A stretch of 64,000 nucleotides of DNA from Dictyostelium discoideum (taxonomy: Eukaryota). The position numbers were made by a program, and so were the translations under genes. Below, piece after piece: positions 1-64,000 of the stretch; positions within the stretch are counted from its first letter, which is position 1, and each line of letters opens with the position of its first letter. The stretch spans positions 5,632,001-5,696,000 of the forward strand of contig CM000152.2 in NCBI GenBank assembly GCA_000004695.1, written 5' to 3'. The notes under the pieces are model-generated. The model worked only from the letters and a program-made list of their open reading frames with translations. It was not told where the DNA came from and searched no databases.

Positions 1-342
1 TATAATTGCAAGTTCAACATGCCATTGCAGTTAATTAATTTAATTAACTCTAATTAATTAATTTATTAATTAATTCAACCTTGGAATTAATTTCCTTTGG
101 TCATTAAAAAAATGTATATATGTAAAAATATAAATAAAAATTAACATTGTGAAATTTTTTAAAAAATAAATCTATTTTAATAATAAATTAATAAAATGAA
201 TAATTATTGTGAGGAAAAAAAAAAAAAAAAAAGAATAATAATTAAATGATATTACATTTATAATTTATTTTATTGTTTTTATTAAATATTATTTATGGAT
301 ATTATTAATTTTATTAATTTAAATCTATTTTAATACGATAAA

Positions 343-382
<40 letters not shown>

Positions 383-423
383 CTTTAAAATTAAATTGCA
401 CATGTGGAATTAAAATATATTTT

Positions 424-497
424 TTATTGAGAGTTTGCTTTTTTACAAGGTCTTGAATCAGTGAGTAATAGACTGTCATCATCATTACCATTATTGA

Positions 498-555
<58 letters not shown>

Positions 556-1719
556 GTTGTTGTTCTGTTCTTGTTCCTTTATTAAATCAATATTAACAGT
601 TGTATTATATTTTTCGATTAAAGTTAAAATTGAATTTGAAAGTTCTAAAAAGTTTACAGGTTTTGAACAATGTAAATCGAAACCACTTTTTAAAACCTTT
701 TCTTTATCAGATGAGGAAACGGAAGCAGTTAAAGCAATGATTGGAGTTTTTTTATTTTGAGTGTTAATCTTTTCTCTATCTCTTAATTTTCTAACCATTG
801 AATAACCATCTTCAAATGGCATGGTAAGATCGGAAAGGATAATATCTGGTTGAGGTTTACTTGAATCACAGAGAAAAGCATAAGCATCAGAGACGCGTTG
901 AAAAGTATCAATTCTTTTTGCACCCAATTTATAAAGCATCGACGAGAATAGATGTGTTGTCTCCTCTAAATCATCTACTAGCATTATTTGAATTCCACCT
1001 AATAAATTCTTATTACTATTTGCTTTTGGTGATCTCAAATTAGGACTCATACTATTATTATTATTATTATTACTATTATTATTATTATTATTATTGTTGT
1101 TTGACGATGATTTTAATTCAGATAAAGGAGATGAGAATGGTGATAAAGTTGGTAAAATAAATGATGGTGATGGCGATGGTAATGGTAATGAATTAATCAT
1201 GTTAATTGCTGAACTTGGAGGTGTTGGTATTGTAGTATTATTACTGTTATCATCGTTGTTACTATTATTAATGTTATTATTTATTGCATTTGTAATAATA
1301 GTTTTTAAAAGAGAGTTATTATTATTATTGTTGTTATTATTATTATTTATAACCAAAGATAATTTTGGATTTAAATTTGTTGATGGGATTTGTGATATTT
1401 CTAAATTAATTTTTTTGATATCACCAATGTTATTATTGTTATTATTACTATTATTATTATTATTGATTGGATTCAATGCTGGTGAAGGTATCAAATTTGA
1501 AGAGTTCACTAAAAAGTTTTCAGAAATTGATGAGGTTGGAGGTGGTGGTGGTGTTCTTAATCTTAAATCTACATTATTATTCTCATTATTGTTTATTTCT
1601 TCTCTTTGTCTTTTACCTAATTTTTCATTATTATTTGAATTATTATTATTATTATTATTATGATGATAATTATTATTATTATTATTATGATTATTATTAA
1701 TTAAATTATTAATATTTAA

Positions 1720-1805
<86 letters not shown>

Positions 1806-1845
1806 TATTATTATTATTACTATTATTATTATTATAATTATTATA

Positions 1846-1935
<90 letters not shown>

Positions 1936-4900
1936 ATAATTTGTTGGTTGACTAAAGAAAGGTTTTTTAATTAAAGGTGGTGAAGATGAACAAGATAATT
2001 GATTTGAAGGAGAAGAATTTGAAGAGGAAGAACCTTTAATGATAGGTAATACGACAGTGAATTGTGAACCTTTATTTTCACCTTCACTATTTGCATAGAC
2101 GGCACCTTTATGAAGGTGAATAATATTTTGAGTGATTGAAAGACCAATACCCAAACCACCATAGGATCTAGTTGAACTACAATCAGCTTGTTTAAAACGA
2201 TCGAAAACACTTGGAAGGAACTGTTTTGGTATGCCTTTACCATTGTCAGTGATAGTGAAAAGGATCCAACGATCACCATGACGATTGATTGTGTTAAACA
2301 TTGGATTGGAACAAAAACCCAATACTTCACGTGAAGGTATTTGATTTACAACCTTTAGATTTAAATGGATTCTACCTTTTTCTTTAGTGAATTTAATAGA
2401 GTTTGAAAGTAGATTCCAAATGACTTGTTGCAATCTTGCTTTATCACCAACGATGTTACGTAGAATTGAGGATTCTTCTTCACCTTCACCTTGAATATTG
2501 GAATGGACAGAGATCTTTTTAGATTGAGCTGTAACGAGTATTGAGGAGATTGCATTCTCAATTAAAATTGGTAAATCAACATCACCTAAAATTAAACTAA
2601 ACTTATCACCAATAATTAATGACATATCCAAAAGATCATTGATAAGTTGATTTTGAGAGCTTGCACAACGTTCAATAGTTTCTAAACCAGTTCTAACTGT
2701 TGAATCATCACCTGAAATTGAACCACTGCCACCACCACTACTACCACCACTATCAATATCATATAACAATAATTGACACCAACCTAAAATTCCATTTAAT
2801 GGAGTACGAAGTTCATGAGATAAATTCATAAAGAATTCATCTTTTGATTTATTTGTATTATTTAGTAGATTTCTTTCTTTTTCCAATTCACCAACCAAAG
2901 TTTGTAAATCTCTTTTCTTATTTGTTAATTGATTAATTAATTCTTGAAGATCTGTATTTGCAGAACTTAATTCTTCTTGTAGGAATTGTTTTGCTTTTTT
3001 CATAGTCATTAAATTAACTACACGTGCCACCAATTCTTCAGAGGAGAATGGTTTATTGACATAATCAGAGACACCATTTTGTAATAGTTTAATTCTTAAA
3101 TTTTCATCAGCTTTTGCAGTTAATAAAAGTATAGGAATATTATCAAATTGTTCATCGGATCTTAATTGTTCAACCATTTCATCACCACTCATACGTGGCA
3201 TCATACAATCGGTTACAATGAGATCGGGTGTTATTGCTCTTGTCTTTTCAATGCCCTCAACACCATCGAATGCTGTGACCACGAAATAATATTTACTTAA
3301 TAACTCTGCAATGAATCTATTCATCTCTGGATTATCTTCAACCACTAAAACTATTGGTTTATTATGTATATTTTCTTGTGATTGATAAAATTGTTTCTCT
3401 GTTAATTCCTCAACAGCTTGTTGAGCAATTGCATGAACTCCCATTATACTACCCATATTATCTTTTAATGCATTTGAAGCAATATCTGAAGATGTATTTG
3501 TTTTTTTTAAAATATTAAAATTTAAACCATCCTCATCATCGTCGTCGTCGTCGTCGTCATTATCGTCGTCGTTTATTTTATATTTATTATCGATATTATT
3601 TAAAATTAATTTTGGTTGTTGTAAATTTTGTTGTTGTTGTTGTTGTTGTTGTTGTTCTTGTTGTTGTTGTTGATATAATTGTTGTTGAATTTCAGAAATA
3701 TTTTGATCGGATATAGTTTTTTTATAAAGATGCTCATCCATATTTGGAGTGAGTGGTAGTCTGAGGGTGAATTGAGCACCACCAGTTGAAATGTTATGAA
3801 TGGTGACAGTGCCACCATGTAAAGTTACAAACTCCTTTACAATTGAAAGACCTAAACCAGTGCCACCATGCTTTCTAGTTGAAGAACCATCCACTTGTCT
3901 AAACCTTTCAAAGATGATCTCGTGTAAATTATCTGGTATACCAGGACCAGTATCAGACACCACGATTTGAAAGCCAGGTTTATTTGGTGACAAATCAAAT
4001 TTCTCTAAAATACACTTTACTGCACCACCTGATGGTGTGAATTTAAATGCATTGGAAATCAAATTTGTTATAACTCTTTGCATTTTATCTGCATCAATTG
4101 CTGCCATCATTGGTTCAGATGGTGTAATGATTGAGAAATCCAATGATTTCTCTCTTGCTAAAATCTCAAAACAACTTGCAATCAAATGAACGGTTTGACC
4201 TAAATTAACCATACTATAATTTAAATTCATTTTACCTGCTTCCAATCTACTTATATCTAATAAATTATTTACAATCTTTAATAATCCTCTTGCATTTCTT
4301 GCAACAATCTCTAAATCTTTTCTAACATTTATATCTACATTTTCATCTTTTAATAATTTATCTGTTGGTCCAACAATTAATGCTAATGGTGTTCTTAATT
4401 CATGTGAAACATTTGCACTAAAAAAAAAAAAAAAATTAGGTTATTATTATTTTTTTTTTTTTTTTTTTATTTTTTTATTTTTAAAAAATTACTTACAAAA
4501 ATTGAGTTTTTAATTCATCCAATTCTTTAATTTTTTCATATAAACTTCTTAATTCATTATTTTTTCTTTCGATTTCTAATTCACCTAATCTTTTTTCAGT
4601 GATATTTCTACCCTCGGGTAAGATGAGTGATACCTCACCTTTATCGTTAAATAATGGCATCAATGAGAAATCAATTGTAATCTTTTCGGTACCAGCTGAT
4701 TTACCAAAGATTTCAGTTTCATAACGTATAAATTCACCTTTTGATGCTTTATGAACTGCCTCTCTAACATTATCTATATTCTCTTGTGATGTTGCCCACC
4801 ATCTACAATCCCAAAATGGTATACCTTGAATACTTGAACGTATCATACCACCACCTTGTAATGCTGGTTCATTTACATCTAATAAATTACCATTAACATC

Positions 4901-5271
4901 TAATAATGCTACAAACTAAATAATTATTTAAAAAAAAATAATAAAAAAATAAAAATAAAAATAAAAAAATAAAAAATAAAAATAATTAATACAATATTAA
5001 AATTATTGATTAATTTATTAATTAAATAATATTTAAAACTTACTTGATACATTTCATCTAACATAATACGTGCATTTTTATTCGAATTTGAGACAGCTCT
5101 TAGATGATTAATTTCTTCAATAAGTTCTTCTCTAGTTTTTTCATGGTCAGGTTTTTGCTTTCTCATATAATGAATCTGTTGTTGTTGACTGGTTATACTA
5201 AATACTGCTCCTGTATCCCCATCAGCCTTTAAATAATTGGTTGAGGCCGTAGTTGTTGATATATCTTGCAT
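424..5271 (-). CDS. dhkD: Double hybrid histidine kinase (PAS/PAC, HisKA, HATPase, receiver, HisKA, HATPase, receiver). Three exons: 5271..5044, 4915..4497, 4417..424. Predicted 1546 aa.
   Basis: The 1273-aa ORF contains two HATPase_c cores (DTGPGIP...GGTGLGLSIVK and DNGKGIP...GGLGIGLSI) and two receiver domains (LVVEDNPEMN...DLIVTDCMMP and IMLVDDLEETT...DIILSDLTMP). A HisKA H-box lies immediately upstream (ANVSHELRTPLA and MNLSHELRTPLNGI). The upstream ORF 4493..4846 is PAS/PAC-like. Minus-strand GTAAGT donors are at 5043 and 4496, and AG acceptors at 4916 and 4418, with consistent phases. The spliced length of 1546 aa equals the length I recall for DhkD. The symbol is a recollection-based assignment, with about 0.5 confidence on the name. 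Confidence 0.85.
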
Positions 5272-6519
5272 TATTATTATTATTATACTTAATAATTATT
5301 ATTATTATAATAATTATAATTATTATTATTATTATTTATTATTTTTATTATTATTATTATTATTATTTATTATTGTTTTTTTTATATATATGTGAATTTA
5401 TGTGATAAAATAATGCAAATAAATAAATTTGTGGAGAGTGTGTTTGGTGTGTATTTATGCGTATGTGTGTTTTTGGTGTGTGTGTGAATGTGTTAGTGAG
5501 TGTGTATCAAATCATATATGTTTACATATAAAGTTTTTAATAAATAAATTAAAATAAAAATAAAAATAAAAAAAGAGAAAAGACACACTTATTTATGTTT
5601 CTAATATATTAATATGTAGTACATGTGTTATTTATTTATAATTATATTGTTTTGTTTTGTTTTTTTTTTTTTTTTTTTTTTGGTGTTTCGTTTATTTTTT
5701 TTTTTTTTTTTATTTTTTTTTTTTTTTTTTATTTTTTTATTTTCAAAATTTTTATTATTTTTAAATTTAGTTTAGTTTAGTTTATTATTAAATTATTTAA
5801 TTTGCTTATATATGTGTGCATTTTAACCAAAGGAAAAATAAAAAAAAATAGTTTTATTTTTTTATTTTTTTAATTAATTAATTCAAAAAAAAAGTTTTTT
5901 TAATTAAATTTTTTTTTTTTTTTTTTTTAAATTTTTTTTTTTAATTTTTTTTTTTTTTTTTTATTTTTTTATTTTTGTACCTCTTTTTTTATTATTGTTA
6001 TTATTATTTTTTTTTTTTTTCATAAAAAAATTAAAAATAATATTTAAACAGTTAGCAGTTAGAGTGAAAGACTTTTTTAGAAAAAATAAAAAATAAAAAA
6101 AAAATACCAAACTTATTATGAAATAAAATTTAAAATAAATAAATAAATTACATAAACCAAATTTAAAAAAAAAAATAAAAAATAAAAAAATTTAATTAAA
6201 AAAAGAGTTCATTGTTGGTGAGAGTGTATTTATTGGGCTACTTTGTTTCTTTTAAATCGAGATAAATCCCGAGATTCAATCTTTTTTATTTTTTTTTTGG
6301 AATTTTTTTTTTTTTTTGGAATTTTGTTTTGTTTAATTTTATTTTATTTTTATTTTTATTTTTTTTTTTGGGGGATTTAATTAATCTATAATCAAATTAC
6401 AAATGGTGTTATGTGAAAATGATTTGTTTTTTATTTTTTTTTTAATTAATTTATTATTATATTAATTAAAAAATTGACCAATGAAAAGTTGAATTAAATT
6501 TAGTTTAATCAAAAAAAAA

Positions 6520-6563
<44 letters not shown>

Positions 6564-7989
6564 ACTTTATATATAATGATAATTTTTTATTTTTATATAA
6601 ATATATATATATATTATTTTCCAAATTATTGAAAATTGAATTGATTGTTTAGTTTGGAGGCCACCTATTAAATTAACCCTATTAAAGGTATAAAAATAAA
6701 AAAACAATTGAAAATTAGTTTTCCACCATAATTGGTACATCTAATTAATAAATAATAAAATAAAAATTTCAGTATTTTAGAAACTTTTTTTTTTATTTAT
6801 TTATTTATTTATTTGTTTTAATAATATTCCTCAATTTTCAAAAGTATTAATTGGAATATTTTTTAATTCCAACATATCTAATATTTAAAATGAAAACCAA
6901 CAAAAATATTTTTTTTTTTAAATAACATCATAAAAAAACCTAATTCTATATAAGATATAATTCTATATATATATATAATTTATTTATAAATATTTAATAA
7001 ATAGATAATTTATTTCTTTTTTTTTTCATTTTTTTTTTTTTTTTTTTTCATTTTTTTTTTTTTTTTTTTTAAATAACACCATAATATTATTTTGATTAAA
7101 ATATATTTTTTTTTTTTTTTTTTGAAGTCTATTTTTATTTTTATATAAAATTATTTAATTATTCTATTTTTAAATACACACCACACATTCACACCACCAT
7201 AATTTTTTTTTATTTTTTTTTTTTCTATTTTTATTTTTTTTTTTTTTTTATTTTTTTTTTTTTCGAATGGAAAGTGTAAAAAAAAATTAATTTTAATAAA
7301 AATAATAATACAAAAAAGTGAAACTACCCCAATAATTCTTAAAATAATCTGTTGAAAAGGAAATTTTGTACACATAGAGACTAATTGTTTATTTATCCTT
7401 TCTAATCGATTGTTTTTTTTTTTTTTTTTTAAAATTTCACATTAAAAAAAAAATAAAAAATAAAAATTAAAAAAATTAAAAAAAGGAAAAGGGGTAGTCA
7501 CGCTGTTTCGTTTGATGTTAACTTAACTAACTTTTTTTTTTTTATTTTTTATTTTTTATTATTTTTTTTTTAATTAAAATTTTAATTTAATTTAATTTTT
7601 TTTTTTTTTTTTATAATTTTTTAATTTCTCTATAAAAAGATTTAAATTTTTTAATTTTTTATTTTTTCAAATTCATTTTTATTATACAAATATTAAATTG
7701 TATGTATTCAAATAAATTAACATATTTTTTAAAATCTATATTGAAATAAATTATTTGTTTTAATTACTATTTTTTTATAAAAAAAAATATTTAATTTTTT
7801 TTTTTTTTTTTTTAAAATTAATTACTAATATAAATATTTTTTTATTTTTTTTTATTCTTTTTTAATTTTTTATTCATTTTAATATTCTATAGCATATTTT
7901 ATTTTTTTATATATTGTAACATTTCATAAAAAAAAAAAAAAAAAAAAAAATTAAAAAATCAACTTATTTGAAAAAAAAAAAAATAATAA

Positions 7990-9144
<1,155 letters not shown>

Positions 9145-9698
9145 AATTACCCACACACAAAATTTATCTTATGTGACCTATTCCAAAAAAAAAAAAAAAA
9201 AAATATATTTTCAATAACAAAATAAAAATCTTTTTTTCAAATAGTTAAAAAAAAAAATCAATTTGTTTATTAATTTTAAATTTATTATTATTTTGTTTTT
9301 TTTTTTTTTTTCCCCAAGTTAATCCTTTAGTTAATTTATTTTTTATTTTGTTTTTTTTTTTTTTTTTTTTTTTCCTCAAGGTTTAATTATTTTCAAAAAC
9401 ATATGAATTTTCGGTTAATATCTGCAAATTTTCGAATCAGTTTATTTGAAAAAAAGTTAAAAAAAAAATTATTTTATTTTTTTTTTTTTTGAATTTAATA
9501 TTTTTTTTTTTTTTTTTTTTTTTATAAAAAAAAAACTCACAAACACCATCATTGTACCATAAAAAAAAAAAATAAAAAAAAAAAAAATAAAAAAAGAGAT
9601 AAAAATATCAATAGAATTCTAAAGAATTATTTAAATATTTATTTATACCTGTAATTTTAATTGTATTATAAAAACTTTTAAAAAAAAAAAAAAAAAAA

Positions 9699-12600
9699 AT
9701 GTTTTTTAAAGGTAAAAAAAAAGATAAAGAAAAGGAAAAATCACATGGTAATATTGGAAATGTAATATCAGTTGAAAATAAAACAGGTAGTCAATCAAAT
9801 TTACATGTTGAACAAAATTTATCAAATGAAGATTTAAAAATTCAATTCTCACAATTACTCTATGAATTGGGTGTACCAGAAGCAAAAAGAGTTGAAATGG
9901 AGTTATGGTCAAATGATAAGAAATGGATGTTATTAGTTCAAAATAAAGATAAAATCAAAGAGAATGAAGAAAAGATGAAACAAAAAGGTTCACTCTATGA
10001 AACACCACAATTTTATCTTTCATTATTACGTGAAAATGCTTCAATTCAAAAAACAATCTCTGATCTTAAAGTATCGTTGGCTTCAAATAAATTATCTTGG
10101 ATTGATTCTTTCATTGGTTTATCAGGTTTTGATGAAATTTTAAAAATTTTTCAAACTTTTCAATTAAAACCAGAGTAAGTTTTTAATTTAAATTAAAAAA
10201 AAAAAAAAATAGTATAAATTATTAATTAATTTTTATTTTTTTTAAATTTTTTAAAAAAATAATAAATAGAAAAAATTCAATTGATTTTTTAATTTTATTT
10301 GATTGTGTTAATATTATAAAATCAATATTAAATAGTCAAAGTGGTGTTAAATCAGTGATGACAACATCACATACATTTAAAGTATTGGTATTATGTTTAG
10401 ATCAAAGTTATCCACCAGAATTAAGAAATGCAGTATTACAATTGACAGCAGCATTAACATTGTTACCAACGGTTGGACATAGTTATGTATTGGAGGCAAT
10501 TGAAAATTTCAAAGTTTCAAATCGTGAGAAAGTACGTTTCCAAACCATTATTGAGGGTGCAAAATCAGTATCAAACACTCAACTTCATTATGAATATTTA
10601 ACAAGTTTTATGAATTTAGTAAACTCTATCGTAAATTCACCAGCAGATTTACAAGTTCGTATTGGTTTACGTTCAGAATTTACCGCTTTGAAATTGATTG
10701 AATTAATATCAAACTCAAAGGGTGTCTCTGAAGATTTAGACACTCAAATCAATCTATTCTTTGAATGTATGGAAGAGGATAACGATGAAGTTGGTGCACA
10801 TTACAAAGAGGTTAACATTAGATCACCAAGTGAAGTTAGCACTAAAATAGATACCCTATTACAAAGTCATCCAGCACTTCATCATCATTTCATTTCAATC
10901 ATTAAAGGATTATATACTTTAGCTTCAACTCAATCTGATTTAGGTGGTTCAATGTGGAATATTTTAGATGAATCTGTTGGTTTAATCTTAAAAGATCCTT
11001 CAAAAGAATCTCAACTTGAAAAATTACAAAATGAAAATAATAATTTAAAATTACAATTATCTGAAATAAAATTAAATAATAGTAATAATAATAATAATAA
11101 TAATAATAGTAATAATAATAATAATGATAGTAATGTTTCAACTCCAAATATTAATACTGGTTCACCTTTACTTCCACCACAACAATATCAAGATCTTGAA
11201 CAAAAATTACAATTAACTCAAAATGAAAAAAATGAATCACAAAATAAAGTTAAACAGTTGGAATCAGAGATTAAAGGTTTAAATTCAACTCTTACAGGTT
11301 TACAATTAAAAGTTACAAAATTAGAAGCAGATTTATTAAGTGTTAGTGTTACAACACCACCTTCAGATACTAATGGTACTACATCACCACCAATCGAAGC
11401 ACCATCATCACCATCATTGGGTGCCCCACCACCACCACCACCACCACCACCTGCTCCACCAGTTTCAGGAGGAGGTCCACCACCACCTCCACCTCCACCA
11501 CCACCATCATCAGGAGGAGGTCCACCACCACCACCTCCACCACCATCATCAGGAGGTCCACCACCACCACCTCCACCTCCAGGTGGAATGAAAAAACCAG
11601 GTGCACCAGCTGTACCAAATTTACCACCAAAAAAATCATCAGTACCATCTGTTAAAATGGTTGGTCTTCAATGGAAAAAAGTTAATAATAATGTAATTGA
11701 AAATTCAATTTGGATGAATGTTAAAGATTATAATTTGAATGATCAATTTAAACAACTTGAAGAATTATTCCAAGTTAAAAAACCAACTGCAACTACTCCA
11801 ACTGCTCCAGTAGGTGGTGCAAGTAATGTAGCAGTTGGTGGTGGTAGTGGTTCAAAATCAATAGTATCAACACCAACTATCAGTATTTTAGATCCAAAAA
11901 GATCACAAGCAATTATGATTATGTTATCAAGATTTAAGATTTCATTTCCAGATTTAAGTAAAGCAATAACAAATTTAGATGAAAGTAAATTAAATTTAGA
12001 GGATGCAAAATCTTTATTGAAATTTGTACCAAGTTCAGAGGAAATTGAATTATTAAAAGAAGAGGATCCATCATGTTTTGGTAAACCAGAACAATTCCTT
12101 TGGGAACTTAGTAAAATCAATAGAATCTCTGAGAAATTGGAATGTTTTATCTTTAAACAAAAACTTTCAACTCAAATCGAAGAATTAACACCAGATATTA
12201 ACGCATTATTAAAAGGTTCAATGGAAACCAAAAATAATAAATCATTCCATCAAATTCTAGAGATTGTATTATCATTGGGTAATTTCATTAATGGTGGTAC
12301 ACCACGTGGTGATATTTACGGTTTCAAATTGGATTCTCTTAGTGGTCTATTGGATTGTCGTTCACCTTCAGATTCAAAAGTAACCTTAATGACTTGGTTA
12401 ATTCAATTCTTGGAGAATAAACATCCATCTCTTTTGGAATTCCATCAAGAGTTTACTGCAATCGATGAGGCAAAGAGAGTATCAATTCAAAATTTACGTT
12501 CAGAAGTTGCTTCATTAAAGAAAGGTTTAACATTGCTAACTAATGAAGTTGAAAAGAGTGAAGGTGCTTCAAAGACAATTTTAAGTGGTTTCGTTGGTAA

Positions 12601-13174
12601 ATCAACAGATGCCGTCACTTTAATTGAAAAACAATTTAATACCGCCCTTGAATCCTTTAATTCAACCGTACAATTCTATGGTGAAGATGTTAAAACTTCA
12701 TCACCTGAAGAATTCTTCCAACATGTTTCAAAATTCAAAAATGAATTCAAACGTACAATTGAATCAATTCAAAAGGAAAGAGAAAATGTTCAAAAATTAG
12801 CCGCTAGAAAGAAAGCTGCTGCTTCTGGTCCATCTGTGCCATCTGCTTCTGGTTCTTCAATTAATATCGCTCCAAAATCTGGTGTTTCTCCAATTACTCC
12901 AACTTCAAAATCTTCAATTTCAATCTCACAAAAACCACCACAATCAACTCAACCATCAATTTCTGTTCAGCAACAACAACAACAACACCATGGCGACGAC
13001 GATGATGATATACCACAAAATGGTACTTTTATGGATCAATTAATGAGTAAAATGAAAGGTGGTGAAGCAATTCGTGCATCTAGAAGAGCTTCACAATATG
13101 TTTTCACTCAAAATGGCGCTGGTGGTGTTGGTGCAATCGATGCATTAAATGCTGCATTGAAAAATAAAAAATAA
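9699..13174 (+). CDS. Diaphanous-related formin (GBD/FH3, coiled coil, FH1 poly-Pro, FH2, DAD). Two exons: 9699..10174 and 10336..13174. About 1104 aa.
   Basis: The N-terminal ORF joins the main ORF through a GTAAGT donor at 10175 and an AATAG acceptor ending at 10335, phase 2. The FH1 region is GAPPPPPPPPPAPP...SGGGPPPPPPPP. The FH2 core includes GNFINGGTPRGDIYGFKLDSL. The C-terminus has a basic DAD-like motif, DQLMSKMKGGEAIRASRRAS. Confidence 0.85.
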
Positions 13175-13325
13175 ATTAAAAAAACAAATATAATAAAAAA
13201 TAAAAAAAAAAAATAAAAAATTAAAAAAACAAAAATAATAAGAAAAAAATAAAAATAAAAAAAAATTCGCAAATATTTATTTATATAAAAATTAAAAAAA
13301 TTATGTTGTAATGTGTCACACAATA

Positions 13326-13469
<144 letters not shown>

Positions 13470-13910
13470 CAAATAACTCATTTGTACATTCAATGATATT
13501 TATAAAATTAATAGAACAACACGCTTAAAAAAAAACAAAAAAAACAATGTGTGTGTGGTGGTTATATTTAACCCCCCTCCCACTTAAAAAGACAAGAGAA
13601 ACTTTCTATTATGTACGACATACTTATTGACAACACAAATATTTCCATCGATTGAATTATATTAAACAAACTCTTCAAACACTCGCTAACGAAGTAATGT
13701 TAAACCCATACACAAAACAATGTTTTTTTTTAATTTATTTTTTTATTTTTTCTTAAAAAAATAGAAAAAAAAAAAATAAAAAAAAAGAGTATAAATAAAT
13801 TTTTTTTTTTTTTTTTTTTTTTCATTACCCTTAAAAAATAACAATTAACTTCTTAAACAAATCAAATAATAATTTATTACTTTTAAAAATAAAAAAAAAC
13901 TATCTAAAAA

Positions 13911-14187
13911 ATGTCAATTTTAAGTAAGTTAAAAAATATTATAAAAATAAATTAGATTTAAAATAAAAAAGTATTAATTAATTTTATAAAAAAAAAAAAA
14001 AAAAAAAAAAATAGAATCATTAACTTCAATTTCAAAAATTTCAAAATCATCAAATGATTCAATTTTAAATATAAATAATTCAAATAATTTAAATTCATCA
14101 AATCAAAACTCTAATAATGAAATCTCAAGATGGACTCCAATTTTTACAGTTATTGGTAGAGGTGGTAAAAATGTCATTGCTGCTTAA
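13911..14187 (+). CDS. Small novel protein, paralog A (about 60 aa). Exons 13911..13923 and 14015..14187.
   Basis: ATGTCAATTTTAA is followed by a GTAAGT donor and an ...AATAG acceptor. It translates to MSILK-SLTSISKISKSSNDSILNINNSNNLNSSNQNSNNEISRWTPIFTVIGRGGKNVIAA*. A paralog at 15342 shares the same intron position and C-terminal motif. Confidence 0.45.
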
Positions 14188-14215
14188 ATCAAATGTCATT
14201 GCTTCATTATAAAAT

Positions 14216-14255
<40 letters not shown>

Positions 14256-15194
14256 TTCATTTATTAGTTTGTACTTTAATGTATTTTTAATTTGAAGTCC
14301 GAATATATTTATTAATTTCCAAAATAAAAATTAAAAAAAAAAAAAAAAAAAAGTGTTTAATAAAATTAATTATTTATTATAAAATAAAAAAATTGGTTTT
14401 TTATTTATTTTTTTTTCAAAAAATATATAATCATATATTTTTTTTTTTAAATAATAATAATTTAATTGTGTTATGATAATTTTAGGTTTTTTTTTTTTTT
14501 TGAAAAAAGTAAAATTTAATAAACAGTTTTGTATATTGGACTTGGTTTCTTGAATAAATTTATAGTTAACTAAATCCAATAATAATTATTTTTACAAATC
14601 TCAAAGATTTTAATAATTACAAATTTTTTTTTTTTTTTTTTTTAACTTGGACATCATTTTTTCAACATATTATTTAAATTTTTTAATTTTAGTAACTACC
14701 TCGTATGTTTTTATAAAATTTTTTAAATCATAATTTTACATCAATGGTTCGATTTTTATTGAATGGAGTTATATATTTTTAAATAGTGTTTTAATTTATT
14801 GAACAGATTTTGTATTTTTGGATTGTTTTTTTGTTTTTTTTGTTTTTTTTTTTAAAAAAAAAAAAAAAAATTAAAATTCCTTTTTTTTAATTTTAACTTT
14901 CCAATATTGTTATTTCGTTTAAATGTAAAAAAAATGGTTTTAAGGTTTTTTTTGTAAATTATGTGTGTGTATAAATTTTTTAATTTTTATCACCCACCCT
15001 TATATAGTAATTAAAACAAATATAATAAATAAATTCTATAAAAAAAAAAAAAAAAAATCATTAAAAATTTTCAATAACATCATTAAATGAAAAAAGTCCA
15101 AAAAAAGAGTATATTTTAATTAATAAAGAGACACTAATCCATTCAAAACCAAATATTAAAAATTTGTTTTGTCAGTTTTTTTTTTTTAATAATT

Positions 15195-15241
<47 letters not shown>

Positions 15242-15341
15242 CAATAATTTATTTTATAAAATCTTTTTTTTATTTTTAATTATTATTATTTTAAAAAAAT
15301 AACAATAAATTATAAATTATAAAAAAAAACAAAATATAAAA

Positions 15342-15588
15342 ATGTCAGTTTTAAGTAAGTGCTACTTTTTTATAAAGTTTTTAAAATAAAAATATAATTA
15401 TTCTAATTAATTTTAATTTAGAAAATATAACCTCACTTTCAACTTTTTCAAAATCTTTAAATTTAAAAAAACAAATATCTGTTGACTTTTCAAACAATAA
15501 TTCCCTTCAATCATTTAATAATTATTCTAGATGGAGTCCAAATTATACAATAATTGGATATTGTTGTAAAAATATCATTGCTGCTTGA
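15342..15588 (+). CDS. Small novel protein, paralog B (about 58 aa). Exons 15342..15354 and 15422..15588.
   Basis: ATGTCAGTTTTAA is followed by a GTAAGT donor and a TTTAG acceptor. It translates to MSVLK-NITSLSTFSKSLNLKKQISVDFSNNNSLQSFNNYSRWSPNYTIIGYCCKNIIAA*. It shares with paralog A the conserved SRW(T/S)P..T(V/I)IG...KN(V/I)IAA-stop. Confidence 0.45.
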
Positions 15589-15630
15589 TCATATTTTTAA
15601 AAATATTTATCCTAAACCGAATAATAAAAC

Positions 15631-15689
<59 letters not shown>

Positions 15690-16018
15690 TATATGTATAA
15701 TTAAACTTTAAAGAAGTAAAATGATAGATTTGTAATCATGGTTGATATATAAAAAAAGAATATGATTTATTTATTTCATTATAATAAATATTAAAAATTG
15801 TTTAATACAATGTTAAAGGATTATTAATAAAATTAAGGTGCAACAATTTATAAATTTAAATATGAAATTATAAATATAAATTAAAATCTTTATTTAAGTA
15901 AATTTATGAATTCCTAATTTAATAGGAATCAATGAAAAAATTAGAATGTTATTGGTGTTGTGCAGTCTCATTACAAATATAAATAAATGTATTATTGGTT
16001 TAAGTTGATTATAAATCA

Positions 16019-17047
16019 TTATTTTAAATAATTACATAATGCGGTTTTGCAATTTGAATTATTGGTTTCACTTCTAAAGAATTTTAACAAGGTTGCATAA
16101 CAACACTCTACATTAGCAAAATATTTTCTATGGAATTTCTTGGCACTCCATTTTTTGTTGTTTTTTTTCTTGAATTTTGATTTTACCTTTGAACATCGTT
16201 CAGGAATGGGAATTTCAATTTTTATTATGTCTTGTTTACCATTTTGTTTTTTTCTTGACTTTTCTTCTACAATATTTATATGTTGAGTTGGGTGGTTCCA
16301 TTGATTGTAACAAAGGTCATATAATCTTTGGATATCACCTTTATACAATTTAGTACCTTTTGTAAGTTTAAAAGTTGATCTTATAGCATAATGATTGATT
16401 TTTGCTTCTTCTGAGGATGTTGTTGCATTTTTCAATACTTTAAAACCTAATGATTTGCTGTTAGAGGAATACATTATGTTATCAATCGAGTTTCTACCAG
16501 TTGTTGTTTCTATATCTTTATCATTTGCAAAAGAAATTTCATTTCCTAATTTCTCTTTTATTTGAGTTCTATTATGATTTATATCACCAGCAATTAAAAA
16601 AGGAATATTTTTTTCAATAAGTTTTGATACCAATCTTTCCAAAATAAAAAAATTTTCCGAAGCACTATTTTGTGATTTCTTTTGTGGTATATGGCAATTA
16701 ATTACTACAAAGTAAACGTCCTTATGTTTAAACGAAACAATATGGAGTCTTGTACCACTCTTAGCTTCAAATTCTTCAATAACTTTAAGACTTGAATTAT
16801 TATATATTATTCTTTATTGATTTTCTTTTTTTGATTTATCTCTTGAACCTGTTTTATTTTTTAAATTTCCATAGTTCTCGAAATCCTGAAAATCTCTATC
16901 AATCTCTTGTAAACATAATATATCATTTTTATTAAAATTATTTAAAAGCAATTCATCCTTTATTTGATTTTTGAATGTATTTTTAAGAGGTTTACCACCT
17001 TGGATTCCTGCATTTAAACTTCCTACAGTTACCCTGGCTGAATCCAT
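16019..17047 (-). pseudogene. Copy 1 of a tandem family encoding a stand-alone L1/APE-type (EEP) endonuclease domain protein. The frame is continuous except for one internal TAA.
   Basis: The translation LNAGIQGGKPLKN...ILCLQEIDRDF...VYFVVINCHIPQKK...IPFLIAGDINHNR...NSIDNIMYS...KINHYAIRS matches EEP catalytic motifs (QE, GDxN, SxDH). A single TAA at about 16798 interrupts the frame where copy 3 has CTA (Leu). No RT domain follows. Confidence 0.6.
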
Positions 17048-17289
17048 TTTTTAAATTTTTAAAATTTATGTGATTTTTTTTTTTGCTAATAAAAAAGAAT
17101 TTACAATAAATATAAAAAGATTAGTTTTATGTACAGTTTGTTAATGGTATCATTACAAATATAAATATATGTATTATTTATTGGTTTAAGCTGATTAGAT
17201 ATCATTATTTTAAATAATTATTTAATGCAGCTTTACAATTTAGATAATGGGTTTCACCTCTAAAGAATTTTAACAAAGTTGCATAACAA

Positions 17290-18040
17290 CACTTTACATC
17301 ACCAAAATATGTTTTATGGAATTTCTTTGCACTCCATTTTTTATTTTCCTTCTAGAATTTTGATTTTACCATTGAACATAATACAAGATGTGGGAATATT
17401 GAGATTTTCATTTTTTGTTATGTTTTGGTTACCATTTTGTTTTTTTCTTGGCTTTTCTTGTTGAGTGGGGTGGTCTTTCAATTCATTGTAACAAAGGTCA
17501 TATAATTATTTAATTATTTAATTCAGTACCTTTTTTAATGTTAAATGTTGATCTTATAGCGTAATGATTGATTTTTGCTTTTTCTGAGGATGTTATTGCA
17601 TTTTTCAATACTTTAAAATATAATGATTTGCTGTGAGAAGAAAACATAATGTGATCGATTGAGTTTTTACCAATCGTTGTTTCTATATCTTTATCATTTG
17701 CAAAAGAAATTTCATTTCCTAATTTCTCTTTTATTTGAATTCTATTATGATTTATATCACCAGCAATTAAAAAAGGAATATTTTTTTCATTAAGATTTGA
17801 TACCAATCTTTCCAAAATAAAAAAATTTTCAAATGCTTTTTCTTTGGATTTCATTTGTAGTATATGGCAATTAATTACTACAAAGTAAACGTCATTGAGT
17901 TCAAACGAAACAATCTGCCTATCTTAACTACAACTTCTTCAATAACTTTTAGATTGAATTATTATAGATTATTCTTAGTTGATTTTCTTTTTTTAATTTA
18001 TCTCTTGAACTTGTTTTATTTTTTAAATTTCCATAATTCT
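17290..18040 (-). pseudogene. Copy 2 of the APE-type endonuclease family. A truncated, fragmented pseudogene.
   Basis: ORF 17510..17854 carries ...IPFLIAGDINHNR...NSIDHIMFS...KINHYAIRSTF. The N-terminal half is deleted; homology resumes only at the 5' leader around 17960..18040. The C-terminal and 3' flank (17230..17510) are homologous to copy 1 but frame-disrupted. Confidence 0.5.
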
Positions 18041-18899
18041 TAAATTTAATTATATATTTATTTTATTTAATATTTTAAATTTTAATATTATGTGTTCATT
18101 ATAAGATTTATTATAATATTAAGATTTAAAAAATAGGGGTTTCGATTATTTAAAAATGGAATTTTTTTTTTTTTTTTTTATTTATGTTTTTTTATTTTGT
18201 TATTGAATTATTAAAAATAAAAAAAATAAATATAGAAATTAAAAATAGAAAAAAAAATATTTAATTTGTGAAGTTGGTTTTTGTGTAACAGAAATAATTA
18301 CTAAAAATAATTTGTTAAAAAAATAAAATAAAAAAAAAAAAAAAAATTATTTTTTTTTTTTTGAGAATTGATTTTTAAAAATTATTTCTGTGAATTATCC
18401 ATTTTTTTTTTTTTTTTTATTTAAAATTTCTATTTTTTTTTTTTTTTAATTTTATTTATTTTTATAGCTATTTAAAAATTTTCAAAAAAAGATTGTTGTA
18501 AAAATTCAAAATAATATAATCATTTCGTTTCAGAAGAAGTAGTTAATCAATTCAAAAAAAAGGAAAAAATAATATCAGATTTTGATTAAATTTTTTATTT
18601 TTTTGAACACAACCACTTGAAAATTAAAATCAAATAATAATATTGTTAAATACAATTATAATATTTAAGGATCCTAATTAAATAAAAAATAAGGTACAAC
18701 AGTTTATTAATAAAATATTATAAATATATATTTATATATAAAAGCTTTATTTAAGTATGAATTTAATAGAAATTATTGATGTTTGGATGTAATGATTTTA
18801 AACATTCATATTAATATTTTACAATTTGTTTAGTACTATTATCATTACATATATAAATGATATGTATTATATGTTTAAGTTGATTAAAAATTATTTAAA

Positions 18900-19940
18900 T
18901 AATTAATTAGTGCAATTTTGCAATTTAGATTTTGGCTTTCACCTTTAATGAGTCTTGACAATGTACTTTTAGAACAACTACCATTAAAATATTTTTCATG
19001 AAATCTAGTGGCATTCCATACTTTGTTTTCATTCTTGAATTTTGGTATTACCAATTTAACTAATATATCATTGGGAATATCATCACCAATTTCAAATTTT
19101 TGTTTTGTTTTGTTGACAATTTTGTTTTTCTATTGGTCTTTCAATTTCTTTGTTAATAATTATTTGTTGATTGAGGCGGTTTTTCCATTGATTACTACAA
19201 TTATTATATAAATATTGGATATTTCCTTTAAGCAAATTTATACCTTTTTTAAGTTTAAATTTAGATCTTTAAGCAAAATGATTGATTTTTGCATTTTCTG
19301 AGGATATTGTAGCATCGTTGAATACTTGGAAATTTTCTAATATATTGTGATTGGAGTACATAATGTGATCGATTGAGTTACCACCTGTTGTTGTTATTTT
19401 ATCTTTATCATTTGCAAAATAAAAATGATGACCTATTAAGTTGATTATTTGAGTTCTATTATGATTTATATCACCAGCAATTATAAAAGGAATATTATAA
19501 TAATGAAAATTTTTTACCATTTCTCTCAAAATAAAAAAATTTTCTATTGCACCAAGTTTTAATTTCTTCTTTTGTGGTATATGGCAATTAATTAATACAA
19601 AGTAAACATCATTAAGTTTAAAAGAAACAATCTGGAGTCTTGAACCAATGTCAACTAAAACTTCTTCAATAACTTCAAGATTTGAATTATTATATATTAT
19701 TCTTAGTTGATTTTCTTTTTTTGATTTATCTTTTGAACTTGTTTTATTTTTTAAATTTCCATAATTCTTGAAATCCTGAAAATCTCTATCAATCTCTTGT
19801 ATACATAATATAAAATTTTCAATTAATTTATAATTCTCATCAAAAAACAAATTAGTTTTTATTTGATTTCTGTATGTATTCTTAAGTGATTTACCCCCTT
19901 GGATTCCTGCATTTAAACTTACTAATGTTGCAGTCTCCAT
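18900..19940 (-). pseudogene. Copy 3 of the APE-type endonuclease family. The N-terminal domain is intact, followed by a nonsense codon and a frameshift in the C-terminal region.
   Basis: ORF 19269..19940 contains a complete EEP domain (CIQEIDRDF, VYFVLINCHIPQKKK, IPFIIAGDINHNRTQ, NSIDHIMYS). A TAA lies after KINHFA where copy 1 reads KINHYAIRS. The downstream homologous region is frameshifted. The 3' flank 18830..18980 is homologous to the 3' flanks of copies 1 and 2. Confidence 0.6.
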
Positions 19941-20356
19941 TTTTAAATTTTTAAAAATTAAAATTATATGTAATGATTTTTTTAATATTTAATTAATGTT
20001 AAAAAAATAGAAGAAACAATGAATAAATATTTATTTATAATTTTTTTTTCTCAATTTGATGAGTGGATGTAAATTTTAAAAATTTCAGCAATTAAAGTGG
20101 TGAAAAGTAATTTTATGGGTTTGTCGCACTTTTTTTTACTTTTGTTTTTTATTTTCTATGCGACTTACAATTTGCACACTTAAAAATTTAAAAAAACTTA
20201 ATAATAAATAAAAAAATTTAATTACATTTAAATAAATAAAAAATTAAACAATTTTTTTATTTATTTATTTTGTTTATTTTTTTAATTTTCAATAAAAATT
20301 AATTGTTTATTTTGTAATGAAAGTGGCTTTATTTAATTTATAATTTATAATATGAG

Positions 20357-20431
20357 TTGATGTTATGGAAGTATTTTTTTTTTTTTAATAACATCACTCA
20401 ATTTGAGTGTGTTCTAGGAGAGTTTATTTGT

Positions 20432-20480
<49 letters not shown>

Positions 20481-20493
20481 CTTGTTATTCTTA

Positions 20494-20562
<69 letters not shown>

Positions 20563-20579
20563 TTTATTAATGTTGTTAT

Positions 20580-20626
<47 letters not shown>

Positions 20627-20899
20627 GTAGTTGGTGTTATATCAGTATGGTATGAAGTGTTCCGGGATGTTTATGGTCATGAGTTTCGAGTTCCAGTTGT
20701 GGCTGAATTTTTCGAGTCTTCTTTTTATTGATGCGGTCCGATTGATTGATTCTTGGTTATCAGTGCATCTTAGTTCTTGACGTAATTGCCTTTCTACTAT
20801 CTTTCTTGTTCTATCCCATTCGGCATCTCTCGCTTTTTTGATTTTATGAATTATTTGGTTCTCTGTTATTTTATGGAAGTATCGAAAATAGTTATTCAA
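20357..20899 (-). mobile_element. Retroelement fragment ending 20-48 bp upstream of tRNA-Lys. The unique, GC-richer 5' module (20622..20899) is followed on the minus strand by an A-rich tail ((A)n/(TAA)n). It looks like a TRE5-like internally deleted remnant.
   Basis: A complexity island of about 280 bp in an AT desert carries an ORF reading away from the tRNA (MNNYFRYFHKITENQIIHKIKKARDAEWDRTRK...). Distal to the tRNA it is followed immediately by T-runs and (TTA)n on the plus strand, which is poly(A) on the minus strand. It lies on the strand opposite the tRNA, with its 5' end proximal to the tRNA. Family assignment is an inference. Confidence 0.4.
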
Positions 20900-20918
20900 A
20901 ATAAATTTTCATAAAAAT

Positions 20919-20991
20919 GCCCGGCTAGCTCAGTCGGTAGAGCGCCAGACTCTTAATCTGGTGGTCGGGGGTTCGAGCCCCCCGTTGGGCG
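20919..20991 (+). tRNA. tRNA-Lys (anticodon CUU).
   Basis: GCCCGGCTAGCTCAGTCGGTAGAGCGCCAGACTCTTAATCTGGTGGTCGGGGGTTCGAGCCCCCCGTTGGGCG folds as a canonical cloverleaf. It has a 7-bp acceptor stem, a GCTC/GAGC D-stem, a CCAGA/TCTGG anticodon stem with loop CTCTTAA, and a GGGGG/CCCCC T-stem with loop TTCGAGC. A B-box-like GGTTCAATTC lies about 43 bp downstream, possibly an ex-B box. Confidence 0.9.
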
Positions 20992-21683
20992 AATTTTTTA
21001 TTTTAAAATTTAATAGTACACTGGTTCAATTCTTAACTTGGTCCCACCAATGGTTTAAGAGGATTGTGTAATTATTTACCTATTCAAAAAAAATAATAGG
21101 TCACACGAAAGAATTACCAAAAAGAACAATACAAAAAACAAAATCACACCTATAATACCTTCCAACATGAAAAAAGATCATGAAGTAAACATAAACTACA
21201 TTCATTCAAAATTTCATTAACAACATTTTGAATGTTCTATAAAGAAATAGACTATGACCTTTCTAGACATTTTGTATATATAATAGCATTGATTTTACAC
21301 CAAATTTAGATATGGGTTTGGAATAATATACAGCGATGACAAAATTCAGTTAGACTACAACACTATTCTCAAAAAATGTTAAAACATTAGACTATATAAA
21401 AAAAAAAAAAACTTTAAAATATCATCATCAAAAGATTCAATGTCAATCTGAAACAAAAATGAATACCTAAAACAAATTAAAAATATCTAAAATCAAATAA
21501 TCAAAGAATACTGTACCAATGATAGCGTACCAAATAGAGTAATTGTGGAATAAAAAAAATAAATCAAATTATAACAATATAACTAATTGTTGTTATTCAA
21601 AAAAAATTAAAATAATTAAAATAAAATAAAAAAACATTTATTATTGCAGAAGGTTTTAATACTAGCAAATAATTAATTAATAT

Positions 21684-21723
<40 letters not shown>

Positions 21724-22003
21724 ATTCAAAACCTTGACATAGAAACATAATGGCATTAATAACTGATAAAATCTGTTTTTGCTTCTGCAACCAATTCACA
21801 TAATTTTAAAAAAAAAGAAGTAATAATAATTGTAATAACACATTTTTAAAAAAATACTGTTTTAGATAATCTAAAACATAATAACAACTGTAATTTAAAA
21901 ATTTAAATTCGGTAAACCTATTTATTTCCTTTAATGAATAAATATTGATTTCTCCAAAATGACATCGAACCTACGACATTATCTTGACTCGATTTAAAAA
22001 TTT

Positions 22004-22076
22004 CACCCATTGTGGGTCTCGATCCCACGACCTGCAGCTTAGAAGGCTGCCGCAATTCCAACTTTGCTAAACGGGC
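22004..22076 (-). tRNA. tRNA-Arg (anticodon UCU).
   Basis: The minus strand reads GCCCGTTTAGCAAAGTTGGAATTGCGGCAGCCTTCTAAGCTGCAGGTCGTGGGATCGAGACCCACAATGGGTG. The anticodon stem is GCAGC/GCTGC with loop CTTCTAA, and the T-arm is GTGGG-ATCGAGA-CCCAC. The acceptor stem has two G-U pairs. An ex-B-like GGTTCGATGTC lies about 35 bp downstream. ORF 21918..22115 overlapping it is spurious. Confidence 0.8.
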
Positions 22077-22662
22077 TTTGTTGAATTTAAAAAAAATTAT
22101 AGCCAAAATCGGCATTAATTTTAAAGTTTGTACCTTGTTTTATTTCTGATGAAAAACATCGGGTATTGTTATTATTTAAATATTTTGTAATTTTCAGCCT
22201 CTATACCATTATTATTTTAATTTTTTTTTTTTTTTTTTTTTTTTTTTGAATTTAATATTTTAAATTTAATAATAATATTTTTTATTATTGTTGAAAAATA
22301 TATGTGGTCAATATTTCAAATAAATATAATAATTTACAATAGATTTATTTAGATATATAATGTAAATTAATAAATGGTTATTAATATTATTATAATTATT
22401 TTTTTTAAATTTTTTTAAATTCTACACAACCTAATATTTAAACCTAATATTTTTTTTTTTCATTTTATTATTGCTTTTTCACACCCAATATTTAAACCAC
22501 AAAGATATCAAAAAAATATCTTAGGAATAAAAAAAAAAAAAAATTTAAAAAATTTTTTTCATTGATTTTTATTTTAGTTTTTTTTTTTTATTTTTTTTAT
22601 TTTTTATAATTATAAAAACACAACAATTTAAAAAAAAAAAATATTTTTTTATCTCTTAAAAA

Positions 22663-22771
22663 TGGATAAAATTGAAAACATTGTTTCAATAACAGGTATG
22701 AAAAAAAAAAAAAAATTTTAACAGTTATAACAAAAATGAAAAAAAAAAAAAATTGGCATATTAATAATTTT

Positions 22772-22802
<31 letters not shown>

Positions 22803-24554
22803 CTATTTTTAGTATGTAGCGCTAGAAATTTACCAAATATGGATTTATTATCACAATCAGCCGATCCATATTGTGAAATTTTCTTTGAAAATCAACAAGT
22901 TTTTAAAACTAATATAATTAAAAAAACAAAGAATCCAACTTGGAATGCACATTATAATTTAATTGTTAACGAATCAAAATTAAAATATGATATTACATTT
23001 AAACTTTGGGATTGGGATAAAACATCACAAAATGGTAAATTTAATTTTATTTTTTATTTTTATTTTATTTTTTTTTTATTAATTATTAATTTAATTTTTT
23101 ATTTTTTTATTTTTTAAGATTATATTGGTAAAGTTGAATTATCATTAAATGATATATTAAATAAACCAATTAAAGATGAATGGTATAAAATTATAAAAGA
23201 GAAAAAGAATGGTAAAATTAAAGAACGTGGTGAAATTCATATTTTAACTAAAGTGATAACAAAAGAAGAGGTTTATGATTCATTTGTTAGTAGTATTACC
23301 AAACATTTTTCACATACAGAAGATGATACATTAAATATTACAGATTTCACAGGTCTAATTACAACATTGAATAGTGAATATCCAGAACCAGATATAGTTC
23401 AACTATTTAAGAAAACCGATTCCGATTCGAATGAAACTATATCAGTATCTGAATTAAAGCATTTATTTTGTGAAACTGAGCAAGGCAAAGAATTGATCAA
23501 CACTTTATTCCAAGGTAATACCAATTTAATGTGGGAAGCATACGCAATCTCTGATAGCTATTCCACGATTGCCGATAACATTTTCCATAAGAATTTCGGT
23601 GGATCTTTAAAATCAGATTCAGATAGTAAACAAAAGGTGAAAATCATCTACATTCACGATAGAGAGAGTGGAAAATTAGTTGAAGAGAAAATCCCACACT
23701 ATATCGAGGTTAGTCTTAGAATTATGTATTCAACAAGTGGTGGTAGATCCGCAATAAATAATAGTCAAGTAAAACGATTAATGAGATATTTAACCAATAA
23801 AACTGGTAAAAAGTATGAAGCACCAGAATCTGTGAAAGAGATTCAACCATTCATTAAATTCCATTCACTAAATGTCGATGAAATACTTGACCCATTATCT
23901 AGTTTTAAGAATTTTAATCAATTTTTCTATAGAAAATTAAAAGATTCCGCCAGACCAATCGCCTCACCAAATGACCCAAAAATCGCTGTATCCCCTGCTG
24001 ATTGTAGATTAAATGTTTTCCCAACTATTAAATTAGCAACTGAACTTTGGATTAAAGGTAAGAATTTCACATTGACAACATTGATTCAAGACGAGCAATT
24101 GGCAAGTCAATATGAAGATGGCTCATTGGTAATTGCAAGATTAGCACCACAAGATTATCATAGATTCCATGTACCAGTATCTGGTGTTATTGGTAAATCA
24201 ACACCAATCGATGGTGAACTATATACCGTTAATCCAATTGCAATTCGTGAAAATGTTGATGTCTATTGCGAAAATAAACGTATTGTAACCGAGATTGATT
24301 CAAAGGAATTTGGTAAAGTTTTATTCATTAGTGTTGGTGCAACTTTGGTTGGTTCCATTCATTTAACTACTAAACAAGGTCAACATGTAAATAAAGGTGA
24401 TGAACAAGGTTATTTCGCTTTTGGTGGTTCAACAATTTTATTATTATTTGAAAAGAATACAATTGAATTTGATAATGATTTAATTGTAAATTCTTTAAAA
24501 CCAACTGAAACTTTAATAAAAGTTAATTCATCATTAGGTAAAAGTTTATTATAA
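22663..24554 (+). CDS. Phosphatidylserine decarboxylase proenzyme, PSD2-type, with an N-terminal C2 domain and an EF-hand. Exons 22663..22694, 22813..23034, 23119..24554.
   Basis: The C2 domain reads SARNLPNMDLLSQSADPYCEIFF...WDWD. The EF-hand-like segment is DSDSNETISVSELKHLF. The PSD core includes SPADCRL, LAPQDYHRFHVP, and the autocleavage motif FAFGGST. The donors are GTATGA and GTAAAT, and the acceptors TTTTTAG and TTTTAAG, with consistent phases. Confidence 0.85.
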
Positions 24555-24916
24555 AAAAAAAATAATTAAAAATAAAAAATAAAAAAAAAACTAAAAATAA
24601 AAAAAAGTTTCGTTTTTCCAGTTTTTTTTTTCCCAAAAAAATTTTTTTTTTTTTTTTTATTTTTTTTTTTTTTTTTATTTTTTTTTTTATTTTTTATTTT
24701 TTTTTTTTTACCAATTTGACGAATAAACTCATTCATTTTTTTTTTTTTTTAATTATTATTTTCAAATAAATCTTTAAAACACGGAGTTAATTTACTTTTT
24801 TTTTTTTTTTTCCTTTTAAAAAAAGATAATCAAAAAGAATTTTTTTTTTTTTTTTTAAAAAAATTTCCAAAATCATAATAAATAAAATAAAATAAAATAA
24901 AATAAAATAAATAAAA

Positions 24917-26092
24917 ATGGTAAATAAATCAACAACTAATGGAGTTTCAGATCCAAATTTAGAAAATAAAAGAACAAAAGTTACATTAACAAATTCAGGT
25001 GTTGAAAATGTAATTATCTAAATAAATAAATAAAAAAAATAAAAAAAATAAAAAAAATAAAAAAAAAAAAATTAATATGTTTTTATATTTATTTTATATA
25101 TATTTTATAAATATATTTATATATATTTTTTTAAATTTTTTTTTTAGGCAAGAGGTACATATTATAGTGGTGCATATACATCAGTTGGATATGATAATAG
25201 TTTTAATTTAAATAGATTTAAAGAAAATTTTAAAATTAATATATTATCAGAATCAGCAAATGAATTAGTATTTGAAATGATTGGTATTGATGCACCAATT
25301 GCAAATGCATTACGTCGTATTATGATATCAGAGATACCAACAATGGCAATTGAAAAAGTTTATATTATAAATAATACATCTATTTTACAAGATGAAGTAT
25401 TAGCACATAGATTAGGTATGATACCAATTAAAGTTGATCCAAGAAAATTCAATTTTAAATTACCAAATAAAGAATACACAGCAGAGGATACATTGATTTT
25501 TCAATTAAAAGTAAAATGTGAAAAGGATTCAGTCACTGGTAAAATTATAAATGAAACTGCATTATCAAAACATTTAATTTGGGTGCCAACTCAAGATCAA
25601 GAGGAAATGTTCCCAAACGAAGAGGATCGTCCACGTCCAATGGAGGATGACATCCCAATCATGAAGTTAAGACCCGGTCAAGTCATCGATATTCAATGTT
25701 ATTGTGAGAAAAACATTGGTAGAGAACATATTAAATGGTCACCAGTTTGCACTGCCTCCTATAGATTACAACCTGTCATCTCTGTCGATAAATCAATCAA
25801 AGGTGATAAAGCAAACCAATTGCTTGAGAAATGTCCAAAGAAAGTTTTTGATATTGAAGATTCTGGTCAAGTCGTTGCTGCTCGTCCATTAGATTGTACA
25901 ATGTGTAGAGAATGCATTAGAGATCCTGAATTTGAACAAAATGTTAAAATTGAACGTGTTAGAGATCATTTCATTTTCTCAATAGAATCAACTGGTGCTT
26001 TAAAATCAAGAGAAATTTTCCAAGAAGCAATTAAAATCTTTATTGAAAAATGTAATATTGTTGAAGAAAGTATTAATAAATTAGTAAATTAA
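24917..26092 (+). CDS. DNA-directed RNA polymerases I and III subunit RPAC1 (AC40, Rpb3/RpoD-like). Exons 24917..25009 and 25148..26092.
   Basis: A GTAATT donor after MVNKSTTNGVSDPNLENKRTKVTLTNSGVEN joins a TTTTTAG acceptor into ARGTYYSG...MIGIDAPIANALRRIMISEIPTMAIEKVYIINNTSILQDEVLAHRLGMIPI. This is the alpha-motif dimerisation domain of Rpb3/AC40. A Cys-containing insert (CTMCRECI) typical of AC40 is present. Confidence 0.85.
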
Positions 26093-26261
26093 AAAAAAAA
26101 AAATAAAAAAATAAAAAAAAAAATAAAAAATAAAAAAAGTCATATTAAATAAAATAAAATAAATAAAATAATTATAAACATTTTTTTTTTAAAAAAATTT
26201 ATTACTTTTTTTTTTTTTTTTTTTTTTTTATACACATTTCTTTTCTTTTTTTTTTTTTTTT

Positions 26262-26966
26262 TTATAATTTTGATTCAAATAATTTTAATCTACTTGCAAA
26301 ACCAATTGTTTTTTCAAGTAATTCTTTGGAAGCATTTTTATACATTTCTTCTTTTAAAGAACCAAAAGTAATTCTGTCTTTTCCTTTTGTATGTAATAAT
26401 TCTGCTAATTCAACAGATTTCTCTAATATATCAGTACATGATTTATCAACTAATTGTAATTTCTCTGCTTCTTTACCTCCAAATCTTTTACCAGTTAAAA
26501 CAACATCTCTAAATATATTTGAATTTGTAATTTTACATCTATTTTTTTTAATAATAATAAAAAAAAAAAAAAATATTATTAGTTTATTATTTTTTATTTT
26601 TTTTTTAAAAATAAAAAATTTTAATTTAAACTTACTGTAAAATAGCATTCATACCAGGAGTTAATGGAATATGAATATCAATTTCAGGTAAACAAAAGAA
26701 ACCTTTATCAGATTTCATTATTCTGTAGTCATGTGCCATTGAAAACATAGCACCACCCGCGAATGAATGACCATTGATACATGAGATGGTTGGAATTGGG
26801 AATACTAATATTCTTTGTAATAATGCATGAAATCTAAATACAAATTCTTGGAAATTCTTTGCACCTCTTGGTAATGCCCAATCTAAATCTAATCCTAATG
26901 AATAAAATTTTGGACTAATTGATGTTGTAATTAAACATGATGCATTTTCACAACTATTTTTTTAAA

Positions 26967-27008
<42 letters not shown>

Positions 27009-27241
27009 AAAATTAAAATTAAAATTATTTATTATAATTATTATTAATTATAAATTAAAAAGAAAAATAAATAAAAAAAAACAAACCTTTCAACATAATC
27101 TAATGATTTGTGAAAATGACCAAGATTATCATCATTAAATCTATTTTCATTATCATTTAAAGTAAGCAAGAAAATATCTTCATTTGATTCTAATTGTTCA
27201 ACATAAAAATTACCAAATTCTTTTTTGTTAATCCACTTCAT
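26262..27241 (-). CDS. Enoyl-CoA hydratase/isomerase (crotonase-fold) protein with a C-terminal PTS1 (SKL), probably a peroxisomal enoyl-CoA delta-isomerase. Three exons: 27241..27079, about 26959..26642, 26539..26262.
   Basis: Exon 2 translates to ...LDLDWALPRGAKNFQEFVF...ISCINGHSFAGGAMFSMAHDYRIM, the crotonase oxyanion-hole region. Minus-strand donors are GTTTGT and GTAAGT, with AATAG acceptors. The protein ends ...RLKLFESKL*. Confidence 0.75.
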
Positions 27242-27333
27242 CCTTTTTTTTATTTTTTTATTTATTTATTTTATTAAATTCTAATTGTTTTTTTATGGTT
27301 TACAAATTTTAATTAAATTTTTGAAATTTTCTG

Positions 27334-27384
<51 letters not shown>

Positions 27385-28191
27385 ATTATAAAAAAAAAAA
27401 AAAAATTTCTCACAACATGTTGCAATTTATTAACTTTTTTAGTTTGGTTGTGTTGTGATGTTAAAAAAAAAATAAAAAAAATAACAAAATAAAATAATAT
27501 CAAAATTTAGTCATTAAAAAAAAGATAATAAAAAAAAAGTAAAAAAAAAAAAAAAAAAATAATAATTAATTAATAAAAAAATATATTATAAAATATATAA
27601 ATAGATAATTAATTAATTTTATTGGGATCGAACTCCAAAAATATATTTTTTTTTTTTTTGATTACACCAAAAGGCGGTTTTAAAATTAAAAAAAAAAAAT
27701 AAAATTTTTTATTATTTTTTTTTTTTTTGTATTTTTTTTTTTTTTTTTTTATTTTAAACTTTCAGACTCAAAAAAAGAAATCGATTTTTTTTTTTTTCCA
27801 CACATTTTTTTTTTTTTTTTTTTTACCGGGGCGTGTAAATATACAAATAATGATGTTTTAAATAAATTTACAATTAAACTATATATATATAAAAAATAAA
27901 AATAAAATTTTATAAAATCAACGATAAATTACAGAAAACAATAGTTTTTACAAAGCGACACATTCAAAAACACTAATATTTTTTTTTTTTTTAAAATTAT
28001 CGGAGAAAATTATTTATATTTTTTTTTTATTCATTAAAATTTTTTTTTTTTTTTTTTTTTAAAAATACAATATAATAATAATTGTAATAATAATAAAAAT
28101 AGTAATAGTAATAGTAATAGTAATATTAATAAATAATAAATAATAATATAAAGTAATAATCAATATATTTAAAAAAAAAAAAAAGAAAAAA

Positions 28192-31100
28192 ATGGCAGGA
28201 GGACCAATCGGAGCAACAGCTATTTGGGAGAATAGTTTAAAAGTTGCATTGATATGGGGTATTTTTATGTTAATTTCATCATTAACGATTATATTAGTTA
28301 GAATATTAAGAAAGAATAAACCACCCGAACTTAAACTATCACTTCGTTCAAAATTGGAGATATATTTAGCATACACTCATATTGGTGAAATGATAGAATT
28401 TATTCAAGTAGCTTTTAGTATATTTTCAGTATTACTATTTATATATGGTACATACATAACATCAAAAGAACCACCAACATTTTATTTAGTATTAGAAGTT
28501 GTTTTAGTTTTCTTTTTCATTTTACATTGGTCTTTAGATTTTTTCATTTCAAAGGATAAGTAAGTTAATATAATTATATATTTTATTTAAAACCAATAAT
28601 AATAATAATAAAAAATAATAATAATAATAATAATAATAAACATCATCATCATTATTATAGATTAAGATATTTATTTTCATTCTTTTCAATAGTTGATATG
28701 ATTTGTGTTTTACCAATTTTAATTGATATTCAAAGTGGTGATTTTAAAAATCTATTAAATACATTTCAATTCCTAAGAGTTTTAAGAGTAATTAGAATTT
28801 TAAGATTACAAAGAGTACTTCATTATTTTAAAAATGGTTAGTATTTATAAAATAATTAAATAGATATATATAAATGATAGATGATTGAATTTAATTTAGT
28901 ATTATATACAATACTAATTAAATAAATGATGATGATGATGATTGTTATTTTAGAGGTTACAAAATATACATTTAAAGCATTTATAGTTGTATTTTCATTT
29001 ATTATGGTATTAGCAGGATTTTATATGAATGTTGAAGTTCATCCATCAGGAACTCCATTACAATTTCATGAAACTGTTTACTTTTTAGTAATTACATTGG
29101 CAACTGTTGGTTATGGCGATATTTATCCAACTACTGCTTTAGGTCAAATTACAATCACTCTAGCATTAACGATTGGTGCTGGTGTTTTAATTCCATATCA
29201 TATATCAAAATTAATGGAAAAATTACAACAAGATTCTCGTATGTACACCTCTTTTTTTTTATTTTTTTTTATTTTTTTTTCATTTTTTTTTTATACTTGT
29301 ACTAATAATTAAAAAAAAAAAAAAAAAAAAAAGCATTTTTAAGAAATTTATCATCATCATCAATTACAGGACATGTTATATTATGTGGTGATATAACAAT
29401 ATCACATTTATTAGATTTTTTATCAGAGTTTTATCATGAAAGATATGGAAAATTAAAGAAAGAATTGGTAATATTATCACCAAAAGCACCAGATGATAGA
29501 ATTAAAGCATTATTACTTCACCCATTTTATAAGAATCGTTTAATCTATTTAAAGGGATCACCATTATTTGAACATGATTTACAACGTACTAAAATTTCAA
29601 AAGCAGATTCAGTATTTATAACATTACCATCATCTTGGAATTCAGCAGATACAGATAATATTTTATGTTCATATGCTGTAAAAAGTCAATATAAAAATTT
29701 GAAAATATTTTCACATTTAATTTCATCGAAAAATAAGAATAAATCACCATTTTTAAAAGGATCGATTTATGTTGAAGAATTTAGATGTGCAATGTTGGCA
29801 CAATCAATAGTGTGTCCAGGATATAATATTTTATTTTCAAATTTATTTACAAGTAGAACTATACCAACGATGGTATCACATAAATGGTTAACAGAGTATT
29901 ATTATGGTACCAATCATTCGATTTACATAATAAAAGTACCAGAGTTTTTAGTTGGTGAACAGTTGACAGATGTTATACTTTCAATGTATTTTGGTAATGG
30001 TAGTTTATTGATTGGTATAATGGAGCCACAAATTGTAGTCTCTGTTTGTTCTCAACAAGGTCCAAGTTTAACTTCAAGTGGTACCTATATACCAACATCA
30101 CAAAAACCAACAACCTTACCACCTAAATTTCATTTAAATCCACCTCAAACTACAATTTTAACAATAGATATGCAATTGGTATTAATATCACATACTGTAA
30201 ATTTAACAAGTAAACATTCATCAAGAGCAGAGAAAAGACAACAACAAAAACAACAAGAAATTCAAAAAAGAAAAAAAATTCAAATTAATAGTATTGGTGG
30301 TGAATATGATGATGAAAATACTGATGATACTGATTTTCAATCAATGAATGAAGTTTTAAATTTTAATTCAAATTTAACAAATAATAATTTAAATAATAGT
30401 TTAACAAATAATAATAATAATTTAAATAATAATGATGATGATTATAATAATAATAATTTTATAATTAAAATTTATAAAAAAATTAATCAATTTTTTAATA
30501 AATTAGCAGTACCAGATTTAGAATTATTAATTAATGAAGTTGAACAACAAAATAATCAAGAAACTAAAGATCAAGCTATGAATGAATCATTAAAAACTTT
30601 TATAGTTTCAAATAAATCAAAAAATAAAGATAATAATGGTAGTGGTGGTAATGGTAGTGGTGGTAATGGATTTAGTCGTGGTGGATCATCAATGAATTTT
30701 AGAAATAATAGTATGACTGGATTTGGATCATTATCAAGTCCACAATCAATTGATGAGAATCTTGATCAATCAATTATGGAATTCAATAGAGAACACGAAG
30801 AAGAGGAATTAACCTCTAAGGAATTAATAAAATCATTATGTCTTTCAGAATATAATGGTGATTGGATTGCTCTATTAAGTGATATTAGTTCACAAAAAAC
30901 ATCAAATCCAAAGACAGAGGAGATTTTAGAAAGAATTCGATTGGTAATTGATAAACATTCTCTAATGACTTTTACAACTCATGGAAAATTTGGTAAAGGT
31001 AAAAAAGGTTCAAAAAATTCAATGAAAGGTCATATGTTAATCATTTGTAAATCGTTGAGAGGTTTAGATTTATTTTTACATCATTTACGTTTACCTTATA

Positions 31101-31954
31101 TTTCATCGATTAAAACAAATACAATGGCTAAATCTGGTGTTCAACCAATCGTTGTACTCTATAAAGATGAACCACAAGATGAGAGTTGGTTTTCAACTGT
31201 TAAAACGTTACCATTGATTGCATTTATTAAAGGTTCATCATCGAATAATGTCGATCTTGATAAATGTGGTGCAAAAAATGCTGAAACCATTATAATCACT
31301 TCGGATCCATATTATGATCAATCCAATTTATCATCGGCTCAAGAGAATTTAGTAGATTCATTCACATTGATGTCCTATGTCGACGTAATCAAGGTTAATA
31401 GAATCGCAAAGATAACCGTTGAATTAGTACATGAACCAAATATTAGATTTTTAGAGGATAAGAAAATTCAAGCATGTGGTTCCAATAAAAGATTTCATAC
31501 TTATTTACAAGCTAATCAAGAGAAAACTTTCTTAAAACCAGAGTTTTTCTCAACTCCACATTATGCATCGGGTGGTGTTATAACATTCACTGTATTGGAT
31601 TCATTAACTTGTCAAGCTCATAATAATCATTTGATAAAAGATGTCGCCCATGAATTGGCATTTGGTGTAAATGGTTTATCACAATCTTATTCAACATTTG
31701 GTTTATCAAGTTGTGTTAATCAAGATTCAAAATGTTTTAGTAGATTAATTGGTATACCTGCAATGTTTCATGGTAGATCCTATGGTGAAGTTTTAAAATA
31801 CTTTTTACAACAAAAAAATCTTTTGGTTTTAGGTCTTTATCGTTCAAAAATACCAATGAGTGCTCCTGTTGATTATATTTATACTTGTCCACCACCAACT
31901 TGTATTTTACATGAAGGTGATCAAGCTTATGTTTTATCAAATTCACCAATTTAA
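28192..31954 (+). CDS. BK/Slo-like voltage- and Ca-activated K+ channel alpha subunit (6TM, pore, RCK). Exons 28192..28556, 28660..28837, 28952..29238, 29332..31954.
   Basis: The S4-like segment is FQFLRVLRVIRILRLQRVLHYF. The pore has the K+ selectivity filter TLATVGYGDIYP. The long C-terminus has an RCK/TrkA-N-like start, GHVILCGDITISHLLDFLSEF. Donors are GTAAGT, GTTAGT and GTATGT; acceptors are TAG, TTTAG and AAAAAG. All four exons are in phase. Confidence 0.85.
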
Positions 31955-32215
31955 TAAAATAAAAAATAAAAAATAAAAAAAAAAAAAAAAAAAAAATAAA
32001 AATAAATAACCAATTCAACAACAAATAATAAATAATAAATAAAATAAAAAAAAAAAAAGAATATAAAATTTATATTTTTTTTTTTTTAAAAAAAAGCAAT
32101 AAATAAATAAAAAAAAATAAAAAAAAGAAATAATTAAAAATTACTTTTTACCTTTTTTAAAAATTAATTAATAGTATTTTTTAGTTTTTTTTTTTTTATT
32201 ATTTTTTTATTATTT

Positions 32216-33836
32216 TTAAAGTCTTTTTTTAATAATGAAATTATTAATTGGTGGTTGATAAGCAATACCAAAAGAACCTATATCATTTAATGGTTCTAAA
32301 GTTGGATTAATAAATTGATAACGATTTATTAAAGTTGCTAAAACTGTAAAAATTTCACAATCTGCCAATGATTTACCAACACAATCTCTAACACCAGTAC
32401 CAAAATGAACTAAATTTGTTTGACCACCACCAAACATATTATTTGAACCAGTTTCAATGAATCTTTCAGGTATAAATGATTTTGACATTGGAAATGTTTT
32501 TTCACATAAATGAGTAGAGAAAACATTTTGAATGATTTGAGTACCTTTAGCTATTTTATAACCTTCAATTTCAACATCTTCACTTGTAATATGTGGTAAA
32601 CCTATTAAAATAACAGAATATAATCTATAAACTTCTTTCATAACTAATGAAAGATATGGTATTGATGAACGATATAAACTATGTCTAATTACAATTTCAT
32701 CATGACCATCGTCACTTTTTTTAAGATTATTTTTAATTTCATTAAAAAGCTTTTCTTGACAATTTGAATTATTTACAAGAGCAATTAATGTAAAAATTGT
32801 TGAATTTGAAGTTGAATCTACACCAGCTAAAAAAACATCAACACATGTACTAACAACACTAGTCCAACTAATTTTACCATTATGATATTCTTTTAATAAT
32901 TTACCAATTATTGTTCCATCATCATCATCATCATCATCTTCATTTTGTTGTTGTTTCTGTTGTTTTTGTAGTTGTTTATTATTTTTATAATTTTCAATTA
33001 ATTTATTTAAATGATCACATAAAATTGGATAAAATTTAAAAAATTTGTTTTGTTTATAAAATGGTTTTAAAATTGGAATAAAGTCAGACATAATTGGATT
33101 ACCACCATAATGTAAAAATTCGATAATAACATCTACAATATCTTGATTACTTTTGTCTTGATATGAATTATTTATAGTACCAAATAGAAAACGTAATATT
33201 ATATTTAAGGAAAATAATTTAAAATACATATTTAATGAAAATGGTAAACCATCTTGACAATGTTTATCTAATTGTTTACAAAGATTTTCACATTCTAAAA
33301 CTATATGATTTTCCATTTTTTTTATTTTATTAGATGTGATTTCTGTTAAAATTAATTTTTTTAATGTTGAATGAATTTCATCATTTGATCCAATTAAATT
33401 TTTACATCCATTGGCCTCAAATCTACTCAAATGTTGAAATCTTGGTGCAAATATTTGAGAATTTTCAATAAATGCTTTTTTAAATATTGGATAGCCAGTG
33501 AAAACAACTGTTTCAATATTACCTAATCTTATTGAATAAATTACTCCATACTTTTCATACCATTTTTGAAATTGAATATGTGGATCCTTATTAATTTGAA
33601 GTAAATTTCCAAAAATTGGTAATCTAATTGGTCCTGGTATTTTTGAATTAATTTTACTAATTCTATTATTCTTTATTTTTTAAAATAATAATTAATAATA
33701 GTAATGATAGTAACAATAAATAATAATAAATAATATTTTTTTTTTTTTTTTTTTTTTTTAATATTGAATTTATTACATTTTTAAAAAAAATTATTAATGA
33801 TATTATTAATATTAAAATTGAAATATATAAATTCAT
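32216..33836 (-). CDS. Cytochrome P450 monooxygenase, copy 1 of a tandem array. Exons 33836..33777 and 33670..32216.
   Basis: The heme-binding loop is FGGGQTNLVHFGTGVRDCVGKSLA. The EXXR/PERF region is ...IPERFIETG. The N-terminal TM anchor exon MNLYISILILIISLIIFFKN joins through a GTAATA donor and an AAAG acceptor to NNRISKINSKIPGPIRLPIFGNL, the Pro-rich hinge. Confidence 0.85.
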
Positions 33837-33961
33837 TTTTTTTTTTTTTTTATTATATATTTAAATTCAATAAATAATATATGATTAATTTAAAAAAAAG
33901 AATTTATAGAAATGAACAAGAAAAAAAAATTAAATAAAAAATAAAAAAAAAAATAAATAAT

Positions 33962-33995
<34 letters not shown>

Positions 33996-34462
33996 TGGGG
34001 AGATAGAAGGGTTTATTTTATACATGATAACATTTATTACCTTAAATGGAATTATTTTTTAAAAATTTTAATTGGTAGTTTAATTTTTTTTTTTTTTTTT
34101 ATGTTAATGAATAATTATGAATTAAATAATTTTTAAATTTGTTTTTTTTAGATTTTTTTTTTTTTTTTTTATTATTTTTTTTATTTGAATGAAATGGCAT
34201 AAAAAAAAAAAAGTTATAAGACAATTTTCACTAAATTACTCTTCTTTAAAACATTTTTTTTTGTTTATTTAATTAATTTATTTTTAAAAAGTTATTTGAT
34301 TGAATATTAAATAACAATTAACTTGTTTGCGCCAAAATTTTTTTTTTTATTTTTTTAATTTTTGTTATCCTATTTTTAACTTTTATTTTTTTTTATTTTT
34401 TTTTTATTTTTATTTTTTTACTTTTTCTATTTTTTTTTAATTTTTTTTTTTTAACTCCCGCG

Positions 34463-35050
34463 ATGGAAAGAATTCTTTCCATTTCTTTAACACCTGCAAT
34501 GGAAAGAATTCTTTCACTTGAGCAAGAAGCTCAATTAATTCAATGGATTGAAGAAGAGATTGATCTAAACCAAACAGTCACAAAAGATCGTATTAAAAAA
34601 CGTGTTTGCACTATGTTCACTGAAAGAGTTGGCAAACCACGTGATTCTGTTAGTGATGACTGGTGGCTCAATTTTCGTAATCGACATCCAGAGATTAAAT
34701 TAAAGTTAGTGAAATTCCAAGACCTTAAACGTCCAGATGCCGCTAAAACTCTCGATAAAGCTGGTTTTTGGGAGCGTGCATGGGAAATTATAGAAAGAAA
34801 TCGTATTAAACCACAAAATGTGGTTAATATCGATGAAAAGGGTATATTATTTACAAAATCAAATTTCAAGGTAATATTTACATATAAATATTAAAATTAA
34901 TTGCAACACCACCCGAATTGAGGGAACGACTAATAGCACTTCTTGAAATACCAAAGAGATTTGCAATTTCTTGTTGAGTGGAACTATTGTCTTTCTGTGT
35001 ATACATTTTCACAGCGGCTGTCAGATTTACTCCTGAAAGAATTGAACAAA
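34463..35050. mobile_element. Rearranged remnant of a pogo/Tigger-type (CENP-B-like) DNA transposase. The HTH_Tc5 plus DDE_1 start is on the plus strand (34463..34870). The psq/CENPB N-terminal HTH is on the minus strand (about 35050..34895).
   Basis: The plus ORF reads ...DDWWLNFRNRHPEIKLKLVKFQDLKRPDAAK...VVNIDEKGILF, the Tc5 HTH followed by N.DE.G, the first DDE_1 motif. The minus-strand translation at 34895..35050 is ...NLTAAVKMYTQKDNSSTQQEIANLFGISRSAISRSLNSGG, a psq-type HTH that normally precedes the Tc5 HTH on the same strand. The DDE core is missing. Confidence 0.5.
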
Positions 35051-36013
35051 TGTCAAATTCTATTTAAAAATAAAATGTTTTTTTTTATTTATTATTTGCA
35101 CAGTTGTAATATTATAAATATATTAAAATGAAAAAAAAATAAAAAATTTGCCATTTTAAGTTGTCCTTAGTTTGTCATTTATTGAAAAAAAAAATTAAAA
35201 AAAAAATTATTTAATCTGCAATCTATAAAAAATTTCAAAAAAACACAAACGTGCAAAACAGGGCGGGTGTAATTTTTTTTTTTCTCAACTATTGGAATTG
35301 CCATATCTCCTATATTCAGATTAACAAGAAATAAAAAAAATTTAAGTGTTGTTAAATAAATATTTTTTTTTTTTTTTTTTTTTTTAAAAAATTTGTTTGT
35401 TATTTAAAATTTTATTATCATCTTCATTAACATTGTTTTTAATTAATTAATCTGAAAACTATATGATTTAAGTTCGTAATATGCTATTTTTTTTTTTTTA
35501 AATCTTTTTCAAGTTTTTTATTATTTTTCTTTTCTTTTTTTTTTTTCTTTTTTTTTCTTATTTTTAAATTATTTTTTTTTTTTTTTTTTTTTTTTTAGAT
35601 ATTTGACTCTATTTTTATTATTGGTTAGAGAAAACAATTTAACATAAAATTTTTTAATTAATATTAATTTCAGATAAAAAAGAAAAAAAAAAAATGTTCA
35701 CAGAAGTTATTGTATTATTTATTTTTTTATTTTATTATTTTCATTATTAAAACTTTTTTTTTCTTGTTTATTTATTTTTTTATTATTTTTTTTCCAATTC
35801 TATTATTATAAAACTCCTTTTTATTATATTTTTGTGTACCTTAATAATAAATCACATACATTTACACAAACATACAATTTAATTAAAAAAATTGGTCAAA
35901 AAAAAAAAAAAAAAAATGATCACATTCATTCCATTTAACTATTTCCAAGAAAAAAAAGGAAAATTTTGTTTATTTATTTAGTTATTTTTTTATTTTTTTA
36001 TATAAATATAAAT

Positions 36014-37465
36014 TTATTTTCTTTTTTTAATAATAAAATAATTATCAGGTGATTGATTTGCTAAACCAATTATACCATTTTCATTTAATGGTTTTGAAAG
36101 AACAGGATTTAAAAATTGATATCTATTAATAAGTGTTCCTAATACTGTAAATAATTCACAATCAACAACATTTTTACCAATACAATCTCTACTACCTGCA
36201 CCAAATTGTACTAAATTTGTTGTACCACCACCAAACATAAAATTATTACCACTATCTGAAAATCTTTCAGGATTAAAATCATTTGGTGATTTAAAGAAAT
36301 CTTTTGATTTATGAGATAAGAAAATATTTTTAAATACTTGAGTACCTTTTGAAATTTTATAACCATTTATTTCCATATCTTGAGTTGTAATAATTGGTAA
36401 ACCTAATAAAGCAACTGGAAAATTTCTATAAGTTTCTTTCATTACCATTGAAAGATATGGTATTGATAAACGATATAAACTATGTTTTAAAATAATTAAA
36501 TCATCAATATTATTATTATTATTATTTTTTAATAATTCATTTTTAATTTCATTATAAAGTTTTTCTTGACAATTTGGATTATTAATTAATGCAATTAATG
36601 AAAAATTTAATGAATCTGAAACAGTATCAGTACCACCAACAGTTAAATCAACACAAGTACCAACTAAATTATCCCATGTTATTTTACCATTTTTAAATTC
36701 TTTAAATAATTTTAAAAATATTGTTATATTATTTTCATCATTATCATCATCATAATTATTTTCAATGAATTTTAATTTTAAATTATTTATAATATTTTCA
36801 ATTAAAATTATTAATTTTTTATAAATTTTTAAAAATTTATTTTGATTAATATTTTCAAAATATTTTACTAATGGTATAAAATCAGAAATTATTGGATCAC
36901 CAGCACCTTCAACTAATTCAAGTATTAAATTTATAATTTCAATTATTTTTTCATTATCATATTGATAATTTAAACCAAATAAAAATCTAAATATAATATT
37001 TAATGAAAATAATTTACCATAAAATTTAAATTTAAATGGTAAACCAGATTCACAATGGTTATCTAAATGTTTACATAGTTTTTCACATTCTAAAATTATA
37101 TAATTTTCTTGTTTTTTTAATTTTGTTAATGTCATTTCTGATAATATAATCTTTTTTAAATTTGAATGTGTTTCACCATTGGTAAATGTTAAATCTGAAC
37201 AATTATTAAATTGAATTTTACTACGATATTCATATCTTTTTTGAAAAACATTTGAATTATCAATAAATGATTTCTTTATAATTGGATAACCTGTTAAAAT
37301 TATTGTTTCAATATTACCCATTCTAATTCTATAAATTGGTCCATATTTTTTATACCATTTTTTAAAAACTTTATTTGGATTATTTTTTAATTGATGTAAA
37401 TTACCAATAATTGGTAAACCAATTGGTCCTGGTATTTTTGAATTAATTTTATTAATTCTATTTTT
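36014..37465 (-). CDS. Cytochrome P450 monooxygenase, copy 2. The main exon is given; the 5' TM-anchor exon upstream, around 37560..37650, is not confidently resolved.
   Basis: The heme loop is FGGGTTNLVQFGAGSRDCIGKNVV and the PERF motif is NPERFSDSG. A minus-strand TTTCAG acceptor at 37466 precedes KNRINKINSKIPGPIGLPIIGNL. Overall the gene is colinear with copy 1 at roughly 50% identity. An upstream exon ending FIFEK followed by GTAATA is visible, but I found no in-frame ATG. Confidence 0.75.
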   Translation of the reverse strand, partial: KNRINKINSKIPGPIGLPIIGNLHQLKNNPNKVFKKWYKKYGPIYRIRMGNIETIILTGYPIIKKSFIDNSNVFQKRYEYRSKIQFNNCSDLTFTNGETHSNLKKIILSEMTLTKLKKQENYIILECEKLCKHLDNHCESGLPFKFKFYGKLFSLNIIFRFLFGLNYQYDNEKIIEIINLILELVEGAGDPIISDFIPLVKYFENINQNKFLKIYKKLIILIENIINNLKLKFIENNYDDDNDENNITIFLKLFKEFKNGKITWDNLVGTCVDLTVGGTDTVSDSLNFSLIALINNPNCQEKLYNEIKNELLKNNNNNNIDDLIILKHSLYRLSIPYLSMVMKETYRNFPVALLGLPIITTQDMEINGYKISKGTQVFKNIFLSHKSKDFFKSPNDFNPERFSDSGNNFMFGGGTTNLVQFGAGSRDCIGKNVVDCELFTVLGTLINRYQFLNPVLSKPLNENGIIGLANQSPDNYFIIKKRK

Positions 37466-37468
37466 CTG

Positions 37469-37512
<44 letters not shown>

Positions 37513-37659
37513 TTAAAAACTATAAAAATTTAAAAAAAAAAAAAAAAATTATTTTTTATTACTTTTTCAAATATAAATAAAGTTAAAATTATTATAATAA
37601 TAATTAAAATTAATTTCTTTTTTTTTTTTAAATTAATAACATAAAAAAATCAAAATTTT

Positions 37660-37694
<35 letters not shown>

Positions 37695-37713
37695 ATTTAT
37701 GAAAAAATTTAAC

Positions 37714-37744
<31 letters not shown>

Positions 37745-37799
37745 ATAATAAAATTAAATAAATTAAACCAATTTTTAATATTTTTATTTATTTTAACCC

Positions 37800-37833
<34 letters not shown>

Positions 37834-37929
37834 GTAAATCTATATCTAAAATTATAAATAAACCACTAACCTACTATTTAAATTAATTTTTTATTTATTT
37901 TCTTTTTTTAATTAAAAATTTAACATTTG

Positions 37930-38383
37930 GTGGATGAAGAATAAGACTTAATTTACCTTTATCATTTAAAGGTATTGAAGGTTTTGGATTTTAAAATTCA
38001 TATCTATTAATTAGAGTTGCTAATAATGTAAAAATTTCACTGGTTGCTAAAGATTTACCAATACAATCTCTATTTCCAAGACCAAATTGTACCATATTTG
38101 TATCACCACAACCATAAATAAATTTATTACCACTTTCAATATTTCTTTCAGGTATAAAATGATTTGGTAATTTAAAAAAATCTTCATGTCTATGTGATTG
38201 ATAAAAATTTTTAATAATTTGAGTACCTTTTTTAATTTTAAAACCATCAATTTCAATATCATTATCTATTAAAACTGGTAAACCTAATACACCAACAGGA
38301 TATAATCTATAAACTTCTTTCATAATCATTGAAGGGTAAGTAATTGATGAACTATAATTACTATTTTTAATAATTAATAAATC

Positions 38384-38426
<43 letters not shown>

Positions 38427-38465
38427 TTATTATTTTTATTATTATTATTATTATTTAGAGATTCT

Positions 38466-38560
<95 letters not shown>

Positions 38561-39250
38561 TAGAGATTCTTCATTATTATTATTATTATTAAAAGATTCC
38601 TCACTACTATTATTATTAATTAATGATTTTTGAATTTCATTATAAAGTTTTTCTTGACAACTTTGATTATTTGTTCATAGAATTAATGAAAATATAAGTG
38701 TATCACTACTTGTATCCGTACCACCAATACAAAGATCACAAATATATTATCCCAATTTAATAAACCATTATTAAATTCATCTAATAATTTCACAACTATT
38801 GATTGATTTTTATTTTTATCAATTATACCATTTTCAATTTGATTTTCCAAATAGTAAACAAAGAATTATATATAATGAAAAATGTTTTAAAAAATCATAA
38901 ATTGATATACCATCACCAAGATGTAGAATTGATTCATCATTTATTGTTTTATCAATATTATTACATAATTTTTCAACTTGTAATAAAATATAATTTTCAA
39001 TTATTTTAACTTTTGTTTAAGTTAATTCTGAATGAATTATTTTTCTTAATAATTTATATTGTTCACCATTACATATTAATAAATTTGAATTATTATTCAT
39101 TTTAATTTTACTTGAAAATTGATATCTATTTGAAAAAATTGTTGGATAATCTTTAATTGATCTTTTCATAATTGGATAACCAGTTAAAACTACAGTTTCA
39201 ATAGATCCAAGTTTAATTTTATAAATTGGACCAAATTTTTCATACCATAA
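37930..39250 (-). pseudogene. Cytochrome P450 pseudogene, copy 3 of the array.
   Basis: The C-terminal ORF is intact (heme loop YGCGDTNMVQFGLGNRDCIGKSLA) but ends RYEF* at a TAA where the paralogs read RYQF(L/I)NP. A (AAT)n expansion of about 250 bp (38385..38575), encoding roughly 80 Asn, lies inside the K-helix region. Upstream homology (38650..39250) contains an in-frame stop (TGTTCATAG) and a deletion causing a frameshift relative to copy 2. Confidence 0.7.
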
Positions 39251-39251
39251 C

Positions 39252-39298
<47 letters not shown>

Positions 39299-40332
39299 AA
39301 ATTGAATTACTTTTTTTTATTATATTTCAAAAAGTGGTCAATATCTATATTTGAATCTATACTTCAATAAATTAATATATTTATTATTTAAATAAAACAG
39401 TTTTAAAACCTCTTTTCCCAAACTATTGGTGGTTTTAAAAAAAAAAAAAAAAAAAAAATTAATTTTTTTTTTAATTTTATTTTCCCACTAAGACTTTTTT
39501 TTGAAAATAATAAATAATTAATAATTTGAGAGATAAAAATCTATTGATATAAGGGAATTATAGATTTTGATATAGGGTTTTATTTTTTTTTATTTTTTTT
39601 TTTTTTTTTTATTTTTTTTTTTTATATAAAATTAAATTATATATTTTTTAATATTAATGGTTTAGAATATCAAACCTATTTTAAGAGGCAAAGTAATTAT
39701 GAAATATATAATTTCATAATTACTCATCATGATATTTGCCAAACTCTTCCCAAATTTAATGTGATGGCAATATTGATCATAATAAATAAAGGAACATACA
39801 ATTAAAAAAAAAACATTAGTTTAATATTTTTTTAAACCAAATTGATAATCATAGTTTATCAACATTAAAGCAAGTAAACTATAATTAATAGTTTTATATA
39901 TGAATTTTAATGTATACAAACACACGAATGTTGCAAATCTTGAATCAAAATATATAAAACTAAAAAATTATTATTATAATTGTTGTTTGGTTATTTCTTT
40001 ATTTCTAAACATATACTCAATTAATAACTAATAAATTGTAGAAATAAAAGAAAATTGTTGTAGGGAATTTTCAATAAAATTTCACTACAGTAGCGTAGTG
40101 AATTTTATTATTTAATTTCACTACAGTAGCGTAGTGAAAAAAAAAAATCACTGACCCTAAATTTTTTTTTTTTCAAAAAACAAATAAAGTTTATTAAATT
40201 ATTATCTTTTATTTGATTATTAGTTCTATATAAGTTTTTTTATTTTTTTTTTTTTTTATTTTATTTTTTTTTTTTTTTATTTTATTTTTTTTTTTTTTTT
40301 TGCGCCAAAACTTTTTTTTTTTTTCCCCAACA

Positions 40333-40367
<35 letters not shown>

Positions 40368-40586
40368 TTTCATTTTCCCAAAATGAAACAAGATAAAATA
40401 AATGAAATTATAAATTATTTAAAATTTATTGAAGATAATAATTTTGAAAATACTAAACATAAAAATTATAAATTTTTACATGATGAGTAAATATTTTTCC
40501 TTACAATAACACAATCATTTTTTAAATTCTGACCAATAAAAAACAGAAACAGAAAAGAAAAATTATTTAGAATTGAAAAAAAAGTC

Positions 40587-42703
40587 ATGAATTGTGGCGG
40601 AGATAGAAATATATCAAAAGAAGTGTGTTTAGAAGTAATTAATGATTATAGAATGGTATCACTCTGGGAAGAAATGCATAAAGGTCATATAGGAAGAGAT
40701 GCAACCTATGGGAACTACAAGACTAAATATTATAATATGGGATTGTATTCTTTTGTATCTGATGCAGTAGATACGTGTGACATTTGCCAACGAAATAGAA
40801 TAAAAGGTTTGGTATCAATCATTTTTATATGATGTTTTGTAACTTTTATATTAAAACTCTTTTAATAATTTAAATAAATTAATAGGTATAACAAAGGATT
40901 TTGCTCCAATTGTAGATACCGAGGAATACTCAAGATTGGTTTATGATTTAACATCAATTAAAGGTGAACATAAAGAAAAAGTTACATACGATGATGATAA
41001 TGAAAAGATACTAACTAAACTAGATGATCTTATCCAATATGACTCTGTACAACCGTACGACACCGATGTTGTTTACATTATTCTATGCATAGATTCTTTT
41101 ACAAAATTTGCTACTGGAAGGTATTTATTTTTTATTTATTAATTTATTAGTTTTCTTTTTTTATTTTAATTATCATTTATTTTTTAGATGTTTGACAACA
41201 AAGAGAACAGTTCCCATATACAATTTTTTGGCTCTCACGTACTTTGGCAAACCTGTGAAAGTATGGCACTGCGATAATGGACGTGAATTTAAAAACAAAG
41301 TCCAAAAAGAATTCCTAAAACTTTTTCCAGGCTCCAAGTCAGCACATGGAGCTCCTCGTACACCAACAACTCAAGGTATGGTAGAAAGATTGAATCGAAC
41401 TATCAAGGAGAGGATCTCAAAATTAAAACAACAAGAGTATGATATTGTGAACAATATAAATTATCGATATGTTTATTAATTAATCATTTATAAATAAATT
41501 TTAGTTTTCTTGATGGTACTTCTAGGTCTCTTTCTGAACTATTAAAACAAGCTTTGTATGATTACAATAATACAAAAACAAGAACAATTAAAATGACACC
41601 ATCTCAAGCTGTTGGTATTGTTCCTTTGTTTATTAATGTTCAATCAGAACAAGACTCTCAATCAATTGGTGTTTCAGATGTTTCAAAAGAAGAAAGAACA
41701 GCTATTATTCTTGAAAATCTCACAAGTTACCAAAATCAATGGAATTCAAAACCACCAAAGGGATTGAAAGTTGGTGATACTGTACTCTTTCTAGAAATTA
41801 AAAAAAATAATGTAAGTAATTAAAACATAAAGATTAATAATATATGAAACAGTAATAATTAACAAATTTTATATTTAATTCTAATAGAAAATATTGATTT
41901 TGTGTAAAATTCATAAGGTAATACAGGAAGACACTAAACAACTTTATAAACTTGAATTTTTGGAAGATGGAATCAATAGCCTTCAAAAAAAAGGTTTATA
42001 CTCTGGTTTTGTAGGAGGTAACAAGTTGGTTCTTTATAAACAATCAACAGTTGATATTTTTAGAACATCGCCAAACATACAAAAAGATATTGATTCTTTT
42101 ACTTCTGGTCTTTATTTAAATAATGATGGGAAAGTTATTGAATTTCTGGTTCAGTTTATTAAAAATCTTGGTAAGGATTTATCCAATTTCAACTTGCATC
42201 AATTGGTAACACAAAATGATCCATTTAGGGTTTTGGAAGATGCTCTTAACAATCCATCAAATATTCCACCTATCATTAACGATAATCCATTTCAACACAA
42301 ACTCAATAATGAAATGGAACAAGAAGAAATACTCCCATTTTTAAATAATAATCCAACAGCGCCAAATTTAATGAATTGTTTGAGAAAGGATATGAATTTA
42401 AAAGAAATAGTACCACCAATACCTCAAGTGCAAATAATACCATCGTATACTATACCACAATCTGGTAGTGGTATAGTAACAACTGTTAAACGTCTCAGAG
42501 GCCGTCCTCATAAGATACCAATTGTTAATAAACCTCCTTTAAAATCACATTCTAAACCATCCAAATCACCTCTCAAATCACCATCCATTTCACCTTCCAA
42601 TTCACCATTTAAATCACCATTTAAATCACCTTCCAAATCACCATTTAAATCACCTCACAGCAAAGAAAAATGCACCTTTAAAGCAAATTTAAAGAAAAGT
42701 TGA
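40587..42703 (+). CDS. Integrase (HHCC zinc finger, DDE core, C-terminal domain, AT-hook/SPKK tail) of the transposon. At least 5 exons: about 40587..40804, 40873..41127, 41188..41444, 41505..41813, 41888..42703.
   Basis: The HHCC region reads EEMHKGHIGRDATY...CDICQRN. The DDE residues are in CIDSFTKF, CDNGREF and HGAPRTPTTQGMVERLNRTIKE, the last matching the signature integrase H.....P.TQG..ER.N. The post-DDE motif is LYDYNNTKTRTIKMTPSQAV. The C-terminal tail has an AT-hook (KRLRGRPHK) and repeated (S/K)PxKSP units. Donors are GTATTT, GTATGA and GTAAGT, paired with T-rich ...AG acceptors. Confidence 0.75.
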
Positions 42704-43900
42704 TTTAAATTGGATTTAAATTGAATTTAAAGCCGCGTTTAAAAAATTCATTTTTAAGGTAATTTTTAAGGTAATTTTTAAGATATTTAAAAATGCCTTT
42801 AAAATTTGCTTTAAAATAAATTTTTAAGCAATTTTAAAGGTGATTTTAAAGGTGATTTTAAAGGTGATTTTTAAGGTAATTTTTAAGATAATTTTTAAGA
42901 TATTTAAAAATACCTTTAAAATTTATTTTAAATTAATTTTAAATAGGATTTAAAGTAGATTAAAAGTAGATTTAAAGTGAATTTAAATTTCCTTTAAACA
43001 TAAATTTAAGGTTTTTAATAAAAAAGATCTAATTTTAGCACAAAAAAATGGGGATAAAATATTCTATCATTTTTAAATTTTTCATCAAAGCAATCAAATG
43101 GTGTAATGGTTGATGAGACTACCCTTTGATAGAGGGTCGGGGGATCGAATCCCTTTTGGGTAATTTTTGAAAAATTAAAAAAAAATTTTAAAAAATTTAT
43201 CCGTTAAATAACGGATTCGAACTCAGGACCTCGCTTTTAAAGCCATTAAAAAGGTAATTTTAAAGGTAATTTTAAAGGTAATTTTTAAGGTGATTTTAAA
43301 GTAACCTTAAAAATTACCTTTAAAATTACCTTTAAAATTACCTTTTTAATGGCTTTAAAAGCGAGGTCCTGAGTTCGAATCCGTTATTTAACGGATAAAT
43401 TTTTTAAAATTTTTTTTTTAATTTTTCAAAAATTACCAAAAGGGATTCGATCCCCCGACCCTCTATCAAAGGGTAGTCTCTTCAACCATTACACCATTTG
43501 ATTGCTTTGATGAAAAATTAAAAATGATTGATTTTTTTTTCCCCATTTTTTTGTTCTAAAATTAGATCTTTTTTATTAAAAACCTTAAATTTATGTTTAA
43601 AGGAAATTTAAATTCACTTTAAATCTACTTTAAATCTACTTTAAATCCTATTTAAAATTAATTTAAAATAAATTTTAAAGGTATTTTTAAATATCTTAAA
43701 AATTATCTTAAAAATTACCTTAAAAATCACCTTTAAAATCACCTTTAAAATCACCTTTAAAATTGCTTAAAAATTTATTTTAAAGCAAATTTTAAAGGCA
43801 TTTTTAAATATCTTAAAAATTACCTTAAAAATTACCTTAAAAATGAATTTTTTAAACGCGGCTTTAAATTCAATTTAAATCCAATTTAAATCCTTAAGCA
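42690..43900. repeat. Near-perfect palindrome (inverted repeat) of about 1.2 kb, centred near 43290, inside the transposon. It contains tandem 12-mers (AAAGGTAATTTT / AAAGGTGATTTT) and tRNA-like A-box/B-box modules.
   Basis: 42700..43290 is the reverse complement of 43290..43880 over hundreds of bases. Examples are TTGATTTAAATTGGATTTAAATTGAATTTAAAGCCGCGTTTAAAAAATTC versus its complement at 43830..43890, and CAAATGGTGTAATGGTTGATGAGACTACCCTTTGATAGAGGGTCGGGGGATCGAATCCCTTTTGGG versus its complement at 43440..43500. The centre is (GGTAATTTTAAA)n running into (TTAAAATTACC)n. Confidence 0.85.
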
Positions 43901-44933
43901 ATTAATTATTAAGCGATTAAGGTGTTTTCTTTGCTGTGTTCCAAATCACCATCCATTCACTTCCAATCACCATTAAATCCCTTCCAATTCACCTTTTAAA
44001 TCACCATTTAAATCACCTTCCAAATCACCATCAATAGGAAAAATCGTTAATGTGATCCTTCAAAAAAAGTTGCAAAAACAAAGTTAACAAGGACACAAAA
44101 ATTAGAACTTGATTTGGTTGCAATTAATAGAAGGGGGTATGGGGAAATTAGAAAATAAAAACAAGTGGCCAAATCAAAAAAACAAAAAAAACACAAATCA
44201 ACACAAAAAATTAAAAAAAAAAAAAAAAATTAAAAATTAAAAAAAAAAAAAAATTGAAAAAAATAAAAAAAAATTACATTTGTTAAAAAAAATAAAAAAA
44301 AATAAAAAAAAATAAAACTTAAAAAAAATTGAAAAAACAAAATAAAAAAAAAAAATTGAAAAAACAAAATAAAAAAAAATTTCAAAAAAAAAGAATGATC
44401 GAAGAATTAATAGATTCGATAAAACTCTTAAGAAATTTAGCCATTGAATATGGCAATGAAGAATAGTTAGATTCAGAGGAAAATTTGACTAAATTCCTCG
44501 AAAAAGCAGCCAAAGTACTATATGTAAATAGTGGTGATGCTTTAATCGTTAAAAATCCAAATATGATGTTAGAAGCATTAGAATTAAAATCAAAACAATT
44601 TCACCAACATTGTGTAAAAACTGTAATAGAAAACGAATTATATTTGGACTTTTTTGTATACAAAGGAAAATGCAAAAACATCAAATGCACCAGAGGTAAC
44701 AAAGCTAGAAAAAATTCAATTGTGTGCAGTGTTTACAGTGATATGGTAAATCAAGCAATTGAACAACTCAGGGAGTTAATAAAAATAAATTAATAAAAAT
44801 AAATTAAAAAAAAAAAAATTGAAAAAAAAAAAAAATTAACAATAATAATAAATAAAATAATAATTAAAACAAAAATAAAAATTACAATTTAATAAACAAA
44901 TAAAAATTGAAAAAAATTTAAAAAAAAAAATTG

Positions 44934-44973
<40 letters not shown>

Positions 44974-45311
44974 AACAATAATTATAATAAAAATAAATAA
45001 AATAATAATTAAAACAAAAAATAAAATTTCAATTTAATAAACTTTATTTGTTTTTTGAAAAAAAAAAAAATTTAAGGTCAGTGATTTTTTTTTTTCACTA
45101 CGCTACTGTAGTGAAATTAAATAATAAAATTCACTACGCTACTGTAGTGAAATTTTATGGAAAATTCCCTACAACAAAATAGTTAAGAACAATTAAAATA
45201 ATGATTTTTTTTAGTCTTGATTCAGCACATTGGTATTTTAATAGGTTTCTTTAAAAACGGAAAATAAAATTAAAAAAAAAATAAAAAAAAAATTAAGTGT
45301 GTTCCAGAAAG

Positions 45312-45347
<36 letters not shown>

Positions 45348-45612
45348 AAAAGGCAGAATTAAATTAATTTTTCAGCACTTTTATGGTGAAATTTTTACAT
45401 CCCCACCCCAAAAAAAATATAAAAACAATTTTTTTTTAGATTTCATACAAATAAAAACATTGCTATTTTTTGATTATTTTTTTTTTTTTTTTTTACCTAA
45501 AAGCGGTATATTGTTATATTTTATTACATTTTTAAATTTTTAGATTTTTAAATTTTTAAATTTTTATATTGTTATATGTTGATATTTTTGGTTATATTAT
45601 GATTACTACTAC

Positions 45613-45614
45613 CT

Positions 45615-45651
<37 letters not shown>

Positions 45652-47950
45652 TATAATGGAATTGGGTTTGGAGTGTTCGGGTTATGCCATGATGTGTTGA
45701 AGTTGATTATTAATTGGTCTCTGTTATTTAATTTGTATATTGTTTCATTCCTTTCGATCTTCTTTATTAAAATGAATTTCTCTATTTTAATTAAGTTGGT
45801 TAGTTCTTTTTCAATTAATGTTGGATCAAATGAGGGTGGAGATTTAGATTCGTCTTGATTGAATAGTTTGTGACAAATTATTCTCCATAGTTGATGTATA
45901 ATTATGCCGATTAAATTTGGGTAGATTCTTTCTTTTTTATTTGTTTTGCTAATATCTAGTGAATTGAGATCCCAATTTCTGATCTTGAAGAATGAGAGAT
46001 TGTTGAATGTTGAAATTATTATGTTTTCTATTTCTTTTACTTGCATACAGTCTATAAAAAGGTGAGTGTATGGGTCACGGATTATATTGTTACAGATTTT
46101 GCATGGTACGTTACGTTCATAGTTGATTCCAGGAAGTGACCTTGAGAAAAATCTGAATAGTGTATTTCTACCTTTTTGATGTGATATGTGGTTGATATGT
46201 TGGAAGATGGATGGTATGTTGATGTTATTTATTGAAATTAGATTTTTTTGTCCATCTGTTTTTCTTATTGATTTGTATTTGTGAGTGATTAACATGTTAT
46301 AGATTTCTTTAAGTTGAAGTGGCTTTTTGTTTTGACCTTTGATACAATCAGGTAGTGATTTTAGTTTATTGTGTTGTGGTGCAAAGTTGTTTCTAAAATC
46401 TTTCCATCTGTCTACCATCTCTCTTAATCCAATTGATATATATTTGCTGTTGCTGATTTGTTCCATATACCATTCTTGTAGTATGTTGCATGCTTTTATC
46501 TTGATAATGTGTAATAATCTATTCATGTTCCAAACTTTGAATGCTATTTGTCTGATACCTAAGTCCCACATCTTAATTCCACCTTCTTTCCAATCACCGT
46601 ATGCTCTATCCATTGTCATTAATGTTCTATATTTATGTTCTTCTGTGTATGTATTTTTAATTGCGGAGAAGAGGAACCATTTAATGATATTGTTTAGTTC
46701 AGTAATGTGTGATTCATTTAGTGAGTCTAGATATTGATGGTAGGATAATCTCGATAGCGCATATGTTTTGACAATTGTCATCTTTGCTCTTATTGTAGTT
46801 GCTTGACTTTTCCAATTGTTTAAGCTATCTTTGATTGAGTTGATGATTGATGTGATTTTTGAATTGAGGCCCACTTTCGTGAAATTGAGACCCAAGTATC
46901 TTTCTGGAGCTTCACTAATCTTAAATGGGAGGTTTGGTGGTATATTACCAATGCATATCATAACAGTTTTCTCTTGATTAAGTTTTGAAGATGTACCTAG
47001 ACAGTAGTTGTTGATTTTATCCAATACTAATTTTAATTCTTCTGCTGAGTTGTTGAAAGTTGACATATCATCTGCGAATGCTGTTAGCTTGATTCTTTTC
47101 TGGTCTGATAATTTAAATCCTTTAATTTCGTTTTCTTTAAGTATATCAATTAGTAGTGCTTCCATTACAAGTGCAAATATTGTTGGTGATAATGGATCTC
47201 CTTGTTTTGTGCCTCTGTTAACTGTAATGTGTCCCACCAGGAAGTCATTTATCTTGATCTTATTCGTTGTTTCTTTTAATAGATTCATTATTAATTCTAC
47301 TATCGTTTTTGGTATGCCAATGTGGCTCAATGTTCTTCTGATACTTTTGTGGCTAATTGAGTCGAAAGCTTTGTTGAAATCGAAGAATGTGATTAACGTA
47401 GTACTGTTTCTTGATTTGTTTGCTCTTTCGATTACCTCCTTCATTATTTGAATATTATCTTGGATGTAACGATTTGGAACAAACCCATTTTGAAATTTGT
47501 TTATTATTTTCTTTGTAACTGCAAGTAAACGGTTGTTGATGATCTTACTTAATAGTTTGTAGTCCGTATTGAGTAGAGTAATTGGTCTTCTATTAGCTAT
47601 TTGTAGTTCATCTCCTTTCTTGAATAGTGTTGTGATAAATCCTTCTTTGAATTTTGGATTGATTTCTTTTTGATTAGTTAATGTATCATTAAATACTTTT
47701 GCTAAGATTGTTGAAAGTGATGCAGAGTGGTTTCTATATAATGCAGCATTGATTCCATCTAGTCCTGGAGATTTGTGTGGATTAGAATTTTTAATTGCAT
47801 TATTGACTTCTTTTGGTGTGATTGCACTATCTAATGATAGTCTGGAAATGTATTGTTTGTCCACTATCCATTTATCCAATAGTTCCCTATTTTTTGATTA
47901 TTGATTTAGTTAAACTGAACATATAAACAATGTAATGCATCAAAACACAA
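45613..47950 (-). mobile_element. 5'-truncated non-LTR (LINE, TRE/L1-like) retrotransposon copy. It has an RT domain, a C-terminal Cys/His motif and a 3' poly(A).
   Basis: The 742-aa ORF has no ATG; it opens right after a stop and uses TTG in the track. It begins within the RT fingers: FDFNKAFDSISH, QGDPLSPTIF, FADDMSTF. It ends with CKICNNIIRDPYTHLFIDC. About 35 T on the plus strand (45613..45648) abut the stop, which is poly(A) on the element strand. There is no endonuclease or ORF1. The 5' end lies less than 80 bp downstream of tRNA-Ser and in the same orientation. Confidence 0.75.
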
Positions 47951-47956
47951 AAGATT

Positions 47957-48052
47957 CGACGCCTGCAGGATTTGAACCTGCGCCCCCGAAGGGATTGAAT
48001 TACTCTTTTATATGATTCGAGTCCAACTCATTAACCACTCTGACAAAGCGTC
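47957..48052 (-). tRNA. tRNA-Ser (anticodon CGA), class II, with a long variable arm and an intron of about 15 nt after position 37.
   Basis: The minus strand reads GACGCTTTGTCAGAGTGGTTAATGAGTTGGACTCGAA[tcatataaaagagta]ATTCAATCCCTTCGGGGGCGCAGGTTCAAATCCTGCAGGCGTC-G. The acceptor stem is GACGCTT/AGGCGTC. The anticodon stem is TTGGA/TTCAA with loop C-U-C-G-A-A. The variable-arm hairpin is CCC-TTCG-GGG. The T-arm is GCAGG-TTCAAAT-CCTGC. Confidence 0.8.
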
Positions 48053-48139
48053 ACAATTTTTAGATGATTTTATCTGCATTTCTCAATTGAAATTAGAGAG
48101 GATAATGTTCATAGTAAACTGAATAAATTTATTCAAATT

Positions 48140-48178
<39 letters not shown>

Positions 48179-48514
48179 TTTAACTGTTTTAATTCTATTT
48201 AAATTATATATTACCTTTTTTGATAATTAAATAAGAATTTTTTAAATTAATTTTTTTTTTATATTTTAAATATTTTGTAAATTTTTTGGATGTTTGTGAT
48301 TTTTGTATATTTTATACTTTCATTTTGGGTGGGTTCAGTTCCTTAATTCGAAGGATCAAAATAAACAAAATCATCTCTAGGAACCTCAAAAAGTTCAATG
48401 GAACACATCATATAAAACAATACTCTTCCTAAAAAAATGAAATTTGAAAGATTACAATGGAATTATGACTATTTAAATACTTTTTTTATTATTATTATTA
48501 TTTTTTTATTATTT

Positions 48515-49436
48515 TCATTTTAATATTTTCAATTTTTTTTCAAAGAATTCTTGATATGTTTCAGATGGAAATGAACCGGCAGAGAGCTTATCTAAACACT
48601 TCATCATGTAATTGAAAACAAGAGGGTTCCAGTCTTGTTGGCCCTTGGAAATTATTTGTTTATTTGATACATCAGTAGAGTTGAAACCTAAGCACACCAA
48701 TTCAATATTATTTTTAGTATAGCCTTTCTTGTTGTGGATCCTATTTACAGATAATTTGAAAACTCTATTATTTTCTCCAATATCACCGAGCTGATAGTGA
48801 ATTTGGCTCATCTGGTCTTCTTACAAATTTGGCCTTGGTAATGGCACATCTATCATCATTATTATCACATAGTTTTTCTAATGTTTCTCTTGTTAAACTA
48901 AATTTTCCATATTTTCCATTTTTTTATATGTTGATGGGATCTTTTGTTTGCATTATTTGAAATGTTACGCATAAAATAAGTGTTACCTCCTTTTGACCTG
49001 AATTATTAAAAAAAAAAAAAAAAAAAAAAAATTAAAAACTATAATAAGAATATGCGAAATAATAATAAAAAACTTACAAACACATTTTACATGTCAATAC
49101 ATTTTCTCTTTCATAATTCCATAATGGTTTATCTTGTAAACAACCTATACATTTTTTAAAAATATTAACATCACAATTCTTTAAAAGATCTTTGAAATTA
49201 TCCGATCTTTTAAAGGGAACTATTAATTCATCTTCACTTGAAATGTGTTTCAATTTAAGAAATGAATCTCTTGGATATTTAAAACAATGTTGAGTTATTC
49301 TATGATTAACATCAATATCATTATGATACAAAATACAATGGCCAATATAATTTACAGTAAAAATGTTACAACCAATACAATAACCATTTACTATTTCTGA
49401 ATTTTTTTTTCTTTTTTCAATTCTTCTTCCTCTCAA
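48515..49436 (-). pseudogene. Cys-rich N-terminal domain plus HNH (HNH_3-like) endonuclease-domain gene, apparently fragmented into three ORF segments in different frames.
   Basis: ORF 49074..49436 (MRGRRIEKRKKNSEIVNGYCIGCN...CIGCLQDKPLWNYERENVLTCKMCL) has several CxxC pairs. ORF 48515..48811 (...VNRIHNKKGYTKNNIELVCLGFNSTDV...) matches the HNH motif H-N-N with the N..L..C..CN pattern of phage and homing HNH_3 endonucleases. Between them lies a third open segment (...NTYFMRNISNNANKRSHQHIKKMENMENLVLTRETLEKLCDNNDDRCAITKAKFVRRPDEP) in another frame. I could not find a consistent GT...AG splice path that joins the pieces. Confidence 0.45.
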
Positions 49437-49621
49437 CCATTATTTTTATACATCTAACACAGGTTTCAAAAATTCAACTATAAAATGATGACGGTGAACG
49501 AAGTCTATTACAAAATTTACATATTATAAAACTTTTAAAACTTTTATAAATTGAAAGAAAAAAAAAAAAAAAAGATTAATAATTTTTATAAAATATAATA
49601 CTTCATTGATTAATTTTATAA

Positions 49622-50185
<564 letters not shown>

Positions 50186-50253
50186 TATAATAATAATAAA
50201 ATAGAAATAATATAATGGGAACCTAAGATTGAATGTGGAAATCAAAAAAGGAT

Positions 50254-50306
<53 letters not shown>

Positions 50307-50683
50307 TAATTTTTTATTTTTTTTTTTTTACAATTCAATAGAATAATTTAATCGTATATAATACTTATCTCTCTTACATCATATAAATATAGGTTTGTTA
50401 AAATTATAATTTTTTTAAGAATTAATGTATCTTTTTATATTGTAAAATATTAATGAGGTTTACTCTTATTTCAATCATATTAGTTTCATTTTATTTATTG
50501 TCGAAAAGTTATTTAGGCCAAGGCTAGTGAAAAGCTGTATTCAGTGGGCAGAAACTGGACTCACCATATAGATGCAGGCAGTGACTCTTCAGTGAATCGG
50601 AGCAGGTTACCTGAGTGGCAGTCCCTTAATACAAATTAGTTTACTATGAACATTATCCTCACTAATTTCAATTTTTTTTTTTG

Positions 50684-50776
50684 ACGCAATTATTAATTGC
50701 TTCTCCCTGAGATGCTAGATCTCATTTTATTTGTAGTTTTTTACAGGGTCTCTAAAAGAGGGGTTAGTTTACTTTT

Positions 50777-50816
<40 letters not shown>

Positions 50817-50836
50817 TATATTTTCTTTAAAAAGTT
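50684..50836 (-). mobile_element. Retroelement-derived insertion of 153 bp with a 16-bp target-site duplication, ending 48 bp upstream of a tRNA-Ser pseudogene (TRE5-type position).
   Basis: The TSD CTCACTAATTTCAATT occurs at 50668..50683 and 50837..50852. The same site is uninterrupted upstream of the intact tRNA-Ser copy (CCTCTCTAATTTCAATTGAGAAATGCAG at about 48080). On the minus strand the insert reads unique sequence, (A)~36, unique sequence, (A)9, which is a non-LTR-like A-tail. The distance from the proximal junction to tRNA +1 (50885) is 48 nt. Confidence 0.5.
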
Positions 50837-50884
50837 CTCACTAATTTCAATTGACAAATGCAGATAAAATCATCTGAAATTTGT

Positions 50885-50967
50885 GACGCTTTGTCAGAGT
50901 GGTTATTGAGTTGGACTCGAAGCATATAAAAGAGTAATTCAATCCCTTCGGGGGCGCAGGTTCAAAT
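50885..50967 (+). pseudogene. tRNA-Ser(CGA) pseudogene. An inverted duplicate of 47957..48052, diverged and truncated in the T-loop.
   Basis: GACGCTTTGTCAGAGTGGTTATTGAGTTGGACTCGAAGCATATAAAAGAGTAATTCAATCCCTTCGGGGGCGCAGGTTCAAAT then TAAGTAG... It lacks the 3' T-stem and acceptor strand and has 2 substitutions. About 55 bp of 5' flank (CTAATTTCAATTGA(C/G)AAATGCAGATAAAATCATCT) is shared with the intact copy. Confidence 0.7.
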
Positions 50968-51059
50968 TAAGTAGTAATGGATAATTAATTACACAACAAC
51001 AGAAGATATTGCCAAGTTTTATAAAACTAGATTTTGTTGGTTCAATATATTTTAATATC

Positions 51060-51090
<31 letters not shown>

Positions 51091-51181
51091 ATTATTAAAA
51101 AAAAAAAAATTTAATCAATATAATTAATGTAATGTAATTAGAAATAATATTAATAATTAATTTATTTATTTATTTATTAAT

Positions 51182-51212
<31 letters not shown>

Positions 51213-51945
51213 TATTTATTTTTGTTTATAGTTTTTTTAATTTTGTATGGCCCCAAAATTTTTGAGACTAAACAAATCCATAACGAAAATTTAAAACTGG
51301 GCTTTGTCCATATTTCCCCGCCCATCTGTTTTTATTTTTTTTTTTTTTGTTTTAAAACCATCATAATTACAAAAATAATAACAATAAAATAAAAATAAAT
51401 TAATTCATTTTATAAGTAGCGACAAAAAAAAAAAATAGGTTAAAAAATTATTAATTGATTTGATCTGAAAAAAAAGTAAATATAAAAAAAAAATAAAAAT
51501 TTAAAAAATAAAATTAAATATTTGATACCCAAATACTACACCAAACCAAACTAAATAAAAATAAAAAAAACAAATATATAAAAAAAAAAAAAAAAAAAAT
51601 ATAAGAATTAAAAAAAAAGTTGGGTTTTGGTATCGAAAATTTTTAAAAATAACAAAAGAATAACATCAAAAACTCACTATATATAGAATGTTTTTTTATT
51701 GTTTATTTATTTCTTATTTATTAGAATAAAAAAAAAAACAATAATATAAAAAAAAATAATATAAAAAAAAAAATAAAAAAAAAATAAAAATAAATTAAAA
51801 CAAAAAGAATTCGATATTATTTAAAATTTTTTTTTTTTTTTTTTTTTTCTTTTTTAAATTAATAATTTTATTATTTTATTATATTATTTTTATACTATTA
51901 ATTTATATTAATAACTATAAAGAACTATTTAAATAATAATATATT

Positions 51946-52002
<57 letters not shown>

Positions 52003-52659
52003 GCAATCTTTTTTTAAATTAAATCCATTGGATATCACAATATATTTTTTTTTTAAAATTTAATGATTATTTTTTTTTAAAAAAACAATTATGATCATTC
52101 TACTTTTATTGAACAAATCCATTTCTATCTTGGGTTTAATGCTTTTACTAAATAATTATTATAAAAATATAAAAAAAAACACAATAAAAAAAATTATATA
52201 AAATAAAAAATAAAATAATAAAATAATAATAAAAATATCTTTATAAAGAACAATTGCTCCACAAAAATAAAAAACAATAATAAAAAAATCTTAATATTAA
52301 AATAAAATATCTTTATAATAATTTCACAATATAAAAAAAATAAAAAATAAAAAAAAATAAAAAATAAAAATAAGTAAAAAGGCAAAAATAATTGTAGTTC
52401 ACCCCCCAATTAAATTTCAATTTTTTCAATTTTTTTTTTAATTTTTTTTAATTTTTTTTTTTTTTCAAATTTTTTTTTTTTTTTTTTTGCTATCCCATTT
52501 TTTTTTTCATAAAATTTTATTTCAATTTCAAACCAAAACATAAAATGTAAGTTTTTTTTTTGTATAGAGATATTAAATTTTTTTTTGAATCTGATTATTA
52601 ACCTACTTATTATTACTATTATTATTACTATTATTTTAAAACCACCAATAGAATTAAAA

Positions 52660-53426
52660 ATGACAACTGTTAAACCAACCTCCCCAGAAAACCCACGTGT
52701 CTTCTTTGATATCACCATCGGTGGTGTTGAAGCCGGTAAAGTAGTTATGGAATTATATGCCAACACTGTCCCAAAGACTGCTGAAAACTTCAGAGTAAGT
52801 ATATTTATATTTTTTATAATTAAAGTGTAAAGATTACAAAACTTTAAAAAACTAACCTTTATTTATTATTTTTATTTATTTATTTATTCATTTTTTCAAT
52901 TATTAATAATAGGCTTTATGTACTGGTGAAAAAGGTATCGGTAAATCAGGCAAACCATTATCATACAAAGGATCATCTTTCCATCGTGTTATCACCAACT
53001 TTATGTGTCAAGGTGGTGACTTTACCATGGGTAATGGTACTGGTGGTGAATCAATCTACGGTAACAAATTTGCTGATGAAAACTTCAAATTAAAACATTT
53101 CGGTCAAGGTACACTCTCAATGGCCAACGCTGGTGCCAACACCAATGGTTCACAATTCTTTATCTGTGTTGCTCGTATGTATATTAAGATCAACACCTCC
53201 CTCTTTTATAAATTTTTATTAAAAAAAAAAAAACATTTTATTAATTTTTTTTTTTTTTTTCTTCTCTCTCTTTCAAAAAACAGCAACTGATTGGTTAGAC
53301 GGTAAACACGTTGTATTCGGTTTTGTCACTGAAGGTATGGATGTCGTTAAAAAGATGGAAGCTGCTGGTTCACAATCAGGTAAAACTACCAAACCAGTCG
53401 TCATTGCCAACTGTGGTCAACTTTAA
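52660..53426 (+). CDS. Cyclophilin-type peptidyl-prolyl cis-trans isomerase. Exons 52660..52794, 52913..53175, 53283..53426.
   Basis: ...[35 protein letters not shown] | [38 protein letters not shown]...GSQFFICVA | [47 protein letters not shown]. Donors are GTAAGT and GTATGT; acceptors are AATAG and AACAG. Phases are 0 and 1. Confidence 0.9.
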
Positions 53427-53684
53427 ATTATCAACATATAGCTTTTTTATAATAATTAATAATAATAAAAAGAATTGATTCAATTTTTTTTTGTACCTTT
53501 GTAATTTTTCAAATTAATTTAATTATTTTTATTTAATTATTTAATTTTTTTTTTTTAAGTTTTTTTTTTTTTTTTTTTTTTTTATAATAAAAAAATTTTA
53601 ATTGTATATTTATTTACTTATTTATTTTTTATATATATTATCAATATCAAAATGTTAAAATATTTTAAAACATTTTACAATCAA

Positions 53685-53718
<34 letters not shown>

Positions 53719-53993
53719 TTTTTAAGAATCATCTAAGTTTGCGCACTTTTTTTGTAATGTATATAATATTTTTAAAATATAAATAAATGGTTTTTTTTTA
53801 TTGATTGTAAAATTTTAATCAAATGTTATTTTTTTTTTAATAATTAACAAAATTTGGTCTTGTAAAGAAAATATTTGAACTTTTGGTTGTGATTTGATTT
53901 TTGAATTCATTTTGATCATTGTTTGATTTATTTTGAAATAAAGATGATTTAAAGATATTGATTTTATTATTTGATATTGAAATTAATGATTCT

Positions 53994-54027
<34 letters not shown>

Positions 54028-54593
54028 TTAGAATTTACTTTTTTTTTTTTTTTTTATGGTTATTTTAAATAAAAAACTTAATAACATTTTTTTTTTTTTT
54101 TTTTTTTTTATAGTATTTATTTGATTTTTTTATAGTTATTTTTTATTTTATAGTATTTATTTGATTTTTTTTTAAAAAAAAAAAAAAATTATTAATATTG
54201 TTTTATTTTATTTTTATTTTTTAAAATCACTAACCGTAACAATTATTTGTAAAAATGTTATGTTGACATAAAAATTTAAATATTTTTAAACAAAATAAAA
54301 AAATAAAAAGAAATAAACAAAATTAAAAAACAAGGAAAATTATGATGACGATGATGATAATGATGATCTCCAAATAAAATAATAAATATAATATGAATAT
54401 AATATAATTAATTCTACACAATTATAAATAAAAAGGAAAAAAAGAATTTGTAGTTTTTTTTTTTATTTTTTATTATTTTATTTTATTTTTTTTTTAATTT
54501 ATTTAAATAAATATTAAATTTATCAAAATGAATTTTTAAAAAAGGATTAAAAGTTTTAGTTGTATTTAAATAATTTAAATTATATTGAAATTT

Positions 54594-56292
54594 TTACTTG
54601 GAATCATCTTTAACCAATTCATATTCATCCAAGAATGAATAAATAAAATTCCAATTACAAAAAGTGAAAATATAATTAATATCATAAAGTTTTGAAAATG
54701 ATGATTCTGAAATTGAAATTCTTGAAATATCTAAAGAACCATCATTAATTTTAGATTGAATTAATTTAATTTGATAATAATTTAATATTGTAACATCTAA
54801 AAATTTAATAATTAAAAATTTATTATTATTATCATAATCATTAATAATTTTATTTAATGACCAATTAAATAAACAATTTGATTGATCATCATTATTATTA
54901 TTATTATTATTATTTTTTAATTTTGAAATTATTTGTTGTAAACAATAGGGTGAATTAAATTTATAACCTAATTGATCATACATAAACTTTGAAACTATTA
55001 AATTTTTTGAATCTGTAATTGAAAAATCTAAATCCATTGAACCAATTTTATTATCATGAATAAATTGAATTAAATTTAAATTACCATTTGAAATTATATT
55101 TGTTGAAATTAATCTATTACTCCAATTAAATAATTGATTAAATTTTAATGAATTAAAATAATAATAAATTATAAATTCATTTTCAATCTGATCATCAGCA
55201 AATAATAATAATGAATCAATTTTAATACCAAGTTTTTTAAACCAATAAATATAAATTAAATTACCAATTTCTAATAAATAATTTTCTTGATTTTTAATTG
55301 AAAAAAGAATTGATTTTAAAAATTTTTCAATCAATTCTTTACTTTTTTCTTTTAAAAATAAAAGATTTAAAAATTTAATTTGATTTTCAATCGTTATATT
55401 ACAATTTTCATTGAGATTTAATAATTCTAAATTATTATTATTAATTGAATTTTCATTTTTAAAATTATTTGAAAATTGAAAATTAAAAGTATTTTCAAAT
55501 TTTGATAAGGTTTCAATTAAATTTAAATCACAAAATTTCATTGCAATTGATAAAATATCATCAGATTTTAATAAACAATTTTGTTGAATTTCATCATCAT
55601 CATCATCATCATCATCATCTTTACAAGTTTCATTTATAATGGTTCTATAAATTAATTCTTCCTCTTTATATTGACATGAAAATAATAATACTAAATTTGC
55701 CCAATCATAATCACTAAAAATTTGATAAAAATTTGAAATATTATAATCAATTTTTAAATAATCAAAAATTAATAATCTCTTTATTTCTCTTTTTAAATTA
55801 AAATTTTCAAATTTAATTAATTCTAAATCTTCAAATTTTCCTTTTAAATTTAAAATTATATTTTTTTTTTCTCCTTCTTCTTCTTCTTCTTCTTTATTTT
55901 CAATTGAATCTAACCAATTATTTTTAATTTCATCATCACTATTATTATTATTTTTATTTTTATTTTTATAATTATTATAATTATTATTTAAATTTAATAC
56001 ACCAAATAGAACTATTTTAGATAAAAATTTATTATTTTGTTGTTTATTACATTTATTATTTATAAATTGTTCATCTTTATTTATAAAAATTAAATCTTGT
56101 TTTTCTAATAAATAAAAATCATTATTTAATAATAATTCTTTATTATTATTAAAATTTAATAAATAATTAAACTTTTTTAAAATTGCAAGATATTTTTGAT
56201 TTCTAAAAACTATTGAACTTAAAAATAATGAAGATTTTATAAAATTTATAAACTTTTCATTAATTTCAAATTCTTTATTATTATTTTTATTA

Positions 56293-56380
<88 letters not shown>

Positions 56381-57568
56381 TACTATTACTATTACTATTA
56401 CTATTACTATTACTATTACTATTACTATTACTATTACTATTACTATTACTATTACTATTACTATTATTATTACTATTATTATTACTATTACTACAATGAA
56501 ATATTTTTTTATATTTTAAAAATTCTTTTCTAAGAATGAAAAAATTGAAATTTAATTTTATACCGAATTCATGATAAAGTTTTTTTAATAATTTAAAATC
56601 TAATTTTAATAATTTTTTAAAATAAATATCATTTCTACTTGGTTCGAACCATATACCATTTGATATTTTGATAGTTGTTGTTTTTATTGGTGTTGTTGTT
56701 GGTGGTACAATTGGTAAATTATTTAATAAAAAAAAGTTTTCAATAATTAAATTTCTATTTTTAGATTGTAAAGAATAATAAAAAATTCATCTATATTATA
56801 ATCTTTAATACCAATTTTATTATAAATAAAATTTATAATTTTAAAATTACCAAAATAAATTGCGACATCTAATAATGTAATTTCTTTATTATTATTATTA
56901 TTATCATCATCATCTTTACTACTAATATTACTAATACTACTATTATTTTTTTGTTGTTTTTTATTATTATTATTTAAATATTGGAAAATAGTATTTGAAA
57001 TTTTAAAATGATTTTTTAATTCTTCATTTGTTAAATTATTTTTTAAATTTTTATAAACAATTTTAAAAAATTGATAATTTTTTGAAAAAATTGAAAAAAC
57101 CAATAAATTATTATTTCTATCATTTGAGCTATTATTATTATTAAAATTATTATTTCCAAATGAATAAATTAATTTTTTATAATTTATTTTATAAAATTTA
57201 TTAAAAATTTCTTTTTCTTTATTTTTTAAATAAAGAGATTGTTGTTGCTCTTGTTCTTGTTGTTGTTTTTGTTCTTGAAATTCTTTTAATTTTAAAGGTA
57301 CAATTTCAACAAATGATGATAATGTTTTTATATCAAATATTTCATCAATAAATTCTTCATCATTATTAATTTTATAAAACATTAATTGATAATGTTTATT
57401 TGAAATTACCCATTTCAATGTTATTTCATCATATTTACAAATTTGTGTAAATGATTTACTATTATTTGTTATTTGTCTATTATAATATCTGATGTAATCA
57501 TATATTTTATTAATTAAAAATAAATTATTAAATATTAATTTATATAATTCATAATTTTTATCTTTCAT
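54594..57568 (-). CDS. Large low-complexity (Asn/Ile/Lys-rich) hypothetical protein. At least three open segments lie on one strand, with a frame change near 56745 and another within 55540..55620.
   Basis: ORFs 56747..57568 and 54594..55541 and the open frame in between (...LPIVPPTTTPIKTTTIKISNGIWFEPSRNDIYFKKLL...) are all on the minus strand, with (ATT/ACT)n-encoded Asn/Ser tracts. I saw no GT...AG intron at the frame changes. These could be real indels in homopolymers or unannotated short introns. No domain is recognised. Confidence 0.4.
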
Positions 57569-57921
57569 TTAATTATTTATTTAATATTTGTTGCATGTAT
57601 GTGATTTTAAAAAAAAAAAAAAAAAAATAAAAAAAAAAAAATTAAAAAAAAATAAAAAATAAAAAAAAAAAAAGATTAAAAATCTTTTTTGATTATAAAA
57701 AAAAAAAAAAATTAAAAAAAAAATTAAATTAAAATGCCATGCAAAACAAATTCAAAATGTGGGATTTTATTAAACAATTGAGAATTTTTATATGGCAAAA
57801 AAAAAAAAAAAAAGAATTTGCTTTTATGCCTATATTTTAAACAATTAAAACAAGTTTCTACCAAAATAAAATTAAAAATAAATATTTAAAATAAAATAAA
57901 AAAAATTAATCCAAACCGGCA

Positions 57922-57987
<66 letters not shown>

Positions 57988-58010
57988 ATGCGACAATTTG
58001 ACAGATTTCG

Positions 58011-58041
<31 letters not shown>

Positions 58042-58072
58042 ATATTTTTTTTTTTTAATTTAATTTCCAAAA

Positions 58073-58333
58073 ATGATTAAAAATTGTATAAATAAACAAA
58101 CTACAAAAAATTATTTTAATATTTTAATATCAGAATTAAATAATAACTATAAAAATGTTCAACTTTTAACATTTTCAAATCTTTTTATAAATAATAATAA
58201 TAATAAATATCAATATAATAATTATTCAAGAAAACCACCAAAATTTGATCAAGAAGAAGAAGAAGAAAAAAGTAATAGATCAATTAAAAGAGATAGACAA
58301 TATAATAAATTATTAACATTACCTGGTAGAGTA

Positions 58334-58377
<44 letters not shown>

Positions 58378-59388
58378 TAACAATTTATTAATTATTATTT
58401 TAATTTATTTTTTTTTTTTTTTTTTTATTTTTTTTATTTATTTTTTAATAAATATATAATAAAAAAAAAAAAGAATTTAAAACAACAATTAAAAATTTTA
58501 AAAGATAATCCAATTGAAGTTTTAAAAAAAGTTAAAGAAGTACCAATGTCAGAATTTTTAGAAGTTAAAGCATTTGATATTAAAGAAAAAATTGAAAATA
58601 TTGAAAATTTAAATGAAAAAGAGATTAAACAAAAAGAAAGAGAAATTAAAAAGATAAAGAATCAAATAGTTTTTGAAATGTCAAGAGAGGAAACATCATT
58701 TGATAATATTTATATGGTTGATTGTTTATCGAAAATGAATTATGCAATTCATGAAATTAAAAAAGAGAAATTGATTGGATTAGATATTGAAGCCATTGAA
58801 ATGGGTAAAAAAGGTGATATTTCATTGGTTCAAATTTCAACACCCAATGGTAGAATCTATCTTTTTGATATTATTAAAATGGGTGCTAATGTAACACCAT
58901 TCAAGTATGGTTTAAAAGAGGTTTTAGAATCTGTTAAAATTTTAAAGGTTGTACATGATTGTAGACGTGATAGTGAAATTCTATTCCATCGTTATCAAGT
59001 TGCATTGGCTCACGTTTATGATGTTCAAATCGCTCATGCTTTGGTTCAAAAAAAGATTCAAGGTAATATTCCAATTCGTCGTTATGGTTTCAATGAATTG
59101 ATTGATCTATATACCTCTAGAAAATATTCAGAAATTTGTATTGATATTAAATTTAAAGTGAAACAACAATTTGAAAATCAACCTGAAGTTTGGGCAAAAA
59201 GACCTTTACCAAAAGATTTCATTGATTATGCAAGTTTAGATGCCGCTTGTTTATTACCAATTTATTATCATATTAAACCAAAATTACAATCAAATTTTGA
59301 TCGTAGATTTTTAAAAACTCATTTTAATGAACAATTAACTTATTTTAAAGATTCAATTAGACAATTATATCCAAGAAATTTAATTTAA
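58073..59388 (+). CDS. 3'-5' exonuclease (DEDDy, RNase D/WRN-exo/Mut-7-like) domain protein. Exons 58073..58331 and 58464..59388.
   Basis: A GTAAGT donor after ...LTLPGR joins an AAAAG acceptor into NLKQQLKILKD...MSEFLEV. Exo motif I is LIGLDIEAIEM, motif II is KVVHDCRRDSEILF and motif III is YASLDAACLLPIYY. Confidence 0.75.
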
Positions 59389-59442
59389 AAAAATAAATAA
59401 ATAAAATGAATAATAATATTTTTTATAAAATGTAATTTTTTG

Positions 59443-59481
<39 letters not shown>

Positions 59482-59747
59482 TTTTTTTTCACTTTTTTTC
59501 TTTTCGCTTTTTTTTTTTTTCACATTTTTATTTTTCACATTTTTTTGTCAACAAAATTTTCACATTTTTTATAGTTTTTTAGAAAATATCACATATATGA
59601 AAACAATAAAAAAAAAATAAAAATAAAATAAAATAAAAGAATATTAATTAATTAATTATAAGAAAGAAAGAATAAATAAACAAACCAAATAAATAAATAA
59701 ATAAATAAACGAATAATATACAAATACTACATTTTATAAATCAAACT

Positions 59748-60035
59748 ATGAATAAGAGTGTGTCCATTAATAGTGAACATAAAAAAAAGATTTTAAAATT
59801 ATTTAGAAATATATTAAGAGTATATATAGTTTTTTTTTTTTTTTTATATATTTATAAAGATGATTATAATATATTAACACTAATTTATTTTTTAAAATAC
59901 TATTAGGAAAGACTGGGATTTCCAACTGAAAATAGGAGAGAATATATATTAATTAAAACAAGACAAGAATTTAGAAAAGCGAAAAATGAAACTGATCCAA
60001 AGAAATTAAGAGGTTTAACAATGTAATTTATCTTT

Positions 60036-60098
<63 letters not shown>

Positions 60099-60463
60099 GA
60101 TTGGAATAGGGTTGTTGTGACAAGATTAAAAAAAAAGAATCAGATGTTCTTTTAATATTTTCATAAAAACATATCATGTTCTTTTTTTAAGGGAATTAAT
60201 CATTTAATGTTTTAATTATTAACTTTATTATTTATTTTAGTATTGGAAATACACAATTAGATACAGTTATAGTTCAAGCGAAACATCTTAGTTCAATTTT
60301 AGATAGAGAACCAACACAATATGAACAAAGAAATAATTTATCATATGAAGAATATAAAAAAGATAAAAGTACTGAAAATGATAAAACCTTAAAAATATTT
60401 CCAGAATTTTTAAATAAAAAGAAAATAAAGAAAAAGAAAAACCCAGAAGACGATATAAATTAA
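59748..60463 (+). CDS. LYR-motif (Complex1_LYR family) small protein. Probable exons 59748..59819, 59904..60021, 60240..60463.
   Basis: MNKSVSINSEHKKKILKLFRNILR | ERLGFPTENRREYILIKTRQEFRKAKNETDPKKLRGLT... shows the L-x-x-LYR-like N-terminal helix and the F..R downstream motif of LYRM proteins. Donors are GTATAT and GTAATT. The third exon assignment is tentative. Confidence 0.5.
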
Positions 60464-60624
60464 TAAATAATAAATAATAAAATATAATGGATTAAAAAAA
60501 AATAAAAAAAAAAAAGTAAAAAAAAAAAAAAGAAATATAAAAAATAACACATATAACAATTGTAAAAAAAAAAGAAAAAAAAAAAAGAAATAAAGAAATA
60601 AAAAAATCATTTAAATTATTATAC

Positions 60625-60659
<35 letters not shown>

Positions 60660-60687
60660 TTTTAAAAAATTTCAAATTTATTTGTAA

Positions 60688-62949
<2,262 letters not shown>

Positions 62950-63518
62950 TTAAATTTTTTTTTTTTTTTATTTATTAATCTTTCATTAATTAAAAGATTA
63001 ATGATGAAAATTTAAGATTATTTTGGTATAAATTAAAATATCCTTATTATATTTAAATATCTTTTATCTTTATAAAAATAATTCATTCGCCAAAAAAAAA
63101 AAAAACAATAACCATGTAAATAAACTCGTATCGTTTTTTCAAAATTCAATTTTCATTTTTATTTTTTTTTTATTTTTTTTTTTTTAAAAAAAATAACGTT
63201 CAAAATCGATATTTAATAATATTTTAATTATTTAAAAATATAAAATAATAATAAAATAATTAAATAATATAATTGTTATTATAATTTTAAAAATAAACGA
63301 TAATTTTTAAAAAATGAAATAAATTATTTTTTAAAAAAAATAATATAATTAAAAAATAAAATTAAAAATTAAAAATTAAAAAATGAAAAAAAAAAAAAAC
63401 GAAAAAAAAAAAAAACAAAACAAAAAAAAAAAACAAATCGAAAAGATTAATTTTTTTTTTTCTTTTATTTTTAAAACCTTATTGTTTAATTACAGTTGTA
63501 TTAATATAAAAATTTAAA

Positions 63519-64000
63519 ATGCCAGGTAATAATTTTATATATTAATGTTTTTTTTTTTTTTTTTTTTCTAAACAATTTTTCCTATTCATTTTTTAAATAA
63601 TTTTTATTAATTATATAATTTTTTTCATTTTTTTATTTTTATTTTTTTTTTTAAAATTTAAATCTAAATTTAGAATATGGATCATTAGAATATTGGGATG
63701 ATAGATATACAAATTTAACAATTAAAAAAGATTTTGATTGGTATCATGGTTATCCAACATTAAAAGTATTTTTAAATAAATTTTTCAAAAAAAAGGATAA
63801 AATTTTAATGATAGGTTGTGGTAATAGTAAATTAGGAGAAGATATGAACGATGATGAATTTGTTGACATTATCAATATGGACTATTCAGAGCCATTGATT
63901 GAATATATGAAAGAAAGAACTAAAGGAAGAATTGGATTAGAATATTTAACAATGGATGGCAGAGATATGAAACCATTCTTCAAAGATAATCACTTTGACC
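63519..64000 (+). CDS. Class I SAM-dependent methyltransferase (EFM4/EEF1AKMT4/METTL-like), 5' part; it runs off the window. Exon 1 is 63519..63525; exon 2 starts at 63674.
   Basis: ATGCCAG is followed by a GTAATA donor and a TTTAG acceptor. It translates to MPEYGSLEYWDDRYTNLTIKKDFDWYHGYPTLKVFLNKFFKKKDKILMIGCGNSKLGEDMNDDEFVDIINMDYSEPLIEYMKERTKG. The Y-W-D-x-R-Y and DWY motifs, and motif I (ILMIGCGNS), are present. Confidence 0.7.

Follow-up and report, generated by a model that had tools for sequence, protein, structure and literature searches.

Two small paralogous genes of Dictyostelium discoideum with hssA-type architecture and a distinct C-terminal tail

The two genes, their promoters and their products

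The window analyzed here, by which we mean the whole 64-kb stretch of D. discoideum DNA, contains a pair of very small genes that lie on the + strand, 1431 nt apart, in the 2.8 kb that separate a formin gene from the gene that follows (Table 1). Each begins with an exon-1 open reading frame of the form ATG TCA A/GTT TTA A, which is interrupted after codon 4 by a phase-1 intron. Splicing in silico yields a 61-aa product for gene 1, MSILKSLTSISKISKSSNDSILNINNSNNLNSSNQNSNNEISRWTPIFTVIGRGGKNVIAA, and a 59-aa product for gene 2, MSVLKNITSLSTFSKSLNLKKQISVDFSNNNSLQSFNNYSRWSPNYTIIGYCCKNIIAA. The original prediction had described paired loci 1.4 kb apart, with GTAAGT donors and an identical phase-1 intron after codon 4, and this arrangement was confirmed, as were the donor coordinate given for gene 2 and an intron length of about 70-90 nt (91 and 67 nt were found). 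The peptides proved longer than the "about 55 aa" that had been estimated.

Both products are basic (net charge +4/+5) and Ser/Asn-rich. They share a Ser-rich N-terminal leader, M-S-I/V-L-K-x-[IL]-T-S-[IL]-S, and a C-terminal end, SRW(T/S)P..T.IG...KN.IAA, exactly as the original prediction had it. The gene 1 product contains no Cys and three Gly residues, and that of gene 2 contains two Cys and one Gly.

Three conserved promoter islands precede both genes, in the same order. The outermost consists of a pair of putative GBF elements, detected as KGKGKGK matches on opposite strands; such a pair within 50 nt occurs in the window at these two sites only, and the distance of 1414 nt from the element of gene 1 to that of gene 2 is the same as the period of the duplication unit. 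The 10-mer AAAGAGTATA occurs twice in the window (0.23 occurrences expected), once before each gene. We take this 10-mer and the T run that follows to be a putative TATA box and oligo-dT tract, the Dictyostelium promoter type.

The spliced product of gene 2 is identical to the hypothetical protein DDB_G0282327 of D. discoideum AX4 (XP_640261.1, Q54SP0; prediction number DDB0204183). The gene 1 product is absent from all protein collections searched, and gene 1 is therefore probably unannotated. The mRNA of gene 2 is listed as developmentally regulated: DDB_G0282327 has three entries in the differential-expression lists of a developmental RNA-seq study (Rosengarten et al. 2015, PMC4403905, Additional file 7), which include the sheet filter_UP, where tab counting assigns it to the column UP_Hr20_gradual (~20 h on filters), and the sheet suspension_DOWN (~8 h). 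It also appears, with co-expression values of 0.40-0.46, as a node of a STRING cluster made up of late developmental genes (PMC12821622 S6). A literature search found DDB_G0282327 named in no main text, and the supplementary files examined from Kin et al. 2018 (PMC6198379) did not contain its identifier.

Table 1. Coordinates of the two genes and of their candidate regulatory features within the window
Feature	Position	Strand	Details
Gene 1 upstream G-box pair	13548-13583	+ / -	TGTGTGTGTGGTGG, + strand (13548-13561); ACCCCCCTCCCAC, - strand G-box (13571-13583); KGKGKGK +/- pair 13548-13577; ~363 nt before ATG
Gene 1 core-promoter-like block	13784-13822	+	AAAGAGTATA / TATAAATAAA (13784-13799), then 23-T run (13800-13822); ATG 88 nt after T run
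Gene 1 exon 1, coding part	13911-13923	+	13 nt, ATGTCAATTTTAA; M S I L + first base of codon 5; ATG at 13911
Gene 1 intron	13924-14014	+	91 nt; GTAAGT...TAG, donor at 13924; phase 1; G+C 5.5%
Gene 1 exon 2, coding part	14015-14187	+	stop TAA 14185-14187
Gene 1 candidate poly(A) signal	14323-14328	+	AATAAA, with A run 14333-14352; downstream
Gene 1 predicted proteotypic peptide			WTPIFTVIGR
Gene 2 upstream G-box pair	14962-14999	+ / -	TGTGTGTGT, + strand (14962-14970); CACCCACCC, - strand G-box (14991-14999); KGKGKGK +/- pair 14962-14998; ~380 nt before ATG
Gene 2 promoter-like block	15104-15241	+	AAAGAGTATA (15104-15113); 43-T run (15199-15241); ATG 100 nt after T run
Gene 2 exon 1, coding part	15342-15354	+	13 nt, ATGTCAGTTTTAA; M S V L + first base of codon 5; ATG at 15342
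Gene 2 intron	15355-15421	+	67 nt; GTAAGT...TAG, donor at 15355; phase 1
Gene 2 exon 2, coding part	15422-15588	+	stop TGA
Gene 2 candidate poly(A) signal	15623-15628	+	AATAAA, with 51-A run 15635-15685; downstream
Gene 2 predicted proteotypic peptide			WSPNYTIIGYCCK

Duplication of the pair and the level at which it may act

A tblastn search of the 64-kb window with peptide 1 recovered the gene 2 locus (E = 1.6e-9), and the reverse search recovered gene 1 (2.8e-9). Measured against shuffles, the alignment of the paralogs reached z = 11.5 in exon 2 and 6.7 in exon 1, with non-coding values of -1.3 for the upstream 300 nt, 1.2 for the 5' leader, 1.8 for the intron and 2.4 for the downstream 300 nt. 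The introns and flanks cannot be aligned, and the likeness is limited to the exons and the three promoter islands, which recur at the same ~1.4-kb period. The motif RW.P..T.IG..KN.I is found at these two loci only across the whole window, and the micro-gene architecture ATG plus 10 nt plus GTA[AT]G is likewise confined to the pair; a third match of the architecture scan, at 26648 on the - strand, appears to be an ATG inside an ordinary gene. Because the similarity is confined to exons and promoter islands, the sequence comparison indicates that the pair arose by an old tandem duplication rather than from a repeat. A shared repeat had been named in the original prediction as the explanation that would undo it, and this is ruled out, since the likeness stops at the exon boundaries and the non-low-complexity repeats in the interval are restricted to the exon blocks.

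Stop-free frames of 60-70 codons do arise by chance in the poly-A/T tracts of an AT-rich interval such as this one, but it is highly improbable that the loci are chance open reading frames, or copies of dispersed repeat or low-complexity DNA: canonical splice sites lie at identical positions, the likeness is of the exon-and-island kind just described, and there are just two copies in the window, with no relatives in two metagenome scans (one run with peptide patterns, the other with the tail as a degenerate DNA pattern). The claim that these are real micro-genes also holds in that gene 2 is annotated and its transcript is listed as differentially expressed. Transcripts and further paralogs with the C-terminal block had both been proposed as signs of real genes; the former exist for gene 2, but further tail paralogs are found nowhere among annotated proteins. 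The additional claim that the genes are selected is weakly borne out. The NG86 dN/dS between the paralogs is 0.76 overall and ~0.9 in the C-terminal block (56 codons, with strongly biased codon use), a ratio that is not decisive because the strong A/T codon preference is expected to depress dS, and the count of identical residues is not above that expected from randomly placed substitutions. Such values would fit a pair whose functional products are transcripts rather than peptides, or which is under little protein-level constraint, the shared blocks being kept by nucleotide-level constraint, codon bias or gene conversion. A precedent comes from hssA itself, where a frame-shifted construct suppressed a mutant phenotype equally to the in-frame one and the transcript was taken as active (PMC6198379); furthermore, gene 2 does not appear among the proteins used as mass-spectrometry input for clusters 5-8 of a 2026 proteome paper (PMC12821622). 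Several features of the pair nevertheless make this explanation quite unlikely. The replacements are skewed toward conservative ones, a mildly non-random pattern (P ~0.02-0.05); the two indels, of 15 and 9 nt, are both in frame; both open reading frames stop at the same aligned position; and the G+C content of the exons (22.5 and 22.8%) is that of coding DNA, whereas the introns have 5.5 and 12%. As for RNA function, the spliced coding sequences show no better folding when compared with shuffles (z = +1.1 and +1.3), and Rfam families gave no match in positions 13000-16200. On balance the comparison weakly suggests protein-level selection on the pair.

Relationship to the hssA/2C/7E genes

The hssA/2C/7E (sigN) family comprises ~100 genes, with a 13-nt exon-1 open reading frame in 89 of 96 (Vicente et al. 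2008, PMC2257962), and Kin et al. 2018 (PMC6198379) refer to "hssA genes ... with a 13 bp first exon". The 13-nt frame followed by a phase-1 intron is thus a published family hallmark, and so is not peculiar to the pair described here. The correspondence extends to the rest of the gene structure, with a single short intron that falls in the published range for both genes (38-147 nt) and the remainder of the coding sequence in exon 2; the products lie below 120 aa (published range 43-118 aa; Vicente et al. 2008, PMC2257962). Pair and family alike begin with an M-[ST]-[IVL]-[LF] leader, after which comes a Ser-rich segment. Closely placed pairs of GBF elements occur in sigN promoters, and their apparent counterparts upstream of the pair are the paired G-boxes, which remain putative GBF-type elements.

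Direct sequence searches gave little. The family model is Pfam PF05710 ("Coiled"), with a gathering score of 21.4 bits. Residues 1-35 of the gene 1 product align to profile positions 1-34 at 11 bits (E = 0.8), which is below threshold, and gene 2 gave no match to the model; in control runs a true member scored 83 bits and eight composition-matched shuffles gave no match. A word-indexed search with an HssA-like query carrying the published SigN group-2 peptide retrieved only one D. dimigraforme protein, P0003, and a word-indexed re-search with P0003 retrieved only itself. A family gene of D. dimigraforme has an intron in the matching position with respect to the M-T-I-F/L leader. Comparison of the pair with the family member P0003 by hhalign was not significant (probability 0.4%). 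A tblastn search with hssA-type sequences found no canonical family member in the 64-kb window. Nothing in the list of 96 genes given by Vicente et al. 2008 corresponds to gene 2 (chromosome 3, 59 aa, 13//167, intron 67), and DDB0204183 is missing from that list, in which DDB0204174-78 (sigN150/160/155/151/159) are present.

These negative results are what would be expected if the pair were a stand-alone orphan family of two real coding genes, unrelated to hssA/2C/7E, that came upon a 13-nt frame, a Ser-rich leader and G-boxes by coincidence or convergence. Consistent with such an origin, an exhaustive HMMER profile search with the exon-2 translations against 1.84 billion protein representatives returned only DDB_G0282327 and one plant LRR protein, the latter a spurious match, and a word-indexed homology search with peptide 1 returned nothing. 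The composition also lacks the Gly/Cys richness of the family, and KGKGKGK matches are only mildly enriched across the window as a whole (33 observed, 21.5 expected). Against an orphan origin, three independent hallmarks coincide here, namely the exact 13-nt open reading frame, the phase-1 intron after M-[ST]-[IV]-L and the paired G-boxes, in the only micro-genes of the window to have such an architecture; moreover, the N-terminus of gene 1 lies in register with the first positions of the PF05710 model, where the shuffles gave nothing. We regard the orphan family as a serious possibility, albeit a rather unlikely one, and favor with moderate confidence the view that the pair are divergent, unlisted small developmental genes of the hssA type with a new C-terminal tail.

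The C-terminal tail, its possible action and comparison with known systems

If the pair did descend from the hssA class, then the usual Gly/Cys-rich C-terminal half would have been swapped for a different 20-residue tail, SRW-x-P-x-x-T-x-I-G-x-x-x-K-N-x-I-A-A. Each copy retains a putative promoter of its own, made up of two inverted GBF-type G-boxes, the 10-mer with its TATA sequence and an oligo-T run. No hssA-type protein was retrieved by the exon-2 profile search. As judged by reading the sequence, several familiar roles for a short C-terminal tail are unsuited: it is not a CaaX lipidation signal (the last four residues are VIAA and IIAA, and the Cys of gene 2 is Gly in gene 1), it is not an SKL-like targeting signal, and a membrane anchor would have to be longer and less charged.

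The hexamers of highest beta propensity in the tails are IFTVIG and YTIIGY. A possible course of action is that the product is a small, basic protein, rich in Ser and Asn and mostly disordered, whose N-terminal segment is amphipathic, and that its short beta-prone hydrophobic tail (IFTVIG or YTIIGY, followed by NVIAA or NIIAA) might mediate self-association or partner binding in late culmination, by analogy with the C-terminal "pseudo-amyloid" module of the class member SRCP1. The AlphaFold2 single-sequence model of the gene 2 product is uninformative (pLDDT 45.9), so this mechanism is one that we purely infer. The full proposal is that of an unrecognized two-member micro-protein family, one member of it unannotated, in which a new beta-prone tail of 20 residues has been attached to an hssA-type promoter, leader exon and intron, the tail acting as a self-associating or anti-aggregation, SRCP1-like module during late culmination. 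Taken as a whole we consider it unlikely and offer it tentatively.

The main value of the analysis is one of annotation, in that public protein sets apparently lack the paralogue of DDB_G0282327 at 13911-14187, which is intact and has a promoter. Both genes can be tied to the hssA/2C/7E-type class by their architecture and the layout of their promoters, as opposed to an isolated "hypothetical protein". The pair may also be viewed as a small case of lineage-specific diversification among Dictyostelium micro-genes, with the leader exon, intron and G-box promoter kept and the C-terminal module different; were the joined-tail interpretation true, it would illustrate cleanly, in nature, how a tail module can be replaced within a fast-evolving, lineage-specific class of genes. 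No long-standing question is opened by these genes, and a Dictyostelium specialist would find them unsurprising.

SRCP1, serine-rich chaperone protein 1 of D. discoideum, is a protein of ~9 kDa that acts through a short, beta-prone "pseudo-amyloid" segment at its C-terminus (PMC8741877, PMC8554618). SRCP1 and the products of the pair are alike in being small, Ser-rich and Dictyostelium-specific and belong to the same broad class, and the layout of SRCP1 would resemble a Ser/Asn-rich body ending in an IFTVIG or YTIIGY tail. The likeness is one of analogy, and the exon-2 profile search detected no sequence similarity to SRCP1. A similar product size is found among the developmentally regulated short-protein classes of D. 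discoideum (Katoh-Kurasawa 2021, PMC8327917), but no sequence relationship to them is detectable, because that search gave no D. discoideum protein other than DDB_G0282327.

The closest comparison is with the hssA/2C/7E genes. The pair differs from them in having shorter products, 59 and 61 aa as compared with mostly 75-100 aa, and in its unique tail, where the family has a Gly/Cys-rich C-terminal half with a Cys-containing end. Induction of sigN groups 1 and 2 occurs at 10-12 h, whereas the inferred peak of gene 2 is later, at ~20 h. In both cases the genes occur as tandem or clustered paralogues, and in both (for the pair, in the case of gene 2 only) the mRNA is developmentally regulated.

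Structure and setting of the micro-gene pair

Two plus-strand micro-genes, gene 1 and gene 2, fill the 2.8-kb interval, otherwise called intergenic, between the end of a formin gene (13174) and the next long ORF (16019). The window is extremely AT-rich (12-32% G+C in 2-kb bins) and contains GTAAGT...TAG mini-introns as well as extended homopolymers. The original prediction described paralogous loci with an intron at an identical position and a shared C-terminal block, and reading and in silico splicing of the sequence confirmed its description and coordinates. The exceptions are slight: the prediction gave about 55 aa for the products, which come to 61 and 59 aa, and the ATG of gene 2 falls at 15342. 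Conserved at the ends and diverged in between, the two proteins share 52% identity, and both close with the block SRW(T/S)P(I/N)(F/Y)T(V/I)IG(R/Y)(G/C)(G/C)KN(V/I)IAA, called the tail below. Each stop codon is followed by AATAAA and then a long A run.

Features of the micro-gene interval and its neighbours
Feature	Position	Strand	Details
Polyubiquitin ORF	7999-9144	+	five repeats, 381 aa; upstream of the pair
Formin gene (Drf_GBD, FH3, FH2)	9699-13174	+	immediately upstream of the pair, after the polyubiquitin ORF
Gene 1 island i	13548-13583		inverted KGKGKGK matches, TGTGTGTGTGGTGG 13548-13561 (+) and GGGGGGT 13571-13577 (-); 363 nt before ATG
Gene 1 island ii	13784-13793		TATA-containing 10-mer AAAGAGTATA
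Gene 1 island iii			T run, 23 nt, ending 88 nt before ATG
Gene 1 exon 1	13911-13923	+	ATGTCAATTTTAA
Gene 1 intron	13924-14014	+	91 nt, GTAAGT...TAG, phase 1 after codon 4
Gene 1 exon 2	14015-14187	+	full product 61 aa
Gene 2 island i	14962-14999		inverted KGKGKGK matches, TGTGTGTGT 14962-14970 (+) and GGTGGGT 14992-14998 (-); 380 nt before ATG
Gene 2 island ii	15104-15113		TATA-containing 10-mer AAAGAGTATA
Gene 2 island iii			T run, 43 nt, ending 100 nt before ATG
Gene 2 exon 1	15342-15354	+	ATGTCAGTTTTAA
Gene 2 intron	15355-15421	+	67 nt, phase 1 after codon 4
Gene 2 exon 2	15422-15588	+	full product 59 aa
Next downstream long ORF	16019-16642	-	

Three short upstream islands are common to both genes, in identical order. 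The first is a pair of inverted matches to KGKGKGK, which Vicente et al. (PMC2257962) quote as the response element of GBF and found in closely placed pairs in sigN promoters. Plus/minus pairs no more than 50 nt apart occur only at these two sites in the 64-kb window, the minus-strand match coming 20-30 nt after the plus-strand one, and are putative GBF-type G-boxes. The 10-mer of the second island occurs twice in 64 kb, once upstream of each gene, compared with 0.23 expected occurrences; it adjoins the T run in gene 1 and lies about 85 nt ahead of it in gene 2. The pair comprises two promoter-bearing, spliceable genes.

Several local features accompany the pair. Very long A/T homopolymers, the longest of 51 A (15635-15685), flank both genes, and a (TTTA)n microsatellite lies just 3' of the gene 1 stop (14219-14264). 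An exact 13-nt direct repeat, AAATGTCATTGCT, straddles that stop codon (14169-14181 and 14191-14203, 22 nt apart), a short local duplication that carries the final gene 1 codons (K N V I A) into its 3' UTR. Elsewhere in the window, tRNA-Lys(CTT) (20918-20992, +) and tRNA-Arg(TCT) (22004-22076, -) are separated by about 1 kb and oppositely oriented. The search for first-exon ORFs of 13 nt also picked up, at about 26648 (-), an ATG with a GTA[AT]G after it; its spliced reading is an ordinary, non-low-complexity protein of 85 aa (MLFYNVVLTGKRFGGKEAEKLQLVDK...), and this ATG is probably internal to a larger gene and not the start of a micro-gene.

Annotation, origin and constraint

The gene 2 product is exactly EAL66285.1 / XP_640261.1 / Q54SP0, "hypothetical protein DDB_G0282327" of D. 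discoideum AX4, an identity that marks the window as nuclear DNA of this species. A literature search did not find this identifier in the main text of the papers covered, and it is present in supplementary data. Rosengarten et al. 2015 (PMC4403905, Additional file 7) list it three times among differentially expressed genes, once in sheet filter_UP, in column UP_Hr20_gradual (assigned by counting tabs against the header and the columns empty from the first row), and also in sheet suspension_DOWN, among the last columns, at about 8 h. Under the name DDB0204183, gene 2 furthermore appears, with co-expression scores of 0.40-0.46, as a node in a STRING cluster of late developmental genes (PMC12821622 S6); it is absent from the mass-spectrometry input proteins of clusters 5-8 of that study, which thus hold no peptide evidence for it. 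The gene 2 mRNA is regulated, rising late in development. Gene 1 seems to lack an annotation: a collection of 15 billion sequences does not contain its exact product, no protein shared even three 5-residue words with it, and an exhaustive profile search returned only the gene 2 product as a relative.

The length of an open frame proves nothing by itself in this interval, where long stop-free frames are not rare because poly-A/T tracts translate as poly-Lys and poly-Phe. Reciprocal tblastn of the two peptides inside the window gave E ~1e-9, all remaining matches being poly-Asn/poly-Ser low complexity. Against shuffles, alignment of the two genes gave z = 6.7 for exon 1 and 11.5 for exon 2, compared with -1.3 for the upstream 300 nt, 1.2 for the 5' leader, 1.8 for the intron and 2.4 for the downstream 300 nt. 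Only three direct-repeat blocks that are not low-complexity occur in 13200-16000, at spacings of 1401-1431 nt. The first covers the ATG and donor (73% over 55 nt), the second opens exon 2 (75% over 44 nt) and the third lies in the tail (79% over 61 nt). Both indels (15 and 9 nt) are in frame, and exon G+C is 22.5 and 22.8%, versus 5.5 and 12% in the introns. This pattern is characteristic of a tandem duplication that is old and has been constrained in its exons; it does not fit a mobile or simple repeat. The view that these are real genes rather than chance ORFs is thus supported, gene 2 being an annotated protein with a regulated mRNA.

Evidence for selection on the proteins themselves is modest. 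The NG86 method gave dN 0.37 and dS 0.48 (ratio 0.76) for the two genes, and 0.31 and 0.35 for the tail. The same A/T-ending codons occur in both copies at conserved residues, which has probably depressed dS, so that the ratio of 0.76 is not decisive. When 24 AT-biased substitutions were placed at random across the two conserved blocks (36 codons), simulated pairs retained as many identical residues as observed (P ~0.3-0.4). Their BLOSUM62 scores were lower than observed (P = 0.02 and 0.05), arguing that the real replacements (I/V, L/I, T/S, F/Y) are unusually conservative.

Possible action of the products

The products would be small basic proteins (net charge +4 and +5; 39-46% Ser/Asn/Thr). 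Propensity scales give the N-terminal segment a helical hydrophobic moment, and the most beta-prone hexamer of each protein falls in the tail (IFTVIG in gene 1, YTIIGY in gene 2), followed by a G/C-x-x-K turn and then N-[VI]-I-A-A. By analogy with SRCP1, a small Ser-rich chaperone protein with a C-terminal "pseudo-amyloid" segment (PMC8741877, PMC8554618), the tail may mediate binding to itself or to partners, and the body, rich in Ser and Asn, would remain disordered. The AlphaFold2 model is too poor to bear on this mechanism. Alternatively, the pair could act at the RNA level, as has been argued for hssA itself (PMC6198379), but folding of the coding sequences against shuffles (z = +1.1 and +1.3) and Rfam both gave this no support. 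In published phenotypes, deletion of all 13 sigN group 1 and 2 genes caused no defect, and individual knockouts of six other class members likewise caused none; the function of the pair may therefore be redundant and hard to reveal.

Relation to the hssA/sigN family

Searching 1.84 billion representatives with a profile made from the exon-2 translations of both genes gave only two matches: DDB_G0282327 (E = 2e-28) and, dismissed as spurious, an LRR protein from a plant (E = 9e-4). Metagenome scans found no relatives of the tail, which is thus without detectable relative in these searches. Pfam PF05710 models the hssA/sigN family; against it a positive control, a family protein from D. dimigraforme whose leader had been restored, scored 83 bits over the whole profile. 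Gene 1 reached 11 bits (E = 0.8), below threshold, with residues 1-35 in register with profile positions 1-34; eight composition-matched shuffles gave no match, nor did gene 2. An hhalign comparison of the pair with one family member, the D. dimigraforme protein P0003, was negative. Vicente et al. 2008 (PMC2257962) tabulated 96 sigN-like genes encoding proteins of <120 aa, 89 of them with an exon-1 ORF of 13 nt, the length also seen in both genes here, and Kin et al. 2018 (PMC6198379) likewise give hssA genes a first exon of 13 bp; no entry of the 96-gene table fits gene 2, and five listed genes with neighbouring prediction numbers (DDB0204174-78) all lie outside the window.

The annotated model of P0003 (105 aa; positions 10001-10727 of locus L001, from GCA_054859025.1, JBTAPM010000036.1) itself looks wrong. 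An hssA-type start at 10395, ATGACAATTTTTAG joined to GTAAT, with an acceptor at 10479 would restore the usual M-T-I-F leader. The exon-1 ORF there runs 14 nt ahead of the GT, not 13, with one additional T in a T run, a difference that may reflect a frameshift, a misassembly or a pseudogene.

Novelty is limited, since gene 2 was already annotated and the intron placement and architecture of the pair are a known hallmark of the hssA/sigN class; what is new is the apparently unannotated paralogue, gene 1, and that the tail is recognised as a divergent variant. In the D. dimigraforme locus the intron follows the M-T-I-F leader at the position seen in the pair. The Gly/Cys-rich region of the class is missing from the pair. 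Given this absence and the PF05710, hhalign and table results, membership by sequence is not demonstrated, and the pair is filed as hssA-type on its architecture, leader and promoter, all of which fit the class.

Follow-up and report, generated by a model that had tools for sequence, protein, structure and literature searches.

A probable young copy of Tdd-4 in Dictyostelium discoideum, with a foreign foldback element nested in its integrase gene

Tdd-4 has been placed in the Ginger2/Tdd group by Bao, Kapitonov & Jurka 2010 (PMC2836005). The published sizes are 3,839 bp for TDD-4 and 3,783 bp for TDD-5; Ginger2 elements have termini which follow a TGTNR rule and their transposases are defined by the lack of GPY/F and YPYY motifs (PMC2836005). 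A different set of Dictyostelium-specific DNA transposon families, DDT/thug, has transposases reported as resembling nothing known; Tdd-4 and DDT are separate families (PMC5633606). [quoted passage not shown]

The window which we have analysed is a stretch of 64,000 nucleotides of D. discoideum (GCA_000004695.1 CM000152.2:5632001-5696000); all positions are counted from its first letter. We are highly confident that positions 40056–45176 are a young, recently inserted copy of the cut-and-paste transposon Tdd-4, whose gene has been broken by an unrelated, nested foldback element. An earlier note on this DNA had described a DNA transposon of the Tdd-4 lineage, enclosed by TIRs and with an intron-split HHCC and DDE integrase of retroviral type. 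This core reading is borne out by the inverted repeats, the in-frame exons and the Pfam matches. The locus is ordinary, because a second small transposon has landed inside the integrase gene of a young copy of the known Tdd-4: it is a routine case of nested transposons. Its features are the following:

40051–40055, no strand: left flank, TSD copy AAAAT (flank comparison)
40056–40200, plus strand: left terminal inverted repeat (TIR) of Tdd-4, core of about 145 bp, starts TGTTG (end-to-end alignment, repeat search)
40080–40138, plus strand: two TTTCACTACAGTAGCGTAGTGAA subrepeats, 40080–40102 and 40116–40138 (exact motif matches)
40383–40486, plus strand: exon 1, ATG at 40383 (in-frame GTAAAT..TTTAG intron to exon 2)
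40571–40806, plus strand: exon 2, HHCC zinc-binding domain, HKGH...CDIC (Pfam Integrase_H2C2)
40886–41120, plus strand: exon 3, first catalytic Asp, CIDSFTKF (splice model, Pfam rve, alignment with PFV integrase 3oyi)
41188–41436, plus strand: exon 4, second Asp (HCDNGREF) and catalytic Glu (GMVERLN) (Pfam rve/rve_3, alignments with RSV 1c0m and PFV)
41505–41811, plus strand: exon 5 (in-frame GT..AG junctions)
41888–42655, plus strand: exon 6 before the insertion, AT-hook (RGRP) and first 8 SPXX repeats (100% identical to L001 8057–8797)
42656–43938, plus strand: nested 1,283-bp non-autonomous foldback transposon, CACAGCAAAGAAAA...TTTTCTTTGCTGTG (empty site in L001)
42702–43892, no strand: palindromic core of about 1.19 kb, centre at 43297/43298 (repeat search, arm alignment)
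43939–44136, plus strand: displaced remainder of exon 6, more SPXX repeats and basic tail PSKKVAKTKLTRTQKLELDLVAINRRG (three-frame translation, C-termini of P0001–P0003)
44137–44393, plus strand: predicted intron 6, GT at 44137 and AG at 44392–44393 (follows from the AX4 gene model DDB_G0292352)
44394–44793, plus strand: exon 7 or downstream ORF region, MIEELID...GNEE (identical in L001 10021–10416)
45031–45176, minus strand: right TIR of Tdd-4, ends CCCTACAACA, subrepeats 45094–45116 and 45130–45152 (alignment)
45177–45181, no strand: right flank, TSD copy AAATA (flank comparison)

Outside the TIRs of Tdd-4 the window also has a reverse transcriptase ORF of non-LTR type (45651–47879, minus strand), which adjoins a tRNA gene.

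The element is assigned by its size and its protein. Once the nested insert is removed it has a length of 3,838–3,840 bp, to be compared with the 3,839 bp of published TDD-4. The proteins closest to its transposase are from D. discoideum (95–97% identity); that of AX4 DDB_G0292352 is 97% identical. The assignment to Tdd-4 (reference copy AAFI02000006.1:352615-356458) rather than Tdd-5 is based on this length and on the protein identity. An independent genomic copy (L001) is 100% identical to the window over 1,431 and 741 bp of exonic and intronic sequence. Wells reportedly described Tdd-4 in 1999 as having 145-bp TIRs, six introns, five of them GT-AG, and 15 SPXX repeats within an alternatively spliced region; the copy in the window is consistent with these features. 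It resembles Tdd-4 in its size without insert, its TG...CA/TGTNR ends and its TIRs, which have a core of about 145 bp and reach about 250 bp if less identical sequence is included. Further resemblances are the intron-split HHCC and DDE transposase, which ends in an SPXX tail and has neither GPY/F nor YPYY, and the 5-bp TSDs of the sister copies. It differs by the 1,283-bp foldback in exon 6, by indels in the tail and by an imperfect TSD. The earlier note had assigned it to a Tdd-4/DDT lineage: Tdd-4 is right, but DDT is a separate family (PMC5633606), to which the host element with its integrase does not belong.

The terminal inverted repeats of Tdd-4 are real and far above chance. A repeat search gives arms of 244 nt with 81% identity, 40055–40298 and 44934–45177. 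In direct alignment the two terminal blocks, 40056–40200 and 45031–45176, match as inverted repeats over a core of about 145 bp with 2 mismatches and one indel; beyond it the similarity decays into T/A-rich low complexity sequence, with a weaker match up to about 40298 on the left. The earlier note had placed TIRs of about 120 bp at 40055..40170 and 45060..45177: they are present, although their arms are slightly longer and their ends lie one base inward. Comparison with other genomic copies, a check which it had proposed, sets the true ends at 40056 and 45176 (TGTTGTAGGG...CCCTACAACA, TG...CA), and the same ends are recovered in copies L001–L003. The start TGTTG agrees with the TGTNR rule. 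When the ends are set at TGTTG...CAACA, the other copies have perfect TSDs of 5 bp: TCATC in L001, ATATA and CCTTT in L003. The window copy is flanked by AAAAT on the left and AAATA on the right, with only AAAT in common: its TSD is imperfect, one A short within a homopolymer run. The self-complementary 23-mer TTTCACTACAGTAGCGTAGTGAA has four exact matches in the window, where none is expected; all of them are in the TIRs, two per arm, and L001 has the same four subrepeats. They are presumed to be transposase-binding sites.

The gene between the TIRs was claimed to be a multi-exon integrase gene, which holds: six exons can be joined in a single frame through five GT..AG introns of 67–84 bp (predicted splicing), and all the quoted motifs are found (HKGH/CDIC, CIDSFTKF, CDNGREF, HGAPRTPTTQGMVERLNRTIKE and RGRP). 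The GC content is 7–20% in the introns, 30–38% in exons 2–6 and 12% in exon 1. The junction peptides of the splice model are identical in the independent gene models P0001–P0003, and P0002 and P0005, the latter a family member with 44% identity, share the conserved N-terminus MKQxKINEIxNYL encoded by exon 1. The predicted product of the window gene has 648 aa, with HHCC, DDE, AT-hook and 8 SPXX repeats. Pfam Integrase_H2C2 scores 32.5 bits, above its cutoff of 25.5; rve (26.9 bits, curated cutoff 32.6) and rve_3 (22.9 bits) remain under their cutoffs. The best sequence matches in the PDB are the integrases of RSV (1c0m) and PFV (3oyi), with E about 4e-6 and with D, D and E in register. The HHCC and DDE integrase fold is common to gypsy integrases, Ginger1 and Maverick/Polinton. 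The gypsy-like C-terminal region which had been claimed is not supported: a regex scan of the 648-aa product finds no GPY/F or YPYY motif, in which it differs from gypsy and Ginger1, and a Pfam search C-terminal of the integrase core gives no domain. Ginger2 lacks both motifs (PMC2836005). Maverick/Polinton elements measure 15–20 kb and have genes for a protein-primed DNA polymerase B, packaging ATPase, protease and capsid; the window element has 5.1 kb (3.8 kb in canonical form), and no domains apart from the integrase ones can be recognised in it.

Exon 6 is the site of the interruption. Its open reading in the window (41888–42703) enters the nested element for 15 codons and stops at TGA 42701–42703, as a consequence of the insertion. 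Of about 16 SPXX repeats the truncated product retains 8; the other 8 or so are missing from it, as are the basic tail and what the downstream exon encodes. The displaced part of exon 6 also has small indels when compared with L001, at 43958–43979 and as a 1-bp deletion at 44057. The copy was thought to be largely intact; with a foreign transposon of 1,283 bp cutting its ORF short and with indels in its displaced tail, it is not. Further downstream, intron 6 is based on the gene model P0003, which joins ...AINRRG to MIEELIDS.... The region of exon 7 has an in-frame TAG at 44464–44466, followed by an ORF of 102 aa (44485–44793). The whole region 44394–44793 has no Pfam match and no tblastn match in a Tdd-5-like copy. 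The earlier note had pointed out both this ORF and an internal palindrome, and both are present. It suspected that they might be unlike described copies: this is right for the palindrome, because it is an insertion, but not for the ORF (44395–44793), which is canonical Tdd-4, since it is identical in an independent copy, in-frame TAG included.

The nested element interrupts exon 6 where the SPXX repeats are encoded and has ends CACAG...CTGTG. The empty site is available in L001: position 2601 of the Tdd-4 element is joined straight to position 3885, exactly where the window has the block of 1,283 bp. The flanks of the insertion duplicate 1 bp only. The SPXX-coding repeats on both sides of the palindrome look duplicated (repeat family D5), but they are the tandem SPXX array of the host gene. 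Most of the element is a palindrome with arms of about 596 bp each, about 98% identical, which consist in part of 11–12-bp tandem repeats (TTTAAAGGTGAT-like). There are no ORFs of 40 aa or more within it. Each arm has two B-box-like motifs (43142, 43213, 43372 and 43443, with 1 mismatch each), and tRNA prediction on the palindrome calls no tRNA. Its RNA is predicted to form one hairpin, about 620 bp long, with -860 kcal/mol. The non-coding arms built of 11–12-bp tandem repeats recall Foldback/Galileo of Drosophila, a resemblance of structure only.

Near-identical relatives of the nested element, MITE copies of 758 bp, are present at some ten further sites, both within Tdd elements and elsewhere. 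This form is asymmetric; the full palindromic form has been found once, in the window. Perfect 2-bp TSDs are present in all 11 of the other copies examined, which are 10 full-length non-autonomous elements and one coding relative of 5,034 bp, complete in L005. Their sequences are TA (three cases), AA and TT (two each), GA, GC, AT and TG; at this base composition a match of 2 bp is expected by chance in about 0.1 per copy. The window element and all its relatives have CACAG...CTGTG ends. The relatives of about 5 kb encode a protein of 814 aa, with motifs CHTC and HLLLH. These Dictyostelium proteins have no direct Pfam match; hhalign with CACTA/tnp2-type transposases gives 99.2% and E 1.2e-19, in a comparison for which the A5 set had already been selected with the A4 profile. 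Four of the ten remote homologs tested carry PF02992 (Transposase_21) above cutoff. The protein thus appears to be a diverged DDE transposase of CACTA/tnp2 type. The nested element shares a 29-bp terminus with the ORF-bearing element; their subterminal 12-mer repeats are similar and their TSDs have the same length, which suggests that the MITE is mobilised by this CACTA-like transposase. It is an internally deleted, non-coding derivative from a family unrelated to Tdd-4.

The family has the CAC...GTG termini and 2-bp TSDs of CACTA/En-Spm, Mirage and Chapaev (CMC/CMCT) elements and their MITEs, with the 1-bp duplication of the window copy as an exception. It differs from them by its very diverged proteins and by the almost perfect 1.2-kb palindrome of the nested copy. 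The nested element may be a DDT element, and so may the relatives of 5 kb (DDT-S and DDT-A/B, respectively; cf. Glockner et al. 2001). D3, a published small RNA linked to thug-S, has no match in the nested element.

Other explanations of the locus have to be weighed. The palindrome might be native to a longer and so far undescribed variant of Tdd-4, for instance as a regulatory hairpin or an internal origin: it lies inside the element, its borders duplicate only 1 bp in the window and the SPXX-coding repeats on either side look duplicated. But L001, otherwise 100% identical, is uninterrupted at that site, the block has its own inverted termini as well as the 758-bp relatives with 2-bp TSDs elsewhere, and the duplicated look of the flanks is due merely to the SPXX array. 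This reading is already largely refuted and we consider it extremely unlikely. Near-perfect long palindromes are also a known failure of assembly, and the full form is present in a single copy, while all the others have the asymmetric 758-bp form. The real locus might then have a 758-bp element, or none, and the 1.2-kb palindrome would be a foldback chimera of long reads. However, the arms differ in about 2% of their positions, indels included; the palindrome passes into two distinct transposon ends, one of left and one of right type, instead of host sequence, and the right end is a sequence variant absent from the left arm. A chimeric read would also mirror the flanking Tdd-4 sequence, so that an artefact seems very unlikely.

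As for the host element, it might belong to Tdd-5 or to a new Tdd family: its assignment is based on length and protein identity, and Tdd-5 (TDD-5, AF298206) has the same architecture, a nearly identical terminal 15 bp and a close size (3,839 vs 3,783 bp). Nevertheless the insert-free length is that of TDD-4 and mismatches the 3,783 bp expected for TDD-5, the 97% identity with the AX4 protein points to Tdd-4, and a separate second family does exist (P0004/P0005), with 43–44% protein identity to the window transposase. Its size fits TDD-5: the copy recovered in L003 (5200–13000, TSD CCTTT) has about 3.77 kb after nested elements are removed. It is therefore highly improbable that the window element belongs to Tdd-5 or to a new Tdd family. 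That it is what remains of an LTR retrotransposon, or a domesticated integrase gene, is hardly credible. The integrase domains are indeed of LTR-retroelement type and a reverse transcriptase ORF is found 475 bp away, but that ORF is of non-LTR type, on the opposite strand and outside the TIRs. Gypsy-like elements such as Skipper and DGLT-A differ from the window element, in which the terminal repeats are inverted, not direct, and no reverse transcriptase, RNase H or protease is found between them (ORF list and Pfam). The presence of multiple near-identical copies with TSDs indicates that the TIR-bounded unit moves.

We return to a Tdd-4 copy with a nested foldback. The protein of a canonical Tdd-4, of about 3.84 kb, has an HHCC zinc module, a DDE core with RNase H fold and a DNA-binding C-terminal tail formed by the AT-hook and the tandem SPXX repeats. 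By analogy with integrases, this transposase would bind the repeated 23-bp motifs in both TIRs, cut the TG/CA ends and integrate across a 5-bp stagger. In the window copy the non-autonomous foldback of 1,283 bp, from an unrelated family, is inserted in the SPXX part of exon 6 and breaks the gene. The composite may still be mobile in trans through the transposase of other copies, because both TIRs of Tdd-4 are intact. The nested element might in turn be excised by the transposase of its own family, since both its ends are present.

A more speculative proposal, which we consider unlikely, is that the nested foldback is the full-length form of a poorly described MITE family (possibly DDT, with a CACTA/tnp2-type transposase), that this family has recently undergone a burst and that the locus triggers RNAi. 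The copies of the MITE family are 97–100% identical. If the proposal is true, a very recent burst of the MITE would have taken place in at least one wild strain of D. discoideum. Transcribed together with the Tdd-4 gene, this copy would give an RNA with a perfect hairpin, about 620 bp in length, and the locus would naturally set off RNAi, both against the MITE family and, in cis, against the transcripts of Tdd-4.

The transposon at 40056–45176 belongs, as judged from its sequence, to Tdd-4, a family of the Ginger2/Tdd group which has already been described. It lies in DNA of about 20% G+C, which is typical for Dictyostelium. A repeat search of the window finds inverted arms at 40055–40298 and 44934–45177. 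Alignment of both ends gives terminal inverted repeats (TIRs) with a core of about 145 bp (40056–40200 and 45031–45176), which has two mismatches and one indel; past this core the similarity decays to T/A runs. This near-perfect core confirms that the terminal blocks are inverted repeats, as an earlier note had claimed. The self-complementary 23-mer TTTCACTACAGTAGCGTAGTGAA occurs twice in each arm without a mismatch: there are four in the window, whereas none is expected from shuffles. The comparison with other copies which had been proposed to fix the termini was informative: their flanks place the ends at TGTTGTAGGG...CCCTACAACA. These ends conform to the TGTNR rule, a criterion of Ginger2 (PMC2836005). 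Sister copies have perfect 5-bp target site duplications (TSDs), TCATC in the genomic locus L001, ATATA and CCTTT in the locus L003. In the window copy the left flank is AAAAT and the right flank AAATA, its TSD being off by one A.

The TIRs enclose a gene with six predicted exons in one shared frame, separated by five canonical GT..AG introns of 67–84 bp. The introns have 7–20% GC and exons 2–6 30–38%, with only 12% in exon 1.

40383–40486: exon 1
40571–40806: exon 2
40886–41120: exon 3
41188–41436: exon 4
41505–41811: exon 5
41888–42703: exon 6, as read through into a nested insert
43939–44136: displaced tail of exon 6 after the insert, with small indels, one of them a 1-bp deletion at 44057

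The predicted product has 648 amino acids and contains every motif quoted for the multi-exon integrase gene in the earlier note: HKGH...CDIC, CIDSFTKF, CDNGREF, GMVERLN and RGRP. In Pfam the transposase matches Integrase_H2C2 above the curated cutoff, while rve and rve_3 fall just under theirs. Of the solved structures, the integrase cores of RSV and PFV match the transposase best (E about 4e-6), and the D, D and E residues line up in these alignments. A gypsy-like C-terminal region had also been claimed, but a motif scan of the 648-aa protein finds neither GPY/F nor YPYY. Ginger2 transposases likewise lack both motifs (PMC2836005).

All of the nearest proteins in the database belong to D. discoideum: P0001 and P0003 (DDB_G0292352, AX4) have 95–97% identity and P0002 87%. 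A second protein family, with 43–44% identity to the window transposase, corresponds to a Tdd-5-like element, whose copy in L003 (5200–13000) has about 3.77 kb without its nested elements. L001 is the genomic locus of P0001 in assembly GCA_054883475.1; it has the same TIR motifs as the window element and is 100% identical to its gene region across 1,431 bp and 741 bp. There, element positions 2601 and 3885 are directly adjacent, so that 42656–43938 (1,283 bp) is an insertion in the window copy. Without it the window element measures 3,838–3,840 bp, as compared with published lengths of 3,839 bp for TDD-4 and 3,783 bp for TDD-5 (Bao, Kapitonov and Jurka, PMC2836005). The core of the earlier reading, a TIR-bounded Tdd-4 transposon with an intron-split integrase, is upheld by the TIRs, the predicted spliced frame and the protein identity; its joining of Tdd-4 and DDT in a single lineage is not, since DDT is a different one. 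In 1999 Wells is said to have described Tdd-4 with 145-bp TIRs, TG...CA ends and six introns, of which introns 1–5 are GT-AG, and reportedly with an alternatively spliced region that holds 15 SPXX repeats. This description fits the window element. The locus leaves the understanding of integrase-type DNA transposons unchanged.

The insert interrupts exon 6 within its tandem SPXX repeats. From there the host ORF runs on for 15 codons of the insert (HSKEKCTFKANLKKS) to a stop at 42701–42703, so that the copy is not intact, although it had been thought largely so. Canonical proteins continue with about eight more SPXX repeats and then a basic tail (...IVNVIPSKKVAKTKLTRTQKLELDLVAINRRG...), and the AX4 gene model runs on into a further exon (MIEELID...GNEE). 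Since the sequence upstream of the insert is identical to L001, the copy is young and the nested insertion is its main lesion. An extra ORF had been taken as a possible departure from described copies, but ORF 44395–44793 is identical in L001 and is therefore canonical Tdd-4 sequence. The identity includes an in-frame TAG (44464–44466), which is thus no private mutation; it parts MIEELID...GNEE from the following 102-aa ORF in the same frame, and the AX4 model stops there. The ORF has no Pfam match, and a counterpart of it was not detected in the Tdd-5-like copy. With both TIRs intact, the element might still be mobilised in trans. An isoform skipping the SPXX region, if alternative splicing occurs there as Wells reportedly described, would skip the insert too.

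The surroundings of this Tdd-4 are rich in transposons, and several tRNA genes are found in the window:

45651–47879, minus strand: 742-aa ORF with RVT_1 (E 5e-37), its stop 475 bp right of Tdd-4
47957–48052, minus strand: tRNA gene of 96 bp (Rfam, 46.5 bits), missed by ARAGORN
20918–20992, plus strand: tRNA Lys(CUU)
22004–22076, minus strand: tRNA Arg(UCU), about 1 kb from the Lys(CUU) gene

The RVT_1 ORF starts 78 bp downstream of the tRNA gene at 47957–48052, which suggests a tRNA-gene-targeted non-LTR retroelement in a TRE3-like position. From its length, this tRNA gene probably contains an intron.

The nested element has the termini CACAGCAAAGAAAA...TTTTCTTTGCTGTG and 1 bp duplicated at its flanks. 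Its core is a palindrome (42702–43892) with arms about 98% identical, partly made of 11–12-bp tandem repeats. There is no ORF of at least 40 aa within the insert. Its RNA is predicted to form a single hairpin of about 620 bp (−860 kcal/mol), and because of this hairpin the palindrome gives weak Rfam miRNA matches (mir-548 and others), far under the gathering score. A related form of 758 bp matches roughly the initial 685 bp of the window insert at about 99% identity and then has a short right end of its own. In the window form the full left arm is repeated inverted, and left-type and right-type ends are distinct. The earlier note had considered the palindrome as part of the element's own structure; it is a transposon from another, CACTA-like family, nested in Tdd-4, and its site is empty in L001. 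Such a palindrome could also be an artefact of assembly, but this is disfavoured: the two arms differ from each other by about 2%, the insert is bordered by exact transposon ends, of which the right one is a separate sequence variant, and the adjoining Tdd-4 sequence is not mirrored.

The palindrome also has motifs like the tRNA B-box, two per arm, each with one mismatch to the consensus GGTTCGAATCC:

43142–43152, 43213–43223, 43372–43382, 43443–43453: B-box-like motifs

One of them is preceded by the A-box-like TGGTGTAATGG. No tRNA is called in the palindrome by ARAGORN or by Rfam, at the gathering threshold and at E up to 10; these are B-box-like 11-mers with no tRNA fold, and we reject a tRNA content.

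The shorter, asymmetric form (758–760 bp) is a MITE. L001 has four copies, three within its Tdd-4 at other positions and one outside; L003 has four, and the locus L004 two full and two partial copies. The full copies are:

L001: 5108–5867, 7299–8056, 9108–9867, 10978–11736
L003: 5609–6368, 7068–7826, 11677–12435, 14285–15043
L004: 3043–3801, 3841–4599

MITE copies are 97–100% identical to one another. The ten full ones were found at three loci, all in the D. discoideum assembly GCA_054883475.1, a sampling biased to transposon clusters. Loci L002 and L005, which are from another strain, lack the MITE, and in the 64-kb window there is the palindromic copy only (n=1). This distribution suggests that the MITE expanded in a burst which is very recent and possibly strain-specific. 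All ten copies have a perfect 2-bp TSD, as does a 5,034-bp coding relative in L005 (TA three times, AA and TT twice, GA, GC, AT and TG once each); the chance of a 2-bp flank match is about 0.1 per copy at the local base composition. Copies in different strains are nearly 100% identical and the TSDs are perfect, which indicates very recent activity of both Tdd-4 and the CACAG-ended MITE family.

Some arrangements of these copies are peculiar. In L004 (3043–4599) two MITEs stand head to head, 39 bp apart. Both have a TT TSD of their own, and together they make up a palindrome of 1.56 kb (97%), which is another route to a long palindrome than that of the window. L003 (5200–13000) is a four-level transposon nest: the Tdd-5-like element (TSD CCTTT) sits inside a CACAG-ended coding element and holds three MITEs and an internally deleted Tdd-4 (9300–11042, TSD ATATA). 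In the P0001 gene a MITE insertion comes with a 30-bp deletion which removes the intron-5 acceptor. At least this one public gene model of a sister copy (L001 6001–9022) translates part of the MITE as protein (DLAFKAIKKVILKVILKVIFKVILNEF...); this segment is an annotation artefact.

The Tdd-4 integrase is rejected as the mover of the nested element, since the termini (CACAG versus TGTTG) and TSDs (2 versus 5 bp) differ. A 29-bp terminus identical to that of the nested element, with similar subterminal 12-mers, leads to a 560-aa ORF in L003. The L005 relative (4218–9251, ends CACAGCAATGAAAA/TTTTCATTGCTGTG, TSD TG) has genes for proteins of 814 and 275 aa; it is apparently complete and would be an autonomous relative. 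The 814-aa family is multicopy, unnamed and, in a word-indexed search, found only in Dictyostelium. Pfam has no match for the nested element's partner proteins, and AlphaFold models the partner transposase too poorly (pLDDT 35.6, pTM 0.22) for a fold comparison. Distant relatives, with E values from 3e-8 to 1e-3, came out of an exhaustive profile search, and four of the ten tested have Transposase_21 (tnp2, CACTA family) above the Pfam cutoff. In a profile–profile comparison the 814-aa family matches Transposase_21/tnp2-bearing proteins with 99.2% probability (E 1.2e-19, 479 columns), and the first D, second D, C(2)C, MH..LG and H(3)H...E motifs are aligned. The CMC/CMCT clade has these motifs, CAC..GTG or CA..TG termini and TSDs of 2–5 bp (PMC12730594; PMC4079192); the nested family likewise ends in CACAG...CTGTG and its TSD of 2 bp lies within this range. 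On these sequence features the best reading places the nested element in a diverged CACTA-like family, of which it would be a non-autonomous member with a foldback shape. It may be the DDT of Dictyostelium workers, with DDT-S as the short form.

In the literature on thug, DDT and MITE we found no sequence-level descriptions. Published small RNAs (PMC4894637, Table 2), one of them thug-S-linked, do not map to the nested element, a weak negative which slightly disfavours its identity with thug-S. The linked one is apparently miRNA_can_D3, which maps elsewhere in L001: D3-3p/-5p match 3985–4064 and 13649–13794, in several tandem copies with 1–2 mismatches, adjoining RVT_1 genes and outside Tdd-4 and the MITE.

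In annotations the proper label for the locus is Tdd-4 with a non-autonomous element nested in it; to call it a host integrase gene or an intact autonomous transposon would be wrong. The transposases of Dictyostelium DNA transposons have been said to resemble nothing known (PMC5633606). The proposed affinity of the 814-aa family is at odds with this statement: a transposase family described as an orphan would be tied, as Repbase may already record, to the CACTA/tnp2-type DDE transposases.

Follow-up and report, generated by a model that had tools for sequence, protein, structure and literature searches.

A non-coding MITE-like element nested in a Dictyostelium discoideum Tdd-4 transposon and the probable misassembly of its long right arm

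The inverted repeat examined here, in a 64,000-nucleotide stretch of Dictyostelium discoideum DNA (the window), is a non-coding MITE-like element of ~760 bp nested inside a copy of the Tdd-4 transposon. Its long right arm (~43340–43885) is, to judge from sequence comparison, probably an assembly artefact arising from a misoriented read, a reading to which we give a probability of roughly 0.7. The arm is read as misoriented because the orthologous locus has the short form of the element, 27 bases have been dropped from the sequence alongside the arm, and the private alleles of the locus are missing from it. The simplest view of the tRNA-like segment within the element is that it is a decayed remnant, derived from a tRNA or resembling one, that the family carries passively.

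The nested element and its host transposon

The TIRs of the host Tdd-4 copy (Table 1) form a 244-nt inverted repeat of 81% identity, and the copy measures 5,123 bp, or 3,839 bp once the 1,284-bp nested insert is subtracted, as compared with a TIR of ~260 bp and a length of ~3.84 kb for Tdd-4; the published length of TDD-4 is 3,839 bp (PMC2836005). The copy bears an integrase-like ORF split by an intron, and the closest proteins in protein comparison include DDB_G0282919, which is listed as Tdd-4 (PMC12405889). Pfam searches with one exon returned rve_3 at 20 bits and rve at 16.6 bits, both under the cut-off, and homologues of the ORF carry PF00665/PF17921. The Tdd-4 copy is missing at the orthologous site in two wild isolates. 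The original prediction had placed the structure inside a transposon, as the enclosing Tdd-4 TIRs bear out; the palindrome is not, as had been supposed, a feature of that transposon itself, since it sits in a second, nested non-autonomous element.

The nested element inserted by cut-and-paste into the 12-nt coding repeat of Tdd-4, close to where the ORF ends at its 3′ side, and interrupts that ORF. Removal of the element and exactly 2 bp from the orthologous locus, L004, which comes from an independent Nanopore and Illumina assembly (GCA_054883475.1), makes the 12-nt array continuous again and yields an ORF of 330 aa. A ~100-bp "direct duplication" around the insert was considered and rejected, as it is the 12-nt repeat array of Tdd-4 itself, split in two by the insert.

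Table 1 Features of the nested element and its surroundings, in window coordinates
Feature	Position	Strand	Remarks
Host Tdd-4 (Ginger2-type) DNA transposon copy	40055–45177	+	TIRs 40055–40298 and 44934–45177
Left half of Tdd-4 12-nt coding repeat, (S/F)KSP...	42546–42655	+	ends in target-duplication CT (42654–42655)
Nested MITE-like element as assembled	42656–43939	+	1,284 bp; termini CACAGCAAAGAAAA... / ...TTTTCTTTGCTGTG
Left arm	42702–43297	+	11–12-nt subrepeat arrays, tRNA-like segment, inverted B-box-like motif
Degenerate tRNA-like segment	43092–43162	+	A-box, anticodon-like hairpin, B-box-like motif
A-box TGGTGTAATGG	43099–43109		mirrored in right arm
Anticodon-like hairpin ACCCT-TTGATAG-AGGGT	43121–43137		mirrored in right arm
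First B-box-like motif GGATCGAATCC	43142–43152		mirrored in right arm
Hairpin CCGTTAAATAACGG	43201–43214		overlaps inverted B-box-like motif
Inverted B-box-like motif GAGTTCGAATCC	43213–43224	-	mirrored in right arm
Self-complementary centre	43256–43339	.	(AAAGGTAATTTT)n, centre, (AAAATTACCTTT)n; in all full copies
Right-arm part	43340–43885	+	reverse complement of left arm, family-consensus alleles; without counterpart in L004
Degraded sequence	43886–44057	+	canonical right end and resumed Tdd-4 repeat; 27 bases dropped and 0 substitutions relative to L004

The element belongs to a family with eight copies in ~80 kb of sampled TE-rich DNA (85–99% identity), the copies being 545–760 bp long and without an ORF of at least 60 aa. 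The termini CACAGC(A/G)AAGAAAA... and ...TTTTCTT(T/C)GCTGTG bound copies in the window and at L001, L002, L004 and L006, and a 2-bp target duplication flanks five of seven copies (TA in three, CA and CT in one each). In the seven other copies, which lie at other loci, a self-complementary centre of ~84 nt separates a single long arm from a short right end. This short form is represented by L002 18138–18897, three L006 copies and two older L001 copies, and it is ancestral, because the 14 nt GCTTTAATTCAGGA cannot arise by deleting a palindrome. The family has three traits of MITEs: TIRs on every copy, a duplication of fixed length with the target restored on removal, and short, non-coding, multi-copy members. 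The relatives with CACAGC termini that were found, at L002 10929 and 11209, are also non-coding. A pogo/Tc5-like fragment at 34463–34894 was considered as an autonomous partner and set aside, as no matching termini were found.

The long right arm and the orthologous locus

Self-alignment of the region placed the centre of the inverted repeat at 43297/43298, between a left arm of 596 nt and a right arm of 595 nt (43298–43892), with a weaker inverted repeat running beyond the arms as far as the ends of the element (42656 and 43939). The arms are reverse-complementary at ~98% identity, and they contain the tandem 12-mers AAAGGTAATTTT and AAAGGTGATTTT, both as predicted. The inverted repeat is therefore present in the sequence as given, while its description as a perfect 1.2-kb palindrome fails on nine substitutions and three single-base indels between the arms. 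The right-arm part includes a mirrored tRNA-like segment (~43433–43503) and a mirrored B box (43373–43384). Rfam matches to miRNA-precursor-like hairpins in the centre were all sub-threshold; matches of this kind and a 13.6-bit tRNA match, the only ones in the palindrome at the gathering cut-off and at E ≤ 10, were dismissed as structural look-alikes.

Over the 17.4 kb that correspond to window positions 25977–43339, the orthologous locus shows five substitutions and 15 indels in homopolymers, and its match to 44060–48192 is equally good. Its element is 759 bp long and has the canonical short end on the right, into which the sequence runs directly from 43339, without the ~545 nt at 43340–43885. 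A search of other genomic copies for the palindrome, as had been proposed, recovered the family and not the palindrome (zero of seven copies). Reproducible inverted arms, by which a foldback element or long palindrome would be recognized, are missing from L004 and the seven other copies.

It could be argued that the long palindrome is ancestral and that the Nanopore-based assembly collapsed the locus, and Nanopore assemblies do under-call homopolymers here, all 15 indels being shorter runs in L004. We regard this as extremely improbable, as a collapse would not produce a canonical junction, and the right side of L004 agrees at every base with the right end typical of the family, which four other copies also have, and restores the Tdd-4 reading frame.

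The sequence that adjoins the right arm in the window is degraded. From left to right across 43886–44057, the dropped bases per 25 nt number 13, 7, 3, 3, 0, 0 and 1, while outside this stretch the indels between the two assemblies fall almost entirely in long homopolymers. The L004 version of the stretch keeps the 12-nt periodicity and the 330-aa ORF. Two ORFs from 43936–44196 had no match on record and were uninformative on the right-hand sequence.

Alleles also distinguish the two arms. The left arm and L004 have four private alleles in common (A at 42962, C at 43039, GGG at 43158, and A9), whereas the right arm carries the family consensus at all four positions and is therefore no recent copy of this left arm. 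The left arm (42702–43297), the genuine long arm of the element, is the same as that of L004 and 93–99% identical to those of other copies. The GGATTCGAAC allele occurs in the right arm and at this locus and is missing from six other sampled copies, which speaks against a misassembly.

The preferred explanation, misorientation of a read, would work as follows. A wrong-way overlap is possible because the centre is identical on both strands, so that a ~640-nt opposite-strand read of another family copy, which would have to carry GGATTCGAAC as well, could align with the centre the wrong way round and would then have been fused with the low-quality end of a read that came in from the right. The stretch that begins with the centre at 43256 and ends at 43892 is 637 nt long, which would correspond to about one Sanger read, and the error density falls rightwards across the degraded stretch, as it should where a read running leftwards is fading out.

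We consider it unlikely that the palindrome is real, in which case the central hairpin, after the AX2 split, would have set off a fold-back or template switch copying ~545 nt of inverted left arm, with another family copy as donor and the right side of the element as target. The palindrome is contained in the sequence as given, its arms differ at 12 places and so form no perfect mirror, and insertion of one family member into another, in inverted orientation, does occur. At L006 8350–9333, family members are nested in head-to-tail or head-to-head arrangement; the head-to-head copy there was examined as a possible natural long palindrome and proved to be a deleted copy with a second copy inserted at its end. 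Against a real palindrome, the consensus alleles of the right arm would call for two precise template switches with a non-allelic donor, the outer junction falls on the most degraded sequence in the 22 kb compared, the arm length equals one read length, and none of eight other copies or loci has such a form. The window is Dictyostelium discoideum DNA of the NC4/AX lineage and appears to be the Sanger-sequenced AX4 reference, and L004 appears to be AX2-214 (PMC12745789); if the two are different sub-lines, a real lineage-specific rearrangement is possible. The recombinogenic perfect palindrome that had been proposed is probably not biological, given that its right arm is missing in a near-isogenic strain and adjoins degraded sequence.

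The tRNA-like segment and its B-box-like motifs

The A-box, the anticodon-like hairpin and the two B-box-like motifs lie where they were predicted and are mirrored in the right arm, and the inverted motif pairs imperfectly with the first. The prediction that the segment is not a functional tRNA was supported by both tests applied: the full-length Rfam tRNA model (RF00005) scored 13.6 bits on 43092–43162 against a gathering score of 29, and ARAGORN called no tRNA in the window at default, 95% or 90% thresholds. An Rfam scan for tRNA over 1.4 kb likewise gave zero matches. The accompanying claim, that the D- and T-stems are unpaired, holds only in part, since a weak full-length cloverleaf exists, as seen both in the 13.6-bit score and in a diverged sister copy (L001 9914–9985), which reaches 17 bits with the Rfam tRNA model and is called tRNA-Ile(gat) by ARAGORN.

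The first B box, GATCGAATC, departs from the GTTCRANNC core at T54. The second matches the core as GTTCGAATC at 43214–43222 on the minus strand; it had been called perfect, but the family consensus is GTTCGAAGC, which also fits the core, and over the whole inverted motif it is GTTCGAAGCC. The window contains 14 matches to GTTCRANNC where chance alone would give 6.1, and the genome as a whole contains 4,545 (PMC5391098).

It is very unlikely that the A/B-box modules would be functional TFIIIC (ETC-like) or pol III sites, acting as insulators or TRE landing pads. The A-box and B-box-like motifs do have tRNA-like spacing, the second motif fits the D. discoideum B-box core, the tRNA-like segment is kept in all full copies and one copy passes ARAGORN, and TRE5-A is able to use A/B-box sites outside tRNA genes, on the rDNA element (PMC5391098). 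Retention of the module, however, indicates youth rather than selection because the copies are 93–99% identical. The deviation of the first B box at T54 and a TTTT run within the would-be T-stem/acceptor also count against function, as does the frequency of the core by chance, shown by its 4,545 genomic sites, and B boxes on their own make poor targets for TRE5-A (PMC5391098). A genuine tRNA gene lies at 47957–48052, the window's TRE adjoins it and is accounted for by it, and no homologue of this TRE was found next to the other sampled family copies.

Relation to known elements and significance

The element was compared with MITEs and TIR DNA transposons (Stowaway- and Tc1/mariner-like with TA; CACTA/Mirage-type with CAC... 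termini and 2-bp duplications). Like MITEs, this ORF-less element of ~0.55–0.76 kb has TIRs, a 2-bp duplication that is TA in most cases, short repeats near its ends and many near-identical copies, and it nests in other transposable elements. Unlike them, its duplication is not strictly TA, being CT and CA too, and it has a tRNA-like piece in its interior and a long arm on one side only. As assembled, its two ~600-nt inverted arms, partly made of tandem subrepeats and without a spacer, resemble foldback elements and long palindromes, whereas the hairpin of the true element has only ~42 nt per side.

With tRNA genes, SINEs and ETC sites it has in common an A-box, an anticodon-like hairpin with U33/R37, and B-box-like motifs. 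It differs from tRNA genes in that the module falls below the tRNA model threshold, and from tRNA-derived SINEs, which have a 5′ tRNA head, a retroposed 3′ tail and no TIRs, in that the module is internal, ~440 nt from the left end, and the element is bounded by TIRs and flanked by a 2-bp duplication.

The thug (thug-S/T) and DDT-S elements, low-abundance multi-copy DNA elements of D. discoideum compared here by description only, were reportedly catalogued by Glockner et al. in 2001. Hairpin-derived small RNAs have been reported for thug-S (PMC4894637, PMC6161686, PMC5633606), and the present element has a strong central hairpin. None of the small RNAs in Table 2 of PMC4894637 lies in the element.

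If the module bound TFIIIC, a cut-and-paste mini-transposon would scatter pol III factor sites, possibly TRE landing pads, across the Dictyostelium genome, linking DNA transposons with the tRNA-gene-targeting biology of Dictyostelium retrotransposons. If the palindrome were real, it would record a rearrangement that a hairpin set off decades ago in one laboratory lineage. The probable local misassembly, together with ~27 missing bases in the Tdd-4 copy, would affect palindrome claims, TE annotation and read mapping. What the analysis describes is a compact MITE-like family with CACAGC termini, a 2-bp duplication, a central hairpin and a tRNA-like insert, which nests in other transposons.

Structure of the inverted repeat and its host transposon

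The arms were obtained by global alignment of the left half of the inverted repeat with the reverse-complemented right half. Between the arms, 42702-43297 and 43298-43892, there are 9 substitutions and 3 single-base indels, with six of these differences grouped at 43039-43075, so the inverted repeat in the original prediction is present and is near-perfect rather than perfect. Weaker complementarity extends outward to CACAGCAAAGAAAA at 42656 and to TTTTCTTTGCTGTG ending at 43939. The predicted 12-mers and all quoted motifs were found in place, each confined within the window to the two arms.

The window is AT-rich (~20% GC) and encodes proteins with matches in Dictyostelium discoideum, and the repeat lies in a 5,123-bp element that carries an intron-split, integrase-like ORF. 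The closest protein to this ORF is DDB_G0282919, classed as Tdd-4 (PMC12405889), a Ginger2-group transposon whose published length is 3,839 bp and whose TIRs are ~260 bp long (PMC2836005). The site, precisely at window 40055/45177, is unoccupied in two wild isolates (L003 ~7512; L005 ~5700), and since Tdd-4 is wholly missing at their orthologous site, the insertion is polymorphic. Relative to these isolates, window 48435-50188 is in the opposite orientation, and a P450 paralogue (~37900-39260) that is intact in wild isolates is pseudogene-like in the window.

Coordinates of transposon features in the window and in comparison loci L001, L002 and L006
Feature	Sequence	Position	Size or type	Target duplication or remark
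Tdd-4 inverted repeat, left	window	40055-40298	244 nt	bounds the 5,123-bp element
Tdd-4 inverted repeat, right	window	44934-45177	244 nt	bounds the 5,123-bp element
Family copy	L002	18138-18897	760 bp	TA
Family copy	L006	6995-7741	full copy	TA
Family copy	L006	21035-20288	full copy	TA
Family copy	L006	9313-8595	inserted in end of another copy	CA
Family copy	L001	2630-2085	older, 545 bp	no clear target duplication
Family copy	L001	9738-10237	older, 545-bp type	no clear target duplication
pogo/Tc5-type transposase fragment	window	34463-34894	HTH_Tnp_Tc5, 29 bits	between tandem cytochrome P450 paralogues

The nested element and its family

The locus orthologous to this one, L004, is part of GCA_054883475.1, one of the Nanopore+Illumina assemblies of PMC12745789, and from its near-identity to the window we infer that the strain is probably the lab strain AX2-214. 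Window 25977-43339 differs from L004 by 5 substitutions and 15 homopolymer-length indels, and 44060-48192 matches equally well; differences outside the suspect stretch are almost all in long homopolymers, and without these 25977-48192 is near-identical except at 43340-44057. In 25977-43339 the homopolymer run is longer in the window in every case, which fits Nanopore under-calling in L004. Within the nested element, L004 tracks the window along the left arm and the centre and for 42 nt past it; the canonical short right end follows, so that the element is 759 bp long. Removal of this element and exactly 2 bp (CT) leaves the 12-nt repeat unbroken and restores a 330-aa Tdd-4 ORF terminating ...KSPSIGKIVNVIPSKKVAKTKLTRTQKLELDLVAINRRGYGEIRK, showing cut-and-paste insertion with a 2-bp duplication.

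Comparison loci of D. discoideum were obtained via Tdd-4 and P450 proteins. All family copies start with CACAGC(A/G)AAGAAAA and end with ...CTT(T/C)GCTGTG, and all have a self-complementary centre of ~84 nt, a short right end of ~100 nt and one long arm with 11-12-nt subrepeats, a tRNA-like piece and an inverted B-box-like motif; no long ORF was found in any copy. The same palindrome, sought in these other genomic copies, was not present; they stand alone with a single arm. The family consists of MITE-like non-autonomous TIR transposons and may correspond to one of those published as 'thug' or DDT-S.

Further non-coding elements with related start termini (CACAGCGGCGAAAATC..., CACAGCAAAGAAAAATGCACCTTTAAAGCC...) occur at L002 10929-11208 and from 11209 onward. 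The CACAGC-related elements of L002 are composed of palindromic ACTTAATAAGTA-type arrays, one such element being inserted in a family copy, which suggests that CACAGC-terminated hairpin elements form a wider group. The Tdd-4 coding 12-mers (AAATCACCWTTY, KSPF/KSPS; 42546-42655) are ~73% complementary to those of the nested element (AAAGGTGATTTT; 42831-42894), and a CACCTTTAAA motif adjoins the insertion point in L006 as well; this could reflect target preference or shared origin. At L006 7914-7935, ~170 bp beyond a family copy and close to a chromosome end, there is a match with 1 mismatch to the published small RNA miRNA-like_D4 (PMC4894637).

Origin of the long right arm

Deletion of a palindrome could not give rise to the canonical right junction, and the short form is therefore ancestral. 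When compared to the canonical right end plus the Tdd-4 repeat, window 43886-44057 has 27 bases missing and 0 substitutions; TTTAAAGCAAATTTAAATTT, for example, reads TTAAGCAATTAATT. Counted per 25 nt from left to right, the missing bases number 13, 7, 3, 3, 0, 0 and 1, a rightward-falling error density that is the signature of a leftward-running low-quality read tail. Four private alleles are common to the left arm and L004, while the right arm has the family consensus at 4/4, so it is no recent copy of the local left arm and derives from another copy. A genuine lineage-specific template-switch event might have made the right arm, an explanation we regard as unlikely. The element centre is its own reverse complement, and the distance from its start (43256) to the arm end (43892) is 637 nt, approximately one Sanger read. 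Taken together, the ancestral short form, the degraded 43886-44057 stretch, the right-arm alleles and the centre symmetry with the 637-nt length point to the long right arm as a probable assembly artefact (probability roughly 0.7), in which a misoriented read would have been joined onto a poor read tail. Look-ups with two ORFs from the suspect stretch gave no match.

The tRNA-like module and tRNA genes in the window

The Rfam tRNA model fits 43092-43162 over its full length at 13.6 bits, compared to a gathering score of 29; this match was absent from an Rfam scan of the 1.4-kb region, and ARAGORN, run on the window with thresholds lowered to 90%, gave no call. This agrees with the prediction of a tRNA-like segment that is no functional tRNA. 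A sister copy with one additional G scores 17 bits and is called tRNA-Ile(gat) by ARAGORN. The module is thus genuine, a degenerate passenger that resembles a tRNA. The variable-loop/T-arm region of the first module has an inverted partial look-alike in the second B-box-like motif, and the two pair as a hairpin. The 'perfect' B-box of the original prediction, GTTCGAATCC, does exist but is private to this locus, the family consensus being GTTCGAAGCC. The window contains 14 GTTCRANNC sites vs 6.1 expected by chance (the genome has 4,545; PMC5391098), and a loose A-box pattern occurs 16 times vs 7.1 expected. TRE5-A reportedly targets solo B boxes poorly (PMC5391098), and no relatives of the window's TRE were found beside other family copies. 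On present evidence, a putative TFIIIC role for the module is very improbable.

The TRE itself, at 45651-47879, lies next to a true tRNA gene with an intron (47957-48052; Rfam 46.5 bits, overlooked by ARAGORN). The TRE's 5′-truncated non-LTR retrotransposon ORF (RVT_1, 742 aa; 45651-48052 region, - strand) lies ~470 bp from the Tdd-4 right end and ~78 bp downstream of the tRNA gene, a TRE3-like arrangement. At 20918-21032, a second B-box core (GTTCAATTC at 21024) lies ~32 bp downstream of a tRNA-Lys(ctt), the 'ex-B box' layout typical of Dictyostelium tRNA genes.

The letters of the palindrome are real in this assembly, and as a headline feature the palindrome is most likely not biological; beyond it, there is an ordinary MITE-like element that sits nested within Tdd-4 and contains a curious decayed tRNA-like insert.

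Follow-up and report, generated by a model that had tools for sequence, protein, structure and literature searches.

A decayed Dictyostelium discoideum gene that very probably belongs to a PacI-like family common in giant viruses

Within the window, by which we mean the whole 64,000-nucleotide stretch of D. discoideum DNA analysed here (21% G+C), three open segments follow one another on the minus strand between 49436 and 48515, each in a different frame. A preliminary description had read them as the remains of an HNH_3-like endonuclease gene, recently acquired or selfish and nested between inverted tRNA-Ser copies. We asked what gene these segments come from, whether it is truly broken, and how long it has resided in this genome. 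In our judgement, the locus at 50185..48515 of the minus strand is very probably a decayed paralogue in a small Dictyostelium family of PacI-like beta-beta-alpha-metal proteins that are common in giant viruses.

Extent and exon structure of the gene

The strings and frames quoted for the three segments are present as described (Table 1). A profile HMM of 274 modules, from which all Dictyostelium sequences had been removed, was run unfiltered on the 1,697 six-frame open segments of the window. It matched the 98-aa segment at E=1.5e-14 and the middle segment at E=0.007, with no further significant segment among the 1,697; the first of these values indicates that the homology signal is real and goes beyond a chance pattern. 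The product reconstructed across the frame breaks matches a 455-aa D. discoideum protein, ACTFIR_004320 (hereafter P0001), at E=5e-61.

Homology to P0001 extends upstream to at least 49557, and the gene probably starts at ATG 50185; the segments originally flagged thus cover only its 3' two-thirds. The true gene is probably larger, running over 50185..48515 of the minus strand in three exons (Table 1). Exon 2 is 35-42% identical to P0001 (tblastn, BLASTP). The flagged part of it had been credited with four CxxC motifs: it is indeed Cys-rich, but the 120-aa segment holds three (CIGC, CIGC and CKMC), and two more (CKFC and CVRC) lie upstream of the region first described, at 49521-49450. Its reading as a zinc-binding module stands, as it contains a zinc ribbon that aligns with the N-terminal ribbon of PacI.

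Exon 1, upstream of the region covered by transcripts, is a probable assignment made from sequence: an ORF from ATG 50185 that is collinear with the rest of the gene. The N-terminal region that it would encode is of low complexity, containing a long (AAT)n poly-Asn tract together with an acidic tail. Its first 57 residues bear a weak similarity to the N-terminus of P0002 (ACTFIW_009550; 37% identity, pairwise E=0.004), and its donor context, GA/GTAATTATAA, is common to the window and to the paralogous locus L001. The position of the probable intron 1 matches that of an intron in the gene models of P0001 and P0002 (NYLD/IKNLKF). The (AAT)n tract, at about 49790-49915 of the minus strand, encodes about 40 Asn.

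Intron 2 is confirmed. Contigs L002-L005 were assembled from public runs (four runs), L002-L004 being 97-99% identical to the window. The spliced contigs L002-L004 lack intron 2 and read ..TCKMCLSKGGNTYF.. continuously, and the unspliced L005 keeps it; one of the frame changes is therefore this 80-nt intron, contrary to the view that the locus offers no convincing introns. With it removed, the Cys-rich segment and the part that follows are read in one frame, and L001 has an intron at the same position. GC content is 19-30% in the exons, with exon 3 uniform at 30%, and 9-11% in the introns, a contrast that is the normal host pattern. For annotation, the locus should be marked as one three-exon pseudogene and not as separate small ORFs.

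Table 1 Features of the locus and its surroundings in window coordinates.
Feature	Position	Strand	Remarks
Reverse-transcriptase ORF	45651-47879	minus	742 aa; RVT_1 E=4.6e-37
tRNA, intron-containing	47957-48052	minus	Rfam tRNA 46.5 bits
Inverted tRNA copy	about 50884-50967	plus	3'-truncated; Rfam makes no call
Cys-rich open segment	49436..49074	minus	120 aa
Middle open segment	about 48923..48786	minus	45 aa, ends ...RCAITKAKFVRRPDEPNSLSAR*
98-aa open segment	48811..48515	minus	contains VNRIHNKKGYTKNNIELVCLGFN
Exon 1 (probable)	49626..50185	minus	ORF from ATG 50185, collinear with rest of gene
Intron 1 (probable)	49541..49625	minus	GT..AG, 85 nt, 9% GC
Exon 2	49078..49540	minus	zinc-binding region; supported by homology
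Ribbon 0	49521-49450	minus	CKFC..CVRC; in exon 2
CIGC..H..H element	49379-49323	minus	in exon 2
Ribbon 1	49151-49080	minus	CIGC..CKMC; in exon 2; aligns with PacI residues 2-48
Intron 2 (confirmed)	48998..49077	minus	GTAAGT...CAG, 80 nt, 11% GC
Exon 3	48515..48997	minus	supported by homology; linker helix, unit 1 start, deletion junction, unit 2 core, C-terminal helices
Unit 1 start	48851-48792	minus	RCAIT..NSLS; in exon 3
Unit 2 beta-beta-alpha-metal core	48680..48760	minus	FKLSVNRIHNKKGYTKNNIELVCLGFN; within 98-aa segment (HMM E=1.5e-14)
Stop TGA	48517-48515	minus	end of exon 3
Lesion 1, in-frame TGA	49474..49476	minus	in ribbon 0 (..SSFYS*IFETC..); paralogue has Gly there
Lesion 2, 14-bp deletion relative to L001	49427..49428	minus	DNA alignment A1 columns 224-237
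Lesion 3, A7 run, +1 frameshift	48919..48925	minus	alleles L002-L005 have A6
Lesion 4, 386-nt deletion junction	48790..48791	minus	2-bp 'GC' microhomology

Lesions in the window copy and in a sister allele

The window locus is a pseudogene, as had been proposed: an in-frame TGA, a 14-bp deletion, an extra A and a 386-bp deletion were mapped in it (Table 1), and these four lesions leave no uninterrupted reading frame after splicing. The 14-bp deletion shifts the frame, and the ATG-frame reading, MVERKKN*, ends at its site. Translation from the ATG is predicted to stop after about 187-208 aa, ahead of any nuclease unit. Lesion 4 runs from within unit 1 into unit 2, so that the former has lost its end and the latter its start, and it changes the frame; the segment lost is kept in L002-L005 (L002 positions 447-830, plus the 2-nt overlap), and P0001 has the corresponding stretch. 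This junction and the 3' end were placed by BLAST and the allele contigs, the MAFFT global DNA alignment having misplaced the 3' end at the large deletion. The window copy is unlikely to have a function.

The contigs L002-L005 represent a sister allele, 97-99% identical, that is transcribed and spliced in other samples. L002 begins at 49316, and the allele comparison covers the sequence 3' of the TGA and of the 14-bp deletion. Over this part the allele is free of lesions 3 and 4 and carries damage of its own: its reading is interrupted by two nonsense codons, at NSL*ANRIDN and KGQ*EW, and one nucleotide is missing close to the 3' end. All three changes are identical in the contigs from the four runs.

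Could the gene be intact, and broken in the window only by assembly or sequencing errors? Among the lesions is one surplus A within a homopolymer, and this A7/A6 difference could be a sequencing error; the recent D. discoideum assemblies in which the paralogues are found also differ in their gene models, one 1-bp difference being bridged by an implausible 'intron'. However, a TGA substitution and deletions of 14 bp and 386 bp, the latter with a clean 2-bp microhomology junction, are atypical of read errors, and an independent allele with two nonsense codons and a 1-nt deletion of its own, the same across the contigs of four runs, speaks against it as well. We consider this explanation very improbable. 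Still less can be said for the idea that the gene is functional, with unrecognised introns or programmed frameshifting restoring its frame. One apparent frame break did turn out to be an intron, and transcripts of the sister allele exist, yet neither the in-frame TGA nor the missing half of each nuclease unit can be made good by splicing. Exon 3 has the GC content of an exon throughout (30%), and the spliced contigs L002-L004 are collinear with the unspliced L005 all along it, which indicates that no further splicing takes place there. One break is an intron and the remaining ones are lesions, and we regard a functional gene with a restored frame as extremely improbable.

Kinship with PacI and giant-virus proteins

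Having established that the gene is broken, we turn to the family that it came from. Neither HNH_3 (PF13392) nor AP2 matched the three segments, the reconstruction or P0001 (hmmscan, E<=10), and no relevant Pfam model was found for the segments, the reconstruction, P0001 or ten distant homologues, a sub-threshold AP2 in P0010 excepted. An HNH_3, NUMOD or AP2-HNH identity, for which the preliminary description had itself named the absence of a significant HNH profile match as grounds for rejection, is therefore abandoned, since no Pfam model matches. The wider assignment to a nuclease-type gene of the HNH/His-Me superfamily holds. Against the reconstruction, the PHROG profiles named endonuclease VII, HNH endonuclease and endonuclease give matches of 1e-7 to 8e-6; PHROG nuclease profiles reach 3e-10 with P0001 and as low as 9e-49 with distant homologues. 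The best PDB sequence, both for a profile of 50 homologues and for a single-unit profile, is R.PacI (3LDY/3M7K; E=1.3e-5 and 1.1e-4, respectively). An ordinary cellular zinc-finger protein with an HNH-like string arising by chance would agree with the many Cys/His motifs and with the missing Pfam nuclease match, but it is contradicted by the E=1.5e-14 match to a module profile free of Dictyostelium sequences and by the PacI profile matches, and we assign it a negligible probability.

The match to PacI is collinear, the CxxC..F..CxxC ribbon falling on PacI residues 2-48 and the core on residues 87-117. Over the latter, the family core wkiSleRidnkkgYtkdNvcLicleFn aligns with qcLGVDRSDSFEGYSPQNARLACFICN of PacI, and the unit 2 core of the window with ..VDRSDSFEGYSPQNARLACFICN.. 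The R, G-Y, N and final N positions are invariant or nearly so across the family and are all retained in the window (NRIHNKKGY..NN..LVCLGFN); the window motif reads SVNRIHNKKGY, in which the R, G and Y, conserved without exception in 50 homologues, correspond to R93 and G99-Y100 of PacI.

PacI is missing the catalytic His, whose role is taken by a loop Tyr, and its single metal ion is bound by an Asp and an Asn (PMC5714182, PMC4081073). It is a homodimer with one active site per subunit and has been described as a two-zinc protein (PMC3384342). The PacI group, 'group 20' of the His-Me fingers, has no Pfam model and counts 78 giant-virus, 4 bacterial and 6 eukaryotic members (PMC5714182). The present family has an Arg replacing the catalytic His, a conserved loop Tyr (GY), a beta-beta-alpha-metal fold similar to that of PacI and an N-terminal Cys4 zinc ribbon (ribbon 1 in Table 1). 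The AlphaFold model of P0001, made from an 85-sequence alignment, has pLDDT values of mostly 80-97 over residues 165-455 (block means 60-98); searched at full length against the PDB by Foldseek, it gave no significant match.

At the metal site, the helix Asn position is kept in the window (GFN). The acidic ligand position is Glu in at least 90% of the viral modules and Asn in every Dictyostelium copy, that of the window included. Asn is able to bind metal in some HNH variants. Because Asn occupies the place of the metal-binding Asp of PacI and of the viral Glu, even intact Dictyostelium members may not cleave DNA.

Relatives of P0001 were collected by a HMMER scan of 1.84 billion representative proteins, which returned 2,078 at E<=1e-3 and 181 at E<=1e-10. 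Two modules in tandem are present in 134 of the 151 proteins with a module match, in a retrieved set made up of top hits, the query and cluster members. A word-indexed protein search gave one match with the reconstruction and five with the Dictyostelium alignment, and missed P0003-P0005. The two homologues looked up for their context lie on contigs that also carry NCLDV major capsid protein, PCNA, poly(A) polymerase, MutS_V, TopoII and Mimiviridae-type DUFs. The best viral structural matches are proteins of Yasminevirus, Fadolivirus, Klosneuvirus and Pithovirus, followed by single-unit cyanophage proteins. One dinoflagellate and one foraminifer data set supply other family members. As almost all relatives found are viral or metagenomic, a viral origin of the family is plausible.

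Two further observations were made on these sequences. All 50 family members match phrog_1400 ('Srd anti-sigma factor', down to 9e-26) and phrog_4592 ('decoy of host sigma70'), which suggests that the phage proteins so labelled contain a PacI-like unit. On the giant-virus contig L006 (18021-20396), two genes neighbouring a two-unit PacI-like gene have weak HNH_3 and AP2 matches, so that HNH-type genes of different kinds cluster there.

The ancestral protein may be pictured as carrying two PacI-like units in tandem, along with zinc ribbons of the Cys4 type and an N-terminus of low complexity. Since PacI is a homodimer with one active site per subunit, two-unit proteins may, by analogy, be single-chain pseudo-dimers, and the ancestral protein would then have cut both DNA strands; its nuclease activity, likewise, is presumed. 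More generally, PacI-type units commonly occur in tandem, suggestive of single-chain pseudo-dimeric cutters.

Paralogues, surroundings and comparison with known systems

The window gene does not stand alone. About five dispersed D. discoideum loci belong to this PacI-like family: the locus of P0001/P0002 (ACTFIR_004320/ACTFIW_009550), that of P0003, DDB_G0284709 (Q54PE4) with ACTFIT_006256, DDB_G0279235, and the window locus with its allele P0005. Where named at all, the paralogues are called only 'hypothetical protein', and the AX4 records returned are C-terminal fragments of 72 and 102 aa. ACTFIT_006256 reads through both units. The unnamed 'hypothetical protein' fragments of D. discoideum, DDB_G0284709 and DDB_G0279235 among them, hereby receive a family assignment, one that links them to PacI and to a large two-unit giant-virus family without a Pfam model and that provides a further example of a gene shared by amoebae with giant viruses.

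At 11125-11195 of L001 (GCA_054859385.1 JBTAPF010000019.1), the ACTFIR_004320 model seems to bypass a 1-bp frameshift in unit 1 (CAITMVEFVKRSDEQ / NSLSANRIDNSITY) by way of a short, atypical 'intron', at a place where ACTFIW (P0002) and the window are single-frame. This may be either a second decaying paralogue or an assembly indel.

How long has the gene been in this genome? Estimates by NG86 are rough in so A+T-rich a genome and are used qualitatively only: dN/dS is about 0.7 between the window and the L002 allele, omega is about 0.18 between the L002 allele and L001, module 2 of the window differs from L001 by a pN of 0.21 and a pS of 0.885, and synonymous sites are saturated between paralogues (pS 0.69-0.89). 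The saturated synonymous divergence between paralogues, together with the omega of about 0.18, argues for a long residence under selection. As judged from these substitution patterns, the family was held under purifying selection for a long time, with the window locus drifting since. The host GC pattern, the intron positions common to paralogues and the synonymous saturation all argue against recent acquisition, and the term "recently acquired" has to give way: the confirmed intron and the inferred one both lie at positions common to a paralogue. We conclude that an old gene, once under constraint, has become a pseudogene.

The surroundings were examined for signs of mobility. By blastn, the window locus and L001 (two loci compared) share only the gene itself and low-complexity matches, and their flanks are unshared; there is thus no sign of a mobile unit. 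The neighbours of L001 are ordinary host genes, among them a sugar transporter, a terpene synthase and an aminotransferase. Between these two loci we found neither residence in an intron or intein nor a repeated mobile unit with shared flanks. The "inverted tRNA-Ser copies" were accurate as to the inverted repeat, whose arms (47970-48100 and 50837-50967) are 131 nt long and 95% complementary, but only the tRNA at 47957-48052 is intact. The second lacks its 3' end: the two copies agree over some 50 nt of 5' flank and through the tRNA body as far as the T-arm (..GCAGGTTCAAAT), beyond which they diverge. In the whole window, ARAGORN listed only tRNA-Lys (20918-20992) and tRNA-Arg (22004-22076) and left the tRNA at 47957-48052 unlisted. 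The RVT_1 ORF starts about 78 bp past the 3' end of this tRNA and probably represents a non-LTR retroelement of the tRNA-targeted type that has lost its 5' part. The locus is bordered by long poly(A)/poly(T) runs at 48140-48170 and 50260-50305. At some distance, a 280-aa ORF on the plus strand (58546-59388) encodes a DNA_pol_A_exo1 domain (3'-5' exonuclease) and is identical in a Logan contig from SRR26869258.

Recent acquisition of a selfish endonuclease gene of the homing type (HNH_3 or AP2-HNH), now turning into a pseudogene, would account for a broken member of the HNH superfamily that has a tRNA gene and an ORF for a non-LTR reverse transcriptase (RVT_1 4.6e-37) in its neighbourhood. Some relatives are indeed fused to AP2 or GIY-YIG-looking sequence, and homologues on giant-virus contigs lie near AP2/HNH_3 genes. 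Yet HNH_3 and AP2 find no match in the window copy or P0001, the GC content and its exon/intron contrast are host-like, one confirmed and one inferred intron are each common to a paralogue, synonymous divergence is saturated with omega at about 0.18, and the flanks of the window locus and L001 have only the gene in common. We therefore hold a recent selfish origin to be improbable and retain the reading of an old, decayed PacI-like paralogue.

A fuller history may be sketched, although we think it doubtful as a whole. Dictyostelium would long ago have captured a tandem PacI-like gene from a giant virus; the gene would have gained host introns, come under purifying selection (omega about 0.18) and undergone a lineage-specific change from Glu to Asn at the metal site, and its paralogues would now be disappearing independently, and differently, across strains. 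If so, this would be a domesticated DNA-binding or nuclease protein, possibly tied to conflict with viruses or mobile elements, and working copies may persist in some strains, for example ACTFIT_006256. A literature search returned no specific report on Dictyostelium HNH genes, on giant-virus insertions in Dictyostelium or on the SRA run numbers.

How does the family compare with known systems? The closest characterised protein is R.PacI (PDB 3LDY/3M7K; group 20 of Jablonska et al. 2017, PMC5714182). The two have in common the N-terminal CxxC..F..CxxC zinc ribbon and the core x-[D/E/N]-R-x-D-x3-G-Y-x3-N-x2-L-x-C-x2-x-N, with an Arg at the usual His position and the loop Tyr; the group of R.PacI, as published, is likewise without a Pfam model and mostly of giant-virus origin. 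R.PacI, in contrast, is a homodimer (142 aa) whose active site is surrounded by a second Cys4 site (C..C / CFIC). In the Dictyostelium and giant-virus family this second site, flanking the active site, was not found, a single Cys standing at each place (G.C.YS, and L.C.EFN or LVCLGFN; that is, C.YS / C.EF or C.GF), and in this two-unit family two units are linked in one chain. The Dictyostelium copies differ further in the Asn at the position of the Asp metal ligand, and the window copy is a pseudogene. [quoted passage not shown]

The D. discoideum paralogues (ACTFIR_004320/ACTFIW_009550, ACTFIR_009659, DDB_G0284709/ACTFIT_006256 and DDB_G0279235) have the architecture and intron positions of the window gene at 42-63% protein identity, and differ from it in lying at other chromosomal loci, each in a different state of decay. 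The giant-virus two-unit proteins (Yasminevirus A0A5K0U6L6, Fadolivirus A0A7D3UQ68 and many on metagenomic NCLDV contigs) share with the Dictyostelium proteins the tandem order of ribbon, linker helix and beta-beta-alpha-metal unit, with 35-41% identity over unit 2 and Foldseek E-values of 2.7e-10 and 1e-8 over more than 300 aligned columns. The viral proteins retain the Glu of both SLERxD and EFN, and each of their units is preceded by a ribbon, whereas those of Dictyostelium have SxNRxN and GFN, a degenerate unit 1 and no second ribbon, and possess in addition extra N-terminal ribbons, a poly-Asn or low-complexity region and spliceosomal introns.
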